Part shown: positions 1-64,000 of the stretch, in pieces
How the letters are laid out: every line of letters starts with the position of its first letter
Position numbering within the stretch: position 1 is the stretch's first letter
IMG/VR virus record: IMGVR_UViG_3300045993_000417
Span: 20,800-84,799 of that record
Reading direction: 5' to 3' (one strand)
DNA: 64,000 bases
DNA from: a virus
Notes under the pieces: model-generated
Databases searched by the model: none
What the model was told of the DNA's origin: nothing
What the model saw: the letters and a program-made list of their open reading frames with translations, nothing else
Program-made: the position numbers and the translations under genes

Positions 1-1509
1 GACTCAGCGTCTTTCTTCCGGGAAGACGAGCCCATAGTTACCCTTATTGATTTAAAGAAATACACATCGGGGTTGGAGAAATTAGCCGCTGATTCTAGTA
101 TAACAGCGTACGTTGCTGAACTGAAACCGGAAGAGGGGTATTTCTACGTTCACATACTGGCCCTTGGAGCTTCTGAATTCTACGGCGCAAATCGCAACGG
201 TGATAGTTTCCCTGAGGACAGCCTTATTAAGTATCATCATACTTTTGTAACGTCCCCAGGATTTATTTTTCGAAATCATATTAACAAGGACCCCAGCATA
301 GCCATAGGTAAAGTAGTCTTTTCAACATTTAATGTTAGAATGCATAGAGTGGAAATTATAGCTGCAATTGACCGGGTTAAGGGTAAAGATATTTTGGAAA
401 GGGTGGAGGCAGGTGACTTCCCCTCCACCAGTATGGCATGCAAGACAAGTTATGACGAATGCTCTATCTGCAATAACCGAGCCCATACTAGGGCTGAGTA
501 TTGCACCCATTTACGCAACGAGTTAGGTAAGATATATCCTGACGGTAGAAAAGTTACAGCTATCAACTCCGCCCCGTTAAAGTTCATGGAACAGAGTATA
601 GTGGTTCGCCCGGCAGACGCAACGAGTTCCATACTGATGAAAGTAGCAAGTGACTCATCCTTCACTCAAGTCCAATCTTCAGCTGAGCTAGCTGAGATTG
701 AAGGTCTTGGAGACAACGTCATGGATAAACAAGCGGATCTAAGCAAGCTAGCTGATCTCATCAAAGAAATTGATGGTGGTCTAGTAGTAGACGCAGATCC
801 TGAGTTGGACAAACTTTTAGCTAAAACTAAAGACCCTAAGTTCGCTCTAATTCCAATCCTTAAGAACTTCAAGCTTAACGATGTTCTATACTCTCTTGGG
901 CACCTGGGCATTAGCCCGTCCCTAGCCTTCCTGGCAGAGTTAATAGCAGTCAAGCTAGTAGGAGACCACATGACCGGCTCTGGGGCTACTATAGCCTCTC
1001 TAGCGCATCAGGTAGACCCTTCTAAGATAGCTGTACCTAAAGAGATGTCGGACGAAGTTAACGGACCTCAATCCTCTATCCTGAAACTGTTCGCACCAGA
1101 ACTTCTTGGCAGCTCTATGCTTCCAGAGTTCGTAGAGAAGCGTGCTTTCTTGTTTGATGATGGAAGAGAACGTGACGATTTTGAAGGAAAGCATTATAAT
1201 ACCAATATAGGCTACATTGGAAATGGTCCCGAGATTGAGAAGACTCCATTTGAAATGTGGCAAGCTGCAAATGGCGGTATGAAAGAAAACGGTGGCATAG
1301 GTAAAGTACTAACTACGCTACTGGCTGTTGGTGGAGCTGCACTAGCTGCTAAGTGGTTTATAACTAGAACCATTGAACAGAAAATGAGAGAGGCTTTGCC
1401 TCACCCTGGAAATGGTGTTAAAATAGTACTAGTTAAATCTGCTTCTGATTACAAGTTAACTCATCGTTTAGCTAAGGCTGCGATGATTAAGTGTCTAAAG
1501 AAGGTGTAA
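1..1509 (+). CDS. Prohead (head maturation) protease, 5'-truncated by the window edge
   Basis: Frame 1 is open from base 1 (DSASFFREDEP...LEKLAAD). Motifs NRNGDSF, FRNHINKD, SMACK..CSICNN..YCTH (Zn insert) and EQSIVVRPAD resemble HK97/herpes-fold phage proteases. Lies upstream of scaffold and capsid genes. Confidence 0.75.
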   Translation, partial: DSASFFREDEPIVTLIDLKKYTSGLEKLAADSSITAYVAELKPEEGYFYVHILALGASEFYGANRNGDSFPEDSLIKYHHTFVTSPGFIFRNHINKDPSIAIGKVVFSTFNVRMHRVEIIAAIDRVKGKDILERVEAGDFPSTSMACKTSYDECSICNNRAHTRAEYCTHLRNELGKIYPDGRKVTAINSAPLKFMEQSIVVRPADATSSILMKVASDSSFTQVQSSAELAEIEGLGDNVMDKQADLSKLADLIKEIDGGLVVDADPELDKLLAKTKDPKFALIPILKNFKLNDVLYSLGHLGISPSLAFLAELIAVKLVGDHMTGSGATIASLAHQVDPSKIAVPKEMSDEVNGPQSSILKLFAPELLGSSMLPEFVEKRAFLFDDGRERDDFEGKHYNTNIGYIGNGPEIEKTPFEMWQAANGGMKENGGIGKVLTTLLAVGGAALAAKWFITRTIEQKMREALPHPGNGVKIVLVKSASDYKLTHRLAKAAMIKCLKKV

Positions 1510-1515
1510 TACAGA

Positions 1516-1544
1516 TTGACGAAGGATTACTAAAAAGATACAAT
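1516..1544 (+). promoter_or_regulatory. sigma70-like promoter TTGACG-N17-TACAAT
   Basis: Canonical spacing, 37 nt upstream of the 1582 start, with an AAGGA RBS in between. Confidence 0.65.
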
Positions 1545-1581
1545 TCAATACCGTATCTAAACTACAAGGAAAACTTATAAC

Positions 1582-2772
1582 ATGAGTAAAAATGAAAACT
1601 TCACTTTAGAAGACCTTTTGGCTACAATTGAGAAGCAAGCTTCTGACGCTGAAACCGAGGGCTCTAAAGCCGATAATAAAGAAGACTCCAAGGAAGCATT
1701 GGACTCTCGTAAAAAGGACTCGGGTGAAACCGATGAAGCCGAAGCCGAAAAAGCTAAAGCTGAAAAGAAAGAAGGTCAAGAGAAGTCTGCATCTGAACAA
1801 GGCGCTGACTTAGCTAAGGAAATTCTAGAAAAAGTAGCATCTAACAATAAAGGAAATAACGAAATGAGCAAACAAGCTTCTGTAGCTGGCAAGGCTTTGG
1901 CCGATGCAATCCTGACTAAACTGGCTTCTGCTGGTGACGTCGCAACTGAAAACGGGATCACTCCTGGTACAGTTCCACAAAAGAATATCGTTGACAACGC
2001 TGAGATGGATGCACAGGCAACTGCAAAAATCCAATCACTTCCAGGTACCGACGGTGCTGGTAATGGCGGTAGCGTTAATCAAATCTTTGATGCAATCGTT
2101 GCTGATGCAATGGGCGAAGGCGCAACTGCTTACGACCAAACACAATCTGCTGGCGCTTCTGCTGGTGAAGGTGCTGCTATGGATCAAGGCGCAACTGCAA
2201 ATGGTCACGCTGATGAGTCTCAAGAGAAGATGGCTGCTGCTATCACATTGTTTGAGAATGGTCTGGACTTTGATACAGCAGTTGACTTGGTTAAAGAAGC
2301 TGCTGAAGCAATTGAAGCTGAAGAGTTTGATATGGCTAAACAAGCCGCTGTTAGCGAATTGATAGGTCAAGGTTTTGACTTTGATAGCGCAGTTGAGTTG
2401 GTTAAAGAAGCTGTTGCAAATCCATCTGAGCGCGTCTCTCATCCCAATAGTACTATACGCGGTAAGGTAGAACAGGGTGCTTATCAGGCTAAGCAAAAAG
2501 GTAAACGTTTCGGAGCTTCCGCTAAAAGTGAGGCTGCCAATCTGAAGGGCGCACTAGGCGGTTTGAAGAATTCCCCACGTACGGCTATTCAATCTATCGC
2601 AGGTAATCGTATTGCCCAAGCTGCTGCAGCTGCTGCTGCTATCGGTGGTGGTGCGTATGCTCTTACTCGTGAAAAGAAAGCTGCTTTCGAAGCATTGGTT
2701 GATGCTGGTGTTGACTTCGAAAAGGCTGCTGAGTTGGTTGCTGCTAAGTCTCAAGAACTGTACGGTCTGTAA
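1582..2772 (+). CDS. Putative capsid scaffolding/core protein
   Basis: Acidic, Ala-rich and helical. Has 12 or more KxA motifs and three GxDFDxAVxLVKEA-like repeats. Sits between the protease and the capsid gene. Confidence 0.6.
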   Translation: MSKNENFTLEDLLATIEKQASDAETEGSKADNKEDSKEALDSRKKDSGETDEAEAEKAKAEKKEGQEKSASEQGADLAKEILEKVASNNKGNNEMSKQASVAGKALADAILTKLASAGDVATENGITPGTVPQKNIVDNAEMDAQATAKIQSLPGTDGAGNGGSVNQIFDAIVADAMGEGATAYDQTQSAGASAGEGAAMDQGATANGHADESQEKMAAAITLFENGLDFDTAVDLVKEAAEAIEAEEFDMAKQAAVSELIGQGFDFDSAVELVKEAVANPSERVSHPNSTIRGKVEQGAYQAKQKGKRFGASAKSEAANLKGALGGLKNSPRTAIQSIAGNRIAQAAAAAAAIGGGAYALTREKKAAFEALVDAGVDFEKAAELVAAKSQELYGL

Positions 2773-2796
2773 GACGTAACGTAAAAGCATGATACT

Positions 2797-2828
2797 AGAG
2801 GGTGGAGCTTAAAGCCCGCCCTCTTTTT
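2797..2828 (+). terminator. Intrinsic terminator
   Basis: AGAGGGTGG..GC/GC..CCGCCCTCT stem followed by a T tract. Confidence 0.6.
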
Positions 2829-2845
2829 ATTTAACCCATGAGACT

Positions 2846-3697
2846 ATGAACAAATACCTAACCAAACTAGCTACCCTCTCAGCCGATGCTAAAAAAGAGA
2901 TCCAACAAACAGCTATCATAGCTGCTACTGGATTAGGCGCAGGAATAGGCGGTGACATGTTATCTAAGACTAAGGCTATCTCTAGCTGGAAAGCTCCGAG
3001 CTGGCTTAAGGCTGGTGTTACCGTTGGGGCGTTAGGTTTAGTAGGTGACGTAGCTGCTGTTAAGGTTAATAGACATATAGAAAAGAGTGCAGGGATGAAT
3101 AAGTATTTGGAAAAAGTGGCATTGACGTTAGATGGGCATTCGTTTGAACCGGTGGGGAACTACACCACCTCCGTTAAAGATATAAACGATGCTCCGGCTA
3201 CCGTACCTAAAAAGAAGTTTGGACATCAGAAGTTAGAACCTAATATTAATCCAGGAGATACTTTCGATTCAAAGACTCTAAACTACCTAGGGAGTCCTGA
3301 TATAGCTCATGCTAAAGATATCACTCCAGTACCTCTGTCCGCTAAAATACACAATAACAAAGCCAAGATTCTACTATCTGCTGCAGGGCTAGCCGGGGCA
3401 GCTGGATTGTATGCTTTACATAATAAAAGGAAAAAAGAAGCGATGAACAAATATCTAGAGAAAGCGGCCTCTATGCAACTCCTATTTAATGGAGTTAGGC
3501 GTGGGGCACAAAGGCTTGGCGGGCAATTAAAGACATTGGGACAAGACTTTAGTACTGCCCCTAAAACGATGGCAGGTATGAAGAGTATGGCTCCAAGTAT
3601 CAAACCTATACTTCAGAACCGTGCGGTACAGGTGGGTGCAGGTGCTACTGCGTTAGGAGTTGGTGCACTGTCCATGAGAAAAAAGAATAACCAATAA
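2846..3697 (+). CDS. Putative internal head protein made of three MNKYL(E/T)KxA-led modules
   Basis: MNKYLTKLA, MNKYLEKVA and MNKYLEKAA occur in one frame. Each module has a Gly/Ala-rich hydrophobic segment. Confidence 0.55.
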   Translation: MNKYLTKLATLSADAKKEIQQTAIIAATGLGAGIGGDMLSKTKAISSWKAPSWLKAGVTVGALGLVGDVAAVKVNRHIEKSAGMNKYLEKVALTLDGHSFEPVGNYTTSVKDINDAPATVPKKKFGHQKLEPNINPGDTFDSKTLNYLGSPDIAHAKDITPVPLSAKIHNNKAKILLSAAGLAGAAGLYALHNKRKKEAMNKYLEKAASMQLLFNGVRRGAQRLGGQLKTLGQDFSTAPKTMAGMKSMAPSIKPILQNRAVQVGAGATALGVGALSMRKKNNQ

Positions 3698-3707
3698 GGA
3701 TATTAAA

Positions 3708-4304
3708 ATGTCACTATCACAAGAATTACGTGCATACGCAGAAACCTTGCACACTCCAGAAGTTTCGGAGACAGAGGCTGCGGTTGAACTTTTGAAACAA
3801 GCGGGTCTTTCTGAAGACGTGGCTCGTGCAGAAGTTCTACAAATGGAAATGGAAAAAGAGGCTACCGAGCACCTAGTCATGTCCGGTATCGACATCGACA
3901 AGGCTGTCAACATGGTTAAGGCTGCTAACATCAATGTTAAGAACCTGACTAAGGTGTCTCTTGTTAAGGAAGCATCCGAAGTCACTGCTAGTCCAGAAGC
4001 TGAGTTACTGATTAAGGTAGCTGAGTACGTGGAAGAGTTGGAGTCTGAGAACGCTAACCTTAAGAACATGGTTAAAGTCGCTGAAGCTAGTGCACCAGAA
4101 AAAGAAATCAAACTCCCTCAGTCTATGGAGAAGGTTGCTAAGTCTGGCATGCTGACTAAGGAAGACTTGATTGAGCTACAGAGCGTTAGCGCTACTGTAC
4201 TGAATAAGGTTGCATCGGCTCTAGAGCCTGCATGGGAAATGGGTAAAGCTGCTGGGGTTGCAAGACCTAAGACTGATCCTATCCTTGAATTTTGTGTGGC
4301 TTAA
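3708..4304 (+). CDS. Putative scaffold/core protein (KxA-rich, coiled coil)
   Basis: About 9 KxA motifs, acidic helical composition, AAGGA RBS, head cluster. Confidence 0.5.
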   Translation: MSLSQELRAYAETLHTPEVSETEAAVELLKQAGLSEDVARAEVLQMEMEKEATEHLVMSGIDIDKAVNMVKAANINVKNLTKVSLVKEASEVTASPEAELLIKVAEYVEELESENANLKNMVKVAEASAPEKEIKLPQSMEKVAKSGMLTKEDLIELQSVSATVLNKVASALEPAWEMGKAAGVARPKTDPILEFCVA

Positions 4305-4306
4305 TT

Positions 4307-5185
4307 ATGACTAACCTCTACTTAGAAAAGATTGCGGCTTCCATGTCTGAAGATATGCAAGAGCCTTGGACCATCCTGGGACAGAAAGAGGTAATGCTAC
4401 GTCACGGATATGATGTACCTTATAATGAACTTGGTAACGTAAATGCTCAGACAGCTAATACTAACCTTTTTAGGCAGTTGAAGCACCGAGGTATCGGAGC
4501 TCTAATAGGTGCTGCTGCTGGAGGTATTATGGGCGGTATACTACAGGGATCACAGGGAGCTTCTATTGGAGTAGCTGGTGGGGCTATGGCTGGAGCTATA
4601 GGCGGGATTGTACACGATAGTAAGTACATGAAAGAAGACCACGCTGAACTAATTCGTAGGAACATAGATTCAGGGGCGTGGGATAAATATCATATTGGAG
4701 AAAAACAAGCCTCATTCGACAATCCTTACCTAGAGAAGATTGCAGCTAATAAAATGAAGCAGTACATGATCGACACTGGTCAAATTCATAGTCATCAGTT
4801 TTATGGTCCTAAGGGAACAAAAGTAAATGCTCCTAGTAACCAGTCTATCAACGCTATGTATGCTTCAACTGCGCCTACGTCTACATACAATGCGGGTGGT
4901 AGGACAACTACGACTAAGCCTGGTAGTAAAGGTATTTTAGGAATTGGCAAGACTCCTGCTGTAACTACCTCTGTAGAAAATACCGCCACTAGAGTAACAG
5001 GAGATTCATTGGCTGGTGGAGTGAAAAGCAGGATGGTGCCAAAGACAGGTGTTAAGGGACTCCTAGGTAAGGCCGTAGGGTTGATGAAAAGAAATCCATT
5101 AGCTACTGGAGCTGTTGCATTAGGTGCTGGTATGTTAGCCGGTAGGTCTAGTAAAGGCAGTGGCGATCAGTATCAATACGCTTAA
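4307..5185 (+). CDS. Putative internal head protein with two NxYLEKIA modules and a glycine-zipper segment
   Basis: ATG at 4307 gives MTNLYLEKIA. Internal DNPYLEKIA. GxxxG-rich GALIGAAAGGIMGG..GAMAGAIGG. Confidence 0.55.
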   Translation: MTNLYLEKIAASMSEDMQEPWTILGQKEVMLRHGYDVPYNELGNVNAQTANTNLFRQLKHRGIGALIGAAAGGIMGGILQGSQGASIGVAGGAMAGAIGGIVHDSKYMKEDHAELIRRNIDSGAWDKYHIGEKQASFDNPYLEKIAANKMKQYMIDTGQIHSHQFYGPKGTKVNAPSNQSINAMYASTAPTSTYNAGGRTTTTKPGSKGILGIGKTPAVTTSVENTATRVTGDSLAGGVKSRMVPKTGVKGLLGKAVGLMKRNPLATGAVALGAGMLAGRSSKGSGDQYQYA

Positions 5186-5209
5186 GCTTTAAGAACTACG
5201 TTTCAAACT

Positions 5210-5242
5210 AAAAAAATCCCGGAGTGATTACCGGGATTTTTT
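5210..5242. terminator. Bidirectional intrinsic terminator
   Basis: AAAAAATCCCGG-N8-CCGGGATTTTTT between convergent genes. Confidence 0.85.
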
Positions 5243-5243
5243 A

Positions 5244-5717
5244 TTACTTACATTTAGACCAAGCCGTGCGTTGCTCCCTATCAAAACTAGAAGCCCCTAT
5301 CATTCTATACGCGGCGTTATCCCTAGTGTTACGTTTCCTAGCGTATGCCTCTGAAGTACTCCACTGCCTGTTATCCCTTACCCGGTTTGTTTTACTCCAT
5401 ACAGACATAGCATATTCTGGACTATTACCCTCTAGAATAGCTAACCCTACTGGCCTGAAGTTTACTGTTAACCACGTTACACAATCATAGCTAGACTTGA
5501 AGGGTCCTATTGACGGTATATCAAACATTACCTTTTTAGTGTCCTGTTCGGTCCAGCTAACCCCCATAGTGACCTGCAAGTAGGCGTGTACTGAGAGTAC
5601 GGCCCTAATCATACTTACGCTACGGTTAGACTTCATGGCGTCAATACAAAGCTTTATTAGTGTCACTCTGAATACATTACGGACGTCGGCCTGTAGTGGT
5701 GTTAATTTTACTTTCAT
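5244..5717 (-). CDS. Hypothetical protein
   Basis: 157 aa, AGGAG RBS, own TGGTATAAG promoter and terminator. Confidence 0.7.
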   Translation of the reverse strand: MKVKLTPLQADVRNVFRVTLIKLCIDAMKSNRSVSMIRAVLSVHAYLQVTMGVSWTEQDTKKVMFDIPSIGPFKSSYDCVTWLTVNFRPVGLAILEGNSPEYAMSVWSKTNRVRDNRQWSTSEAYARKRNTRDNAAYRMIGASSFDREQRTAWSKCK

Positions 5718-5752
5718 GATTTAATCTCCTGTTGTGAGTTTATTACACTTAA

Positions 5753-5782
5753 CTTATACCATTTTTCACTACATCTATTTAA
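5753..5782 (-). promoter_or_regulatory. Minus-strand promoter class TTAAA..TGGTATAAG
   Basis: CTTATACCA at 5753-5761; the same motif recurs before every minus-strand unit. Confidence 0.7.
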
Positions 5783-5896
5783 TTCTGAGTTAAACTAATT
5801 TCATAGAGCTATATGTTCTACAGGTTTGGGCAGTAATGTCCTTGATTGATCTAATAATTAGTTCGGTCTAAACATTTAACTAAAAGGAAATAAACC

Positions 5897-6337
5897 ATGA
5901 AAATGGAAAGAACGGCAGAAGTCATTCGTGGCTGGCCATATGACGGTTCTCTTAACCGTGCGGAGCCAATTACGGCTGCTGCAACTCTGGTTAATGGTGA
6001 CTGGGTTGTAAAAGGTGCAGACGGTACTGTTAACGTTGGTTCAGTTACATTCGCTAACGGTAAAGCTGGTTTGGTAGTTGTTGGTAATGGTGATTCTGGT
6101 TCTGCATTGAACTCTGGCAAAGCTGAAGTATTGTGGGGTAACTTTATCGCTAAGGTATCTAACTTTACTGCTGGCGCTTATGTTCCTGGTGCTCCAGTTA
6201 CTGTTACAGCAGGTAAGATTGCATTGGCAACTCTGAGCACTGGCACAACCAACGGTAGCATCGTTGTAGGCCACGTATTGGATGTTGTTGCAGTTAGTGC
6301 AACTAATACTGCTCATGTTGTTATCGCAGTATATTAA
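5897..6337 (+). CDS. Capsid decoration/cement protein
   Basis: Small beta-rich Gly/Val/Ala protein immediately upstream of the major capsid gene; strongly biased codons. Confidence 0.65.
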   Translation: MKMERTAEVIRGWPYDGSLNRAEPITAAATLVNGDWVVKGADGTVNVGSVTFANGKAGLVVVGNGDSGSALNSGKAEVLWGNFIAKVSNFTAGAYVPGAPVTVTAGKIALATLSTGTTNGSIVVGHVLDVVAVSATNTAHVVIAVY

Positions 6338-6349
6338 TAGGGGATAAAC

Positions 6350-7243
6350 ATGAGTAATTACACAACCGAAACAATCAATACCCAATTCATCAATCAGTCT
6401 TTCTTGGACAAGATTGACCAAGGTATGGAAAAAGAAGCCGGCGCAGCAATGTCCGCATTCGTGCGTCAAAAACTGCGTGAAGATGGCTTTACACGTAAGA
6501 TCCTAACTCCAGTTTCGATCACTGCTTCCGAGCTAGATCGTCAACTGAGCGAAGAGCCACAAGTAATCGTAGAGAAAGAGCCAGACAGCGTTGCTGCAAA
6601 CTTGCCCTTCTTGTCTCGTGCTGAGATTCGCTACTTTACCGGTTCTCGTTATGCAGTAACTTTCCAGAAGATCACTTCTGCTGAGTTCAAGAAGTCTAAG
6701 TTCGAGTTGGCTACATACCGTACCGACATCCGCACTATCCTTCAAGAAAACTCGGTTAAGGATCTGCAAGAGCAAGAAGACAAAAACTTCTACAACAACT
6801 GCTTGGCAGTGGCTACAGCTAACAGCAACGTTCACGCCATCGCTGGTGGTTTCAACGTAGCTAACCTGAACGCTGGTATCAAGTTCCTGTTGGAGAAGAA
6901 ACTTCCTGTTGGTTGTATCCTGATGACTCAAAGCATGTATGCTGATCTGTTGGCTCAACCAGCTACTCAAATCGGTTCTGCAGCAGCTTCTGAGCTGTTC
7001 CGCGGCCAAGCTAGTCTTGACAATTTTTTTGGATACAAAATTATTACGACTAACAAAACTGACATCGTACCGACAAACCAAGCTGTCGTGTTTGCTCCGC
7101 AAGAGTATACCGGCCAGTTCTATTCCTTGCAGGAACCTCAAGTTTTCCTCAAGACAGAAGCCGATATGATCCAGTTCCAGACGTACGAAGCTATCGGTGC
7201 AGGCCTCGGAAATACCTCAGCAGTGCATTTTCTTAATTTCTAA
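6350..7243 (+). CDS. Major capsid protein (HK97 fold)
   Basis: 297 aa, very strong codon bias, follows protease/scaffold/decoration genes and is followed by a terminator. N-terminal EKEA is a candidate cleavage site. Confidence 0.8.
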   Translation: MSNYTTETINTQFINQSFLDKIDQGMEKEAGAAMSAFVRQKLREDGFTRKILTPVSITASELDRQLSEEPQVIVEKEPDSVAANLPFLSRAEIRYFTGSRYAVTFQKITSAEFKKSKFELATYRTDIRTILQENSVKDLQEQEDKNFYNNCLAVATANSNVHAIAGGFNVANLNAGIKFLLEKKLPVGCILMTQSMYADLLAQPATQIGSAAASELFRGQASLDNFFGYKIITTNKTDIVPTNQAVVFAPQEYTGQFYSLQEPQVFLKTEADMIQFQTYEAIGAGLGNTSAVHFLNF

Positions 7244-7265
7244 GAGGTTTTTAGAAAGTAACACT

Positions 7266-7294
7266 AAAAAGCCTGGAGAAATCCGGGCTTTTTT
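7266..7294. terminator. Intrinsic terminator after capsid operon
   Basis: AAAAAGCCTGGA-GAAA-TCCGGGCTTTTTT. Confidence 0.85.
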
Positions 7295-7348
7295 ACGTCC
7301 TCAAAATTGTAGTAGTTAAAAGTGTCCTAGTTATGTTAAAATAGGATT

Positions 7349-8530
7349 ATGAAACATACCAACAAATTATCGCAAGAAGAAGTAATACGTCGCATGACTT
7401 TGAAGAACCCTCAGTTTGATTTTTCAGAGTTTGTGTACACAAATAGTACTACCAAAAGTACTGTCATGTGTAGTACTCACGGTAGATTCCAACAGAATTA
7501 TAAAAGGCTGACTAACGGTATAGGGTGTGCCAAATGTGGTGGCGTAGCTAAAAAAGATCCAATATCTTATGTAGAGGAAATCACACGTAAGTTTGGCACA
7601 TTCTGTGACTACTCTAGGGTAGTATATCTAGGGGCCCGTTCAACGGTGGAGGTAGTATGCCCTATACACGGTGTATTTAGTGTAATAGCATGTAACTACC
7701 TTAATCTATATAAACACCCGTGTCCTAAGTGTGGTATTGATAATAGGGTCAAGAATCAGTTTGATTCTGCGGAGGATTTTATAAGGAAGGCGGTTTCCGT
7801 GCACGGATCTTTATATGACTACTCTAAGGTGGTATACGTAGGTTCTAAGATGCCTGTGGAAATAGTCTGTAAAACTCATGGGAGTTTCTTAAAGTCTCCC
7901 AATAAACACATAAGTTATAAAGGTGGATGTCAGAGGTGTTCTGAGGGTAACCGTATCTCTAAAGGTGAATCGAGTCTTCTTAATAAAGTATCGGAGCTGG
8001 GATTAGCTATACTGAAGAACAATAGGGGCATTCTACCCGGACGTAAAGAGTTGGATATGTACTTCCCTGAACTAAAAACAGGGATAGAGTATAACGGAAT
8101 ACTATGGCACTCGGAATATAAGGGGTCCAAGTTTAACCTATTGGACAAGACAAAACTGGGAGAAGCCGTAGGGGTTAAAGTATTACATATATTCGAAGAC
8201 GAGTGGGAGAACGATCCGGATAGGGTAATTAATATAACCAAAGCCGTATTAGGAACTGAGATAAACGATAAACAATTAGTAAAAGAGTGCTCCACCTTAT
8301 TTGGCGAACTAACATATTTAGATAGAAGGTACCCACTGCTAGATAAATTTCTACGCCTAGGATACGAGGTAATAGAGGTAGTAGATCCTAAACCCTGGTT
8401 TAGTAATGGATATAAAAATAGAGTACCCTACACTGAAGACATAAAATCAAGTAACCCCCGTGGAGTAGTAGTCTGGGACTGTGGAGGTTACCTATTAAAA
8501 CCACCGGCCAAAATTATGGGTGTAACATAA
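7349..8530 (+). CDS. Free-standing homing endonuclease (Zn-ribbon CxxHG..CxxC repeats plus Vsr/Hef-like nuclease domain)
   Basis: Three repeats of DYSxVVY..V.C..HG.F...C.KC. Nuclease motif ELDMYFPELKTGIEYNGILWH..LHIFEDEW and C-terminal WDCG. Confidence 0.8.
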   Translation: MKHTNKLSQEEVIRRMTLKNPQFDFSEFVYTNSTTKSTVMCSTHGRFQQNYKRLTNGIGCAKCGGVAKKDPISYVEEITRKFGTFCDYSRVVYLGARSTVEVVCPIHGVFSVIACNYLNLYKHPCPKCGIDNRVKNQFDSAEDFIRKAVSVHGSLYDYSKVVYVGSKMPVEIVCKTHGSFLKSPNKHISYKGGCQRCSEGNRISKGESSLLNKVSELGLAILKNNRGILPGRKELDMYFPELKTGIEYNGILWHSEYKGSKFNLLDKTKLGEAVGVKVLHIFEDEWENDPDRVINITKAVLGTEINDKQLVKECSTLFGELTYLDRRYPLLDKFLRLGYEVIEVVDPKPWFSNGYKNRVPYTEDIKSSNPRGVVVWDCGGYLLKPPAKIMGVT

Positions 8531-8694
8531 ACTAAGTCCGGCTCCCGCCGGAATACTTTTCACGATTTGGGATTGTTGGTACTACAAAAACTTCCAACAG
8601 ATTCAATTAACATCTTGATTCTCCCAAATCTTTATTGTTATTAAGATGTAACCCATCGCTGTTTTGATGGATATGATCTCCCTACTACAATATA

Positions 8695-8703
8695 CTTATA
8701 CCA
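8695..8703 (-). promoter_or_regulatory. Minus-strand promoter TGGTATAAG with no long ORF downstream
   Basis: CTTATACCA exact match to the class motif. Confidence 0.55.
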
Positions 8704-8733
8704 AAAAAGCGGTTCTTAATGTAAAATATGGTT

Positions 8734-9357
8734 ATGAATAAATATCTGATATCCATAGAGAAGGTGGCGATGAATGCCCTTAAGTCCAGGGTATTAGCTA
8801 AAGGTGTAGGGGTTATCGCACAGCCTGGGTCACAGTGGAAACGGGCTATAAGGGATTCCAAAAATTTTAAGTCAGTAGAAGATTTTCAGAATACCTGGAA
8901 ACATAAAGTACCAAACACTTTTAAGGTGGAGGGTACTGCTACTGCCATAACCAGGACTGGTGAAAAAATCCCTGGAGCGTATAATAAATATACGAAACTA
9001 ACTGATTCTCTAAAGTCTATAGAAAATAAAGGGTTAGGTAAAGTAACGTTTCTTAATGGGGAAGCAGCCTCCATAAAAACTAAAGGCTCTAATTTACAGA
9101 TACACCTAAAAAGTCATAATAATAGGAATATACTAGAGGCTGTTGGAAGCACAGTTAGCCCTACTGCAAGTGATACTACTCGTGGTAAAGGTTTATTTAA
9201 AGGACTATGGCCTCACATATCCAAAGAGTTAAGGAAGCGTGGGATAACCCATCTAGAGATGGAGCCTCAATCCCCCGTCTGGCATAAGAACTACAAACTT
9301 GAAAAAATACCAGAAAAAGACGTAGATTACTATAAACATAGAATACCAACTAAATGA
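8734..9357 (+). CDS. MNKYL..EKVA-leader protein with C-terminal GNAT-like acetyltransferase motif
   Basis: The second ATG (8734) gives MNKYL and lies 6 nt after TAAAAT. RGKGLFKGLW..LRKRGITHLEM resembles GNAT motif A and the following helix/strand. Confidence 0.5.
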   Translation: MNKYLISIEKVAMNALKSRVLAKGVGVIAQPGSQWKRAIRDSKNFKSVEDFQNTWKHKVPNTFKVEGTATAITRTGEKIPGAYNKYTKLTDSLKSIENKGLGKVTFLNGEAASIKTKGSNLQIHLKSHNNRNILEAVGSTVSPTASDTTRGKGLFKGLWPHISKELRKRGITHLEMEPQSPVWHKNYKLEKIPEKDVDYYKHRIPTK

Positions 9358-9707
9358 ATAAATACTTAGAAAAGATAGCATCCAGGTCAGACGGAGTTAT
9401 AAACTCCATCTTCGGATTCGGAGATAGACTGATAGGCCACTCTGCCGGCCGTGCTAAGACCATCCACAACTCCTTGAAGGACGCAGCTCATCTGGGTAGC
9501 GGTATCCCAGCCTCTACCATGCGCAAGGCTAAGGAGCTATCTGATGCTGCCTCTCTGGCTTCTCGTAACACTCGTATCCGTACTGCTCTAGCAGTGGGCG
9601 GTGGTGTAACTGCTGGGTATCTCGGTATCCACAAGTACCAGCAACATAAAGATGAGAAGATTATGCAGAAGATCTTATCTAACGCACAAAACAATCAAGT
9701 ATACTAA
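9354..9707 (+). CDS. Putative internal head protein (MNKYLEKIA leader, hydrophobic Gly-rich segment)
   Basis: Exact MNKYLEKIA N-terminus; ALAVGGGVTAGYLGI. Confidence 0.55.
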   Translation: MNKYLEKIASRSDGVINSIFGFGDRLIGHSAGRAKTIHNSLKDAAHLGSGIPASTMRKAKELSDAASLASRNTRIRTALAVGGGVTAGYLGIHKYQQHKDEKIMQKILSNAQNNQVY

Positions 9708-9715
9708 AATACGTA

Positions 9716-9744
9716 TTGACTAAATTAGAGAGACGTACTAAAAT
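9716..9744 (+). promoter_or_regulatory. sigma70-like promoter TTGACT-N17-TAAAAT
   Basis: Canonical spacing upstream of 9777, with an AAGGA RBS. Confidence 0.65.
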
Positions 9745-9776
9745 CACGTTCTCTTACATAACTTAAAGGAAACAAA

Positions 9777-10211
9777 ATGTACATTCAAAACACCCTAAAC
9801 CATACTCTAGTTCTGAAAGCCGGATACTTGAAGTTGGCTGCAGGCGCAACAAACGTCAATCCCCTTACAGAGGATGACTACAAGGACACTACTATTGCTG
9901 ACGCAATCTCTCGTGGTTGGGCTAAAAAAGTAACTGAGGCTATCGCTGCTGCTGAAGTGGCACCGGTTGCAGTTACTGTAGCTAGCTCTAAGGGAGGTTT
10001 GACTCTTGAAGAACTAAAGGCTGAACAGGCTGCTAAAGTAGAGAAGCCAACTGCTTTCACTACTGAGCTTGGTCTTAGCGATGGTATCCCTCAGGGCGGT
10101 GCAGTAGGTTCTACAATCGGAGTGCCTATTGAGACTTACGTAACTGAGCCTGTAGTAGCTCCAGTAGAAGAAGTTAAAGAAACAAAAGCCTCTAAGGCTA
10201 AAAGTAAATAA
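9777..10211 (+). CDS. Hypothetical (virion-associated?) protein
   Basis: 144 aa with RBS, promoter and terminator. Confidence 0.65.
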   Translation: MYIQNTLNHTLVLKAGYLKLAAGATNVNPLTEDDYKDTTIADAISRGWAKKVTEAIAAAEVAPVAVTVASSKGGLTLEELKAEQAAKVEKPTAFTTELGLSDGIPQGGAVGSTIGVPIETYVTEPVVAPVEEVKETKASKAKSK

Positions 10212-10241
10212 AGTATCCCTACATATAAATTGGAATACTTT

Positions 10242-10263
10242 CCGGCCTTAGGGCCGGTTTTTT
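10242..10263 (+). terminator. Intrinsic terminator
   Basis: CCGGCC-TTAG-GGCCGG-TTTTTT. Confidence 0.8.
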
Positions 10264-10282
10264 ATTGTGCTAAACTCTAGTC

Positions 10283-10726
10283 ATGGCTACTATACAAATT
10301 CTAACTGTTGATGAAGTACGTGAGTACTTAGGTGATTACGCTCAAAACAACCGCCTGATTGAAGGTGAGGAGTTTTCAGATACCAGAGTTTCGCTCTGCA
10401 TGGGACTGGCAGTAGATGAATATAATACCAACCCACCTTTCACAGTGTATAGTACGGCGGATTTCCCCTCCAAGTCTATATTGCTCTGGGGAACGTTGTG
10501 GAAGATGTTTGAAGGTAAGGCTGCAGAGTTTGCACGAAACACTCTGTCATACAGTGACGGCGGTGTACAGATACCAATTGAGGAAAAGGCGGAGTTGTAT
10601 AAGACTCTAGCTAACGGTTTCCATCAGAACTTCAACGACCAAATGAGAATCCTAAAAACACACGTTAACATGGAATCAGGCTGGGGTGACGTTCGTGGAG
10701 ATGCGAGCCTTTTCCCTATTTGGTAA
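10283..10726 (+). CDS. Head-tail adaptor/neck protein
   Basis: 147 aa helical protein with VREYLGD and LSYSDGGVQI features typical of head-completion proteins; located between capsid and tail genes. Confidence 0.55.
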   Translation: MATIQILTVDEVREYLGDYAQNNRLIEGEEFSDTRVSLCMGLAVDEYNTNPPFTVYSTADFPSKSILLWGTLWKMFEGKAAEFARNTLSYSDGGVQIPIEEKAELYKTLANGFHQNFNDQMRILKTHVNMESGWGDVRGDASLFPIW

Positions 10727-10729
10727 TCT

Positions 10730-10759
10730 AAAAAAAGCCCAGGTTATTCTGGGCTTTTT
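10730..10759. terminator. Bidirectional intrinsic terminator
   Basis: AAAAAAAGCCCAG-GTTATT-CTGGGCTTTTT between convergent genes. Confidence 0.85.
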
Positions 10760-10760
10760 A

Positions 10761-11105
10761 TCAAACACGCAGAGCGGTAATATATACCCCTATTGCCCTG
10801 TAAAACATCCCATCCTTATTATTGGTGTCCTGTAGTACCAACACGGTTACTTCCGAGTGGCTGGTAAAATCAGGTTCTTTAAGTGCGGGCTTTATCAAAG
10901 ACATTTCCTGGTCATGTAATTCTTTCTCTGAATAGGCTTTTATCATTATAAAGGGAACATAGGCTAGCCTGTGTTTGTAATCCCAGTAATCCCCCCTACC
11001 ACGGATACACCTAGTTAGGCCCTCTATTTCTATGACCTTGATAGGACCACCTTCTAGTTGTTTATCTAACTCACTAACAGATATAGGTTTATACGTTATG
11101 TTCAT
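10761..11105 (-). CDS. Hypothetical protein
   Basis: 114 aa, coupled to the phosphoesterase gene, AAGGA/GAG RBS. Confidence 0.65.
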   Translation of the reverse strand: MNITYKPISVSELDKQLEGGPIKVIEIEGLTRCIRGRGDYWDYKHRLAYVPFIMIKAYSEKELHDQEMSLIKPALKEPDFTSHSEVTVLVLQDTNNKDGMFYRAIGVYITALRV

Positions 11106-12015
11106 TCTCTTCCTTAGTTGAAGTTATGATGAGCGTCTCATGTTCTACCAACCCTCTGGCCTCATTCATTTCACCAGCGTAACCTACGCAGTTATTGATT
11201 AGTACACACTCCCCGAACACGGTGGTATCCTGGTAATGAGTATGTCCATAGAACCAGTACCTGATGTTTGGGTTGTCCATAATCAAGTCACTCAAGTCTG
11301 AGGCGTAATAACAGTTAGAAGTGTCCCCTGCGTACCTAGGATCACACAGACTGAACATCGGTAAGTGATGTGTTATTACTATCACTTTCTTGTTAGGGTT
11401 TTGTCTAGCTATAAAGCGTATGTATTCCTTGTGCCTTTTATGCACATTAACCCAGCGCTCTGACGTAAATCTATCCCACCTGCCCTCAGGACCGGTATCG
11501 TATGATATCTTACCGTCGTAAGCCATAACTCTATTTAGGTTCATCATAGAGAAGGGATCATTCTTATTCATGTCTGTCCAAAGAGTACAGCCTACAAACA
11601 AGAAGTCACCATCCACGTAAGTGTCGCAGTCAAGTACTTTGACGTTGTGTAACCCCCTGTTGGCTAGAAGTTCGTTACACTTCTCACCACCCCTTCTGAT
11701 AGTTAAGCTACCAGAGTTAATCGGCCAGAAATCATGGTTTCCAAGCACTATAAGCACCTGTTTAAACCTACATGCAACCTTCTCGATCCATGTCCTAGAA
11801 TCTACCGTGAATGGTCTAGGAGTATCCTTATCTATTAGAATCGTTTCCCTAGAGAAGTCCTCCCATTCGATAAACCTGGTGCCGGTCCATAAGTCCCCTG
11901 CCAGTATGAGGATAGTCTCAGCGTCGTCTGGTAGAACCGGTGGATACCAAAGTTTACCTAGCTTATAGTGATCTAAATGAATATCAGAGTATTCACGTAT
12001 TTTTAACTGTTGCAT
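11089..12015 (-). CDS. Calcineurin-like metallophosphoesterase
   Basis: All five motifs present: SDIH, AGDL, GNHD, THH, GHTH. Confidence 0.92.
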   Translation of the reverse strand: MQQLKIREYSDIHLDHYKLGKLWYPPVLPDDAETILILAGDLWTGTRFIEWEDFSRETILIDKDTPRPFTVDSRTWIEKVACRFKQVLIVLGNHDFWPINSGSLTIRRGGEKCNELLANRGLHNVKVLDCDTYVDGDFLFVGCTLWTDMNKNDPFSMMNLNRVMAYDGKISYDTGPEGRWDRFTSERWVNVHKRHKEYIRFIARQNPNKKVIVITHHLPMFSLCDPRYAGDTSNCYYASDLSDLIMDNPNIRYWFYGHTHYQDTTVFGECVLINNCVGYAGEMNEARGLVEHETLIITSTKEENEHNV

Positions 12016-12042
12016 AATGATCCTTTAGTTGTTTGTACATTA

Positions 12043-12071
12043 CTTATACCAAATATTCTACCATACTTTAA
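12043..12071 (-). promoter_or_regulatory. Minus-strand promoter TTAAAG-N17-TATAAG (TGG extension)
   Basis: CTTATACCA at 12043-12051 and TTTAA at 12067-12071; overlaps the divergent TAAAAT of gene 12081. Confidence 0.7.
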
Positions 12072-12080
12072 AATACAGTT

Positions 12081-12977
12081 ATGTCATTAAACGTCTCTAT
12101 CAATGTAGGGTTCCTAGTTCAAACCCATAATATGGGTAGCTCAACCGTGCCTACGTTGATTAGTAATGGGATATACCAGTCCGGAGCCATATCGGTAACT
12201 ATATATCCTAGATGGTATAAACACGTATCTGTTGAATGGACAGTGCCTTCTAACTGGGGTAATTGTGTATTCAACGTGTATACTAGTCAGACGGAGGGTG
12301 GTCCTTGGGAGTTGATTAACCCTATCCCTATTACTGGAACGTTCTTAACAGAAGCCGTTTCAAAAGAGTATTCTAAATTCTCTAAGGGTTTTTACGTAGT
12401 AGAAGCATTACTACTGGATAAGAATCTGCATAAGGTAAGGTCAGCTTCTTCGACTTGGAATACGTATCAATCTAACTGGGTTGCATTGCGCTCAAACGAG
12501 ATACAGCGTAGGCAGTACATACTTCTAGCTCAATTTACTGGGGTTAAGTCTTATCTGTTTAGACGTAGAGACTACGGTAAGCGCTGTACGAACTGTTGGG
12601 ATCCTAAGACTGAAAAGGTTATTAAGGATCATTGCACAGTGTGTTTTGGTACTAGTTTCGAAGGTGGTTACTTTGATGCTGTACCGTTCTATGTTCAGTA
12701 TGAACCTACCCCTAATACAGATCAGCAGGTGTATTATGGAACTATGGAAAATAACCAAATCGGCGGTAGGAGTATATCTATACCAGAGGTTAGGTTAAAT
12801 GATATAATAATCAGAGCAGGGGATTGGAACGCATATTTAGTAGACAGAATGACTAACACTGAACTCATGTCTAATTCAGTAAGTCAAATAATGGTATTAA
12901 CACAATTAGGTAAAGACAGCGTCGAGTACAATTTAATGACAAAGAACCTACCAGATTTCCCACAACAATATATATAA
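12081..12977 (+). CDS. Neck/head-closure protein with FN3-like N-terminus and CxxC..CxxC Zn finger
   Basis: RCTNCWD..HCTVCFGTSFEGGYF; position between adaptor and tail terminator/sheath. Confidence 0.5.
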   Translation: MSLNVSINVGFLVQTHNMGSSTVPTLISNGIYQSGAISVTIYPRWYKHVSVEWTVPSNWGNCVFNVYTSQTEGGPWELINPIPITGTFLTEAVSKEYSKFSKGFYVVEALLLDKNLHKVRSASSTWNTYQSNWVALRSNEIQRRQYILLAQFTGVKSYLFRRRDYGKRCTNCWDPKTEKVIKDHCTVCFGTSFEGGYFDAVPFYVQYEPTPNTDQQVYYGTMENNQIGGRSISIPEVRLNDIIIRAGDWNAYLVDRMTNTELMSNSVSQIMVLTQLGKDSVEYNLMTKNLPDFPQQYI

Positions 12978-12987
12978 AGGATAGAAC

Positions 12988-13182
12988 ATGAGCAACAAGT
13001 ACTTAGAAAAGATCGCAATGACTGCTGGAGTTGGTAACCTTATTAAGGGCATCAAGACTACTAGCAAGCTGGAGTCGGACATGCTTAAAGGCAAGGCCCG
13101 TAATATTATTCAGAAACAGGTAGACAGGCACATCCCTACCGGCGGTCTAAGCACTTTGAAGCAATACCCAGTACGGTACTAA
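12988..13182 (+). CDS. Small MSNKYLEKIA-leader protein
   Basis: 64 aa, AAGGA RBS, motif at the N-terminus. Confidence 0.6.
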   Translation: MSNKYLEKIAMTAGVGNLIKGIKTTSKLESDMLKGKARNIIQKQVDRHIPTGGLSTLKQYPVRY

Positions 13183-13184
13183 TA

Positions 13185-13769
13185 ATGTCGTCGTTCTCTC
13201 CTCTACTAGTGTCTAAGCTGGTAATATTACCCTTGAGGTATTTTTTCAGTAACTACGCCAAGGCGTATGACTTAGTATGGGACGAGGATGAAAAGATTCG
13301 CACAATAGAGGTTGGCCACATGAATGACTACCATCAAATAGCCATTCAGAAGAACCCGCGTGTTTTAATATCCAGAGGGGACTACCAGATAAACAAGGTG
13401 GGCATCACTGATAACCTTGCTGAAGCCTTACCCTCTCAACTTCACGGTAGTGACGACCGCGTTAATATGGTGCTTATTTCTGGTAATGCCCAGATAATCA
13501 TAGAGGCCAGGCAACAAGGAACTTGCGAAATTTTAGCAGATATGGTTTCTCACTTTATTACCTGGTCAAGGCCTTTTCTCTGTGATACACAGGGTTTTAA
13601 GGAGTTCGGATTACCAATGGTAGTTTCAGACTGCACCCCTGATCAGGAGGATAAGGAGAAATTTAAGGTAGTGATCTCTATACCCTTTATGATGGAAGAG
13701 AAATGGACTGTAAGACAAGAAGCGCTCTCTTTGAAAAGTTTCTTTGTATCTCTATCAAAGCAGCCATGA
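13185..13769 (+). CDS. Tail terminator/completion protein
   Basis: 194 aa immediately upstream of the sheath gene; synteny only. Confidence 0.45.
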   Translation: MSSFSPLLVSKLVILPLRYFFSNYAKAYDLVWDEDEKIRTIEVGHMNDYHQIAIQKNPRVLISRGDYQINKVGITDNLAEALPSQLHGSDDRVNMVLISGNAQIIIEARQQGTCEILADMVSHFITWSRPFLCDTQGFKEFGLPMVVSDCTPDQEDKEKFKVVISIPFMMEEKWTVRQEALSLKSFFVSLSKQP

Positions 13770-13868
13770 GTCCTGGGTTAAAATATTGTCATAGATTACA
13801 CGGATAACATCCGTTTAAAGGATTTACAAAACTCAGAAAATTCTGGGTTATTTATTTAGGAGAGCTTA

Positions 13869-16517
13869 ATGGCCTACGTAGTACCTTCACCTCTTGTATA
13901 TCAAGAGTTACTAAATTCTGGTGGGGTTGCAAATTCTACCCCAGATCTAGATGCTTGCATTATCGGCCCAGCATTCAACGTTATTAACTACGTTGCTGGT
14001 GACGTCGCATCTTTGATCAAAACGGCAGCATCTAAGGTTAGTGCAGCAATCCCTGTCACTCTGGCAGCCGGTTCTGATACCATCACGTTCACTACCGCTC
14101 CTGCAGTCACTGTAGGGGATGTACTGCTTATTCCCGGTGCTGGACTGGCTGGAGGTTCTTTACAAGCTACAGTTAATTCCGTTAATGGAATGATTGTAAT
14201 TCTAGACACTGTCGCTATCACTAGCGTCACTAACGCTGCTGCTACGAAACAAGGCACTCTAGTAGACTCTACTATCGCTAATACTTTCGGTATGCCTAGT
14301 CAAAAGCCTGGTCAAGTAACTTCTGTTGCTTCAATTGGCGTATACCTTAATAACGCTAGAGTTCAAACTCTATCTACCAAATTCCACGCTTTCTCTAATA
14401 GTGTAGCGTTGACTATGGTTCCTGTAGTTGGTGTCGGTAGTATCCTAATAGGTACTAGAGACGTTACTGCAGTTGATGTTTCTGGTAAGCTGGTTGTCGG
14501 TGATGAAATCACTATAGCTGGTGCAGGTGTAGGTGGAGCTAACTTGGTTGCTAAAATCTCCGCAATGCCTACTGGCACTACTATCACCCTAGACCCTAAT
14601 TCCCCAGCAGCCTCAGCTACTGTCCCAGGTGGAGTCCTAACTAAGAGCGTAATTCAAAATATAAGCCCAGTTACTTCTACCTTGATTTTAGAGGCAGGCG
14701 ATAAGGTTCATATTAATTACACTAATAACGTAGGGGCGGCAGCTACCTTTGATACAACCGTTAATGAAGTCGTAAGCCCAGTAGGAGCTATTACCAGTCT
14801 CACTCTAGCTGACGTCCTTCCTGCAAATATCAGTAAGACTACCACTGTTAGCGTGGCAGCATCTTCTGGAGCTGGTACTGTTACCTTAGGATCAGTTGTA
14901 GGTATGACTAAGGGTGATACTATTAAATTCGCCTCTATAGGTGGAGTTACTGGTAATGACTTTATTACTACAGTAACTCTTATCGCTGGTAACATAGTTA
15001 CTTTATCAGGGGTTCTACCTGCAGCAGCCGATCTAAACTCGGTAGTTATAGTTGGTAACCAAATAACAGTTAGCTCACGTAAGCTATATAACAATCAACT
15101 ATTACCAACACACAAAGTATCTAACGTACTAAGCCTTAACTACGACACTTCTACTACTGCTACCTCTGGTCAGATAGTAATAAACCCTAATCCTGAGTTA
15201 GTGTATGGTGTAGTTAAGACTGCAGACGTACATGTTGGTTACAAGGCTTTGCGTACAGACCTAAGTGCATCTGTAATGGATGTAGCTAACACTGCTGATA
15301 TCCAGGGTACTTTTGGTGACATCTCCGATGCTAACCCTTTGGCTCTAGCTGTTCAACTGGCTAAGGCTAATACCACTACCAGAGTCCGGTTCATTGCCAT
15401 CGAGTCAGATGATCTTGTCGGTTACCAAAAAGCATTCGACTTAGCTGAAGGTCAGAGACTGTACGCAATCGTACCTTTGACACAAGACCAATCAATTGTT
15501 GCTGCTCTAAAGAACCACGTTTTACAGATGTCCTTACCTGAGTCTGCTAATTGGCGTATTGCTCTGGTTAACACGGCTATTCCTACTGATGTAACCGTAG
15601 GACCTTTCAGTTCTGGATTATTGAATGCCAATAGCGGTAATAACGCTATAGCAGTATCCGCTGGTAAATATATCCTTACATCGTCTAACGCTACATTCCT
15701 AAGTGACGGGGTCACTCCTGGAGATATTACTCACGTTTATAACGGAGCTACTCTACTTGGTGCTTACACTGTCCTAGAGGTTGTAAGTAACCAACAAGTT
15801 GTTCTAGACACTACTTCTACAGTATCCGGTGTTTCGTACTTCGTCTCTCGTATCTTGACTAAGACACAAAAGGCTCAGTCCGTTGCTGCAGTGAGCAAAA
15901 GTTTTGGTTCTAGCAGAGTAATCCACGTTCAACCAGACACTGTTGGTGTTAACGTTAACGGCACGATCAAATATCTGCCAGGATATTATCTGTGTGCTGC
16001 AGTGGCTGGACTAGTGGCTGGATTCCCAGTACAACAGGGTTTCACAAATATTGGTGTGGCAGGTATTGCTGATATTAAATACAGTAACTTCTACTTTACC
16101 CGTGCTCAACTTAACTCTATGGCAGAGGCTGGTACATTCCTGTTTGTTCAAGAGACCAGCGGTTCTATACCATACTGCCGTCATGAGTTAACTACTGATG
16201 TTACAGTACTAGAGTACCGTGAGTTACTAGTAGTTAAGAACTGGGACTTCCTGTCTTATTTCTACTATGACAAGATGAAGGGATTCATGGGTTCATGGAA
16301 TATTACTGCTGAAACTCTAAATACAGTACGTAGGACTATCAACGCATCATCTGAGTTGCTTAAAGCTAAAAAATTGCCTAAGATCGGAGCACCATTGATC
16401 GACGCAAAAATAACTAAACTAGAGCAGAGCACTAATAACAAAGATACTATTGATTGCAGATTGAGTGTGTCAGTCGTTTACCCATTCAACTATATCAATT
16501 TATATTTGGTAATCTAG
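13869..16517 (+). CDS. Tail sheath protein with extra beta-rich insertions
   Basis: N-terminal YVVPSPLVYQE..IIGP. C-terminal sheath core PGYYLCAAVAGL..QQGFTN..CRHELTT..ELLVVKNWD..YPFNYINL. Confidence 0.85.
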   Translation: MAYVVPSPLVYQELLNSGGVANSTPDLDACIIGPAFNVINYVAGDVASLIKTAASKVSAAIPVTLAAGSDTITFTTAPAVTVGDVLLIPGAGLAGGSLQATVNSVNGMIVILDTVAITSVTNAAATKQGTLVDSTIANTFGMPSQKPGQVTSVASIGVYLNNARVQTLSTKFHAFSNSVALTMVPVVGVGSILIGTRDVTAVDVSGKLVVGDEITIAGAGVGGANLVAKISAMPTGTTITLDPNSPAASATVPGGVLTKSVIQNISPVTSTLILEAGDKVHINYTNNVGAAATFDTTVNEVVSPVGAITSLTLADVLPANISKTTTVSVAASSGAGTVTLGSVVGMTKGDTIKFASIGGVTGNDFITTVTLIAGNIVTLSGVLPAAADLNSVVIVGNQITVSSRKLYNNQLLPTHKVSNVLSLNYDTSTTATSGQIVINPNPELVYGVVKTADVHVGYKALRTDLSASVMDVANTADIQGTFGDISDANPLALAVQLAKANTTTRVRFIAIESDDLVGYQKAFDLAEGQRLYAIVPLTQDQSIVAALKNHVLQMSLPESANWRIALVNTAIPTDVTVGPFSSGLLNANSGNNAIAVSAGKYILTSSNATFLSDGVTPGDITHVYNGATLLGAYTVLEVVSNQQVVLDTTSTVSGVSYFVSRILTKTQKAQSVAAVSKSFGSSRVIHVQPDTVGVNVNGTIKYLPGYYLCAAVAGLVAGFPVQQGFTNIGVAGIADIKYSNFYFTRAQLNSMAEAGTFLFVQETSGSIPYCRHELTTDVTVLEYRELLVVKNWDFLSYFYYDKMKGFMGSWNITAETLNTVRRTINASSELLKAKKLPKIGAPLIDAKITKLEQSTNNKDTIDCRLSVSVVYPFNYINLYLVI

Positions 16518-16528
16518 AAAATACATAC

Positions 16529-16548
16529 GGGGTCTTCGGACCCCTTTT
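16529..16548 (+). terminator. cUUCGg hairpin / terminator between sheath and tube
   Basis: GGGGTC-TTCG-GACCCC-TTTT. Confidence 0.7.
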
Positions 16549-16569
16549 AAAGAAAAGGAATATCCTTAA

Positions 16570-17244
16570 ATGGCTACAAAAGATGATGACAAACTAGGTA
16601 CAGTAGGTGAGGCCGGGTTTGGATTGAATTGGGACTGGAAAGGTTCCTATATGGACAAACTGGGTGATGAAGGCTACGAGAGATTCTCGCAGTTTTCAGC
16701 ATCTCCAGATACTACAGCACTATTTGCAGGCCCCGCTCGTTATACAGGTCTTGCCGGTGATGCTGCAAGTTTAATACCTATTGGCTTAGCTGACGGAATC
16801 GGTTTCCAATCTCAATCAGGTATCCAACCTTTGTACGAAATCGGTTCTAACCGCACGTTCTTCACACGTGGCAAAACCTCTCACTCGATGACTATGGGTA
16901 AGATGTTGGCTGACCAGAAGAATATCTTGGCAGCTTTGTCTGCTGCGGCTTATCGACCACTAATGGCTACTGATGGATCTAAGAGTCCAGGAGCTGAAAC
17001 TCCAAATCCAAACATTATGATGAACTTGGACTCTGAGTTCTTCGCAGTTCCGTTTGGATTGTTATTGGTATTCAAGACTCGTGGTGGTGGTAATGATGGT
17101 TATGGTAAAGCGTTGACTGCTCTGTATCTAGAGTATTGTATGTTTGCTAACTATGGTTTTAACATAGCTTCTCAAAGCCCTGTTATCCAGGAATCCATAA
17201 GTCTTTCCTTCGATAGACCAGTACCAGTATCCTTTAACGCCTAA
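16570..17244 (+). CDS. Tail tube protein
   Basis: Follows sheath; QPLYEIGSNRTFF and LYLEYC..YGFNI..VIQESISLSF match tube-protein patterns. Confidence 0.75.
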   Translation: MATKDDDKLGTVGEAGFGLNWDWKGSYMDKLGDEGYERFSQFSASPDTTALFAGPARYTGLAGDAASLIPIGLADGIGFQSQSGIQPLYEIGSNRTFFTRGKTSHSMTMGKMLADQKNILAALSAAAYRPLMATDGSKSPGAETPNPNIMMNLDSEFFAVPFGLLLVFKTRGGGNDGYGKALTALYLEYCMFANYGFNIASQSPVIQESISLSFDRPVPVSFNA

Positions 17245-17270
17245 CATAACACCCATAGGGGTATAATAAG

Positions 17271-17292
17271 AACCCGGCTAGTCCGGGTTTTT
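17271..17292 (+). terminator. Intrinsic terminator
   Basis: AACCCGG-CTAGT-CCGGGTTTTT. Confidence 0.75.
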
Positions 17293-17306
17293 GTTATAAT
17301 AGTATT

Positions 17307-18566
17307 ATGTATAATATACCAATCAAATTAGATAAAGGCCTAGAAGAGGGCGTCGTTACAGAAGTAGATGCTAAGCGTCTTATATGTAAGGTGCGCACCT
17401 CCTTTGGCAAAAGATTAAGTAGAGTAAAGTGGATGCTACCCTTTGGAGGATCCTCTAGAGCTGGTGATAGGGGTACTCCTTCTCAGGGGGATAGGGTAGT
17501 ACTATCCTATGGATTGGGGTATCCAATTATAGTAGGGTTCCTACCAGAGTTAGAAGGAGTAGGAAGAGATGATTCCACCGAGTTAGTAGGATCCGTATAC
17601 TCAGTGGATACTGGTAACTTTAGTGGAACTGCAGGTGACTCCTCTAAGATAGACGTTAGTAAACCTAAAGACTTTATATCTGGTGATAGGGTAATCTCTA
17701 CATTGGGTGGCGCCCTTTTAGGGTTACTACGTGGAGGTTCTGTAGTAATACGCAGCGGTGCGTTCTCAGAGATATTTATCTCTAAATGGACGAACTTAGT
17801 GAGAGTAGTGTCAGGTAACTGGGAACACTTTACCGATGTGTTCTCTGATGTAGTTAAAAACTATAGAGGTAGGGTATATAGGTACACCGGATATAGTAAT
17901 ACCTACCTAGGGGCTAAAAATGAGGTGTACACCTACAATGAGTTCACAGGGGATACTGCTTTAGCCGAACAGATGAAAACTACATATACTGAGGATGTAA
18001 TACCAGTTACTCAGAACACTATTATACGTAGAGAGTTGGTTACAGTCGGCGGTGTAGAGAAGATGCACCATAATATAGGACTAACCGGGCTAGATGAGAC
18101 CATAGTTACTAACGCAGGCGGTATTACTAGGATTAAGAGTGACGGTAATGAGATGTATGTTAGTCATAAGTCTGTAGGTAACGTCGAGAGTGTTGCTGTA
18201 ATAGATATTTCCGGTATACTATTCAGGACTGGTGTAGCTGGAGCTGGGCAGAAGGCCTCGTTCCATATTGATCAAAACGGTAACATTGACGTAACGCATG
18301 ATGGTACATTAAATGTAAATACTACCGGCACTGCTACTATCCACAGCGAAGGTAACATGTCCGCTACTACCAGTGGTAATTTAATAGTTACAGCGACTGG
18401 TACAGCTAATGTGACGGCTGGGGGCAAGGCTACGGTTAAAGGTGCAACAGTGGATGTGGACGGTGGCGGTGGTGGTATTAAGGGGGTTGTGCAGGGTAGC
18501 TGTATCTGTGCCTTCACCGGTGCGCCACACGGACATGTTTCAGGAACAGTGAAGGGATCTCAATAA
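17307..18566 (+). CDS. Baseplate central spike (gp5/gpV-like)
   Basis: N-terminal OB fold (GVVTEVD..PSQGDRVVL..PIIVG), beta-helix repeats, C-terminal CICAFTGAPH metal-binding tip. Confidence 0.75.
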   Translation: MYNIPIKLDKGLEEGVVTEVDAKRLICKVRTSFGKRLSRVKWMLPFGGSSRAGDRGTPSQGDRVVLSYGLGYPIIVGFLPELEGVGRDDSTELVGSVYSVDTGNFSGTAGDSSKIDVSKPKDFISGDRVISTLGGALLGLLRGGSVVIRSGAFSEIFISKWTNLVRVVSGNWEHFTDVFSDVVKNYRGRVYRYTGYSNTYLGAKNEVYTYNEFTGDTALAEQMKTTYTEDVIPVTQNTIIRRELVTVGGVEKMHHNIGLTGLDETIVTNAGGITRIKSDGNEMYVSHKSVGNVESVAVIDISGILFRTGVAGAGQKASFHIDQNGNIDVTHDGTLNVNTTGTATIHSEGNMSATTSGNLIVTATGTANVTAGGKATVKGATVDVDGGGGGIKGVVQGSCICAFTGAPHGHVSGTVKGSQ

Positions 18567-18802
18567 TGGCAATGACAGCAGCAGGTATGGCAGCAAAGAT
18601 TAAGGCAGCAATGACTACCCCGGCAATGATTGCCCTAGCACAAACAAGTGATTCAGCTACCGCGGTGACTAATGCTGACACTGCGATGTTAGCCATGTGC
18701 CAAGGTATTATAAATGAGATAGTGGCTAACTCAGAACTCGTGTCTGTAACACATGATGCCGGGGCGGCTGGTGCCGGTATAATAACAGGTACGGTAAAAT
18801 AG
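18566..18802 (+). CDS. Small baseplate/spike-associated protein
   Basis: 78 aa, TAATG coupling to the spike gene. Confidence 0.5.
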   Translation: MAMTAAGMAAKIKAAMTTPAMIALAQTSDSATAVTNADTAMLAMCQGIINEIVANSELVSVTHDAGAAGAGIITGTVK

Positions 18803-18815
18803 TCTTTGCTAGGCT

Positions 18816-18847
18816 AAAAATTACCCAAGGGTTTCCCCTTGTAATTT
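18816..18847. terminator. Terminator between the convergent spike operon and RT operon
   Basis: AAATTA..CAAGGG-TTTC-CCCTTG-TAATTT; followed by TTTTTAG on the minus strand. Confidence 0.7.
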
Positions 18848-18926
18848 AATGGGATATGTTTAACTGTTTTGTTGTTTGAAATAATCTTGAGGATAGCTTA
18901 TTCCTGCTATTGATTTGTTTATTCAT
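18846..18926 (-). CDS. Candidate 26-aa micro-ORF (MNKQINSRNKLSSRLFQTTKQLNISH) downstream of RT
   Basis: AGGAGG-TTTT-ATG; stop abuts the terminator. Not in the ORF track. Confidence 0.35.
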   Translation of the reverse strand: MNKQINSRNKLSSRLFQTTKQLNISH

Positions 18927-19031
18927 AAAACCTCCTGAGATCAGAGGGGCGGAGAGCCTTTAATTATCTCCGCCCGACATAGGTACTTTCTTCCAGTCTG
19001 GGTTTTTGTCGCTTACCCGAAAGCGGTTGAT
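18927..19031 (-). ncRNA. Structured segment directly 3' of the RT gene (candidate RT-associated ncRNA)
   Basis: GC-rich hairpins GGGCGGAGA/TCTCCGCCC (18947-18975) and CGCTT/AAGCG (19010-19025); no a1/a2 pair identified. Confidence 0.3.
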
Positions 19032-20150
19032 TCACGCAATCTGTACTTGCTGAGTTCCAACATTGTTAACGTCTTGAGAAACAAATTCTTCTACTCTTAC
19101 GTCTTGACTATTGCGCACATTCGTTGTTCTACGCCCATAGATTTCTTTAAAACGACTCATAAAATGAGATCCAGCTTGTGGGTTAAGCTGGTTGAACCAG
19201 TTCAATCGCCCGTTCATGACACTTATGAATTCATCTTCGGTAATTTGATTTTTAGAAGCTTCCACTTCTATACCGTTAACTTCACAGTTGTGTATGATTG
19301 CTCTGAGTGTATTACGTTCAGTTTTTTGCAGATTGACCTTACTGTTCACAACGGCTCCACAGACATACTGCCGTTGATAATATTTCATTACTTTGGTCTT
19401 ATCCTGGTTAACCCTAAACCCGAATCTTTCCACAGTCTCTCTCAAGTATGAGATAAGAGAATGCACCGTATCACTTCCCGTGTTATCAACTAAGTTATCA
19501 GAAGATATAGTAATGTCATCAGCATAGATGGTTAATGTATAACCACGCTCATCACAGTAGTCCTTGATTAAAGGACCGAAAGTGTATGTTGTAATGATGT
19601 TACTCAACTTAGGGCTCGTTAATGCCCCCTGTGGTACGAATGATTTGTACGTACACAGTTCTGATAATAGTCGTGCTGGCTTTTCGCCAAACCCGATATG
19701 CTTAAATATCTGGTCCAAGTGATACTGTTTGATACTTTGGAAATAGTCCTTTAAGTCAACGGAGACTATAACCTTCTTACCTACATGCTTCTGAGCCATC
19801 GTCGGGATGTTCTTACCTTTCTCAAATGCATACACGTAATCAGGAACCTGTATCTGTTCCAGAATCTCTTTAAGGATTCTGAATTGTACTAGCCGCATCG
19901 GCTGGTCGGGGTTGTACAGCGTCCGAAACTTCCCAGATGCCCCCTTCTTCCTTATGGATAGAATGGAGTAGTGATTCAACTTGTTCATTCCAACATAAGT
20001 CAGCCTGTTGGCAAACTTCATTTTCAACTTCGCTGCTAGTTGTTTGTTGGTCTGGATTGTGAATAGTGGGCTTGCCACTGGAAATAAGGACAACTGAGGA
20101 TACACTGGATTTTGTGCACTCAGCTGTTGTTGTGATTGATTTAATTCCAT
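19032..20150 (-). CDS. Retron-type reverse transcriptase
   Basis: IRKK..GKFRTLYNP, YAFEKGKN..MAQKH (region X-like), VDLKDYFQSI, VPQGALTSPKLSN, IYADDITIS, GFRVNQDKT, YVCGAVVN (region Y VTG-like). Confidence 0.92.
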   Translation of the reverse strand: MELNQSQQQLSAQNPVYPQLSLFPVASPLFTIQTNKQLAAKLKMKFANRLTYVGMNKLNHYSILSIRKKGASGKFRTLYNPDQPMRLVQFRILKEILEQIQVPDYVYAFEKGKNIPTMAQKHVGKKVIVSVDLKDYFQSIKQYHLDQIFKHIGFGEKPARLLSELCTYKSFVPQGALTSPKLSNIITTYTFGPLIKDYCDERGYTLTIYADDITISSDNLVDNTGSDTVHSLISYLRETVERFGFRVNQDKTKVMKYYQRQYVCGAVVNSKVNLQKTERNTLRAIIHNCEVNGIEVEASKNQITEDEFISVMNGRLNWFNQLNPQAGSHFMSRFKEIYGRRTTNVRNSQDVRVEEFVSQDVNNVGTQQVQIA

Positions 20151-20445
20151 TTTGTACCTTCTCCAATTCTCTAGATTTACGGATAACGCCCCTCATTAAA
20201 TCTGGGAGAGTTACCTTATAACATTTTTTTTCGATTACCACGATACCTTCTCGTAGTACTGGCGGGTGCTTATCAAACCTCATTATCAAGTCACCATCCT
20301 TATAGGGGAGTAAAGTGACTCTGAAGTAGTTATACAAGTCACCCTGCTTCACGATGAAATAGTTATTTTTTCTAGTCATGGTTTCGGATACCGACGTAGG
20401 AGCTTTTATCTTTGCAACGAAGTCATCAGTTATTACTAAGGACAC
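19870..20445 (-). CDS. Hypothetical protein upstream of RT; its 3' 281 nt overlap the RT gene in another frame
   Basis: GGGAGG RBS before GTG; the first ~98 aa look like a folded beta-rich domain. Confidence 0.6.
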   Translation of the reverse strand: MSLVITDDFVAKIKAPTSVSETMTRKNNYFIVKQGDLYNYFRVTLLPYKDGDLIMRFDKHPPVLREGIVVIEKKCYKVTLPDLMRGVIRKSRELEKVQNGIKSITTTAECTKSSVSSVVLISSGKPTIHNPDQQTTSSEVENEVCQQADLCWNEQVESLLHSIHKEEGGIWEVSDAVQPRPADAASTIQNP

Positions 20446-20474
20446 AACACCTCCCTGGTTAGTTACTAACCAAA

Positions 20475-20789
20475 TTAGCCTGGGGTAGGTTCCATGTCAG
20501 GAGCCCACGAGAACATCTTACCCTCAAACATGGTTAAATCCACTTCTGGATAAGAATACGTACTAAACACTTTACGTGATTCAGTAGAAGCATTAGCCAC
20601 TTCAACCTCTTCAACTTGCTCAGCTTGAGCAGTGTTTGATACAGTGTTTGATACAGTGTTTGTTTCTGCCACTTTGTTAAGCACCTCTGCATAAGCCTTC
20701 TTGCATTCGATGACTATAACAACTACCGCTTTAACGAGTTGGACTAATGCTGAAAGCACGCCAACCGCTTTTACTAGGAATGGAATCAT
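20475..20789 (-). CDS. Hypothetical protein with hydrophobic N-terminus (first gene of RT operon)
   Basis: N-terminal ~28 aa hydrophobic; AAGG RBS; contains a 12-bp tandem repeat CAGTGTTTGATA x~2.7 (20630-20662). Confidence 0.65.
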   Translation of the reverse strand: MIPFLVKAVGVLSALVQLVKAVVVIVIECKKAYAEVLNKVAETNTVSNTVSNTAQAEQVEEVEVANASTESRKVFSTYSYPEVDLTMFEGKMFSWAPDMEPTPG

Positions 20790-20868
20790 ATGATTTACCT
20801 TTTATAGAATGTGTATATTTTTAAAGGCTTCTATAAAGGAAGATGAAGTACTCACGTTACCTAAATTA

Positions 20869-20897
20869 GTTATACCAAAAAAAGAGGGAAAATTTAA
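20869..20897 (-). promoter_or_regulatory. Minus-strand promoter of the RT operon (TTAAAT-N17-TATAAC, TGG extension)
   Basis: GTTATACCA at 20869-20877 and TTTAA at 20893-20897. Confidence 0.65.
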
Positions 20898-20909
20898 CTT
20901 TTTCAGCAT

Positions 20910-21445
20910 TCCGCACTTTCTACGCACTTCCTTCCGCACTTTTTATTTAAGCTTTTTCTTTATAATCAAACACTTAACCTTTTCTTCCGCACTTTATTTG
21001 GAATCTCCGCACTTTTTATTTAAGGTTAAGTATTTGATTTGATTAAAGAAAAGACCCTTTTTCCGCACTTCCGCACTTTTTTGGAGAAAAATACATAACA
21101 ATAGTATTTTATTAAATAATAAAAAATATGGGTTAAAACCTTGTAAATGCCTATATTTATATATCTGGTTTTTTAAAAAGTAGGTATATATAAGGGATAT
21201 GTTTAAAACACCCACACCTTTTATTGATTTTCTAGGGTTTTTAAATAATACTATTGTTATATGTTTTTCTCCAAAAAAGTGCGGAAGTGCGGAAAAAGGC
21301 TCTTTTCCTGTTTGTATTCAAATACTTAAGTAAAAATAAAAAGTGCGGAGAATTCAAATAAAGTGCGGAAGAAAAGGTTAAGTGTTTGATTATAAAGAAA
21401 AAGCTTAAATAAAAAGTGCGGAAGGAAGTGCGTAGAAAGTGCGGA
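20910..21445. repeat. Long inverted repeat (199-bp arms at 20910-21108 and 21247-21445) with CCGCACTT iterons around a 138-bp AT-rich core; origin-like
   Basis: Outer 91 bp (20910-21000 vs 21355-21445) are a perfect reverse complement and the arms are gap-free colinear. Each arm has 6 CCGCACTT plus 1 ACGCACTT. Confidence 0.95.
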
Positions 21446-21614
21446 GAATATTTATATGGCAAGTGCCTTGCGTGGGGATCTAGAGTAATACGTGTAAGTG
21501 TTCTTTAAAATGATCCTAACCACGTTTAAAACGTTTTTGAGGCCTTGGCCACATCCTTATCTCACTTTATAAAATGAGAGGCTTAAAACGCGTTTAAATC
21601 AGTCTTGAACATGG

Positions 21615-21643
21615 TTGAGTTTTTATATGGGAGATGGTATGAT
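21615..21643 (+). promoter_or_regulatory. sigma70-like promoter TTGAGT-N17-TATGAT (extended -10), leaderless geometry
   Basis: TATGAT ends 6 nt before ATG 21650. Confidence 0.65.
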
Positions 21644-21649
21644 TCGTGA

Positions 21650-22216
21650 ATGTCAATATTATCCGAAATACCTCTCGAAGAGCTTGAAGCTATTATCGAG
21701 GAGAATCCTAAGCTACGTGGTATTATCCAAGGATATATCGCTGAGTATAAACTTATAGATAAGCTTCGTCTGACTCAGGGAGTAACTGAGGTCAGTAAGA
21801 TACCAGATCATCAAGGGGTAAAAAAAGACATACAAATTAAGTACTTAGATACAGACATAACTATAGAATGTAAATCTATACTATCGGCTACGGTTAAAGT
21901 AGATACCATACATGGGACTTGGCAAGGGACTGTTCAGTGTAAGAACTCTGACTCAATCCATGCCGTAGTAAATGGTGAAGCCATTAAACATACTAACTTG
22001 ACTAGGGGTGGATTTGATATAATGTCTATATCAACTTACGCCGTGGATGGTTTATGGAATGCAGTATACATAGAGAATAGGTACATGCCTCAGGCAACCC
22101 CCGATAGGTTTGATCTCATGAAGACGAGCTTCATAGTCAATCCCTTACTCACACCTTGTGTAGAAACAGATTTAGAGAAGATACTTAAATCCACTCGGGA
22201 CCTTAAGTTAAAATAG
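21650..22216 (+). CDS. PD-(D/E)xK restriction-endonuclease-like protein
   Basis: GYIAEYKL helix, then PD..KKDIQIKY..ITIECKS (D..ExK) and GGFDIM; no methyltransferase nearby. Confidence 0.7.
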   Translation: MSILSEIPLEELEAIIEENPKLRGIIQGYIAEYKLIDKLRLTQGVTEVSKIPDHQGVKKDIQIKYLDTDITIECKSILSATVKVDTIHGTWQGTVQCKNSDSIHAVVNGEAIKHTNLTRGGFDIMSISTYAVDGLWNAVYIENRYMPQATPDRFDLMKTSFIVNPLLTPCVETDLEKILKSTRDLKLK

Positions 22217-22220
22217 GCCT

Positions 22221-22997
22221 ATGAAAGACGAACTAGTTATCCAAAGCCTTGTTGAGCTATATAAAGAACGTGGAATAGACTTACATCTATTGCTAGATGA
22301 TCCTATGTTTACTCACCTACCACTGGAGAGTAAGGTTAACTCTATTAAGCAGTATGCATCCCACATCGCTTCCCCTACTTCCCGCACTTTAACTCGAGCT
22401 GACGTTAAGAGCGTTTTGACTAATTCCCTTGCTGGTGCAGGGTTGGCCGGAGGGTCTGTGCTTATGCGTAGATACCTGACTAATAAAGCTAACGGAGTAG
22501 ACTTACCTATCTCAATTAGAGGTATGGCTATAGCTGCTGGGTTGGGCGCTGCTGGTGGAGCCATAAAGACTATATTTGATAGGTCTAAATCCATTGCGCA
22601 GAGAAATGATATGAATAAAGCCTTTAATGGCTTGGTTCAGTCTGGAGAAGATAAGGATGCTATTAAGATTATGGCACTTCGTAATCTTCAGAACGTTAAG
22701 AGTGGACCTCCTGGCATAGTAGGGGCATTCCTAGGTAATACAGTTGATAGCGTACTACCTATGGCTATTGATAGGGGTAATGCTTACAACAACGCATACG
22801 TAGCTATGAATACCGCTAATGAATACGGGGCTGCTAGTGATCGCTGGGAAGCTAGCCAAACTGTTGAAGAGATGAAAGCCAGACGTACGGCAATGGATGA
22901 AGCAGACCGTAGGAGTCAACTAGCTATTGCTGTTAGTGGACAAGATCACAACCGCTTCCTGGGTAAAATACAAGAAAACTTTAAAGGACTACTATAA
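22221..22997 (+). CDS. Hypothetical virion protein with Gly/Ala-rich hydrophobic segments
   Basis: LAGAGLAGGSVL and MAIAAGLGAAGGAI. Confidence 0.55.
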   Translation: MKDELVIQSLVELYKERGIDLHLLLDDPMFTHLPLESKVNSIKQYASHIASPTSRTLTRADVKSVLTNSLAGAGLAGGSVLMRRYLTNKANGVDLPISIRGMAIAAGLGAAGGAIKTIFDRSKSIAQRNDMNKAFNGLVQSGEDKDAIKIMALRNLQNVKSGPPGIVGAFLGNTVDSVLPMAIDRGNAYNNAYVAMNTANEYGAASDRWEASQTVEEMKARRTAMDEADRRSQLAIAVSGQDHNRFLGKIQENFKGLL

Positions 22998-23884
22998 TGA
23001 CGATGTTGGCTTACTACATAAAACCCGTTCTAGAACTGGTTCCAGAAATTTCCCCTATGATCAAGTCTGCTTCTGTAGACAAAGAATATCCTACTGACAA
23101 TAAGTCGTCAGTACTAGCCTCCGCAATGGCTATAGAGTACATGATTAAGATTGCCCGTAAAACACCAGACTACACTGAGATGGAAAAGGTTGCTAAGGCT
23201 GTTGATGCATATAGTCTCAAGACTCAGATCGGTTCTCTAAGTGAAGTCATGATTAAACGTGCTAGTAGGGTTGCTGAAGAATCTGAGAAGAATTCTACAG
23301 AATCATACATGCTTAAAGAAGCATCCTTCAAAGGATCCATCTCAGGATTTTCAGATATAGCAACTACTGCTGCTACGGCTAAAGGCCTTTACAAACAGGC
23401 TTCTGAAAAAGGTGTTACCCCTTCTATTGAAATCTCCATGTATGCAGGTAAGCTTCCTTTGGATAAAACTGCTGCCCTTAAGTCCTTATCTGTTAGACAC
23501 TCTCTAACTAAAGAGGCTGAGTACATTAAACTGGCTAAGGCTCTGGGTTCAGCATCAGAGGTTAGTGAAGCCACTGCCTCATTTCTGGCTGAGATAGTTA
23601 CCGGCTTGGATAAGAAGGCTGGTCTTACTTTCAAAGGTTTCAATTTCTATCGTGAGGCTTTCCATACTAAGGAGGCTGCAGCCAGTGTTCTGAACATTAA
23701 GCTGGCTGGACAAGACGTACCATACGAAAAGTTGGCACGTGTTGGAAAGGCTAACATTGCTTCCTATATCGGTAAAGACGTAGCTGCTGAGTTTGATCGT
23801 GGCCCTGCCAACTTCAAACAAGTAGCAGAAACTTTACCCTTGGACTTACAGAAAGTCCTTATCTCTTTGACTAAGAACGTTTAA
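22997..23884 (+). CDS. KxA-rich putative head core protein
   Basis: About 11 KxA motifs, as in the scaffold proteins. Confidence 0.5.
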   Translation: MTMLAYYIKPVLELVPEISPMIKSASVDKEYPTDNKSSVLASAMAIEYMIKIARKTPDYTEMEKVAKAVDAYSLKTQIGSLSEVMIKRASRVAEESEKNSTESYMLKEASFKGSISGFSDIATTAATAKGLYKQASEKGVTPSIEISMYAGKLPLDKTAALKSLSVRHSLTKEAEYIKLAKALGSASEVSEATASFLAEIVTGLDKKAGLTFKGFNFYREAFHTKEAAASVLNIKLAGQDVPYEKLARVGKANIASYIGKDVAAEFDRGPANFKQVAETLPLDLQKVLISLTKNV

Positions 23885-23886
23885 TA

Positions 23887-24417
23887 ATGTCGAACGGAGA
23901 TACTCCAGGATTTCGTGGCATCTACACTTTGAAGTGTAAGATGGATTCCGTCTTAGGTAAAGACGCCTGGATTGATTATGAGGTAGAGACTATATTGAGT
24001 GAGTTAACCTTACCTTTCTATTCTCAATCTCTAGAAGACAAGGTTTATTTACTAAAGACATTAGGTGCTGCTCCTGAATTATTCCATGAGGATTTCTGGT
24101 TCACCATGATAGCTACCGACGTTATAAATGGTAATATGGCTGACTTCAGTCAAGTGCCACATATAACCTCATTAGAGTTGGCATACGCTATAACTCAGAT
24201 ACAGCTGTCATTAAGTACTTCAGACGTAGTATCTAAATACAACGACGGATTCATTGAAGGGGTGGCTTACATACTTCGTAATGAAGGTTACTCTGAACCA
24301 GTAGCGCCTTTTGGTTTTGTTCCTAAAGACATGCTTTACCCAGGCCAAACTAAAGAGGATTCTGAAGACAAGGCTAAGGCTATACAACTTTACATCAAAG
24401 GTATGAGCAATGATTAA
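23887..24417 (+). CDS. Hypothetical protein
   Basis: 176 aa, translationally coupled. Confidence 0.65.
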   Translation: MSNGDTPGFRGIYTLKCKMDSVLGKDAWIDYEVETILSELTLPFYSQSLEDKVYLLKTLGAAPELFHEDFWFTMIATDVINGNMADFSQVPHITSLELAYAITQIQLSLSTSDVVSKYNDGFIEGVAYILRNEGYSEPVAPFGFVPKDMLYPGQTKEDSEDKAKAIQLYIKGMSND

Positions 24418-24850
24418 CATTACTACTTTCGTAGGACAAGCTGCTGGTATTCCAATATTAGCTACTACCGGTCTAACTACTTTTCCATCCCTACAGCTAC
24501 TAACTGACTACAATACGTTGACTGCTAACACCGTCAAGTCCCTAGGCACTACAGGGCTGACTACTCCAGTGGAGATCTCAGTAGGAGCCGGGGTTTACAA
24601 TACTACCTTCACTGCACCAACTACAGGCAACTACTACGTAGTGTACGGCGGAGTCGTTATCGCCCATGTACAGGTGGAGGCTTACGATAAGTTCGCTCTT
24701 CTTAAGAATATTGAGGATGAGGCTTTAGGTAGCTGGTCTTGGAATAAGCTTACCGGTGTACTAACCGTCCTTAGACAGAACGCAACTACCCTAGCTACAT
24801 ACAACGTTGTTGATACGGTGACGGCTTCTAGTAGAGAACGTACGGCTTAG
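24410..24850 (+). CDS. Hypothetical (virion, beta-rich) protein
   Basis: 146 aa, Thr-rich, Ig-like composition. Confidence 0.55.
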   Translation: MINITTFVGQAAGIPILATTGLTTFPSLQLLTDYNTLTANTVKSLGTTGLTTPVEISVGAGVYNTTFTAPTTGNYYVVYGGVVIAHVQVEAYDKFALLKNIEDEALGSWSWNKLTGVLTVLRQNATTLATYNVVDTVTASSRERTA

Positions 24851-24869
24851 ACTTAAGTCTGATTGAGCT

Positions 24870-24899
24870 AAAAAAGAGCCCTGGAATACGGGCTCTTTT
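24870..24899. terminator. Bidirectional intrinsic terminator
   Basis: AAAAAAGAGCCC-TGGAATAC-GGGCTCTTTT. Confidence 0.85.
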
Positions 24900-24907
24900 C
24901 TTTGGAG

Positions 24908-26245
24908 CTACCAGTCAATAGCTGGCACTGGTTCTACTACATTGTTTTGAAGAGTATGCATCGGTGCTGGTTGTACTTCATCTACTCTTAGTAACGCTGG
25001 TGCTATAGCAGGGCTAAGGTCATTAACCTCAGCCACTAGAACAACACCCTCATTGTTTTGATAATCCCTACTGACAACTTGTAACGGTGGAGCATCTTCG
25101 ACGATCTTTTTAGATCGCTTAGACGGGCTTTTGACCCCTACCACTGCAGTCTCTACGACTTCAGCGGCCACCACTTTGATTTTGTCAGTAATAGGAAGTG
25201 CATCAGCCAATTCCTTAGCCTTAGCTTTCTCAGCAGCGGCCTTAGCCGCTTTCTCAGCCTTAATACGAATCACTTCTTCCTTCTGAACAATACCACTCGC
25301 CATAGTCATAACCAGGTCGGTCTGACTATGATCAAAACCACGCGTGCTATTACCAGTTAACTCCTTAAAGTTATCATGTGCTTTAACCTTCTGGACGCTG
25401 GCTGTTACGGACAGGAAATGAGACATCGTATTGAACGTAGTGGAAGATCCTCCGGCCATGTCCACGAACACCTTATTGAAGTTCATAGGTTTACGGTAGT
25501 AATAGTTCTGAACTACAGCAATTATGTTCGTAGCAACCAGAGCGTTGATAGCCAAGGTTTGATCAAGATCAGCACAACTACCTAGTCCTGGGTTATCCGC
25601 CAAGCTCAGGTAGTGATTAACATCCATTGGGATGAATGTAATGTCGTCTACGTGAGTGATCAGCTTAGGTAACTTTGCTACCAACGAGCTGTCCCACTCA
25701 TTAGGGTGTATGGCTACAGCTGGATTAAAGAAGTTGACTTGTCCAAAGTTGTCCTCATTACCTGAATCAATGATGAACACGTTTTCCTGCTGTTGGCCAT
25801 GACCTATGATTTCAAGGGCATTGGATAGGATCTTTCTCCTAGCTACTACAGAGTCAACACACATGATAATCATGACTGGTTCATTTACCAGGTTAACGTT
25901 CAATTCTCTTTTGAAGAACTGATAGATATCTGCGGGACCTTCAATGGCAGTAATCATTGGGGTAATGGACAGGCCGTACGCTTTGCTATAGCGTTCAGCC
26001 AATACCACAGCCTTATTCTTACTGATGTCCTGACGAATGAAATTCTGGCGAGCCAGGTTCTTTTCTTCAATTATGTCGAAGTCACATAGAACGATGTTAG
26101 GAGTACCTAACCATCCACGTGGGGAATACTCACGAGTGATTGATCTCATGAACTGTGCCAACAGGGGAACTAGCCTTGAGCCAGTTCCACCGCAGCCTAC
26201 TACGATGATGTTATGCGGGATTGATGATGGGATGAAATTAAACAA
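24908..26245 (-). CDS. E1-like ubiquitin-activating enzyme (ThiF family, PRTRC type)
   Basis: IVVGCGGTGS, CDFDIIEEKNLARQNF, NKAVVLAERY, CVDSVVAR, IDSGN..GQV, candidate catalytic GSCA..Q..AIN; AAGGAG RBS before TTG. Confidence 0.92.
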   Translation of the reverse strand: MFNFIPSSIPHNIIVVGCGGTGSRLVPLLAQFMRSITREYSPRGWLGTPNIVLCDFDIIEEKNLARQNFIRQDISKNKAVVLAERYSKAYGLSITPMITAIEGPADIYQFFKRELNVNLVNEPVMIIMCVDSVVARRKILSNALEIIGHGQQQENVFIIDSGNEDNFGQVNFFNPAVAIHPNEWDSSLVAKLPKLITHVDDITFIPMDVNHYLSLADNPGLGSCADLDQTLAINALVATNIIAVVQNYYYRKPMNFNKVFVDMAGGSSTTFNTMSHFLSVTASVQKVKAHDNFKELTGNSTRGFDHSQTDLVMTMASGIVQKEEVIRIKAEKAAKAAAEKAKAKELADALPITDKIKVVAAEVVETAVVGVKSPSKRSKKIVEDAPPLQVVSRDYQNNEGVVLVAEVNDLSPAIAPALLRVDEVQPAPMHTLQNNVVEPVPAIDW

Positions 26246-26293
26246 GTGCCTCTCCTTTTTAATTGATAGGAGGGGCGTTTAACCCCTCCACAT

Positions 26294-27160
26294 TCACATG
26301 CCGTTTTCTGCTACTTTCTGTTGATACTTGAGAGGTAGAGATCCAAACAAGTCCTTAATCATATCTAACTGCTTTTCGTCTTCCATCAACTGGAATAGAT
26401 CACTGATAGCTTCTGACAAGAGCTCATTCTTACCTACTAAAGGGGCCATACAATCGTTAAGCAACGTGAAGGCGTTAGCCACCTCGCTACCGTATTGTAT
26501 AGCCAGGTATGAGTATTGGTCGCTATCTACGTTACCAATGTCACTACCATGGAACCTACCTACAGGATCCCCCTCTTCTACCTCTCCGTAGTTGTTAAAG
26601 CCGTCTACGTTGTCACCCTCTAATTGAGTCCTTGAGTGCCCGTTTGTTTGCTCGTTTATCTCGTTTCGAGAGCCAGCGGGACCCAGAGGGAGCTTCCCCT
26701 GAGCCCCCGATGGAAAACCCGCTGGGAGCCCTCCTTCGTAACCTTCGTACATCTCGTCTGCTGATGAGTTGAGAGCACGATTTGGGAGAGAGCGCAAACC
26801 AGGTCCTGCACGTTCACCAGAAGGTGTATGAGCATTTGGACGAGGACGACCATACTGATACTGCTCAAGATGATCCCACTTACGGCCACCTTGGTGTGTA
26901 CCGTGCTTACCACCGTATGAGCCATAGGTAGTTACATTGACGTTATTCAACCACTCTTCAGGTACGTCTACCACACGGTCTGCTGGTGTGTGGAAGATAT
27001 CTTGGAGTTTCACTTCATACTTCTGTTTGTAGTAGTTGAAGCGGATCTTTACTTCTGGTTCTTTGTCTTTGAGTTTTCCTACAACACCTGAAAAACCGAT
27101 GGCGTTAAGGTCATCTCGATCATCCGTGCCTGAAAAGAAACTCCCCATTGTGTTATGTGA
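26294..27160 (-). CDS. JAB/MPN metallopeptidase (PRTRC protein A-like), exon 2
   Basis: Begins SHNTMGSFFSGTDDRDD, completing HSH..FFS..DD with exon 1; spliced product 442 aa. Confidence 0.88.
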   Translation of the reverse strand, partial: SHNTMGSFFSGTDDRDDLNAIGFSGVVGKLKDKEPEVKIRFNYYKQKYEVKLQDIFHTPADRVVDVPEEWLNNVNVTTYGSYGGKHGTHQGGRKWDHLEQYQYGRPRPNAHTPSGERAGPGLRSLPNRALNSSADEMYEGYEGGLPAGFPSGAQGKLPLGPAGSRNEINEQTNGHSRTQLEGDNVDGFNNYGEVEEGDPVGRFHGSDIGNVDSDQYSYLAIQYGSEVANAFTLLNDCMAPLVGKNELLSEAISDLFQLMEDEKQLDMIKDLFGSLPLKYQQKVAENGM

Positions 27161-27502
27161 CATAACGTGTTATGGTTTTCTTTTTAATTACAAAACCCTT
27201 GAAATACTAACTTAAACGTAAATACGATAAGTTTTTACCGATAGTAAATCAAGATCAGACTATATCATCATCTTCAGAAGTATTGCCTGAAGAGTTGGGC
27301 GCTCGTGTTCCTATTATTGCATAGACTGCTCAAGGATTAGTCGTTACACTTTCTTGCTACTTCAATGTCTTTTCGCAAGCTTAGCACGGGATTATGTGTA
27401 TTGGACACGTTTTCCCCGTTAGCAGGATTTCTCCTACACCTCAGTTGTCTGAGTTCACCCAATTTATTCACTACAGATCGCTCCGTAGGTCCACTCACTT
27501 TA
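27161..27502 (-). mobile_element. Group I intron (IA-like, 342 nt, no ORF)
   Basis: 5' exon ends in U (ATCCAT|) pairing with IGS GTGGA; terminal G; P10 GTGA/TCAC; P3 TTGGGTG/CGCCCAA; P7 GACTA/TAGTC with GATATAGTC; P8 TCTTCAG/CTGAAGA. Removal restores the frame and motif. Confidence 0.92.
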
Positions 27503-27964
27503 ATGGATATCCACGATAACACTAGTTCCATCGGGGATGTAAGCCCAGTCGTAACTAGCACTACCTTTAGAAACAGTCTGAGGGGGAACACCGATGTGGT
27601 ATCCACGCTCAGGATTATAAAGGACATGAATCATGGCCTCTACTTCTGATTTCTTTACTTCCATGACCTTCTTGAAGAAGGCGATGATTTGTTCCCAGAT
27701 CTCGTACTGAATCTTACCCGCTGGTAAAAAGGCAATTTCTTGCTTGGTCATTTCAGCAGGAATAACCTCAGACGCAGGACGAACGTACCCAGGGATGGAA
27801 TCCACTTTCAACCTAATGAAACGGTTCTCACCTCGGAATACGTGTCGCTTGAAAAACTCATCCTTTACTATGGTATAAATTTCTTTATACCCCTGTGCAA
27901 CTGCGTCCGTCTCTTCTTGAAGACTCGCACAGATGCAGCTAATGCTGGGCATTAATATTTGCAT
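27503..27964 (-). CDS. JAB/MPN metallopeptidase, exon 1
   Basis: LPAGKI..FF..SEVEAMIHVLYN..VPPQTVS..VIVDIH; AAGGAG RBS. Confidence 0.88.
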
Positions 27965-28003
27965 CCTCCACTCCTTAAGTTAAGCTACAGGTGTTACTAT
28001 ACT

Positions 28004-28032
28004 CTTATACCAAAAACTGCCGTTTTGTTTAA
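28004..28032 (-). promoter_or_regulatory. Internal minus-strand promoter for JAB-E1
   Basis: CTTATACCA at 28004-28012 and TTTAA at 28028-28032. Confidence 0.65.
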
Positions 28033-28835
28033 CGACGTAGGTGCTCGTATGGAAATGGTTTGTTATCTTTAGCCAAATCACGCAGGTGGTGATACCACTG
28101 TCTGGGCGAGCCAAACTTAACGATGTTCACCTTACTAGAGATACCTAGGTCATTACTGAACGGAGATTCCCATAGGAAGTTATAGTAGTAGTCAAGACCA
28201 CGTAGGTTGTTATCCACAAACCTAGCAGGCATCTTGTTACCACCATAACACATGTTACATGAGTCATATGAGTTGGTGAACGGCATAAGGGAAATACCCT
28301 TAGTGTGATCAACTCTAATGATTTGAACATCCGTTGGTAGTTTATTAACAGGAGAGTCCGTGACGGTGTAGTATGCGTTCGTGTTAACCCAGTCATTCTT
28401 CTCACGTTTGAGTTTGTGACTGATGATGATGTTAGGCACTACGATGTCGAACTTCTCCGTCTTACCTTCACCCATATACTGGAAAGGCTTAATACCTTCT
28501 CTGTAGTAGCAAGATATATCCAACTCAGTAGGTCCTACCGCTATGAAGAACGCACTGGTAGGAAGTGTCAATGTCAGTTTACTCTCTTTTGAAAGAGTGT
28601 TAGTGGCTTTGAGTACTGAGTTGATGAAGTCCTCATAGGACACGGTCTTGGTGATTCCACCAACCCCCTTAACCACTACGGAGTCGTCAAGTAGTACCAC
28701 TTCTTGTCCAGACACCTCTACCATTGCTAGCAAGGATCTCTCTAGATCAGAGAGTGAAGTTTCTTTGACCATTTTAGGAACAGCCTCTACCACCTCTACT
28801 TCTGGGCGTGAGCCCTCAATAAATATGTCGTTCAT
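28029..28835 (-). CDS. Prokaryotic E2-like protein (Prok-E2 family D / PRTRC protein B-like)
   Basis: MPFTNSYDSCNMCYGGNKMP..FLWESPFSNDL matches the PFxN..xCxG..FxxSxFxxDL pattern; context with E1, JAB and Ubl. Confidence 0.75.
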   Translation of the reverse strand: MNDIFIEGSRPEVEVVEAVPKMVKETSLSDLERSLLAMVEVSGQEVVLLDDSVVVKGVGGITKTVSYEDFINSVLKATNTLSKESKLTLTLPTSAFFIAVGPTELDISCYYREGIKPFQYMGEGKTEKFDIVVPNIIISHKLKREKNDWVNTNAYYTVTDSPVNKLPTDVQIIRVDHTKGISLMPFTNSYDSCNMCYGGNKMPARFVDNNLRGLDYYYNFLWESPFSNDLGISSKVNIVKFGSPRQWYHHLRDLAKDNKPFPYEHLRR

Positions 28836-29098
28836 TATACGAAATCCTCTGAGGAAAAATTGGAGTAATGTTTAGCTTTTTGGAGAGTACTAATCACGCT
28901 GTTAACTACGTTTCTCAAGTGGAGACTACTCTCAAACTTGAAAGTACTAGTAAGATCCTTAACACAAGAAATTACGTCTTCACGAGTCTCAATGTTCCTT
29001 ATTACGCAAGCGTCTTTCACTACCTGGATAGCATCGGTAGAAATGTCTGAAGCGTTGTTCAACTCTAAAGCCATATTAGACAACATAGGCATTTGCAT
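28835..29098 (-). CDS. Hypothetical protein in Ubl cassette
   Basis: 87 aa, coupled to the E2-like gene. Confidence 0.6.
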   Translation of the reverse strand: MQMPMLSNMALELNNASDISTDAIQVVKDACVIRNIETREDVISCVKDLTSTFKFESSLHLRNVVNSVISTLQKAKHYSNFSSEDFV

Positions 29099-29876
29099 TG
29101 TAGTGACCCTTTCTGCTTAGCGTTTTGATGACTTTAGGTATGTCATCAAAGAATGTGAATAGATTGAATGAGGAGCACTCTGGATGAGAGGAGTAGGTAT
29201 TTATTTGATTTTCAGCTGAGTTAAACTCGTATCTGTTTCCATCAGATTTATACCAAGATCCTAATTCTAATGTGAGGCGGATTGTAAATAGAATCTGGAT
29301 ATTCTCCGTTGTGGTAGTAGGTATGTCCCCGAATATGTCTGTTCTACGGAAGGTCTTAATACGTAGTGGGCATCCATTAATGGCACACTTGTGATTGATG
29401 TACCTAGCATACCTCTTTACGGTTGGGAAATCACAAGTATCATCGGTATCTTCCAAGAATGATGACACACTTTCAAAACTTAAGTTAATGTAGCTAGAGT
29501 TTTTATCACTTATATATCCATACTCTACTAGGTCACTATGAGGTATACTCTTAACCACTTTGAGTAGAGGTAGATCCAGATGGAACCTATTGTAGTGAAG
29601 CTCTATCTCCGCCTTCTCCATGAAGTCCATGTAGGGTACCTTCTTAAGGACTTGACCGTACAAAGAGGTATAGATCTTTTTAAAAAACTTCCTAGCGTTG
29701 GTTGAATTAACTCTGATGTCAGCCACTACCGTGGAGGAGCTGGGGATAATGCCATACTCCTTACTCTTAGAAGTAGTGAACTCTAGGAGCTTCTTGATTT
29801 TTGTTCCACTATACTCCGTTACTAAACTCGTCAAAGATGATAAGCTATTTTTTAGAAAAATCTTTACTGTTGCCAT
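29076..29876 (-). CDS. Hypothetical protein in Ubl cassette
   Basis: 266 aa, GAGGAG RBS. Confidence 0.7.
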   Translation of the reverse strand: MATVKIFLKNSLSSLTSLVTEYSGTKIKKLLEFTTSKSKEYGIIPSSSTVVADIRVNSTNARKFFKKIYTSLYGQVLKKVPYMDFMEKAEIELHYNRFHLDLPLLKVVKSIPHSDLVEYGYISDKNSSYINLSFESVSSFLEDTDDTCDFPTVKRYARYINHKCAINGCPLRIKTFRRTDIFGDIPTTTTENIQILFTIRLTLELGSWYKSDGNRYEFNSAENQINTYSSHPECSSFNLFTFFDDIPKVIKTLSRKGHYNANAYVV

Positions 29877-29896
29877 GATTGAATTCTCCTCTTACT

Positions 29897-29931
29897 AAAA
29901 AAAACGGGTCCAGCTGGACCCGAACCCGTTT
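29897..29931 (-). terminator. Intrinsic terminator directly after the Ubl gene
   Basis: CGGGTCCAGCTGGACCCG palindrome followed by T8 on the minus strand. Confidence 0.75.
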
Positions 29932-29950
29932 CTCTACCTGATACTAGGGA

Positions 29951-30166
29951 TTAACCCTTTGTACCTGTCTTTGGACGGAAGGTGATGACGCGAACTTGGC
30001 CAATGCCATCACGTGTCACGATTTCTTCCGAAGATTGATAGCCGGACAGACCTGGGATCTGGCTGGAATACGCTGCGATAACCTGAGAAACGCTCAATGA
30101 CCCAGGGACCTGGTACTCGGTATCAGTTGCGGTAATTACGATGTTTGTTTGGACGATCTCTGCCAT
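29951..30166 (-). CDS. Ubiquitin-like protein (Prok-Ub / PRTRC protein C-like)
   Basis: 71 aa, beta-grasp-compatible, C-terminus TFRPKTGTKG; AAGGA RBS. Confidence 0.85.
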   Translation of the reverse strand: MAEIVQTNIVITATDTEYQVPGSLSVSQVIAAYSSQIPGLSGYQSSEEIVTRDGIGQVRVITFRPKTGTKG

Positions 30167-30258
30167 TTTGATTCCTTTTTCGTTAACGATTTAAAAAGTA
30201 TGAGCTAAAAGGAAATGCTACTAGCCGGCTAATAACTATGCTTTTCCCGCTCAATACT

Positions 30259-30287
30259 GTTATACCACAGTATCACAATTTATTGAA
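30259..30287 (-). promoter_or_regulatory. Minus-strand promoter of the Ubl cassette
   Basis: GTTATACCA at 30259-30267 and TTGAA at 30283-30287. Confidence 0.65.
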
Positions 30288-30294
30288 AGTCGGG

Positions 30295-30323
30295 TTGACA
30301 CGTATGGTATGTTGAGTTAAGAT
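30295..30323 (+). promoter_or_regulatory. sigma70 promoter TTGACA-N17-TAAGAT
   Basis: Near-consensus; upstream of RHH-HNH-terminase. Confidence 0.75.
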
Positions 30324-30361
30324 ACGTATATCTGAACACATGTGATAACTGACCAAACAAA

Positions 30362-30496
30362 ATGATAAGAACTAACTTCTACTTCCCACAAGTAATGATT
30401 GACAGATTAAAGGCCGTCAAAGAGCGCACCGGCATACCTATGTCTGAGTTCATCCGTAGGGCTATTGAGCGTGCATTGACTGAGGCTGGGGTTTAG
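30362..30496 (+). CDS. Ribbon-helix-helix (CopG/Arc-like) DNA-binding protein, 44 aa
   Basis: MIRTNFYFPQVMIDRLKAVKERTGIPMSEFIRRAIERALTEAGV; below the ORF-track length cutoff. Confidence 0.8.
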   Translation: MIRTNFYFPQVMIDRLKAVKERTGIPMSEFIRRAIERALTEAGV

Positions 30497-30497
30497 C

Positions 30498-31151
30498 GTG
30501 GCTAACCTCAACTCCAGGGGCATCGACTTAGATACCCATAAGAAAATTTGTAATACATGTGCAGTAGAAAAGCTAGGCACTGAATTCAGCAAAGCATCCA
30601 ATAATAAAGATGGCCTTGTTTGTAAATGTAGGCCCTGTGTCAAAGAATGGGATAGAAAACATCGTGAGGCCAATCTGGAAGAGATTAAGGCTTACGATAG
30701 AGCTAGATATATAAGAGATAGAGAGAAAAGGTTAGCCCTATCTAAACATTGCAATAGCAAGCGTAAACCTATAAAAAAAATACAGGACGCTGTACGTTAT
30801 AACTTAAATAGAGAGGCGGCTTTATTAAGAGCAGCAGTTTATAAAAGGGAAAATAGGGGTAGGTATAATGCTTTAGGCAGAGCTAGAGAACTTAAAAAAA
30901 TCCAAGCCACGCCTTCATGGTCAGAAAGGGAAGAAATAATATCTCTGTATAACGAGGCCACTAGGCTGACGGTTGAAACAGGTATTCCTCATCATGTAGA
31001 TCATATTATACCCATCACCCACTCATTAGTTCAGGGCCTTCATGTACTAGCGAACTTGCGCATACTTACCGCTAAGAAAAACATAGAACGTGGAAATCGT
31101 ATAGACTTAGATAAATACGATCATTTTTTACCTAATGAATTACAACCATGA
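30498..31151 (+). CDS. HNH endonuclease with N-terminal Zn finger
   Basis: CNTC..CKCRPC; ATPSW; HHVDHIIPI..GLHVLANLRILTAKKN. Confidence 0.88.
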   Translation: MANLNSRGIDLDTHKKICNTCAVEKLGTEFSKASNNKDGLVCKCRPCVKEWDRKHREANLEEIKAYDRARYIRDREKRLALSKHCNSKRKPIKKIQDAVRYNLNREAALLRAAVYKRENRGRYNALGRARELKKIQATPSWSEREEIISLYNEATRLTVETGIPHHVDHIIPITHSLVQGLHVLANLRILTAKKNIERGNRIDLDKYDHFLPNELQP

Positions 31152-32815
31152 GTACTCCGTCTAGCCTTATAAAATTAAAACCTTCAGAGATAGCTAGGGC
31201 ACTACTACAGGTAAGGGGTAAGCCTTTAAATATGAAGGACTACCTTCCTATGGAGTTAATCTACGATATAGCCCCACAACAACTGGTTTTACGCGCTTCG
31301 AGGCAGATCGGGAAGTCATTAGGGCTAGGCGCTACAATCATAGCTCAATCTGTGATTAGACCTTTCTTTACTACTATGTTTATATCCCCCTTGAGTGGTC
31401 AAACTAGTAGGTTTTCTTCGGCATACCTGGACCCCTTTTTAGACAGTCCAGTACTGAAAAAACATTTCTTGGATAGCTCTTCTAAAAAGAACGTATTTGA
31501 AAAATCCCTAAATAACGGATCACGCATTTATCTCAGCTACGCAGAAACAGAATCCGATTCAAATCGCGTACGCGGGGCTTCCTGTGATCAGCTACTTTTA
31601 GATGAAGTACAGGACCTGCAGGGTTCAGCCTTACCAGTTCTATATGAAACACTATCAGCTTCTGAATTCGGATTTAAAAGGTTGGCTGGAACCAGTAAGA
31701 CTCTAAACAACACCCTAGAGATAGAATATAAAAAATCCTCGCAGTGTGAATGGATTTGTAAATGTGACCATTGTGGTAAATACAGTATCCCAATAGATTT
31801 TGAGACGTGCTTGAAGATGTCAGAAAACCCGCTAGGTCCAGGATGTGTGCACTGTGGTAAAGTATTAAACATGTCAACTGGTAGGTGGGCAGCGGCTAGG
31901 CCTGATGTTAAAAGCTACATCGGAATGCATCTCCCCCAGCTTATATTCCCAGTCCGTAATAGATTAGGAACCGCTGAAAAGCCTGGAAAATGGGAAGAGA
32001 TGCGAGCCAAAATATTCGGGGTAAATGGGTCACCAGGATACTCCATGCAGAAAGTAGCGAATGAGGTCTTCGGGTTGCCGTCGGGAGAGGGCGGCCGTAT
32101 CTTATCTCTTAAAGAGTGTATGGATTGTTGTAACTCAGAAAAAACAGAGTGGGACAAGGGGTTTCCTAGAGACTCTAGAAACATAGTGTGTACCGTACTG
32201 GGGGTAGATTGGTCCGTGTCAGGAAGTACTAAGTCTTACACAATAATTTCAGTGTTAGGATACGACTATAATGGTAAGTGTTACCTATTATACAGCCAAA
32301 AATTGGACGGGATTGATATCTTGCTCCAAGTAAAACGTGCTGAACAACTCTACTATGATTTTGAGTGTTCCTTCATTGGCTCAGATAGAGGGGTTGGAGT
32401 ACTACAAGGCCAGTTGTTTAAGCAGCATCTAGGGGAGAATAAGGTAGCTATGGTCAACTACGTAGCAGCTAAGGCTCAACTACGCTGGGATAAACAGGGT
32501 TTGTTCTATGCTGCAGACCGCACCATGAACATAGATACCGTTATTCTAAAGATGAAACTTGGTAGGGGAAGATTTGAGACACCGGCGTGGGGGCTAACTA
32601 ACCCATTCTGGCAGGATGCCCTTAACGTGTATGAGGAGGAATCTCAGTCCGGACGTAGACTATATAGACACGACCAAGACTTATGTGATGACTGGCTCCA
32701 TTCAATCGTATTCGCAAACGTAGCGTACATGGTACTTAAAGGTGACTTCGTTTATACTGACGAAACTCCTTCTCACTCTGATTCACTATTTGATATAGAC
32801 AATTTCATAGCGTAG
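31148..32815 (+). CDS. terL: Terminase large subunit
   Basis: Walker A RASRQIGKS, VRGASCDQLLLDEVQD Walker B, AGT coupling motif, CxxC pairs, nuclease LGVDW..SDRG..DDWLHS. Confidence 0.9.
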   Translation: MSTPSSLIKLKPSEIARALLQVRGKPLNMKDYLPMELIYDIAPQQLVLRASRQIGKSLGLGATIIAQSVIRPFFTTMFISPLSGQTSRFSSAYLDPFLDSPVLKKHFLDSSSKKNVFEKSLNNGSRIYLSYAETESDSNRVRGASCDQLLLDEVQDLQGSALPVLYETLSASEFGFKRLAGTSKTLNNTLEIEYKKSSQCEWICKCDHCGKYSIPIDFETCLKMSENPLGPGCVHCGKVLNMSTGRWAAARPDVKSYIGMHLPQLIFPVRNRLGTAEKPGKWEEMRAKIFGVNGSPGYSMQKVANEVFGLPSGEGGRILSLKECMDCCNSEKTEWDKGFPRDSRNIVCTVLGVDWSVSGSTKSYTIISVLGYDYNGKCYLLYSQKLDGIDILLQVKRAEQLYYDFECSFIGSDRGVGVLQGQLFKQHLGENKVAMVNYVAAKAQLRWDKQGLFYAADRTMNIDTVILKMKLGRGRFETPAWGLTNPFWQDALNVYEEESQSGRRLYRHDQDLCDDWLHSIVFANVAYMVLKGDFVYTDETPSHSDSLFDIDNFIA

Positions 32816-32857
32816 TGTTAACATACGCTTTTACACATAACCTAACCGGAGAAATAA

Positions 32858-33331
32858 ATGGGACTACCAGATTTTGAAACAACAAAGAAAGACGACGAAG
32901 TAATCGTAGAGAAACAAGAAGTTAAAGTTGAGGATAAACCAGCTAAGCCAGAGTACGACGAGAATGAACTACTGGCAATCTTCGATGAGATCATCTTCTC
33001 CGGAGAGTATACTGAGAAAGTGAGCATTCGTGGTAAGCTCAACATTACACTACGTACTCGCACTGCAGAAGAGGTATCTAAGATTACAAGTAAGATAGAC
33101 CTAACCCCTTCTAATCTAATCTCTACGGCGAATGAACGTAGAGCGTTGATGAACCTACATTTCGCTTTAGTAGAGTATCAGGGTAAAGACATTTCTAAGG
33201 CTAAGGCTGAAGATAGGGAGAAATTCATTAATAGCTTGCCTGCACCAGTCATTGGAACATTACTGATATCTCTTGATAGATTTGATAGGAAGGTATATAA
33301 AGCCTGTGAGGTGGGTGAAGAAAATTTTTAA
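32858..33331 (+). CDS. Tail assembly chaperone (gpG-like)
   Basis: Ends GEENF* on a slippery heptamer, upstream of the tape measure gene. Confidence 0.7.
   Translation: MGLPDFETTKKDDEVIVEKQEVKVEDKPAKPEYDENELLAIFDEIIFSGEYTEKVSIRGKLNITLRTRTAEEVSKITSKIDLTPSNLISTANERRALMNLHFALVEYQGKDISKAKAEDREKFINSLPAPVIGTLLISLDRFDRKVYKACEVGEENF
33322..33328 (+). other. -1 programmed frameshift heptamer A AAT TTT
   Basis: X XXY YYZ in the 0 frame; the -1 frame is open through to ORF 33400-33843. Confidence 0.75.
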
Positions 33332-33843
33332 AACACTCCTGGGCCATACATAGGCTCAGGCTTCATACCTCGGGAGTTGAGTTACCTAAGTTAGGGTCTA
33401 TGAGGGATAGGGTGTTTAGAGAGTTTTCTGTACGTGAAGCTAGGAAGGACATACATCACGTAAACATGCTGGCGCTAGTAGCGTCTTCTAACTTAAGATT
33501 TGAAGCAGGCCAAGAAGGTAAGGCTTCAGAGTGGTTAGCTAAGGTTAAGACGGTATTCACTAACTATAGTAGTTCGGCATTGGGTATAGAGCTTACACAG
33601 ACTGATACTCAAGAGATGGAGATGGCTGATGCGTACGGTAAATTTGTTAAGGGTCTAAGGCCTAAACTATCTAAAGATAGTAAGCACGGTGGTTTGGTTG
33701 TTACTGGTTTGGACAAACTCTTCCTTGCACACGGGGAAAAGCCTCCCCTACCAAGTGAGCCAGAGAAGGAGCAGAAACAGGACACTAAGAAGCCTGAACC
33801 TGCAAAAACTAAAAAACTGAGAACTAATTTAAGGCCCGACTAA
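33328..33843 (+). CDS. Tail assembly chaperone frameshift extension (gpT-like)
   Basis: The -1 frame reads LKHSWAIHRLRLHTSGVELPKLGS-MRDRVFREF.. without a stop. Confidence 0.65.
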   Translation, partial: LKHSWAIHRLRLHTSGVELPKLGSMRDRVFREFSVREARKDIHHVNMLALVASSNLRFEAGQEGKASEWLAKVKTVFTNYSSSALGIELTQTDTQEMEMADAYGKFVKGLRPKLSKDSKHGGLVVTGLDKLFLAHGEKPPLPSEPEKEQKQDTKKPEPAKTKKLRTNLRPD

Positions 33844-33860
33844 CGTCGGGCTTTTCTTTT
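33834..33860 (+). terminator. Intrinsic terminator
   Basis: GCCCGAC-TAAC-GTCGGGC-TTTTCTTTT. Confidence 0.8.
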
Positions 33861-33875
33861 AACTAAAATACAGCT

Positions 33876-36800
33876 ATGTTCGGAAACGATGATATTTATA
33901 GAAGTCAAGCTGACATGGGTGCTAACTCATTCACTGGACCACAAAACAGTAATATTGGTGGACAAGGCTGGGGAGTCGATTCCAGTCTTCTAACACCGAG
34001 TTACGCAGCCCCCTATCGCCCTCAATGGTCCGGTCAGGGTAGTCAGAACGACTACACTAAGCGTGGATTCTTTAGCTCAGCCAATCAGCTGATGCCTTGG
34101 CAGACTTACGGCCATACCGCCCCTCAAGACAATTGGCACTCTAACATTAACTCAATGGTGGAATCACCGTTTGACGTAGCGGCATTCGCAGTACAAAGAA
34201 TAGCAGCACCGATTGTAGCTTTTAAAGTAGCCAACAGCCTACTGGGGCCTAAATCCTTCACGGGGGCCTTCCGTGGAGAAGGTGCCGGAGCAGCCTTTGG
34301 TAAAAGCATTGCCTCTTCCACAGCTAGAGGCTTCATGGGTGGGGTAGGCGCAGGCGCAGCCACTACTGCCAGAGTGGCGGGATTTGTAGGTGGAGCAGGA
34401 AGCGCCATAGGTGCAGTAGCATTACCCTATGCAGCTGCTATGACAGCGCTGGCCGGGGCTGAGAGAGCTATATTCAACCCCTATATCAATAACATGAAGC
34501 AGGCTGAGTCTATATACCAGAACTTCCAAGGGGTATCCTTCACCGACGCCAAGGGTAGTGCATCGACAGGTAGAGGCATAGGGTATAAAGACTCTATGAG
34601 AATGTCTCAGGATATTACCAAGATGGGCATCAAAGATATGATGTTCTCTACCGGTGAGTTCAGAGAGCTATCCGATATGGGTATGCGCTCAGGTATGATG
34701 GACAACGCTAAATCTGGTGATATAGTAAGAAGAGTGAAGGAGATGTCTGACCAGATAAAATTGGTCATGGCTGTCTCTAAGGATCCAAATGTTCAGAGTG
34801 CCATAGAGAGCTTGGCAAAGTTACAGATGGGCGGGGCTTCTGGTGCTAAGGCTACTAGGGCTTACTCTCAAATAGGCATGGCCGCATCAGTGGCTGGGGC
34901 TAGTGTACAAAGAGTTATGGATACGGTGGGTGCCCAGGGGGGTTACCTATACGCTCAGAATGGTATGACACCATACTTAGGCCAGGTGGCTGCCGCTAAC
35001 ACTATGTCATCATTCGCTGCAGCAAATAGGATGGGTCTTATTAGCCCAGAGCAGTTATCCAGAATGGGTGGAGTAGAAGGTGCTACTCAGTCTTCCTTAA
35101 CTGCCCAGATCAATGCCTCTCAGTCTACCCTGGGTAAGATGATGGCGTATAACCACTATCTGGGTGGAGGGGCCGGAGGCAGTACGGTAGGATCGGTGGC
35201 TAACTTCGGTAGAAGTATGTCTCAAGACCCAATTAAAACTATGGGTGCTATGTTGTTAAATGGCAATCAGGCTTCAGCCAAGATGATGAGCGAAAGAGGC
35301 TCAATGTCTACTGAAGATCAGATAATGATGATTGCCAGGGATATGCCTGGACAGGTTAACTCTGAGGGTAAAATATCAGCAGAGACTGCAGCCTGGATTA
35401 TGTCTACAAAGATGGGCATTGGCCAGTCTGAGATAATAGCCTTCCTAGAAAATAGAAAAGCTGAAACTAGTCCTGAAACATTAGAGGCCTCTCAAAAAGC
35501 AAGGACCGCCTTCGTCAGGGACCAAGCCCGCTCTATTGTAGAGCAGGACAACGTATACGACACAGTAATAGGTAGAGCTTACAACAAGATAAGCAAGTGG
35601 GGTAGGGATGTAACAGCAGACTTTGCCGAGAGCAGTGTAGACCCAGTTAACACACTAATAGCGAATATTAAGGAATCCGGACAGGAGATATTAGATACCA
35701 ATGGGTGGTTCGGAAGCTCCTTAGGTGGTAAAGAGGTATCCCTTGATTCTAACGAGGGTGACTTTGCCATAGACGGAGATATAAGTAAGGTACCTAAATC
35801 ATCATACAGGATGAAAGTAGCTAACGGAATTTCCCTTAGGGAAGATTACCGCGCAATTACAGGTACAACGACTAAAACCGGTACTAGGACCCAGAGACAG
35901 CTGATGAAGGCTATAAACGCCGCCGCAGATAATAGGGACATGGAAGCTGGAGCTGCTCTAGAGGCGATGGCAACTGCAACGGACCCTGATTCTAAGGTAA
36001 AAGCCAAGGATATGATGACAAAGGTGGCACGTAAGATAGCCTTGAAATCAGGAATGAAGAGTGACTTCATGAGAGACGAGGATATAGAGGGTGTTGTTGA
36101 TCTTGCGGCTGATTCTGAGTATAAAGAAAACAAGGTAGATCAATCAGAGTTTAAAACTCTTGATTATATGTTGTCTGAGGCTATGGGTGATAAGAACCGC
36201 ACAGGTCATGATAATGCAGCATTACTAGGTAGTGCTGTATCCCTTGTAGGCAGGGGACTATCAGCAACAGATAGAAGAGACTTATTAGAAACTAAACAGG
36301 CATCGGACATATCAAAAGCCTTTGGTATAGACTCTAGCACTGAAGATGGAAAGAAGATTCTACTTAAGAAGATACAAGACTTAACTAAGACTGCTGAGCT
36401 ATCCGGTGTCAATGTACCTTTATTGTTAGAGTCAGCCGATCAAGGTACGTTAGATGACATAATGAAAGACGGAGGGGCTAGGATTAAGGGTAAAGACGCT
36501 CAGTCTAAAATCAAGGCCATACTAGCAGATAAAAGTAAAACGGTTGAAGAACAGCGTGCCGCTGTAAATAAAGTAGTAGAGAGAGCAGCAGCTGTAGAAG
36601 GTGTAGTGAAATCAGAGAAGACTACTACTAGTCTACAGGATGATGCCGGTATACAAAAAGCTGCCACCGCATCTGTTCTTCAGCATGAGAGTGCAGTAAA
36701 AGCTTTATTGCTTAACAAATCAGACATTGACTCTACTAACTTCAGTGCAGCTACTACTAAACTAGACAGTGCCGCTACTACTTTTGAAAGAGCCGTAAGA

Positions 36801-36968
36801 GTGTTTGCTGCGTCTCAAGGAATAGATATACCGGCAGAAACTAAGACACCTGCTGCTGAGAATAAACAGAATGTAGATAATAAAACGGATGTACCAGCAG
36901 CAGATATCAGAGATACTATATCTAATTCTTACTTAGGGAAAAAGCTGGGATTTAGAAGGACCTTATAA
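33876..36968 (+). CDS. Tape measure protein
   Basis: 1030 aa, Ala/Gly/Met-rich helical with hydrophobic stretches; follows the frameshifted chaperone. Confidence 0.75.
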   Translation: MFGNDDIYRSQADMGANSFTGPQNSNIGGQGWGVDSSLLTPSYAAPYRPQWSGQGSQNDYTKRGFFSSANQLMPWQTYGHTAPQDNWHSNINSMVESPFDVAAFAVQRIAAPIVAFKVANSLLGPKSFTGAFRGEGAGAAFGKSIASSTARGFMGGVGAGAATTARVAGFVGGAGSAIGAVALPYAAAMTALAGAERAIFNPYINNMKQAESIYQNFQGVSFTDAKGSASTGRGIGYKDSMRMSQDITKMGIKDMMFSTGEFRELSDMGMRSGMMDNAKSGDIVRRVKEMSDQIKLVMAVSKDPNVQSAIESLAKLQMGGASGAKATRAYSQIGMAASVAGASVQRVMDTVGAQGGYLYAQNGMTPYLGQVAAANTMSSFAAANRMGLISPEQLSRMGGVEGATQSSLTAQINASQSTLGKMMAYNHYLGGGAGGSTVGSVANFGRSMSQDPIKTMGAMLLNGNQASAKMMSERGSMSTEDQIMMIARDMPGQVNSEGKISAETAAWIMSTKMGIGQSEIIAFLENRKAETSPETLEASQKARTAFVRDQARSIVEQDNVYDTVIGRAYNKISKWGRDVTADFAESSVDPVNTLIANIKESGQEILDTNGWFGSSLGGKEVSLDSNEGDFAIDGDISKVPKSSYRMKVANGISLREDYRAITGTTTKTGTRTQRQLMKAINAAADNRDMEAGAALEAMATATDPDSKVKAKDMMTKVARKIALKSGMKSDFMRDEDIEGVVDLAADSEYKENKVDQSEFKTLDYMLSEAMGDKNRTGHDNAALLGSAVSLVGRGLSATDRRDLLETKQASDISKAFGIDSSTEDGKKILLKKIQDLTKTAELSGVNVPLLLESADQGTLDDIMKDGGARIKGKDAQSKIKAILADKSKTVEEQRAAVNKVVERAAAVEGVVKSEKTTTSLQDDAGIQKAATASVLQHESAVKALLLNKSDIDSTNFSAATTKLDSAATTFERAVRVFAASQGIDIPAETKTPAAENKQNVDNKTDVPAADIRDTISNSYLGKKLGFRRTL

Positions 36969-37186
36969 TGACCATACAAAATAAATCAAGCACTATAATC
37001 CCATCAGTACACGCTATAACTCCGGTTAAACTGTACTTAGATCAGGTGAAGAATATAATGGATGGTGTACGAGCTGCGTCTAACGGCCAGTCTTTCATAC
37101 CCAATCAATACGGTGGACTATTCGGTCAAAGAGAAGTCTATCGTGAAAAGGTAGTGCTTCAAACAGTTGATTTTAATATGGGTTAA
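36968..37186 (+). CDS. Hypothetical protein
   Basis: 72 aa, TAATG coupling. Confidence 0.55.
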   Translation: MTIQNKSSTIIPSVHAITPVKLYLDQVKNIMDGVRAASNGQSFIPNQYGGLFGQREVYREKVVLQTVDFNMG

Positions 37187-37190
37187 TCAT

Positions 37191-38762
37191 ATGGCTATCG
37201 GTACCTTCAGCGCAGAACAGACTATGCAAGAACAGATGGCGGACCTTACCCGTAGGCCTATGGAGTCAGCTGCGTCAGTTGCTACAGTTAAATCTACAGC
37301 TACCTCTACAATAGCAGATACTAAAACAGATATACTTAGTAAGATTAATTGGAGTGCTCCACTCCCTCAGAACGAGCGTCTATATGTTTCTAGACCTAGA
37401 AGTGTATCTAACGACCCAACTAAAAACATAAAGGGTGATGGTGGGGATAGGGGAACTCGTGCGTACATAAGATTACTTACTGAGAATCAACCGGGTGTAG
37501 ACTCAAGGTTAAAAGACTCTGACCTTACTTATACTAGGGATGCAGCTTTTCTTACATCAGATGGGAAGTACGGCGGGTACGCTGATTTCTTATTAACAGG
37601 AGTCTCCTGTAATTTAGAGGAGAAGCTTCAGGTAGTACAAACCTTCGGAGATGCAGAGGTTACTTATTACTTCGGGCGTCGTCCTATGATATTTAGCTTC
37701 TCAGGTTTACTAATAGATTCTGTAGATAATAATTGGTTTATACACTGGTTAAAACTATACAACGATGTAATGCGTGGTAGTGCCTTAGCTAAAAACTATG
37801 AGCTGCTGAAAATAGTTTTGCCAAATATGACGCTTACTGGGACTATCAATAACTTCTCATGGCAACAAGAGTCATCTAATGATATATCAATACCCTTCTC
37901 TTTTAACTTTTTAGCTAAGAGAATAGACCCAACTACTGCTGATCTACCAACGGGTGCGTTCTCCCCACAGGGTATAAGCTCTTTGAGAATGAACTCAACG
38001 GCGTTACCTACATTAAACCAATCCCAGATTGAGGAGATTAAACGTAGGGCGGCTGAACTAGATAAAGCTATACAAGATCCTAATATAATAAGTAGGGATT
38101 TGGCGTTGATGACCTCCCATCACTCGACCGGTATAGCTACTATAGGTATTGATGGAGTACCGACCTTATTTTCCAAAGGTAACCTCGGAGTAGTAGACCA
38201 GACCACATTTAATGGATGGTCTAGCACTTTCTCTGGAGTTAGAACCCAGTTGTTCTCTCCTACGTTCGGTGTACTCTCTGGATTAACAAAACTAATCAGA
38301 ATAGCTACTGGTAATGTAAGCGGTATTGTTAATGTATTTAGTGGAGGTGTCAACGGCGTCCTAAGGGATATTAATAGTATATCGTATGGTGCCACTAACT
38401 TAATAAACATGGTTAACTCCACTGTTAAAGGGGCGGCATCTCAGGTAGCTAATGTAAGAACTAACTACGCTAACACTTTGGCTACATTAAAGAAAACTAA
38501 GGGGGTTATAGTTAATGCCCCCAATACTATACATGATTCACTAGTAGGAATGGTGTCTACTGGTAAGGCTAAATCTACATCACCCCTTCTATCCGGTTCA
38601 ATAGGTCATGCATCTTCTGGTGCTCTTTTACAGTCTATAACTAAGGCTAGAACTCTATCTGGAATAAAATTACCCTTGTCAGGAGGAGGACGTATGAGTA
38701 TAATGATGGCACTTAGTTCTGGTACGCCACGCACTAGACAGCGTGGACCGACTTTAAAATAA
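37191..38762 (+). CDS. Baseplate/tube-initiator-like protein
   Basis: Tube-like core EKLQVVQTFGD..YYFGRRPMIFSFSGLL; follows tape measure. ATG 37191 preferred over TTG 37167. Confidence 0.5.
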   Translation: MAIGTFSAEQTMQEQMADLTRRPMESAASVATVKSTATSTIADTKTDILSKINWSAPLPQNERLYVSRPRSVSNDPTKNIKGDGGDRGTRAYIRLLTENQPGVDSRLKDSDLTYTRDAAFLTSDGKYGGYADFLLTGVSCNLEEKLQVVQTFGDAEVTYYFGRRPMIFSFSGLLIDSVDNNWFIHWLKLYNDVMRGSALAKNYELLKIVLPNMTLTGTINNFSWQQESSNDISIPFSFNFLAKRIDPTTADLPTGAFSPQGISSLRMNSTALPTLNQSQIEEIKRRAAELDKAIQDPNIISRDLALMTSHHSTGIATIGIDGVPTLFSKGNLGVVDQTTFNGWSSTFSGVRTQLFSPTFGVLSGLTKLIRIATGNVSGIVNVFSGGVNGVLRDINSISYGATNLINMVNSTVKGAASQVANVRTNYANTLATLKKTKGVIVNAPNTIHDSLVGMVSTGKAKSTSPLLSGSIGHASSGALLQSITKARTLSGIKLPLSGGGRMSIMMALSSGTPRTRQRGPTLK

Positions 38763-38769
38763 AATAAAA

Positions 38770-39618
38770 ATGAGAAGCTACCTAACTTCACTTATATTCG
38801 AGAAGCTATTCGATAACGTCCCTGATAACGATAAGGACGTATATAATCTTGCTCAGATGGTAATATCACCACGTGTAAAAATAGTGGAGGAAAGCTGTGG
38901 AACTACTGTAGGTGAGATAGAGACAATAGGGTATCGTATGGAGGGTGAAATTGAACTATCCACTAACACCCCTCTATCTAAGACTAGAATTAACTATCTG
39001 TTATCACAAGGAATTTATGAGGTAGCTACAGTTCACGTACATAAGTGCACCTCTAAAGGAGGAGTATGTGCCAGGTGTTTCTCTTCTGAATTTCAAGAAC
39101 AGCCTGTACCAATTGTAGGAGATTACGTTGTTATTCCTTCAGAAAAAATAATACATATAGATGTGCTGGCCGGCTCGCTTGGTCAAAATAATTACCAATT
39201 AAGCATGGACGCGTCCCTGTTCAACAGAGTACGCTTGTACCATAACGGAATTCTAAAACCTACGTCGTCTTACTCTATATCAGGATATACACTAATTATA
39301 GACTTCAGCATAGCTGAAGAGGAACACCTGGTAATTAAGTATGTGGACGCCACCACTACCCCATTAATGGGATACTTGTCTGATACGTATTCCGGATCAT
39401 TACTGGGGTTAGAGGCGCTGCCTACTCTATCTACTAGTATTAAGTCAGGATTACTTAAAGAGATAATACCTGAGGGGCGACTGGAACTTATAGCTAACAG
39501 AATAAAATCCTTAGACATTCCAGTAGATCAATCTGAGTACATAGATAAAATAATTGATCCATTGGAAAAACTTTTATATGTAGTAGCACTTTACACGATA
39601 TACACAAATGTCCTCTAA
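38770..39618 (+). CDS. Protein with an RNAP beta-prime Zn-site-like module plus a beta-rich domain
   Basis: IVEESCGT..GIYEVATVHVHKCTSKGGVCARCF (C43, C93, C100, C103). Confidence 0.5.
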   Translation: MRSYLTSLIFEKLFDNVPDNDKDVYNLAQMVISPRVKIVEESCGTTVGEIETIGYRMEGEIELSTNTPLSKTRINYLLSQGIYEVATVHVHKCTSKGGVCARCFSSEFQEQPVPIVGDYVVIPSEKIIHIDVLAGSLGQNNYQLSMDASLFNRVRLYHNGILKPTSSYSISGYTLIIDFSIAEEEHLVIKYVDATTTPLMGYLSDTYSGSLLGLEALPTLSTSIKSGLLKEIIPEGRLELIANRIKSLDIPVDQSEYIDKIIDPLEKLLYVVALYTIYTNVL

Positions 39619-42082
39619 TACAGACGTCCTATACCAGAAGGTAACTTTATTTATAGAGGGCGTAGAAGTACCATATTCTTCAATATCTATCTCTCAAGCC
39701 ATAGGTAATATACCTTCTGCGTCTTTAGAGCTACCTCCAAGCCCTGGGTTAATGGATATCATTAGGTACTACCAACCCAAAGTACATATATTCTATGAAG
39801 ATCCTGTGCTTGGTAAGGATCGCCTACTGTTTTGGGGTTATATAACCTCCAATAGCTATAGCGCCTCCGTTCAATCGGCAAGTATAAACTTTCAATGTAT
39901 TCATAAGAACCATGTTATTAACCACTTAACACTAGACTTCTCAGGGTATCCTGCTGGGGCTTACGCCAACTTCAGCCCTGGAGAAAATATGTTTATGCCA
40001 AGCAGCTTCGGGTCAACACACTCTCTAGTATTAGCTTTAAGAGGTATAGACAGAGTTCGTCTAGCTACCGAGACCTCAGATGAAATATCCGTTAGTAATC
40101 CTAATGTTATAAATGCTAGCCAATCCTTACTAGACCCTAAGTTTGCTGATGTCAAGGATAGGTGGGTAGGTATGCCTTCGGCTATGATGAATATGTGGAA
40201 CCAGCTTAAAGCTTCTGCGTATTATCTAAGTCAGTACAACTCTATACTAGTCGCCATGTACATACCTTTAATAGAGGATGGACTAAAACTGTTCAGTAGA
40301 GTTTCAGGTCATAACACAATAGAGGATGCTGTAAACGCATCCAAACAAGACATCTGCGATGATACAGGTAATAAGACAGATTCATCCAAGCCTATAATGG
40401 TTCCACCAGCATTCAGGCTACATTCTATGTCAGCTATACAAACCTCACTGTCTGTAGAGGCTATAGGTAACATGTTGGGATTTATGGGGGAGAAGACTGG
40501 ATTCTTCAGGCTATTCAGTGAGTTCTATTTGGCCTCCGAATATGAGGTAATAACGTTAGCCAGTCCTGCGTTAGTACCAAAAGATCCTAAAAAAACTTCT
40601 GTACATAATTCTGATGATTTAATGGCTATAGATGTAGTTATTAAACCTCAATTACCCTTCTACTATAGTCCCTTATGTAATGTTATTCTACCAAACATGT
40701 ACTCAAGCATACAGGTAGAACAAAATGAAAGTGTAGTCCCATCTAGGGTATCTATGATTCATAGTGCCATGCCTGGTGATGAACAAAAGGTAGGCCTATA
40801 CTATAGGGGGCCACACTCTATAAGAGAGTCAATAGTAACTGGATTATCTATAAGAGGGATAACTAGGTCTAACGAGACTCCTAAGCCCGACTCTACTAGT
40901 CTACCTAGTGTATTTGATACACCAACCTCTACTAATGCTAAAGTTATAGCTAAGAACAAAGTTGAGGTTATACCATCCCTCCATGAGTCCACCGGAGCCT
41001 CTTATAATGTTCCAGGTAAGTATGAGTTAGGAAGTGGATATAGACCTAAGCAGGTCATAGCTCCATCCTGGTTAGCGTACTTAGTCAAGCGTTGTAACGA
41101 GTCAGTAGCGTCTGGTACGGTTCTAACTGAGGAACACCCGGCTGATGATAGTGATATAGGTAAGATAACTAAAGATCTCCATGATGGGTGGGTGTTTACT
41201 CATGCACGTAAGAATGGGAATGCAGATGCGTCTAAAGAACTCCTAGACCCTAACTTTAAAGGATCTGGAGTAGCTGCGTTCCAGAGAATACTGTTTGCTG
41301 CTGCAGACTACGACTACACTAAGGAGGTATTATCCTCAAAGACTGGATCTATCTCCTGTATTTTTAATCCTTACATAATACCAGGATATCCTATGGATAT
41401 AGTAGCTAAGTCACCTAACTTACCTAGCTTCCATGCATTATGTGCGGCGGTAACTCATACTTTCACAGCAGACTCTATAAGTACCTCAGTGTCCTTTGTA
41501 AGTGCAGCTACGTACTCAGAACTATCTAACTATGATTTAATGCCATCTCACCCTTGGTTACAAACCTCCTTACAGCTATACAACGTTGATAGAGATGCTA
41601 CTAGCGGTGCAGTTACCAGCGTCATGTCTACTATAATAAACAACCCTAAGGCTAAGCTTAAGGCTGATAGTTTCTATATGTCAGTTCTCGGGGTAGGAGC
41701 TGCTGCTCCCTCTGATTTGGTTAACTTTAAAAACATGGAAATATACTCAAATAAAAGGGAGGGTGGTGTACTTAATCCTGGAACTGGTGGAGTTACGTAT
41801 GGTGATAACGGAGGTCATCAGGGGGATGACACTACTGGTATAGGTAACCTGAAGTTGGTACACAGACCAATAGAAACAAGAGAATCTATAGAAAAAAACT
41901 TTAACTATTCCTTCATTGACTTAACTAAAGAAAACTATACTATTGATTCCCTAACGTACGGTGACCCTAAGCTTAATCCTATTAAGGATGATGGTATTCC
42001 ATTAGAGCCTGGAGCTAGCCTATTCTTAGACTATCCAGAGACCGTAGACTTTCTAAAAGCTAATAACATACAGGTCGTTTAG
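39608..42082 (+). CDS. Baseplate hub-like protein
   Basis: LFIEGVEVP..SISIS N-terminus; GSISCIFNPYIIPGYP..VTHTF; synteny. Confidence 0.55.
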   Translation: MSSNTDVLYQKVTLFIEGVEVPYSSISISQAIGNIPSASLELPPSPGLMDIIRYYQPKVHIFYEDPVLGKDRLLFWGYITSNSYSASVQSASINFQCIHKNHVINHLTLDFSGYPAGAYANFSPGENMFMPSSFGSTHSLVLALRGIDRVRLATETSDEISVSNPNVINASQSLLDPKFADVKDRWVGMPSAMMNMWNQLKASAYYLSQYNSILVAMYIPLIEDGLKLFSRVSGHNTIEDAVNASKQDICDDTGNKTDSSKPIMVPPAFRLHSMSAIQTSLSVEAIGNMLGFMGEKTGFFRLFSEFYLASEYEVITLASPALVPKDPKKTSVHNSDDLMAIDVVIKPQLPFYYSPLCNVILPNMYSSIQVEQNESVVPSRVSMIHSAMPGDEQKVGLYYRGPHSIRESIVTGLSIRGITRSNETPKPDSTSLPSVFDTPTSTNAKVIAKNKVEVIPSLHESTGASYNVPGKYELGSGYRPKQVIAPSWLAYLVKRCNESVASGTVLTEEHPADDSDIGKITKDLHDGWVFTHARKNGNADASKELLDPNFKGSGVAAFQRILFAAADYDYTKEVLSSKTGSISCIFNPYIIPGYPMDIVAKSPNLPSFHALCAAVTHTFTADSISTSVSFVSAATYSELSNYDLMPSHPWLQTSLQLYNVDRDATSGAVTSVMSTIINNPKAKLKADSFYMSVLGVGAAAPSDLVNFKNMEIYSNKREGGVLNPGTGGVTYGDNGGHQGDDTTGIGNLKLVHRPIETRESIEKNFNYSFIDLTKENYTIDSLTYGDPKLNPIKDDGIPLEPGASLFLDYPETVDFLKANNIQVV

Positions 42083-42098
42083 TCTAAGATATATAATT

Positions 42099-42314
42099 AT
42101 GGCCGACTCTACTTTAAATAATAATCTAGGATATCCCAGGGCTGGTGAGACTGGTGTAAGAACATCTCTCATACCCACTGGCCTGGCTAAAAAAATGTCT
42201 ACTACGTCATTGGCTAATGAGTGTTTTGTCAACCAGAGGTTTAGCGGAAAACTACAGGCGTTCCTTATAGGATATAATAATAGCATTTACTCGGAACACA
42301 GTGTCTATCTATGA
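42099..42314 (+). CDS. Hypothetical protein
   Basis: 71 aa, ATGA overlap with the sigma gene. Confidence 0.5.
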   Translation: MADSTLNNNLGYPRAGETGVRTSLIPTGLAKKMSTTSLANECFVNQRFSGKLQAFLIGYNNSIYSEHSVYL

Positions 42315-43081
42315 TCAAAGTGTCTTTTGCCCCACTACCACTTAACCCAGCTACTGAGGCACTCATTCCTGAAAGAGTCCCATTTAACTATTCTGAAGCA
42401 CGTAAGCGTGACCAGGATATGTTTGAGTCTTGGAAGAAGACGGGTAGTAAACGTGACCTAGGTAATTTGGTAGAGAGCCTAAGCCCCGTTATCAAGTCCG
42501 AAGTGAACAGACTTTCCGGTAGTCTACCTCCTGCAGCCCTATCTGCTGAGGCTAAGAAGTGGACGATTAAAGCTATACAAACATACGACCCTGCTCGTGG
42601 CACTACCATCTCCACCCACGTCATGAACTACCTACCTAAGGTGAGGCGTATGAACTACAAGTTCCAGAACGCCGTAAGGCTTCCTGAGAACATGCAGCTG
42701 AAGTTTCATGAGTATAATCATGGACTTGCACAGCTCACCGAACAGCTTAATCGTGAGCCGTCTGACGATGAGTTGGCTAAGCATTTAGGTTGGAGTAAAG
42801 GCCACACAATCAAATTTAAGAACTCATTGTACTCCGACCTTATTGAGTCTAACACTGAGCGCCCTAATGAGTTTACCTCGTTTAACGAGAACGCTATTCT
42901 CATGGCCCACTTGATGGATCAACTCTCTAGCGAGGAAAAATATATCTTGAACCATGCTAAAGGCATGACCGCTACTCAGTTGGCTGACAAACTGGGGGTT
43001 AACATTAACAGATTAAACTACCTTAAATCTAAACTTGTAGAGAAAATTAAAGGTATTAAAACTGACATTAAGATGTACTAA
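42311..43081 (+). CDS. Phage sigma70-family factor (FliA/SigB-like architecture)
   Basis: Region 2 AIQTYDPARGTTISTHVMNYL, VRLPE; region 3 LNREPSDDELAKHLGWS; region 4 HTH TATQLADKLGVN. Confidence 0.85.
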   Translation: MIKVSFAPLPLNPATEALIPERVPFNYSEARKRDQDMFESWKKTGSKRDLGNLVESLSPVIKSEVNRLSGSLPPAALSAEAKKWTIKAIQTYDPARGTTISTHVMNYLPKVRRMNYKFQNAVRLPENMQLKFHEYNHGLAQLTEQLNREPSDDELAKHLGWSKGHTIKFKNSLYSDLIESNTERPNEFTSFNENAILMAHLMDQLSSEEKYILNHAKGMTATQLADKLGVNINRLNYLKSKLVEKIKGIKTDIKMY

Positions 43082-43083
43082 AC

Positions 43084-43449
43084 ATGGCCTCATATAAAGA
43101 ACAAGCAGCTTCCATATACTTAAACCTATCTAATTTTTTTAGGTCGGAAGCCTTAGCGTCTAATGATGCTACAGGTAGTGTACTACCTACAGAATTCAGG
43201 GATTATCTAGGTGGGCTAGACTACTCAGAGCTATTAAGAGTATGCACATTATACAAGGGGGATTCTCCCAGTTATGGTAATGGAAGGATTATAGAGACCG
43301 TCAGTCACTCAGTAGCAGTTATAAGGGAACACGCAATGTGCTCTAAGACTAAATCTGATTACATGACGTTACGTACTTCAATGGCCGATAGGGAAGCTAG
43401 GTTCTACACCGATGAAGGTGCGTTAACTGATTCTAGGATGAGCGGATAA
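43084..43449 (+). CDS. Hypothetical protein
   Basis: 121 aa, tightly packed. Confidence 0.6.
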   Translation: MASYKEQAASIYLNLSNFFRSEALASNDATGSVLPTEFRDYLGGLDYSELLRVCTLYKGDSPSYGNGRIIETVSHSVAVIREHAMCSKTKSDYMTLRTSMADREARFYTDEGALTDSRMSG

Positions 43450-43450
43450 T

Positions 43451-43966
43451 ATGGAAATAGTAGGCTTAAATAATAGACTAGGTACAAACGAGAATCTACC
43501 TCTGGGGGCTACCTATGATCTATTGATGATAAAGTTCCCAGATGGATTTCCTGAGGGACAGCTTACGTTTAACATAGACTACACTCCTAGGAGTATCACC
43601 GGTATACAGAAGGTCGCCCAGTATTTTCTTAAAACTCTACTAACAACACGTGGTAGTGATGTTATTCGTCCAAACTATGGGACTACTTTTACTAATCTAG
43701 TAATGCAGTCGAACGTAGATACTACTGACCGCCTTTTAGTTTCTGATTTAAGAGACCAAGTAAGGTCGGCAGAATCCCAAACAAAGGCGGCCCTATACAA
43801 TGATGAGGACCCTAGTTCTAGGCTTAAAGAAATACTGATACTAGGTATGGACACTAGTAAGGAATCAGCCACCATGTACCTTAAGATGGCTACTGTGTCT
43901 GGTGAGACTGCTCAGGTAGCCCTTCCATTTCCTACCACCAATATTAAAACTACTCCCTCAGTCTAA
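43451..43966 (+). CDS. Baseplate wedge protein (gp25/GPW-like)
   Basis: GIQKVAQYFLKTLLTTRGSDVIRPNYGT. Confidence 0.7.
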   Translation: MEIVGLNNRLGTNENLPLGATYDLLMIKFPDGFPEGQLTFNIDYTPRSITGIQKVAQYFLKTLLTTRGSDVIRPNYGTTFTNLVMQSNVDTTDRLLVSDLRDQVRSAESQTKAALYNDEDPSSRLKEILILGMDTSKESATMYLKMATVSGETAQVALPFPTTNIKTTPSV

Positions 43967-44044
43967 ATTAAAACTGATATTACCGTATAGACCTCGGTGA
44001 TTTAAAATGTTAAACTAAACGTAACCAAGGACATTGTTTAACAA

Positions 44045-46495
44045 ATGACAGACTTCTACTCAGTACTACCAGGAATACAACCCTCTCAAGGAGACATACT
44101 TGAGGCTGAATACTTAGCCAAACAGATTCTAGAGGCTAAATTCCCTACGTTAGATTTACGAGAGGGCACAGGTCTAAGAGATGCTGTCATTAGGCCAACC
44201 GCTACCTTATTGGCCATGATCAAAAAAGGCTTGGACTACCATTTTGAGCAGAACACTATAAGTGGTGTAGATGACACTACCTCTACCGACATGGTGGATA
44301 AGATAATGTCTAACCTGTTCGTGCAACGTAATCCAGGTACTAAAAGTATAGTGAATGCACGTTTATTCTTTGCTAGAGCTAAGAACATAGGCATACCCTC
44401 CAGTACGTTCTTCTCTATAGATAACAAGATTAAGTTCTTCCCAACTCAGGCATATAACCTACCATCCTCATATCTTCAGTATGACTCATATAGTAACGAA
44501 TACTTTACTGATGTAGACCTTACTGCAGAAAGCGAAGGTGTTAACTACAACGTGTCTTCAGGAAGTTTACTGTATTTTTCTAACTTTGACCCATATTTCT
44601 TAAGAGGGGAGATTAACTATCTAGTCAGTACTTCTACCCCCACAGAGACTAATACACAATTTATAGCAAGGTCTAAGTCCTCTGTATCTACTAGAAACTT
44701 AATTAATCAACCCTCAGTAGACTTTAACTTACGTGAGTTATTTACTAGCCTTAAACATGTGCTCACTATAGGTATGGGTGATTCTAGTATGATGAGGGAC
44801 TTGCTCCTTGGAATGTTGCCACAGCGTGCAGCTAGACTTGCTGAGGCTGTTTCCGTAGTAGGCACTGTAGCTACTATAACCGTAACCAACCATAAACTAT
44901 TTCCAGGCCAGTATATAACTTCTAGCGGAGCATCATCCATAAACATAAATGGTGAATTTAAGATTAACGCTACGACAACTAACACTATAAGTGTTACAGT
45001 TCCATCCGGGACAGCTGTTCCAGTTACTTTACCCTCCATACAAGAGCACCCAATTCAGACTAGGATACACGTAGGGGGAGCCGTTGATGTGTATTGTTCT
45101 AACTCCCCAGTAGCTGAACTAGTACAGTTGAGCACTGATTCCAGCGGGGTGGCATTATTAACAGGGCCTAACTATAAGTTAACCCGTAGTAATATACCGG
45201 TTGGTGTAGAGGATACTATACCACTACTGAATAGTGTAAACGTTACTAGCCCTAACATAGTTTTCTCTATAAACACTCCTACATCGGGTACTGCAACCTG
45301 CACTATAACGTCTAACGGTCACCCCTTTATAGTCGGTGAAGTATTAGCTATAAGCGGGTCTGTACAGCAACGATCTATATCCAGTATTACCTGTTCAGGT
45401 GTTACTGTAACAGCTACCTCTAATGGACATGGATTTTTGCCAGGTGAGACTGTTATTGTTTCTGGAGTAACCCCAGCTGACTATAACGGAACCTTTATAA
45501 TACTATCAACTACTACTAACACATTCTCGTACGTAGTTTTAGCCAGTATAGCCTCCGTGGGCATAGGCACGATGTTATGTGAAGTTAATGTCCTAAACGG
45601 ATCTAGAACTGTACAAGCATCAACAACAAATACTTTCTCTGTATTAACTAGTAACCCAAAGACGACCAATACCGGTACCGCCACCATTACCAGTCCAGTA
45701 CGATACACTGTGAGTAACGAGAACGTTGAATATAGAACACCGGTGTCTGTAACTAACCTAGGGGATGGTACGGTCTCTATACTATTACCTAGGCACGGGT
45801 TACAAACTAGTCGTAAGGTTACCCTATCAGGTCTTACACCATCAGGATTTAATGGTAGCTGGGTCATAGGCTCTGTTACTGATCAAGACAACTTTGTTGT
45901 CAGCGTTCCTACTATGACCGGAATAATTACTAGTATCACTACTTCTAGCCCAGTGTGTACATCTACATACCCGTCTTCAGACTTTGGGTTTAGTACTAAG
46001 CAGGAATTATCTGTAGACTTTGGGTCAGCATATCCCAATAGGACTGCTACTTTCGAAATTCGCAGATTTGATAATTTAGACGTAGTTCAGAACTATTTAG
46101 ATAATAGGGACAAAAGAGTTTTATGCGCCAACTACTTAGCTAGAGGGTTTAATATATACATACTCAGTATGTCTATAACTCAATATACTCAGTCAAGTAA
46201 CACCTCAGTTACAGCAGCTGCTCAGTCATACTTAGACAGTTTAGCCCCTGGACAACCTTTTGTAGTAGCTGAATTAATCTCTAGTTTAAAAAATGCTGGT
46301 ATGCTAGACATCAAACTGCCAGTGTCAATTTCCTACACTAGGCATACACGTGATTTAACAGAGATTAACACTCCTGATACTGGCGTTATTACTGACGTGT
46401 TAGATCCTAATGACCCTACTAGTTTATTTATACTAGACAACATATCTACTACTGTGGAATATCTACCCACAACTAGTGCCCCGGTAAAAAGGTAA
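44045..46495 (+). CDS. Baseplate J/gp6-like protein with inserted beta-repeat domains
   Basis: DLREGTGLRD, AESEGVNYN, ETNTQFIAR, GGAVDVY; four T.T..HG...G..V.ISG repeats. Confidence 0.75.
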   Translation: MTDFYSVLPGIQPSQGDILEAEYLAKQILEAKFPTLDLREGTGLRDAVIRPTATLLAMIKKGLDYHFEQNTISGVDDTTSTDMVDKIMSNLFVQRNPGTKSIVNARLFFARAKNIGIPSSTFFSIDNKIKFFPTQAYNLPSSYLQYDSYSNEYFTDVDLTAESEGVNYNVSSGSLLYFSNFDPYFLRGEINYLVSTSTPTETNTQFIARSKSSVSTRNLINQPSVDFNLRELFTSLKHVLTIGMGDSSMMRDLLLGMLPQRAARLAEAVSVVGTVATITVTNHKLFPGQYITSSGASSININGEFKINATTTNTISVTVPSGTAVPVTLPSIQEHPIQTRIHVGGAVDVYCSNSPVAELVQLSTDSSGVALLTGPNYKLTRSNIPVGVEDTIPLLNSVNVTSPNIVFSINTPTSGTATCTITSNGHPFIVGEVLAISGSVQQRSISSITCSGVTVTATSNGHGFLPGETVIVSGVTPADYNGTFIILSTTTNTFSYVVLASIASVGIGTMLCEVNVLNGSRTVQASTTNTFSVLTSNPKTTNTGTATITSPVRYTVSNENVEYRTPVSVTNLGDGTVSILLPRHGLQTSRKVTLSGLTPSGFNGSWVIGSVTDQDNFVVSVPTMTGIITSITTSSPVCTSTYPSSDFGFSTKQELSVDFGSAYPNRTATFEIRRFDNLDVVQNYLDNRDKRVLCANYLARGFNIYILSMSITQYTQSSNTSVTAAAQSYLDSLAPGQPFVVAELISSLKNAGMLDIKLPVSISYTRHTRDLTEINTPDTGVITDVLDPNDPTSLFILDNISTTVEYLPTTSAPVKR

Positions 46496-48742
46496 ATGAC
46501 AACGTATTCAGGATTCGGAGTAGATGGTCTACCAGTTGGTGCTAACGACACCAACCTTACATACCTATATGGTATATCAGACTTCTTCTCTGTTATGTTC
46601 GAGGACACTAGTATAATGAATCTTATACTGGAGTCTACGTCAGAATCTGCCGCCTCTATATATAGCAGGTTCTTACAGTTAGCTTCTTCCATTAGTCTTA
46701 AAGATATTGAAGACTCTATAGGGTCGACTATTAAACTTGTAATAATTAAAGACTCTTACGCTGTTGCCGGTAAAACTAATACCTTTAGCCTACCCATAGA
46801 CATTGTTAGTTCTAAGTTTATAGCTAATAGACCCTTACTACCAACTACTTCCCTGGCTACCGGTGTTGACTACAGGATTAAGAATGGGGAATTACTACTA
46901 TACAAACCCTTATCTGAGCTGGGATTCCCTGCTAGAGTAGTTTCAGATGGGACTACCGAGTACGCTCTTTGGTTTGTAGACGTAGAGGTGGATGAACAGT
47001 TACTATATAAACACTACGCAAATCTTATCGGAGTAGATCCGGCCTCCTCTACTGAGGTATATAAGAGTTTCATATATGGCCTATACTATATCTACTATCA
47101 AGGTCCTACCTTATCTATTCTTCGTAAAGGGCTTAACCTATGTCTAGGCATCCCGTTGGCCAGAGAGGATGAAGAGGTTATTGATGTCCGCCCATACGTA
47201 GACACAGACCAGTACATAGTAATAACGGATAAGAATAAATACGTCCTTCCATATGGGCTAGTACCTTCAGTACTTCCAGGGGACTTCCTAAGTGCATCCG
47301 ATGAGCTATCTCAGTGGGTAGAAATTAAAGACTGGGTTGAGGACGGAGAGTGGTGGATAAACTTATCAATACCCCCCTCATTAATACCAGCCCTACCTGA
47401 AACACAAATAAACCGGTATGCTACTGTAGGGAGTGATTTTGACTACCTTATGCGTACCTACCTGAAGAACCATACCTTTCTTGTAAACGTTAAGGTAAGC
47501 ACCTTTAAGAATAACCAGGACTTCCAGCAACTATCTGAGATTATAAATAGAGTTAAACCACTGTATTCTCAAGCTGTGTATATATGGAGTATACCTTACT
47601 TAGAAGAGGTGTTGACGGCTACGGATGACTTACTTCAACGTAGGGACAAACGTACTACAGAGAACCTTACTTTCCCAATATCCAGGATGGTTAGGGATAA
47701 TACTAGGATTTTAGGGTTAGCACCTGGTAATATGAATAATGACTCTGTTAACTTTAACGTTAGCGGACTACCTACAAGTACTTCCATCCCTGTTGATTGT
47801 ATAATCAGGGATACTCCGTTGTTTATGCGTATGAATGTATCGGAGTCTGTAGGTAACCTTTTCACACGAGGGTTATCTATGAGGACTGGTGATCAAACTG
47901 TTACTGGAATTATAAATCTTCAAGGACAGTACGCCAATACTATGAGTAATAACAAGGGTTGGTTAACTACCTTATTTAATAGAGGGCAAGACACCTATAG
48001 GATTAAAAGGTCTACCTTCTCTAATACTAGGGGATTAGGGGTATCCTTCGGTCAACCGGTGTCTAGTGGATACTCATCTACTGCTCTAGTGTTGTCCGAT
48101 AAACGTGTTATTCCTATGTATATAATAACCGACGATACTATGGCTATAAAATGTAATGCTATGAACATTACTACTCCTAATCCTTTACACTGGAGTTTTA
48201 ATATAATGTCTAAAGGTATTGACCAGACTGTCAATAGCGTAGCCATAAATGCTGACTCAAGCCTAGAGAACAGTAAGGAGCTTCTGATAGCCAACTTTAG
48301 TATAATTTTTAGCAGACCTGATTATCAGATACCTGATAGCCCATTTTTACCCAAGGGCGGAGACTTCCTATGGTTACCACAATCCTATACGGACTTAAGA
48401 GATGGTGATATAGCTATGGGAATAAGAATACTACCAGGTCTTATTGGAGTATACTTAGTTACCTCTAATCTTGATTTGGAGGCCTCTCCATATGTAGTAG
48501 TACCGGATCCCGATCCTGTAGTGCAACAGATATCTTCTGGTATGTCTAGAGGGTTAGGGACTACACTTTCTACCGTGTACTCTATGAGGGGAAGGGGGGT
48601 TTTAAGCTATAATACATCTAGTAACGGGATCAACGAAGGTGGTCAAACGACTACTATAAATACCGAATATTCGGATGCTGATAACGCCCCCATACAGATA
48701 ATTAGGAACGGTTCTATCATAGTACATAGGGCCCATAGATAA
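46496..48742 (+). CDS. Baseplate wedge protein (gp7/gpI-like)
   Basis: YKSFIYGL..GPTLSILRKGLN, INRVKP; follows the J-like gene. Confidence 0.55.
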   Translation: MTTYSGFGVDGLPVGANDTNLTYLYGISDFFSVMFEDTSIMNLILESTSESAASIYSRFLQLASSISLKDIEDSIGSTIKLVIIKDSYAVAGKTNTFSLPIDIVSSKFIANRPLLPTTSLATGVDYRIKNGELLLYKPLSELGFPARVVSDGTTEYALWFVDVEVDEQLLYKHYANLIGVDPASSTEVYKSFIYGLYYIYYQGPTLSILRKGLNLCLGIPLAREDEEVIDVRPYVDTDQYIVITDKNKYVLPYGLVPSVLPGDFLSASDELSQWVEIKDWVEDGEWWINLSIPPSLIPALPETQINRYATVGSDFDYLMRTYLKNHTFLVNVKVSTFKNNQDFQQLSEIINRVKPLYSQAVYIWSIPYLEEVLTATDDLLQRRDKRTTENLTFPISRMVRDNTRILGLAPGNMNNDSVNFNVSGLPTSTSIPVDCIIRDTPLFMRMNVSESVGNLFTRGLSMRTGDQTVTGIINLQGQYANTMSNNKGWLTTLFNRGQDTYRIKRSTFSNTRGLGVSFGQPVSSGYSSTALVLSDKRVIPMYIITDDTMAIKCNAMNITTPNPLHWSFNIMSKGIDQTVNSVAINADSSLENSKELLIANFSIIFSRPDYQIPDSPFLPKGGDFLWLPQSYTDLRDGDIAMGIRILPGLIGVYLVTSNLDLEASPYVVVPDPDPVVQQISSGMSRGLGTTLSTVYSMRGRGVLSYNTSSNGINEGGQTTTINTEYSDADNAPIQIIRNGSIIVHRAHR

Positions 48743-49288
48743 ATGAGAAATATTCCAGCACACATACTAAATAAAGTTAGAGGGTTTTATAACTCAGCAG
48801 TTAACTCTATAAGGGTACTATTTAAAATACACGCTATAGATGGTACTTTAGCCATCTCCAAAGTGTTTAGTAATGGTATCATAGAGCCTGTAGTTAAAGA
48901 ACAGAACATGATAATGTTACTACCTAAGCGCTATATGTTATCCAGCATATATGACAGTGGATTTGTACTGAAAATAATTAATAGACTACAGGTTGGAACT
49001 GGAGGGACTATCGACCCGGCTGGGCTATACCCAAAATCGGTAAGTCAGTCTCTGTCTTCTCTCTTTACCCCACTTTTAAGTGTGACCACCTACACTACTG
49101 AAGCACCATTAGTGCCGTCTATAACATTTATAGCGGATATAGACCAGGCCACATGCAATGGTACTCTAATAACTGAAGCAGGATTATTATTTACTGATAA
49201 CTCCTTGTTTAATATAAAAACCTTCCCAGGGATACCTAAGACGGCAGACTTTAGTATCCACTTTGAGTGGACTATAAAGGTGACCTAA
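48743..49288 (+). CDS. Baseplate/tail-collar protein
   Basis: VGTGG..ITEAGLL..IPKTADFSIHFEWTI. Confidence 0.55.
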   Translation: MRNIPAHILNKVRGFYNSAVNSIRVLFKIHAIDGTLAISKVFSNGIIEPVVKEQNMIMLLPKRYMLSSIYDSGFVLKIINRLQVGTGGTIDPAGLYPKSVSQSLSSLFTPLLSVTTYTTEAPLVPSITFIADIDQATCNGTLITEAGLLFTDNSLFNIKTFPGIPKTADFSIHFEWTIKVT

Positions 49289-49701
49289 TGCCGATTCCCC
49301 CTTTTTACCAAGGTGTAGGAGATTACCTTAATTCTGAGGTCTCACTAGACTCTAACAAGAATAAAGTTTTATCCCTCAGTCTATTACAAGTAGAAGGAGT
49401 TTACCCCAATCTACCTGGGGAAATTTTTGTATACGAAAACTCAGGTACTACTACATTAGGGGCTTACATAGGTATTTGTAATTTGGATGAACTTAGCAGA
49501 TTACAAGTCCATAACCCATCTACCCCTATTGCTAAATTTGCTAATAAGTATGTAAGACATAATATTGCTACAATACTGCTAGGGTTAACGGAAGACCCAT
49601 TACCATATGTGACTAGAGCTACCACTTCAATTAGACTATTGAGCGCAGAAATGAAGCTAAAAACAGCGTCTAGTTCCATATTATATATACCTAAGGTTTA
49701 A
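49288..49701 (+). CDS. Hypothetical protein
   Basis: TAATG-coupled start MPIPPFYQ preferred over GTG 49267. Confidence 0.55.
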   Translation: MPIPPFYQGVGDYLNSEVSLDSNKNKVLSLSLLQVEGVYPNLPGEIFVYENSGTTTLGAYIGICNLDELSRLQVHNPSTPIAKFANKYVRHNIATILLGLTEDPLPYVTRATTSIRLLSAEMKLKTASSSILYIPKV

Positions 49702-49703
49702 TA

Positions 49704-52700
49704 ATGACTATAAGACAACAGCTTTTCGCAAATAACGCTAAGACTACTTTAGCCTCTACGATACTTAGTTCTGACACTAGTATAACTTTGGTTGACGCTA
49801 GCAGGTTTCCGTTACCTACTAATGGACAGTACTTTCTCCTCACATTAGAGGTAGGAGCTACCATAGAAATACTAGAGTGTTCTACTAGGGTAGGAAACGT
49901 TTTGACTGTAGTAAGGGCTAGGGAAAACACTATAGCTTCTGGTTTCGTATCAGGCACTTCCGTAGAAGTAAGAGTTACTTCAGCTACACTTCAGTCTTTT
50001 GCTAAGTCTGATAGCTCAATGTCCCAACTATCTTCGGTAGAACTATTAACTAGCCCTTCTACATCTAATGGTACATCCTATGTTTGTTATTCCCTAGATG
50101 ATGGAGGTAATCCTACTATAGCGGTAAAAAATAGTTCCTCTATATGGAGTTTTACAAATTATAGTACTAAAGTGTTTACTGGGACTATCTCAATATCCCC
50201 CCTAGCCACTCTAACAGAAATGTCTTCTACTGTAACACCTACTCTGGTAGGTGCAGTAATACCGGGTAGATACCTTCTTCAATTTACAAGCGGTCAACTA
50301 GCAGGAACAGTACGCCCAATAGTCTCTCACGTTAACGGGAGATTTACATGGACTACCAGCTCCCCCAGCCTACCAGTTACTGGAGATCAGTTTGAAGTGT
50401 ACAAGAGTACATATTCTGATGTATCACTATATTCGGAAACGTATGTTCAGGTTGCCAGCAATCAGATAGTTGGGGGTAATAAGACATTCTCTGCCGCTAC
50501 TAAGTTTAGCTCTCCACTAGTACAGTCTATAGTAGCATCTACACCGTACGTAGGATATACAGATGTTTGTCTACATTTAGCTAAGGACGATACAGATAAA
50601 GGTGCATGGAGGAAGAGGAAAGGTCAGTCATGGAGGAGTGAGGTTAGGTCTGTTGGTAATCATAGGGGTGCGTATGCTACTGCCACGCTTGCTGTTGCGG
50701 CGGGTGCTGTTATGGGTGATGTGTACTACAACACAACATCTAATGCATTCCATGAAGTAACTGCACCGACAACATCCTCTGTTACTTACCGTGCAGGTCG
50801 TGAGGACTACCCAACCAATGCGCTTATTACAGCGGAAGCAGGTCGAGTGATTATTTGGGACTTAGACGGTGCTGCGCCTACGATGTGGATGGTGTTTATG
50901 GGAGCCTTGGGGGCTTTACTTGGCTCGTCTTCAATCACATCAATTGCAGCATCAGGAAGTACGTTAGTTATTGGCCATAACAATGGATTGGCTTACATAA
51001 ACTTTATAAGTGAAAAACTAGCACGATATTTTTCGGCTTGGACTAATAACACCGGCTTATTCTCTGGAGTTAACATAGCAAGTAGGAATATAAACACCAG
51101 TGGATACGGACAAAATATAATTCCTGCTATCGTCAACGCCGTTGTAAACGACGTAGCCATCACCATCCTGCCAGACGCACCACAAGATGAGTTTGGTATG
51201 CCTGTGCCGACTATTGCGGTGGCGACTGCTGGGGGAACGTCAGTAATAAACAACGATGGCCTTGTAAAAAGTAGTGCTATTATTACAGCCAACTACTACT
51301 GCTCATTTGACTCGGATGGTACTTTGTATGTGATGAATAATGTTCCTGGTTCACGTACTTATCGTGCATATCTAAGAACTATTTACACGACCCCTGCGTT
51401 TGCTGAGACATATAAAATTTATGCCAGTAATGACGCTACGCCTACCTTCCCATATAACATACCCTCTCCAGTAGCTACTCTAGCTATAGGGGTATCAAAA
51501 GTTGTATCGGGTTCTAGTGTTGGTTTTTCAGTGTTTAAGAATAATCAATCATTAGTCGGTAGTGGAATGGTGTCCTACGTGACCTCCACCTACAACACTG
51601 GCTACATGGTCGGAGATATCAGACGGTGCTTCTTAGCTAACTCAAAGACACTAGACCGTTCAGTTAAAGCCGCAACACTTACACAAGTCGGGACTGTAAC
51701 TGAGACTATCTACACCGGAGGCAGATCGGTCTATTCTGGATTCTCTGCCACTAACTATCTGCAAGAAGCTACCTCAGTTGATTGGAATGCACTAGGTACT
51801 GGAGACTTCTCTATTATCATGTCTGGGGTGAAGTGGGGAACAGCTGCAACAAACCGAGCGTTAATAGGTGTCGTCCAAGATATACCTTCTGCTGGTGAGT
51901 TCGCCCTAGTTATAAGCACTGAATATTTATCATTACTTGCTCATAACGGTACAGCCTGGGCTGCTAGGGTAACCTCTACAATGCAATTAACTGATACTGC
52001 AGAGCATACCGTTGAGGTATCCCGCTCAACTGTTGCTGGAGTGGCGGCAACTCTTCAATTAAAAGTTGATGGGGTTGTTGTAGGTTCTGCGGTGTATGCG
52101 TCAACCTTATCAAACCTAGTTGCTCCATTGCGCATCGGGGCTATGGGCGGTACAGCTAGTGGTGTCTACCCTTGGGCAGGGGGACAGGTGTCCTGCGTCC
52201 GTATTTCCGCTACGGCACCCATAGAAGAGCAATCAAAATACATGGGTGCACGAGAGAACGCTCTGAACAGTGGTGTCAATTGTCTATTATCTAGTTCGTC
52301 CTCAGTAACCTCTTTTGCTTACGATAAAGACACCGATTCTCTTCTTGTAGGAACGGGAACTTCAATAGATACCTTCCAAGAACTAAAACGTATATCAACA
52401 CAATCGCACGGGGTAACGGTTATTGCGGGTATGGCCGCACTTAATGGCCTCTCTGCAGTCTGTGGAGCAGGCTTAAACTACACGGCACCAGAGCGCAATA
52501 TCTCTGCTGAGTTACTTGAAAGTAAGACTCAGTTACAAATCTCTAAAAAGTTTTATATAACTGGAACAGGGGCTACGACCTACTCACTTCAGAAGGGGTG
52601 GAAACCTGTTGATGTACGTAAAGGTGGCCTGGATATGAGGGGGGGTTTAGGCTTCGATTATACCGTCACATACGATGGATTTATATATAACTTAGTCTTT

Positions 52701-52754
52701 TCCACAGCCGTTACCGCAGGGGTTAATATATCAGCAGTTTGTGAAATGGTCTAG
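49704..52754 (+). CDS. Tail fibre/receptor-binding protein with LamG-like domain
   Basis: FANNAKTTL..VRARENT anchor; Q.VGGNKTF; C-terminal LKVDGVVVG..PLRIG..GQVSCVRI. Confidence 0.75.
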   Translation: MTIRQQLFANNAKTTLASTILSSDTSITLVDASRFPLPTNGQYFLLTLEVGATIEILECSTRVGNVLTVVRARENTIASGFVSGTSVEVRVTSATLQSFAKSDSSMSQLSSVELLTSPSTSNGTSYVCYSLDDGGNPTIAVKNSSSIWSFTNYSTKVFTGTISISPLATLTEMSSTVTPTLVGAVIPGRYLLQFTSGQLAGTVRPIVSHVNGRFTWTTSSPSLPVTGDQFEVYKSTYSDVSLYSETYVQVASNQIVGGNKTFSAATKFSSPLVQSIVASTPYVGYTDVCLHLAKDDTDKGAWRKRKGQSWRSEVRSVGNHRGAYATATLAVAAGAVMGDVYYNTTSNAFHEVTAPTTSSVTYRAGREDYPTNALITAEAGRVIIWDLDGAAPTMWMVFMGALGALLGSSSITSIAASGSTLVIGHNNGLAYINFISEKLARYFSAWTNNTGLFSGVNIASRNINTSGYGQNIIPAIVNAVVNDVAITILPDAPQDEFGMPVPTIAVATAGGTSVINNDGLVKSSAIITANYYCSFDSDGTLYVMNNVPGSRTYRAYLRTIYTTPAFAETYKIYASNDATPTFPYNIPSPVATLAIGVSKVVSGSSVGFSVFKNNQSLVGSGMVSYVTSTYNTGYMVGDIRRCFLANSKTLDRSVKAATLTQVGTVTETIYTGGRSVYSGFSATNYLQEATSVDWNALGTGDFSIIMSGVKWGTAATNRALIGVVQDIPSAGEFALVISTEYLSLLAHNGTAWAARVTSTMQLTDTAEHTVEVSRSTVAGVAATLQLKVDGVVVGSAVYASTLSNLVAPLRIGAMGGTASGVYPWAGGQVSCVRISATAPIEEQSKYMGARENALNSGVNCLLSSSSSVTSFAYDKDTDSLLVGTGTSIDTFQELKRISTQSHGVTVIAGMAALNGLSAVCGAGLNYTAPERNISAELLESKTQLQISKKFYITGTGATTYSLQKGWKPVDVRKGGLDMRGGLGFDYTVTYDGFIYNLVFSTAVTAGVNISAVCEMV

Positions 52755-52756
52755 AC

Positions 52757-54544
52757 ATGGCCGAAACAAAGATACTGGGTAATAACGGGTCTGTAATACT
52801 CGGAGACTCCAGTATTAGCGGGTACTTATATGTAGGTACTGGTGACGTACAGGCTAACGCATATATTTCAAGCGGCCCAGCTGCAGCCTCATTTCTACGT
52901 TTCTCCACCAGCGGTGTAAACAGGTGGATAGTGGGAAAAGACACCGCTGAATCCACTGCTAATGCAGGTGGAGATTTCTTAATGTATTCCTATGATGACT
53001 CGGGAGTGTTATTGCGCACCCAAGTTAGTATTAGTAGGGCTACTGGGCTAACACAACTAGGTGGCTCATTATCAATCAAAGCCGGCGTTACAGACGAAAC
53101 TTTAGACTTAGGTGGAAGTACGAATGGATACGGACTAACCTGGGGGGGCACTAACTCAGCTAGTAAATACTCTACTATATGGTCATCTTTTTCTGTAGGA
53201 AGACTGACCTTAGGCAGTGGTCTTCAAGGTTCTAGAACGATATCTAACGGCTATGAATCTTCCATATCCTCTAGTTGGGCAAAGTCTGCAATCTCATTAG
53301 GTTCATTAGGAGTTGATACATACTTCAATGTAGCAGATGTAATAGCTAAAAATACTGCCTACACACCCACATTAATAACACGAGTATCCAACACCGGACT
53401 GGCCGTAACTGGGACAGTTTCTGCAACAACCTTTTCTGGAGCTGGCACTAGCTTAACTGGAACTGCTTCTCTTTTAAACATAGGAGGCAACGCAGCAACA
53501 TCTACTTTGGCTGCTACAGCTACCTCTGCTGTTTCTGCTACTACGGCTACTGCAGCTACTACATCAATAAGTATTTCAGTAACAGATTCTAGGGCTGTAG
53601 TTACCACACCAGAGTCTATTACTAAAAGTGTAGTTTATGATTTTAAAACCAATACTACAGAAGGTCTATCTGATGGGGGATCTTACTTTGGTGAAATGAC
53701 CTTTAGGCAGTTCGGAAATGCCACTGACTGGTCAGGCGGTTTATCTCATCAGCTTGGATTTACTGATAACCAAAACATATGGCATAGGGCTGGTTCTGGA
53801 ACTACTTGGGCTAATCCGTGGAAACAATTGCTGGATTCTAGTAACACAGTTACCGTTTCTAATAAAACTTTATCATCTGTAACAATCACAGGTGCTGTGA
53901 CAGGAACGTCAGCGACTTGGGGTTTAGGTGCTACTACTGTCACAGGACAATTGAAGAATACTCAAGCGGGGAATTATAGTATAGGTCTACTATTAGAGTC
54001 ATCTATAACAAACCCAAACATACAATTTAAGTCCCTAGCTGTTAATGCTGCTATACGAACCTGGGCTATTGCAGCCGACAACATAGGGTATGGTGATCTA
54101 TGTGTAAGACAATCTACAGCTAATGCAGGAGATCCTTTAAACCCAGCTACATCAGGTGCAATAGCTAAGTTTACCTCTACGGGGTTAGACATTACTGGAA
54201 CCCTATCGGCTACCTCTAAGTCATTTGTTATTCCACATCCTACTAAGAATGGTAGAACGTTGCGTTATGGCTCACTAGAAGGGCCTGAGAATGGTGTATA
54301 CGTAAGAGGGCGTTTAACTAATCATAACGTAATTAGTTTACCTGAGTACTGGATTAAACTAGTTGATCCGTCCTCAATCACTGCCACGTTAACCCCTATA
54401 GGTAAGAGCCAAAAGCTATATATAGAAAACACTCATACTAACTGTGTTACAATAGGCAATGAGGACCTTACTAACATGATAGATTGTTTTTATGTAGTAT
54501 ACGGGGAACGTTGTGATATAGAGAAACTAGTAGTGGAGAGTTAA
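52757..54544 (+). CDS. Tail fibre protein with C-terminal chaperone-like domain
   Basis: GLAVTGTVSATTF, GNAATSTLA; C-terminal SKSFVIPHP..LRYGSLEGPENGVYVRG..LPEYW. Confidence 0.75.
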   Translation: MAETKILGNNGSVILGDSSISGYLYVGTGDVQANAYISSGPAAASFLRFSTSGVNRWIVGKDTAESTANAGGDFLMYSYDDSGVLLRTQVSISRATGLTQLGGSLSIKAGVTDETLDLGGSTNGYGLTWGGTNSASKYSTIWSSFSVGRLTLGSGLQGSRTISNGYESSISSSWAKSAISLGSLGVDTYFNVADVIAKNTAYTPTLITRVSNTGLAVTGTVSATTFSGAGTSLTGTASLLNIGGNAATSTLAATATSAVSATTATAATTSISISVTDSRAVVTTPESITKSVVYDFKTNTTEGLSDGGSYFGEMTFRQFGNATDWSGGLSHQLGFTDNQNIWHRAGSGTTWANPWKQLLDSSNTVTVSNKTLSSVTITGAVTGTSATWGLGATTVTGQLKNTQAGNYSIGLLLESSITNPNIQFKSLAVNAAIRTWAIAADNIGYGDLCVRQSTANAGDPLNPATSGAIAKFTSTGLDITGTLSATSKSFVIPHPTKNGRTLRYGSLEGPENGVYVRGRLTNHNVISLPEYWIKLVDPSSITATLTPIGKSQKLYIENTHTNCVTIGNEDLTNMIDCFYVVYGERCDIEKLVVES

Positions 54545-54780
54545 TGAGAACGGTGGAATCAACATATGGTGGCGTCACCATAATAGAAAATATATTAGAA
54601 GACTCTGACTATACAACGTCAGAAGTAAAAGCTAATAGGTTGGGAATATGCAAAGTGTGTGAGTTCTACTCTATAGATGATGAACAGCTAATAGGGAAAG
54701 AGTCATGTTCGAAGTGCAGCTGTATATTAGAGCATAGGACATCTTTCGTCGACTTATTTTGCCCTGAAGGGAAATGGTGA
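54544..54780 (+). CDS. Small Cys-rich Zn-binding protein
   Basis: RLGICKVC..CSKCSC..CPEGKW. Confidence 0.7.
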   Translation: MRTVESTYGGVTIIENILEDSDYTTSEVKANRLGICKVCEFYSIDDEQLIGKESCSKCSCILEHRTSFVDLFCPEGKW

Positions 54781-55316
54781 TGGCTACACACTATGGAAGA
54801 AAAGCACGAAGAGTCCTGGCATCTGATATAAACGCTATAACCTTAGTTAACTCCAGTATACTATTACAGAGTGATATTAACGGCGGGGCTGAAATACAGA
54901 TTCAACACGCAGGTAATGCCTGTATAACTACATCATCCTTCTACATAGAGTTGAAGGACACTATAGCATGGACTAACATTACTTGTGAGTTCAACCTAAC
55001 TAGTAAAGCATCTTGCTGGGGGTTTAATACGGCCAGTTATTCTAGTATCGGTAACTTACTTGCTTTTAACCCAGTAATTGATACCATAAGTAGGTCAGTA
55101 AATTGTTTCGAACTTCCTCAGTTTTCTAAAGTTATGACAGCATGTGACAATGCAACGGGAAATATGTATCATAATTCATTCGCTGTGGGTACTTACAGAA
55201 GCTTCTTTGTCAGTCGTCGCAGGAATGTTGGAGTTGGGCTAGCAGGTATAAGTCATGGATTATCCTGCATAGGAGTTAATGGAATTACTACAGTACGAAA
55301 TATTTATATCTGGTAA
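54780..55316 (+). CDS. Hypothetical (fibre-associated) protein
   Basis: Beta-rich, coupled between fibre genes. Confidence 0.55.
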   Translation: MATHYGRKARRVLASDINAITLVNSSILLQSDINGGAEIQIQHAGNACITTSSFYIELKDTIAWTNITCEFNLTSKASCWGFNTASYSSIGNLLAFNPVIDTISRSVNCFELPQFSKVMTACDNATGNMYHNSFAVGTYRSFFVSRRRNVGVGLAGISHGLSCIGVNGITTVRNIYIW

Positions 55317-55318
55317 GT

Positions 55319-56440
55319 ATGGCCCTTAATCACTCTCCTTCTATTATTACGAATGGCCTAGTATTTGCATACGATGCAGCTAACACCCAGAAATCGTACA
55401 AAGGTCCTCCTACTATAAACTATGTAGCGAATGCGGGTACTATGTCTGGGTGGACAAACTATTCCAATACTGCTAATGGAACTCCTGCCATATTCAGGAC
55501 TGACTTTGGTACTATGGGATATCGCATGGATAACGTAGGTTCATGGAACGGGATTTCTAAAGTAATTACATTACCATCTACAGGAACATATACATTTTCA
55601 GCGTGGATTAAATGGATTGGCGGTTCCAGCCTAGTGAACGGAGGGACTGTTTACATTTCTGGATGGGGTGGCGCTGATACTTCTTCTGCAACCAATAGGA
55701 CGCTACCAGGTCAGTGGCAGAGGATTAGTGTTACGCTAAATTGCACTCTTACCTCGGTAACTTTTTACCTTATCAGTTTTGGCGGTACTAATAATGTAGA
55801 TTTATCTTCCTGGCAAGTAACCATGCCACAGGCGGAACCCGGCTCCCTAACAACACCCTTTGTAGCTGGTACCAGATCTACTACACAAGTTCTAAATGAT
55901 TTAACTAACAATAACATAATTACTGCGTCTAGTTTAACGTATGCCAGTAATAACTCGTTTAGTTTTAACGGAACCACTGATTACATAAATTGTGGTAATG
56001 GAGTTACATTACAGCAGCCTTCATGTATAACTATGGAGGCATGGGTTAATCCAACGACTTGGGCATGGGTTGGAAACATAATGAGTAAGAATGGGAATGC
56101 TGCCTACCGGTTCAGAGTAGAAACAACAGGGGCTTTATGGTGGTACGTATCTGGTAACCTTATTAGTGGCGGTACTGTACCTTTAAATATATGGACACAC
56201 TGTGTAGTGACAGGGGACGCATATGGATTGAAGGCATATATTAATGGAGTTCTAGTAGCCTCTAATGCTGTAGCGTTTGCCCCTACTGCTCCTACTGTAG
56301 GAGATCTTCTTGTAGGTTCATTTGGTGGTGCGGAGTTCTTCGCTGGTAATATAGATAACACTAAGATTTATAATAGATCTCTTTCAGAGTATGAGATAGA
56401 ACAAAACTTTAACGCAATGCGTAGGAGATACGGGTTATGA
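55319..56440 (+). CDS. Carbohydrate-binding plus LamG domain protein
   Basis: GLVFAYDAAN; FNGTTDYI..TMEAWVNP..WTHCVVT..YINGV..IYNRSLSEYEIEQNFNAMRRRYGL. Confidence 0.85.
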   Translation: MALNHSPSIITNGLVFAYDAANTQKSYKGPPTINYVANAGTMSGWTNYSNTANGTPAIFRTDFGTMGYRMDNVGSWNGISKVITLPSTGTYTFSAWIKWIGGSSLVNGGTVYISGWGGADTSSATNRTLPGQWQRISVTLNCTLTSVTFYLISFGGTNNVDLSSWQVTMPQAEPGSLTTPFVAGTRSTTQVLNDLTNNNIITASSLTYASNNSFSFNGTTDYINCGNGVTLQQPSCITMEAWVNPTTWAWVGNIMSKNGNAAYRFRVETTGALWWYVSGNLISGGTVPLNIWTHCVVTGDAYGLKAYINGVLVASNAVAFAPTAPTVGDLLVGSFGGAEFFAGNIDNTKIYNRSLSEYEIEQNFNAMRRRYGL

Positions 56441-57753
56441 GTTGTTCTTCTGGGCCTGGAGTAGTTACCAGTGGACTAGTACTAGATTTAGATGCTGGTA
56501 ATAAAAAATCCTCTAAATATAAAACCACTCTTATTAATTGGGATACATGGACATTAGGCACTGGTTCTGTCACTGGATACTCCGAAAATGGAGTAGCTCA
56601 ATCTTCTAGAATAACCGGTACTGACCCGTGGGGTTTTTCCAATACTGTATGGTCATCTGCTCCTAACGGAGTTAGCGGACCTAATGGTGGCTGGAATGGA
56701 ACGGCAATACCGGCAGACATGACAAAGACTTATCGTTTCAGCGTGTGGGTTAAACGTTCATCAGCCACAGCTACAGGTTCCTACTATTTTGGATTATACA
56801 CTAACGGTACCAATAGTACTATCATGTTGGCTGGTGGGGTTCAAGCAAACCCTTATTGGGATATAGCTGCAATATCCTCACTGACACAGAATCAATGGTA
56901 CTTAGCGGTTGGATTTATATTCCCGTACAATTACACGGGGACTACTGCACATCCAGATAGCGGGTTGTACACTACTGCCAGTACAACTAAGGTTAGAATC
57001 AATGCTGGAAACGCTCCTAGTGATGTAAAGTTTCCTCCAAATGCTACAACTATGTGGTCAAGGTGTTATCATTTCTACTGTACAGACATTACTAGTAGTA
57101 TTCAGTTTTTTCAACCCAGAATTGATTTAGTAGATGGTAACGAGCCTACTATATCACAGTTATTAAATAACACAGGTAGTTTAATATATGATGTAAGTGG
57201 AGGAGTAAGTGCTGGCACGTTGACTAACGGACCTACCTATAGTTCATCTAATGATGGTAGTCTGGTGTTTGATGGTGTTAACGACGTAGTTAATATAAAT
57301 TATACTACGGCATTAACGAGATTTTCAATAAGTATATGGGCTTACCCTACGGGGTACACTGGAGTATATCCTGCTATACTTGCCGATAAATTTATATCCT
57401 CGATAAACTACTGCCTTATTTGTGCAGGATACTGGCAGGGAGGTATGTTCCAGGCAGGTACGTGGTACTATAGTCCTACAGCAGTGATGACACTTAACAC
57501 CTGGCAGCATGTTACATATACTTATGACGGTACTACTCAGGGTATATACCTGAACGGTGTTTATATAGGTGGGACTATAACATACTCAGGTAACCCAACG
57601 TGTAGTGGAAGTGGTCTTAGATTAGGTCAACGATGGGACTTAGCTGATATGTATGCAGGTAGACTTTCACGATTACAAATATATAATCGTGCTTTAACAG
57701 CTACTGAAGTAAAACAGAATTTTAATGCGACTAGGGGTCGTTATGGAATATAA
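56437..57753 (+). CDS. LamG domain protein
   Basis: GLVLDLDAGN; FDGVNDVV..WQHVTYTYDG..IYNRALTATEVKQNFNATRGRYGI. Confidence 0.85.
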   Translation: MSCSSGPGVVTSGLVLDLDAGNKKSSKYKTTLINWDTWTLGTGSVTGYSENGVAQSSRITGTDPWGFSNTVWSSAPNGVSGPNGGWNGTAIPADMTKTYRFSVWVKRSSATATGSYYFGLYTNGTNSTIMLAGGVQANPYWDIAAISSLTQNQWYLAVGFIFPYNYTGTTAHPDSGLYTTASTTKVRINAGNAPSDVKFPPNATTMWSRCYHFYCTDITSSIQFFQPRIDLVDGNEPTISQLLNNTGSLIYDVSGGVSAGTLTNGPTYSSSNDGSLVFDGVNDVVNINYTTALTRFSISIWAYPTGYTGVYPAILADKFISSINYCLICAGYWQGGMFQAGTWYYSPTAVMTLNTWQHVTYTYDGTTQGIYLNGVYIGGTITYSGNPTCSGSGLRLGQRWDLADMYAGRLSRLQIYNRALTATEVKQNFNATRGRYGI

Positions 57754-57779
57754 TTATATAAGTATTAAGTTAGGATAAA

Positions 57780-59213
57780 ATGGCTCTCACCGATAAAAAC
57801 ATACAAATAACCCCTAATAAAGGCGTAGCTGCTGACCCTGTAATAGTATTTTCTGGTGCTGATGCCTCTCTGGCTGCACAGAATATCTCACTTAACGTGT
57901 ACCCTACTAACAGTGGTACTCTGTCGTTTGAGGGTTCAGCTGGACAGCTATTTAGTGTGTCTAACTCACTAGCTGGAACCATATTCTCAGTAAATGACAT
58001 ATCCGGTATACCATCTATTGAGGTATTAGACTCGGGGGTAGTTAAGATAGGGCAATATTCAGGTAATGTAGTTATAGGCTCTGCAACAGATAATGGCTCG
58101 GGTAAATTACAAGTTACTGGTGCAGTAAGTGCTACCTCATTTATAGGTAATGGTGCAGGGCTGACTTCTGTGGCTGCCTCTTCAGTTAATATGGCACCTT
58201 CAGTATTTACCTCTTTAGGTGCCTCCCTAACTCAAAGTAACGCAGCTCTTATTTATAACTCCACCGCTACCTTAGTGCCGCTTAATGGGGTTTTAAATTT
58301 TATACCTTGGATTGCTACAAAGTCTGTATTATCCGGCGGCTACAATGGTAATAGTCAAATCGGGGAGATTAGACATGGTACCGCTGGGTGGCAAAACACT
58401 AGTGGCGTATACATAGCCCCTGGAGGCGGTAGTGACACTGCATCTACTGAGTATTTCGGTCTAACGTACGGTGGAGGTATAGAACACTCTAATACAGAAA
58501 TAGAGCTTAGGGGTATGACTTATGATACTAACCTGAGCAGATTTGTCAGTCCTAAAGGAGGCTCTTACGTTACCACTACCTCTACTGTAGTAGGTGCTAT
58601 TGGTATTATTCTCCCCACTGCGGGGGTAACTTCCACCAGTATGCTCAAGATGGTTGTTAAAGTGTATAACTATGTCCTTGGGTGGTCAATAGATGTACAT
58701 ATCTCAAGCCATTTAAGTATCGGTACTTGGGTTAACCCTACCGTCTATATTCTAGGAGATTCGGATACACCTCTAAGTTACATTATTAGGTATGGTACAG
58801 ATACCGCTACCGGAAGCCCTATAGTGTATATAGGTGAGCTAGCTCAATCATGGAACTACCCGCAAGTGTTTGTAACGGAGTTCCAAACGGGATATGCGAC
58901 ATCAGCTTTATATAAAAAAGGTTGGAGAATAATTTTTGAACCAACTGCCTTCCAAAACTTACAGCCTACTTATTCTAAAGTATGTACTACAACAGGCTCT
59001 AAGATGTTTTCTCCTTTAGTAGTAGGGTCAATATGTATAGGCGGACAGGTGGGGGTTGCTATTGCATCTGGGGGTAGTACGGCTTCATTTACTGCATGGG
59101 GTATTACTACCAATGCGTCTAATACAATAGGTTTACAAACTGGTACTTGGAAGAATATAGGCCCAAACACTACTGTCGTCCTCCCCATAGGATTATTTCA
59201 AAGAACTGCTTAA
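57780..59213 (+). CDS. Tail fibre protein
   Basis: LSFEGSAGQLFS..IFSVNDISGIPSIEV; KLQVTGAVSA; C-terminal GTWK..LFQRTA, followed by a Tfa-like gene. Confidence 0.7.
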   Translation: MALTDKNIQITPNKGVAADPVIVFSGADASLAAQNISLNVYPTNSGTLSFEGSAGQLFSVSNSLAGTIFSVNDISGIPSIEVLDSGVVKIGQYSGNVVIGSATDNGSGKLQVTGAVSATSFIGNGAGLTSVAASSVNMAPSVFTSLGASLTQSNAALIYNSTATLVPLNGVLNFIPWIATKSVLSGGYNGNSQIGEIRHGTAGWQNTSGVYIAPGGGSDTASTEYFGLTYGGGIEHSNTEIELRGMTYDTNLSRFVSPKGGSYVTTTSTVVGAIGIILPTAGVTSTSMLKMVVKVYNYVLGWSIDVHISSHLSIGTWVNPTVYILGDSDTPLSYIIRYGTDTATGSPIVYIGELAQSWNYPQVFVTEFQTGYATSALYKKGWRIIFEPTAFQNLQPTYSKVCTTTGSKMFSPLVVGSICIGGQVGVAIASGGSTASFTAWGITTNASNTIGLQTGTWKNIGPNTTVVLPIGLFQRTA

Positions 59214-59226
59214 CTAGGACTAAACA

Positions 59227-59757
59227 ATGAGTAAACTAATAATACTAGAAGCCAGATCCCCTTCCTATGTTCAGGGCGGTATGATACATTTAGAAATAAA
59301 CCATCCTGAATTAGGGTGGCTACCATTTGCTGCCAGCCCGGATGACGTAGAAGAGCATGGGAGAGACCTATACGCTAGGGCTATATCTGGGGAATTTGGG
59401 GATGTAAAACAATATCTAAAACCACTGGGGGAGGCTATAACTGAACGAATAGCTTTGATAGAGAGTATTTATAAAGCTTTTAATGAGGCCCCTATACAAT
59501 ATACAGACCATATATATCAAGCAGATGCTGATTCTGTGACACTAATGGCTCAAGTATCTTCAGCACTTCCAAATAATGCCGGTATTGGCTGGTATGATAT
59601 CTCCAATGTTGAGGTACCACTTACTAACGCACAGTTTGCTGAATTACGCCTAGCAATACTGATGCGTGGGCAGCCTTTATTTAGTCGCAGGCAAGCACGT
59701 AAAGAATCAATACGAAATGCAACGACAGTTGCTGAAGTAGAAGCAGTAGTTTGGTAA
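59227..59757 (+). CDS. Tail fibre assembly chaperone (Tfa/DUF4376-like)
   Basis: WLPFAASPDDVEEHGRDLY..GEFG; YQAD; W...N..V.LT; ATTVAEVEAVVW. Confidence 0.8.
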   Translation: MSKLIILEARSPSYVQGGMIHLEINHPELGWLPFAASPDDVEEHGRDLYARAISGEFGDVKQYLKPLGEAITERIALIESIYKAFNEAPIQYTDHIYQADADSVTLMAQVSSALPNNAGIGWYDISNVEVPLTNAQFAELRLAILMRGQPLFSRRQARKESIRNATTVAEVEAVVW

Positions 59758-59768
59758 AGGATAACTAA

Positions 59769-59996
59769 ATGATACCAGTAGATAAACAGCTCCACCTTTT
59801 TGGTGGGTACTCAATAGCAATAACCGTGTCCATAGTATATGGGCCACTAGTAGGATTTATCGTCTCATCAATTATAGGAATTTTAAAGGAAGTAGTGTAT
59901 GACCGTTTTGTACCAGGACATACTGTAGACAAATGGGATGCAATTGCTACAGCAGTGGGGGCGGCAGTAGGATCCTGTGTAAAGTTCTTGTTATAA
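59769..59996 (+). CDS. Small membrane protein
   Basis: DKQLH..GILKE..D..WDAIATAVG with hydrophobic helices. Confidence 0.7.
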   Translation: MIPVDKQLHLFGGYSIAITVSIVYGPLVGFIVSSIIGILKEVVYDRFVPGHTVDKWDAIATAVGAAVGSCVKFLL

Positions 59997-60174
59997 AGCT
60001 ATACAGTATAGTCTTACCAATCAACCACATTCTTTATAGTGGTTCCTGACTAATATATAGTAAATAATACTGTTAAAATACTACTAGGTTTAACGTAGTA
60101 TCATTAATACTACTTATTGAAACAAACTAAAAGACTATCGTAGGTACACTGGTCTATAGACCGAAGGTTTAAAC

Positions 60175-63100
60175 ATGACTTTAAGACAACAGCTTTTTGC
60201 AAATAACGCTAAGACTACGATATCACAGCCTATAACGCCCCTAGATACCAGTATAACTCTGCTAGACGCAAGTAGCTTCCCCTCCCCTTCAGCAGGGCAA
60301 TATTTTTTAGTAACCCTAGATACGGGTACTAGCGTAGAGATACTAGAGTGTTCGAATAGACTAGGTAATGTTTTAACAGTAATAAGGGCTATGGAAGGTA
60401 CGGTTGCGTCCAGCTTCCCTGCTGGTACCTTCATAGGCGTAAGGGTAACCTCCTCAACTCTGGGGTCATTTTTAAAAAATGATGGAGTTCTATATAACCT
60501 AAACTCTGTTGACTTACTTACTAGCCCAACAACATCAAATAGCAGTTCATACATTTGTTCTACCGTAGATGATGGTAATAACCTTACAGTAGCTCTTAAG
60601 GCTACTTCCCTAACCTGGAAGTTTACTAACTATACTAAAACTGCTTTTTCTGGTGTAGTAGCATCTTCTACGTTATCTTCTATTACCTCCAGTATAACTC
60701 CTACTTCAGAGATTGGATCAGTAGTACCTGGTAAGTACCTAATTCAATTCACCACAGGTGTTATAGCCGGTACAGTTCGTAAACTGTATACTCGTACTGG
60801 TAATAGCTTCACTTGGGCTACTAATACTTCAGTAGCACCTACTGTAGGCGATCAGTTCGAGGTTTACCAAAGTACAGTGTCCTCTATTTCAGCTCTAGGG
60901 GATAACTATGTTACACTTATAACGGATCAAAATATTGTTGGGGTGAAAACGTTCACCTCTGATACTACGTCCACTGGAGTACTACTAGATAATGGTCTTA
61001 CTGATGGGGGTAAACTAACATTAAAGTCCCTAGGGAATACTAGTTGGCAAGTTAATAATCAGGCTGGATCTTTAAGATTCCTGTATAACGGTACAACTCC
61101 ATTCCAAATTACTGGAAATGGGGGAACCGTGTTCTCACAGACTAATAGTACTAGTCAGTCACAGGTTAGTATACTTGGGCAAAACACCACGAATAGTTCC
61201 ATCATATATGGTTCCTCGTTAGGTACACAGATGACTGGTGGTAATGCTACTTCCAGTTTGGCTGGCACTTCTATATCATCATCTTTTACCCCTTCTGTAG
61301 TAGGGTCTACCTTATTTAGTTTATACAATACTCCATCTATTAACAATAACAATGCCCCAGTAGGTGTGCATGTTAATTATGCTTCAATGATATTTGGTGC
61401 AGGAGTAACCTCTGGAACGGTAACTGTAGTTAATAACTATGCTTCAGCTCCACCCACCTTACTAGGTACACCTACTGGGATAACAGTCTTCCATAATTTT
61501 TCGGCCTCTGATTCATCTAGCACTTTAATAGCTAATGCGTATGGATTCCGTGGACTTCTCAGTCCTGTATCTGGCAAAACCCGCTGGAACCTATATATGG
61601 ATGGAGGCGCTCCTAATCACATAGCTGGAAAATTACTAATAGGTTCCACTACAGACTCAGGAGTAAGCATACTACAAGTCGCTGGCGGGGTATCTGCCTC
61701 TAGTGTAGCAGTGGCCGGTTCTATCTCAGCTACAGCTACAACAACCTTAAACATAGGTTCTTCGGCAGGAAATGTTTTAGTACTGGATAAAGTTACCGGC
61801 GCAGACATAGTTTTTAAGACTAATGGTACAGCTTCAGGGAGTGTCACCGCAGACGTTAGCGGCTTGAACGTAGGTGGTGTAAGTGCGTATAACGCACTGA
61901 AGATAACTAACGCAACGGCAAACACTGTTATAGTGTCCTCTACTGGTGTAGCAATAGCAGGGGTTAGTAGTACTACTGGAAATGCAGTCTTCAATACTAG
62001 TGGTGGTACTCAGCTAGGACTTAGGATATCCAACTATACTACAGGAGGAACTGCAGCTATATATAATGCGGCCAATGTAAATAACTCCGCTGACTATGCC
62101 ATTGCCTCTTCCCCAACCATTACATACATTAATGGATCAACATCAACTAATCTACAAGCTAATGGGACTACCCGTCTAGTAGCTTCCACTACTGGCGTAT
62201 CAGTAACTGGGGCAATGGACGCAACTGGATCGGTGACCCTAAGTGGCAACGCCTCTAAATTCTCCTCAACTTACGCCGGTGTTACCACCACTAATGTCTT
62301 TACTGATACTATAGGCGGTGTTATTTCCGTAGACGGAGCAAAATCAATCTCTTTTAGAACTGGTGGGATAGCCGGCACTAATAGGGCAGTAGTCTCTGAT
62401 ACAGGATTGGCTGTAACTGGGCAAGTATCATTTGGTGAGTCTCAAAGTACATTTTTATCTACTAAGTTCGATACATCTACAGATGGTAAGAACATCTTTA
62501 TAGGCGGAGGTGGACAGCTTGTTGCATATGACCCCGGGGTTGTATACTCGGGTTCTTATAACACATTTTTAGGTAAAGACACTGGGGTTAACACTACTAC
62601 TGGGTATAGGAATACTTTTGTAGGCTCACTTTCAGGACAAATAACCACCACTGGGTATGAAAACACCTTTATTGGTGCAGAGACTGGGTCAGTTAATACT
62701 TCAGGATATCAGAACACCGCCTTTGGGTATTTCGCAGGTAATAGTATTAATACTGGATTTGGCAATACTATTACAGGAGCTTACTCAGGGGCGGATGTCA
62801 CATACGGGACATATAATACCATTATAGGTTATAACAATGGTAGAGGGATTACTTATGGTTCTAACAATACTATTATCGGCTGCCAAGTATACGTAGCTGC
62901 GGCTCTTTCTAATAATATAATTATAGCCGATGGTGCCGGAGTGATAAGGGCACAACACGATAATGTTAAGTGGAACTTATCCGGCCCAGTAGTTATTGGT
63001 GGGCCATTGAAGATAAGTGGTGCCACCAACGGTAACGCAAATGAATCTTGGATAGGTGGTAACGGTACTACATTAAGGTGGTTCTATAATGTGCCTCTTG

Positions 63101-64000
63101 GTGGGGACCACACGTTCGGCACGAATAACACCAGTATAGTAACTATAAATTCTCTTGGCGTAACCGTAGGAGGTCATGTTAGTCCTCGTGCAGCTACAAC
63201 GAGTACACAGGCAGTTATAGGATCTCAGTTATTCGGGTTTAGGAACAAAATTATTAACGGCGGCTTTAATGTTCAACAAAGGGTTCAGTCAACTTCTCTA
63301 CCACCCTCATCAACTTACATAGTAGACAGGTGGAGGGCTAATTACGTAGGAGGAACAGCTCCTACTGTAAACTGTACTACGGTTACAAGTCCGGGTAACT
63401 CATCATCCGGATACCAGTTACAGATGATAGGAACTTTTGGTGGTACCGCCATATACCTAGAACAGAGAATAGAGGCTGTGAATATATCGGATATGATGAA
63501 CACTGACATCATAGGTGGTATTAGAGTATACCAGAACTCTGGTGCTGCAGTTAACATGAGAATTACACTAAAGTATGCTGATCTAGGAGTAGATTCGTAT
63601 AGTGCTCCTATCACTTTTGCCGTAGGGTCTTACGTCAGTGTACCTAGTGGAGTGTATACTGACGTAACGATAAATGCCAATACTGTTGCGGCAGGGATTA
63701 GCATAACATATGGTATTCAATTTACTTTAGAGGTAGCATCTATTGCTGGTCCTGCAGGTACTAACATACTTTTTGGTAATGCAAGCCTGGAGGTAGGGAC
63801 ACTCAGAACTCCTTTTGAGCTACGTCCTTACGGTACTGAGTTACTGTTATGCCAAAGGTACTACACCAAATTAGTAGCCGGAGTTTCTAGTGCCGGATTC
63901 TGCAATGTAACAACAATGAGCTCTACTTATGGCTATGGTATAGGTCAGCTACCTGTACGTATGAGAATAACACCATCTATTATTACATCTGGAAGCTTCA
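60175..64000 (+). CDS. Second long tail fibre protein, 3'-truncated (paralog of 49704)
   Basis: Absent from the ORF track because it has no stop in the window. Starts MTLRQQLFANNAKTT; later NTF(L/V/I)G repeats, FRNKIINGGF and LEVG..TPFELRPYGTELLLCQRYY. Confidence 0.85.
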   Translation, partial: MTLRQQLFANNAKTTISQPITPLDTSITLLDASSFPSPSAGQYFLVTLDTGTSVEILECSNRLGNVLTVIRAMEGTVASSFPAGTFIGVRVTSSTLGSFLKNDGVLYNLNSVDLLTSPTTSNSSSYICSTVDDGNNLTVALKATSLTWKFTNYTKTAFSGVVASSTLSSITSSITPTSEIGSVVPGKYLIQFTTGVIAGTVRKLYTRTGNSFTWATNTSVAPTVGDQFEVYQSTVSSISALGDNYVTLITDQNIVGVKTFTSDTTSTGVLLDNGLTDGGKLTLKSLGNTSWQVNNQAGSLRFLYNGTTPFQITGNGGTVFSQTNSTSQSQVSILGQNTTNSSIIYGSSLGTQMTGGNATSSLAGTSISSSFTPSVVGSTLFSLYNTPSINNNNAPVGVHVNYASMIFGAGVTSGTVTVVNNYASAPPTLLGTPTGITVFHNFSASDSSSTLIANAYGFRGLLSPVSGKTRWNLYMDGGAPNHIAGKLLIGSTTDSGVSILQVAGGVSASSVAVAGSISATATTTLNIGSSAGNVLVLDKVTGADIVFKTNGTASGSVTADVSGLNVGGVSAYNALKITNATANTVIVSSTGVAIAGVSSTTGNAVFNTSGGTQLGLRISNYTTGGTAAIYNAANVNNSADYAIASSPTITYINGSTSTNLQANGTTRLVASTTGVSVTGAMDATGSVTLSGNASKFSSTYAGVTTTNVFTDTIGGVISVDGAKSISFRTGGIAGTNRAVVSDTGLAVTGQVSFGESQSTFLSTKFDTSTDGKNIFIGGGGQLVAYDPGVVYSGSYNTFLGKDTGVNTTTGYRNTFVGSLSGQITTTGYENTFIGAETGSVNTSGYQNTAFGYFAGNSINTGFGNTITGAYSGADVTYGTYNTIIGYNNGRGITYGSNNTIIGCQVYVAAALSNNIIIADGAGVIRAQHDNVKWNLSGPVVIGGPLKISGATNGNANESWIGGNGTTLRWFYNVPLGGDHTFGTNNTSIVTINSLGVTVGGHVSPRAATTSTQAVIGSQLFGFRNKIINGGFNVQQRVQSTSLPPSSTYIVDRWRANYVGGTAPTVNCTTVTSPGNSSSGYQLQMIGTFGGTAIYLEQRIEAVNISDMMNTDIIGGIRVYQNSGAAVNMRITLKYADLGVDSYSAPITFAVGSYVSVPSGVYTDVTINANTVAAGISITYGIQFTLEVASIAGPAGTNILFGNASLEVGTLRTPFELRPYGTELLLCQRYYTKLVAGVSSAGFCNVTTMSSTYGYGIGQLPVRMRITPSIITSGSF

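Follow-up and report, generated by a model that had tools for sequence, protein, structure and literature searches.

The region at positions 24908-30287 of the window (the whole stretch of DNA analysed, 64,000 nucleotides from an uncultured wetland phage) probably encodes a self-contained pathway of PRTRC type for ubiquitin-like (Ubl) conjugation and deconjugation, laid out on the minus strand in the gap between terminase and virion genes as an island inverted to its surroundings, with a predicted promoter of its own. The original prediction had placed a Ubl/E2/JAB/E1 cassette with two unknown genes here, and an ORF check recovered all six genes at these positions, in the order Ubl (71 aa), two orphan proteins (266 and 87 aa), E2-like protein, JAB peptidase, and ThiF-type E1. 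The catalytic residues of E1, E2, and JAB were unchanged in alignments of 22 to 23 non-identical orthologues, among which E1 identity was only 31 to 70%. Judged from the sequence, the set of Ubl, E2, JAB, and E1 is complete, with all parts intact, and that the phage has a tagging and untagging cycle of its own is a well-founded prediction. The lineage to which the phage belongs also includes culturable Salmonella and Vibrio phages. The features of the region are as follows.

30260..30287, minus strand: promoter-like site of the extended -10 type, TTCAAT-N14-TGGTATAA(C), 5' of the Ubl gene
29951..30166, minus strand: Ubl, 71 aa, C-terminus TGTKG and then the stop codon (ORF, AF2, hhalign)
29895..29935, minus strand: hairpin resembling an intrinsic terminator, with eight T in a row, directly 3' of the Ubl stop codon
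29076..29876, minus strand: orphan protein, 266 aa (ORF; position conserved, fast-evolving)
28835..29098, minus strand: orphan protein, 87 aa (ORF; overlaps both adjoining genes)
28029..28835, minus strand: E2-like protein of the Prok-E2_D / PRTRC_B type, 268 aa (Pfam, hhalign, ESM Atlas)
28005..28032, minus strand: second promoter-like copy, TTAAAC-N14-TGGTATAA, in the E2-JAB gap
27503..27964, minus strand: JAB exon 1, 154 codons, the last being the first His of HxH (ORF, Arash alignment)
27161..27502, minus strand: group I intron, 342 nt, without an ORF, beginning with UAA and ending with G (Rfam RF00028, Arash orthologue)
26294..27160, minus strand: JAB exon 2, with SH..S..D and a C-terminal extension of ~240 aa (PRTRC_A match)
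24908..26245, minus strand: ThiF-type E1, 445 aa, with a low-complexity C-terminal extension of ~165 aa (Pfam ThiF, PRTRC_ThiF)

The Ubl of this genome is a single copy that ends at Gly71, in agreement with the GTKG terminus claimed for it. Its AF2 model (pLDDT 85.3) shows a strand-strand-helix-strand-strand arrangement, and the best PDB neighbours were nearly all beta-grasp/Ubl proteins (TINCR Ubl, MoaD, ubiquitin, FAT10, and SUMO), with weak Z scores of 4 to 5 that are expected because the domain has only 71 residues. The protein accordingly fits a beta-grasp Ubl whose C-terminal Gly is, or can be, exposed. Curated HMMs gave no match to the Ubl, which fell below the cut-off of PRTRC protein C (PRTRC_C, TIGR03738; 45.95 bits); this model returned nothing at E values up to 1, or up to 5 for the orthologue in Salmonella phage Arash. 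Using hhalign, the Ubl was aligned with PRTRC_C at a probability of 93.6% (E 2e-7), both ending in GTKG. Nearly all members of the lineage have this end, a few having GNKG or GAKG instead, and the Ubl genes of relatives contain 2 to 5 head-to-tail copies, or short tails beyond GTKG.

E1 was matched by Pfam ThiF at 47 bits (cut-off, 28.1), and its top family match was NCBIfam PRTRC_ThiF (81.7 bits, E 5e-23), below the TIGR03736 cut-off of 144.75 bits; the Arash orthologue scored 55 bits on the same model. The E1 family profile also matched MccB, UBA3, SAE2, and UBA1 in the PDB. The ATP motifs and candidate cysteine noticed earlier were all invariant in 23 orthologues (GxGGxG 17-22, R66, K78, D131, and C224, along with D55 and D57), giving E1 the intact adenylation site and conserved cysteine expected in a Ubl conjugation system. 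For the E2-like protein, Prok-E2_D was the sole Pfam match in 4 of 4 orthologues, at 14.8 to 24.2 bits, i.e., 0.8 to 10 bits under the cut-off of 25 (24.0 bits for the protein in the window). On the PRTRC protein B HMM it scored 14.2 bits and its D69 counterpart 16 bits, the TIGR03737 cut-off of 131.45 not being reached, and hhalign gave a probability of 69% for the match to PRTRC_B (E 4.4e-5). All 30 of 30 feature matches in the ESM Atlas were Prok-E2_D clusters (score 0.96; structural TM 0.59/0.70), and a neighbour cluster there bears the name "putative PRTRC system protein B". The conserved cysteine that had been pointed out is C196, invariant in 23 orthologues together with P185, N188, Y190, G198, and N200 (motif PF.N.Y....MC.G.N), as in a UBC-type E2 with a catalytic-type cysteine. 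Over the whole cassette, the profile searches bore out the domain assignments in part: ThiF was above its cut-off and Prok-JAB was passed by uninterrupted orthologues, whereas Prok-E2_D stayed just under and the Ubl had no match.

Adenylation by an E1 could also serve a sulfur carrier of the ThiS/ThiF or MoaD/MoeB type, in which the small protein is thiocarboxylated and not attached to proteins, and we consider this very improbable here. The structural neighbours of the Ubl include MoaD, and E1 weakly matches the ThiF and MoeB models too. Its invariant Cys224 is part of an SCADL motif within the C-terminal, conserved half of the E1 domain and may correspond to the ThiF/MoeB cysteine; no ThiF or MoeB alignment obtained covers this part. 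However, sulfur transfer does not need an E2-like protein with an invariant cysteine, tandem poly-Ubl genes are typical for conjugated tags, the tag ends in KG rather than GG, a search of the contig (67% complete) gave no rhodanese, and the nearest relatives are PRTRC cassettes rather than cofactor operons. We favour true conjugation with JAB processing because of the tandem tags, the terminator, and the promoter-like motif.

The JAB gene is interrupted by an intron, and the earlier reading, in which splicing leaves an intact JAB, was corroborated. JAB of Arash is uninterrupted, and two neighbouring codons in it align with the final residue of exon 1 and with residue 2 of exon 2, which sets the junction at DIH|SHN; the first residue of the exon 2 ORF is an in-frame ATG made by the last three bases of the intron. 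The intron thus splits the zinc motif between H and SH (H|SH). Its ends read CCAU|UAA...GUGG, with the 5' exon U, a P1 U-G pair, and a terminal G at 27161, and its removal restores the frame. Rfam Intron_gpI (RF00028) gave a full-length model match at 27237-27512, minus strand, with 29.1 bits (E 2.6e-5), which, like the 33 bits of the L004 intron, is below the gathering score of 50 bits. The intron core is 85% identical to the intron in L004 and L005, intron-less JAB orthologues occur in the rest of the lineage, and a 91-nt contig in wetland run X2 skips exactly the 342 nt. The spliced protein of 442 aa carries the JAMM motif E..HxH..S..D, with E109, H154, H156, S164, and D167 invariant in 22 to 23 orthologues, and it aligns with PRTRC_A over the junction (E 3e-5), which neither half alone does. 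Exon 2 alone scored 37.1 bits on PRTRC_A and the uninterrupted Arash JAB 76.6 bits, both under the TIGR03735 cut-off of 101.8 bits, while uninterrupted orthologues exceeded the Pfam Prok-JAB cut-off (31.8 and 35.5 bits versus 25). The proposal that JAB is probably a deconjugase was too narrow: since relatives encode 2 to 5 tandem Ubl domains or tails after GTKG, JAB in this lineage must process precursors too, whereas in this genome, going by the encoded end of the Ubl, processing is unnecessary.

For the further idea that the orphans are E3-like, we found no support. The 266-aa protein had no match among Pfam, NCBIfam, PHROG, and PADLOC families, only 8 clusters among 1.84 billion representatives, and weak similarity to its positional counterparts in Arash (320 aa) and D69 (233 aa). 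A structural search with its mediocre AF2 model (pLDDT 66.5) gave no clear neighbour, and no cysteine of this protein was found to be invariant across the lineage. The 87-aa protein was recognisable only in close and some distant relatives, and the overlap of its gene with both neighbours suggests translational coupling. Compared with the PRTRC F, E, and small proteins, both orphan families gave hhalign probabilities of at most 0.2%, and no E3-type domain was found.

The window contains the promoter-like pattern 6 times (0.99 expected), each time on the minus strand. Of 25 non-redundant lineage loci, 23 have the TGGTATAA element 5' of the Ubl gene, and the block 30222-30267 around it is identical in the two closest relatives and invariant in A11; on the motif alone, 30260..30287 is a predicted promoter. 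The position of the copy in the E2-JAB gap is also occupied in L004 and L005, other relatives having a copy 5' of E1 instead. The same motif precedes the window's other minus-strand, non-structural islands, and a defence-like island with a retron-type RT in the window lies behind it as well. Genes for a sigma factor and for RNA polymerase subunits are present in these phages (PMC10585845), and the motif therefore need not imply early transcription. The terminator-like hairpin at 29895..29935 had a z score of -3.56, with 0 of 200 shuffles folding as well, and in 16 of 20 non-redundant lineage loci the Ubl gene has a hairpin with a T-run behind it, the stem sequences being unrelated.

In the pathway that we propose, a host-type promoter (TTCAAT-N17-TATAAC, with TGG just upstream) would drive the operon, and the terminator right behind the tag gene would leave the 71-aa tag in large excess over the enzymes. 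The tag would here be made ready for use, ending in Gly71, while in relatives the JAB metallopeptidase would cleave the precursor (2 to 5 copies or a short tail) after each GTKG. With ATP, E1 would adenylate Gly71 (GxGGxG, Arg66, Lys78, and Asp131) and may load it onto Cys224; the tag would be handed on to Cys196 of the E2-like protein and then coupled to an amino group on its protein target or targets, for whose choice the two orphans, which evolve fast, are the best candidates. JAB could take the tag off again, its mRNA first having to shed the group I intron that splits the zinc-binding HxH.

The cassette lies between TerL (large terminase) and the p146-p176-p295 virion block, inverted to both flanks. 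Among 38 phage contigs picked by terminase alone, the cassette not being a criterion, it was at the same place in 37 and displaced in the 38th, and the lineage member L031/L149 carries it away from the TerL and p146-p176-p295 genes. In outgroup phages, p295, p146, and TerL are colinear without the cassette. We read the cassette as having entered between the terminase and virion genes in inverted orientation and then become fixed. Inserted once and retained by all sampled descendants, the cassette would therefore matter to the phage. The stated lack of ParB held up, ParB_N being absent from the contig (67% complete) and from four complete genomes of the lineage. This phage was not found in any RNA run; the Arash E1 and E2 orthologues are annotated "structural protein", a label given there to proteins with 2 or more peptides detected by mass spectrometry in the particle preparation (PMC10585845), and these proteins are therefore made.

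This location raises the possibility, which we think rather unlikely, that the tag is put on the phage's own virion or assembly proteins, e.g., the p146, p176, and p295 products, as a morphogenesis step or decoration, and that the enzymes may ride in the particle. The cassette lies beside the virion block and is fixed in the lineage, Arash orthologues of E1, E2, and p295 were all detected in particle preparations, and an excess of tag fits a reagent consumed stoichiometrically. Against this, the cassette runs opposite to both flanks and behind a promoter-like motif of its own, which non-structural islands share; the outgroups have p295, p146, and TerL without it; in L031/L149 it is apart from those genes; and the bacterial relatives serve plasmids, which are virion-less. 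Nor is the Arash proteome virion-specific: its 116 particle proteins include ribonucleotide reductases (PMC10585845), so that detection there is no proof of virion residence.

For the targets, we lean slightly, and short of an even chance, toward proteins of the host or of competitors, acted on early in infection. The motif shared with non-structural islands and the lack of a virion in the plasmid-borne bacterial relatives speak for such a role; the strict retention across deep divergence, unusual for counter-defence genes, speaks against it. A related and improbable reading is that the cassette is a phage-carried, Bil-like defence that tags virion proteins of competing phages in co-infection. 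Bacterial Bil systems (E1/E2/JAB/Ubl) tag the central tail fiber of phages (10.1101/2023.09.04.556158), the retron-type RT island shares the promoter-like motif, and the orphans evolve fast. However, defence cargo usually varies among close relatives and this cassette was kept in 37 of 38 loci; with PADLOC 2.0.0, which may not include Bil models, Ubl, E2, and JAB had no match, and only the nucleotide-binding part of E1 matched (25.6 bits at most, to CBASS "E1-E2" models). Returning to tagging for the phage's own ends, we tentatively suggest for PRTRC-type cassettes in general that an abundant polyubiquitin-like tag could be used offensively on host or rival proteins on entry, or on own particle proteins. 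If so, this lineage, with its culturable Salmonella and Vibrio members, would offer the first tractable bacterial virus with a full E1-E2-Ubl-DUB cascade for its own benefit.

Of the known systems, the tail assembly proteins of the lambda type are similar in that a JAB peptidase (protein K, JAB plus NlpC/P60) adjoins a phage-encoded beta-grasp protein whose Gly is conserved (protein I, Ubl), again among virion genes (PMC1779556), but they lack E1 and E2 and hence tag activation or conjugation. In the type 6e polyUbl operons described by Iyer, Burroughs, and Aravind in 2006, JAB was predicted to separate tandem Ubl (PMC1779556); relatives of the phage cassette likewise have 2 to 5 tandem Ubl domains needing JAB cleavage, but in type 6e the E2/RWD-like protein is inactive and JAB is fused to E1, whereas here the E2 Cys is kept and JAB and E1 are separate. 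The E1-E2 fusion of CBASS Cap2/Cap3 also contrasts with the separate ORFs found here, with JAB between them. Bil (BilABCD) has the same four activities (Ubl, E2, JAB, and E1) and the same predicted chemistry, but with PADLOC 2.0.0 no sequence relation was detected beyond superfamily level, and here a single beta-grasp Ubl with a GTKG end is carried by a phage and not a host.

PRTRC (ParB-Related, ThiF-Related Cassette; NCBIfam TIGR03734-03742) is found on conjugative plasmids and ICEs, and to our knowledge its function has been unexplained since it was first described. In four bacterial PRTRC loci that we fetched, from conjugative plasmids, ParB adjoins the cassette in two, and DnaN and a methylase gene in two. 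The phage cassette lacks ParB, protein E, and protein F (HMM and hhalign), its two middle genes are unrelated in sequence and swapped in large/small order, JAB and E1 have long C-terminal extensions, relatives have poly-Ubl, and the carrier is a large lytic-type phage lineage with the site beside the terminase gene. The resemblance to PRTRC originally noted stood in that PRTRC models are the top NCBIfam match for E1, JAB, and E2, the gene order is alike (Ubl, two genes of ~70-90 and ~270-340 aa, E2, JAB, E1; C, x, x, B, A, ThiF), and the Ubl C-terminus (R/K)xGxGTKG is common to both. As all scores are under the curated cut-offs and ParB, E, and F are absent, the cassette is best regarded as a diverged phage variant rather than a member, and by sequence comparison PRTRC is its closest known family, a distant relative.

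The window consists mainly of plus-strand virion genes. Among its few minus-strand islands, the one at 24908-30287 carries six genes, listed here in transcript order:

29951-30166, minus strand: ubiquitin-like (Ubl) tag, 71 aa, C-terminus TGTKG
29076-29876, minus strand: orphan protein, 266 aa
28835-29098, minus strand: orphan protein, 87 aa, overlapping both adjacent genes
28029-28835, minus strand: E2-like protein, 268 aa
27503-27964 and 26294-27160, minus strand: JAB peptidase, in two pieces
24908-26245, minus strand: ThiF-type E1, 445 aa

The source IMG/VR virus record is 84.8 kb long, with an estimated completeness of 67%, and the phage has been found in metagenomes from wetlands and ponds. 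The region had no megablast match among 50,697 phage records, and PHROGs and PADLOC assigned no family to five of the six cassette proteins. Between the Ubl promoter region and the large terminase gene (TerL) there is a free-standing HNH/endonuclease VII-type gene (217 aa, 30498-31151, plus strand; phrog_1035, E 2e-20), which overlaps the TerL start by 4 nt. This gene is missing from the two closest relatives, L004 and L005, where the corresponding gap is only ~360 nt.

The three enzymes were compared with curated families and, for residue invariance, across 22-23 non-identical orthologues. E1 scored 47 bits against Pfam ThiF, above the cut-off, and its best NCBIfam family was PRTRC_ThiF (81.7 bits, with a cut-off of 144.75 that it did not reach), from the ParB-related, ThiF-related cassettes (PRTRC) of plasmids and ICEs. 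The E1 family profile matched MccB, UBA3, SAE2 and UBA1 in the PDB, while a phmmer search of PDB sequences with E1 itself gave no match. The GxGGxG loop, D55, D57, R66, K78, D131 and C224 were invariant, bearing out the ATP motifs and candidate cysteine of the original prediction. The conserved cysteine claimed for the E2-like protein also held, since C196, within the motif PF.N.Y....MC.G.N, was invariant; the sole Pfam match of this protein was Prok-E2_D at 24.0 bits, under the cut-off of 25. The same family was independently the sole Pfam match of three E2 orthologues, and all 30 of 30 feature neighbours in the ESM Atlas were Prok-E2_D clusters, including one that bears the name 'putative PRTRC system protein B'. 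The Atlas model of E2 aligned to a Prok-E2_D cluster with TM 0.59/0.70, and a search of the PDB with the E2 profile returned chance matches only. For JAB, the uninterrupted orthologues of Salmonella phage Arash and Vibrio phage D69 scored above the Prok-JAB cut-off, and that of Arash reached 76.6 bits against PRTRC_A. The residues E109, H154, H156, S164 and D167 were invariant, and the JAB motif is thus intact, as had been proposed.

Splicing had been invoked to restore this motif, and the evidence points to a group I intron. Exon 1 ends in ...VDIH followed by TAA, and exon 2, reading SHNTMGSFFSGTDD, comes immediately after an ATG made by the last bases of the intron. The Rfam group I model matched over its full length at 27237-27512 (29.1 bits, E 2.6e-5, under the gathering score), the two JAB halves aligned to adjacent codons of the Arash orthologue, and the alignment of the putative spliced protein with PRTRC_A spanned the junction (E 3e-5). 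Furthermore, a 91-nt contig (depth 6.3) from the wetland metagenome run X2 has the JAB exons joined, with exactly 342 nt missing (window 27159-27502); its shorter side is just 29 nt, which makes it weak alone, though exact. The most likely source of this contig is a relative that lacks the intron. It differs from the window at two letters, and the main X2 contig breaks at the intron site, which suggests that the sample holds variants both with and without the intron. No RNA run is listed among the public runs holding the phage.

The intron was found only in the window, L004 and L005, and JAB is uninterrupted in all other lineage members. In the two relatives (L004:4970-6113, and the same coordinates in L005) it is the same intron as at 27161-27502 of the window, with an 85% identical core, inserted 6 nt further downstream (HSH|N, compared with H|SH in the window). 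Both sites are preceded by CCAU, pairing with GUGG of the guide sequence, and the next pair shows a compensating change, U-A in the window and G-C in L004/L005. The intron of the relatives is ~1.14 kb long and carries on its opposite strand a 290-aa ORF (L004:5159-6031), of LAGLIDADG type by motif reading.

None of the curated HMMs of Pfam and NCBIfam recognized the tag. Its AlphaFold model, built on five close sequences, was nevertheless a confident strand-strand-helix-strand-strand fold (pLDDT 85.3), and nearly all its PDB neighbours were beta-grasp or Ubl proteins, including the TINCR ubiquitin-like protein, MoaD, ubiquitin variants, FAT10, SUMO and ISG15. The match scores were weak (Z 4-5, Foldseek E 0.03-0.3), as is usual for a domain of 71 residues. 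Compared profile to profile, the phage tags matched genuine PRTRC protein C, the Ubl of those cassettes, with a probability of 93.6% (E 2e-7), and the two share the GTKG end. Across the lineage, the tag gene encodes either a monomer or 2-5 head-to-tail copies joined at ...GTKG|A..., and some tags have a short tail beyond the last GTKG (INYSK, ALA, A or ND). Such products require a cut behind GTKG, for which the neighbouring JAB peptidase would be the obvious candidate. A tblastn search of the phage records with the Ubl found no match; the Arash and D69 copies, probably hidden by low complexity and short length, were located by reading the loci. In Arash, gp251c (L003:102-320; OQ632216) was deposited in the wrong frame, and the Ubl orthologue is an overlapping 66-aa ORF ending in RTGTKG (L003:107-307; OQ632216 ~180513-180713, complement).

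The two orphan proteins matched no Pfam, NCBIfam, PHROG or PADLOC family. The 266-aa protein had only 8 clusters among 1.84 billion representatives and showed weak similarity to its positional counterparts in Arash and D69. It had no usable match in the ESM Atlas and no cysteine invariant across the lineage, and its model was mediocre (pLDDT 66.5). The structural neighbours of this model (Z <= 6.7, to the small domain of PLP enzymes) were set aside as uninformative, this being a common arrangement. PRTRC cassettes likewise have one small and one ~330-aa gene between Ubl and E2. Profile comparison of the orphans with these middle genes showed no similarity (probability <= 0.2%), so that the argument for an E3 or adaptor role is one of position only. 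We rejected the suggested E3-like function as unsupported rather than refuted. Separately, a protein of 1168 aa, P0012, resembles residues 122-184 of the 266-aa orphan in eight separate stretches, which could reflect either a repeat protein or an artefact of assembly.

Among the 50,697 phage records, E2 was found only in Arash and the Vibrio phages D69, D148 and D181. An E1 profile search of IMG/VR retrieved 179 contigs, and about 30 of the 80 examined came from the lineage of the window phage, with genomes of 100-190 kb, and had one layout in common: TerL, then the divergent Ubl-(266)-(87)-E2-JAB-E1 cassette, then the convergent virion-block genes p146-p176-p295. The other examined contigs were smaller and had PRTRC-like sets of B-A-ThiF. 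Canonical PRTRC (E, C, F, B, A, ThiF) was carried by six contigs of 38-46 kb classed as viral (L076, L081, L085-L088); these may represent prophages, phage-plasmids or plasmids that were classified wrongly. In an independent sample, loci were picked by terminase alone (TerL identity at least 47% and enough upstream sequence; n=38). The full cassette was at the same place in 37 of these, and in the last the tag gene lay 9 kb off, at the edge of the stretch examined. In the outgroup L145 (IMGVR_UViG_3300013121_000049; TerL 40% identical), p295, p146 and TerL share one strand (6288-11587) with no Ubl cassette between p295/p146 and TerL, which marks the empty insertion site; relatives at ~31% TerL identity had no cassette either. 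Together, these results argue that the cassette was inserted a single time, in inverted orientation, into the gap separating p146 from TerL, and was retained thereafter.

Upstream of the tag gene, a 46-nt non-coding block (30222-30267, minus strand) was identical in the window, L004 and L005, with differing flanks. It contains the putative promoter TTCAAT-N17-TATAAC, with TGG just before the -10 element. In 23 of 25 non-redundant lineage loci, TGGTATAA precedes the tag gene, and it often recurs before JAB or E1. The pattern TT[CA]AA[TA]-N14-TGGTATAA had six sites in the window (0.99 expected), all on the minus strand:

8696-8723, minus strand: promoter-like pattern
12044-12071, minus strand: promoter-like pattern
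20870-20897, minus strand: promoter-like pattern
28005-28032, minus strand: promoter-like pattern
30260-30287, minus strand: promoter-like pattern
46684-46711, minus strand: promoter-like pattern

Three of the six lie directly upstream of minus-strand islands, namely a 308-aa gene (11089-12015, minus strand), a reverse-transcriptase unit (~19032-20445, minus strand) and the Ubl cassette, and the pattern may define a transcription class of inverted, non-structural islands. Within the 46-nt block, just downstream of the -10-like element, is a perfect palindrome, TAGCCGGCTA, which could be an operator or leader structure. A hairpin with a T-run follows the tag gene in the window (z -3.56), and 16 of 20 non-redundant loci have one there too, although their stems are unrelated in sequence. 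The tag is accordingly predicted to be made in much larger amounts than the enzymes.

The original prediction held that the phage runs its own cycle of tagging and untagging. A true conjugation and deconjugation pathway is probably the right reading of these genes, given the intact E1, the E2 with its invariant cysteine, the JAMM peptidase, the beta-grasp tag with a fixed Gly end, the polyubiquitin-like tag genes of relatives and the predicted over-production of the tag. That the tag is instead a sulfur carrier seems very improbable, as such a carrier would need neither E2 nor tandem copies. As for the targets, the position of the cassette and its fixation in the lineage would fit the phage's own particle proteins, as would the finding, by mass spectrometry, of the Arash E1 and E2 orthologues in preparations of particles. 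The last point is weak, since the Arash particle proteome lists 116 proteins. The numbering of the proteome table maps poorly to GenBank locus tags, so that only the GenBank 'structural protein' labels of the two orthologues were used. We lean slightly toward host or competitor proteins: the island is inverted and has a promoter motif of its own, which the retron-type island shares; outgroups build p295-type particles although they lack the cassette; relatives are borne on plasmids; and the orphan proteins evolve fast. Arash, D69, D148 and D181 offer culturable models for finding the targets by genetics and proteomics.

Among known systems, PRTRC is the closest family, and in this respect the proposed resemblance stood. 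However, the phage cassette misses every curated PRTRC cut-off and lacks ParB, E and F; the absence of ParB had been predicted, and no ParB_N domain was found in the contig or in four complete lineage genomes. The cassette therefore reads, on sequence grounds, as a new phage variant of the PRTRC kind and not as a member. It ties the phage lineage to the cassettes of plasmids and ICEs, for which we know of no established function. The tandem tags are also reminiscent of the polyUbl operons of Iyer et al. 2006 (PMC1779556). A literature search, too limited to prove novelty, turned up no description of a phage cassette of this kind, and one for PRTRC or ThiF in plasmid leading-region anti-defence gave nothing useful. 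The cassette is predicted to work like Bil, to which the PADLOC search showed no specific sequence relation. To our knowledge, bacterial Ubl conjugation has been studied experimentally only as anti-phage host defence (Bil, CBASS Cap2/Cap3). Here, a virus carries the genes for what would be the same chemistry, and these have been retained, with all catalytic residues intact, throughout the sampled deep lineage of 100-190 kb phages.
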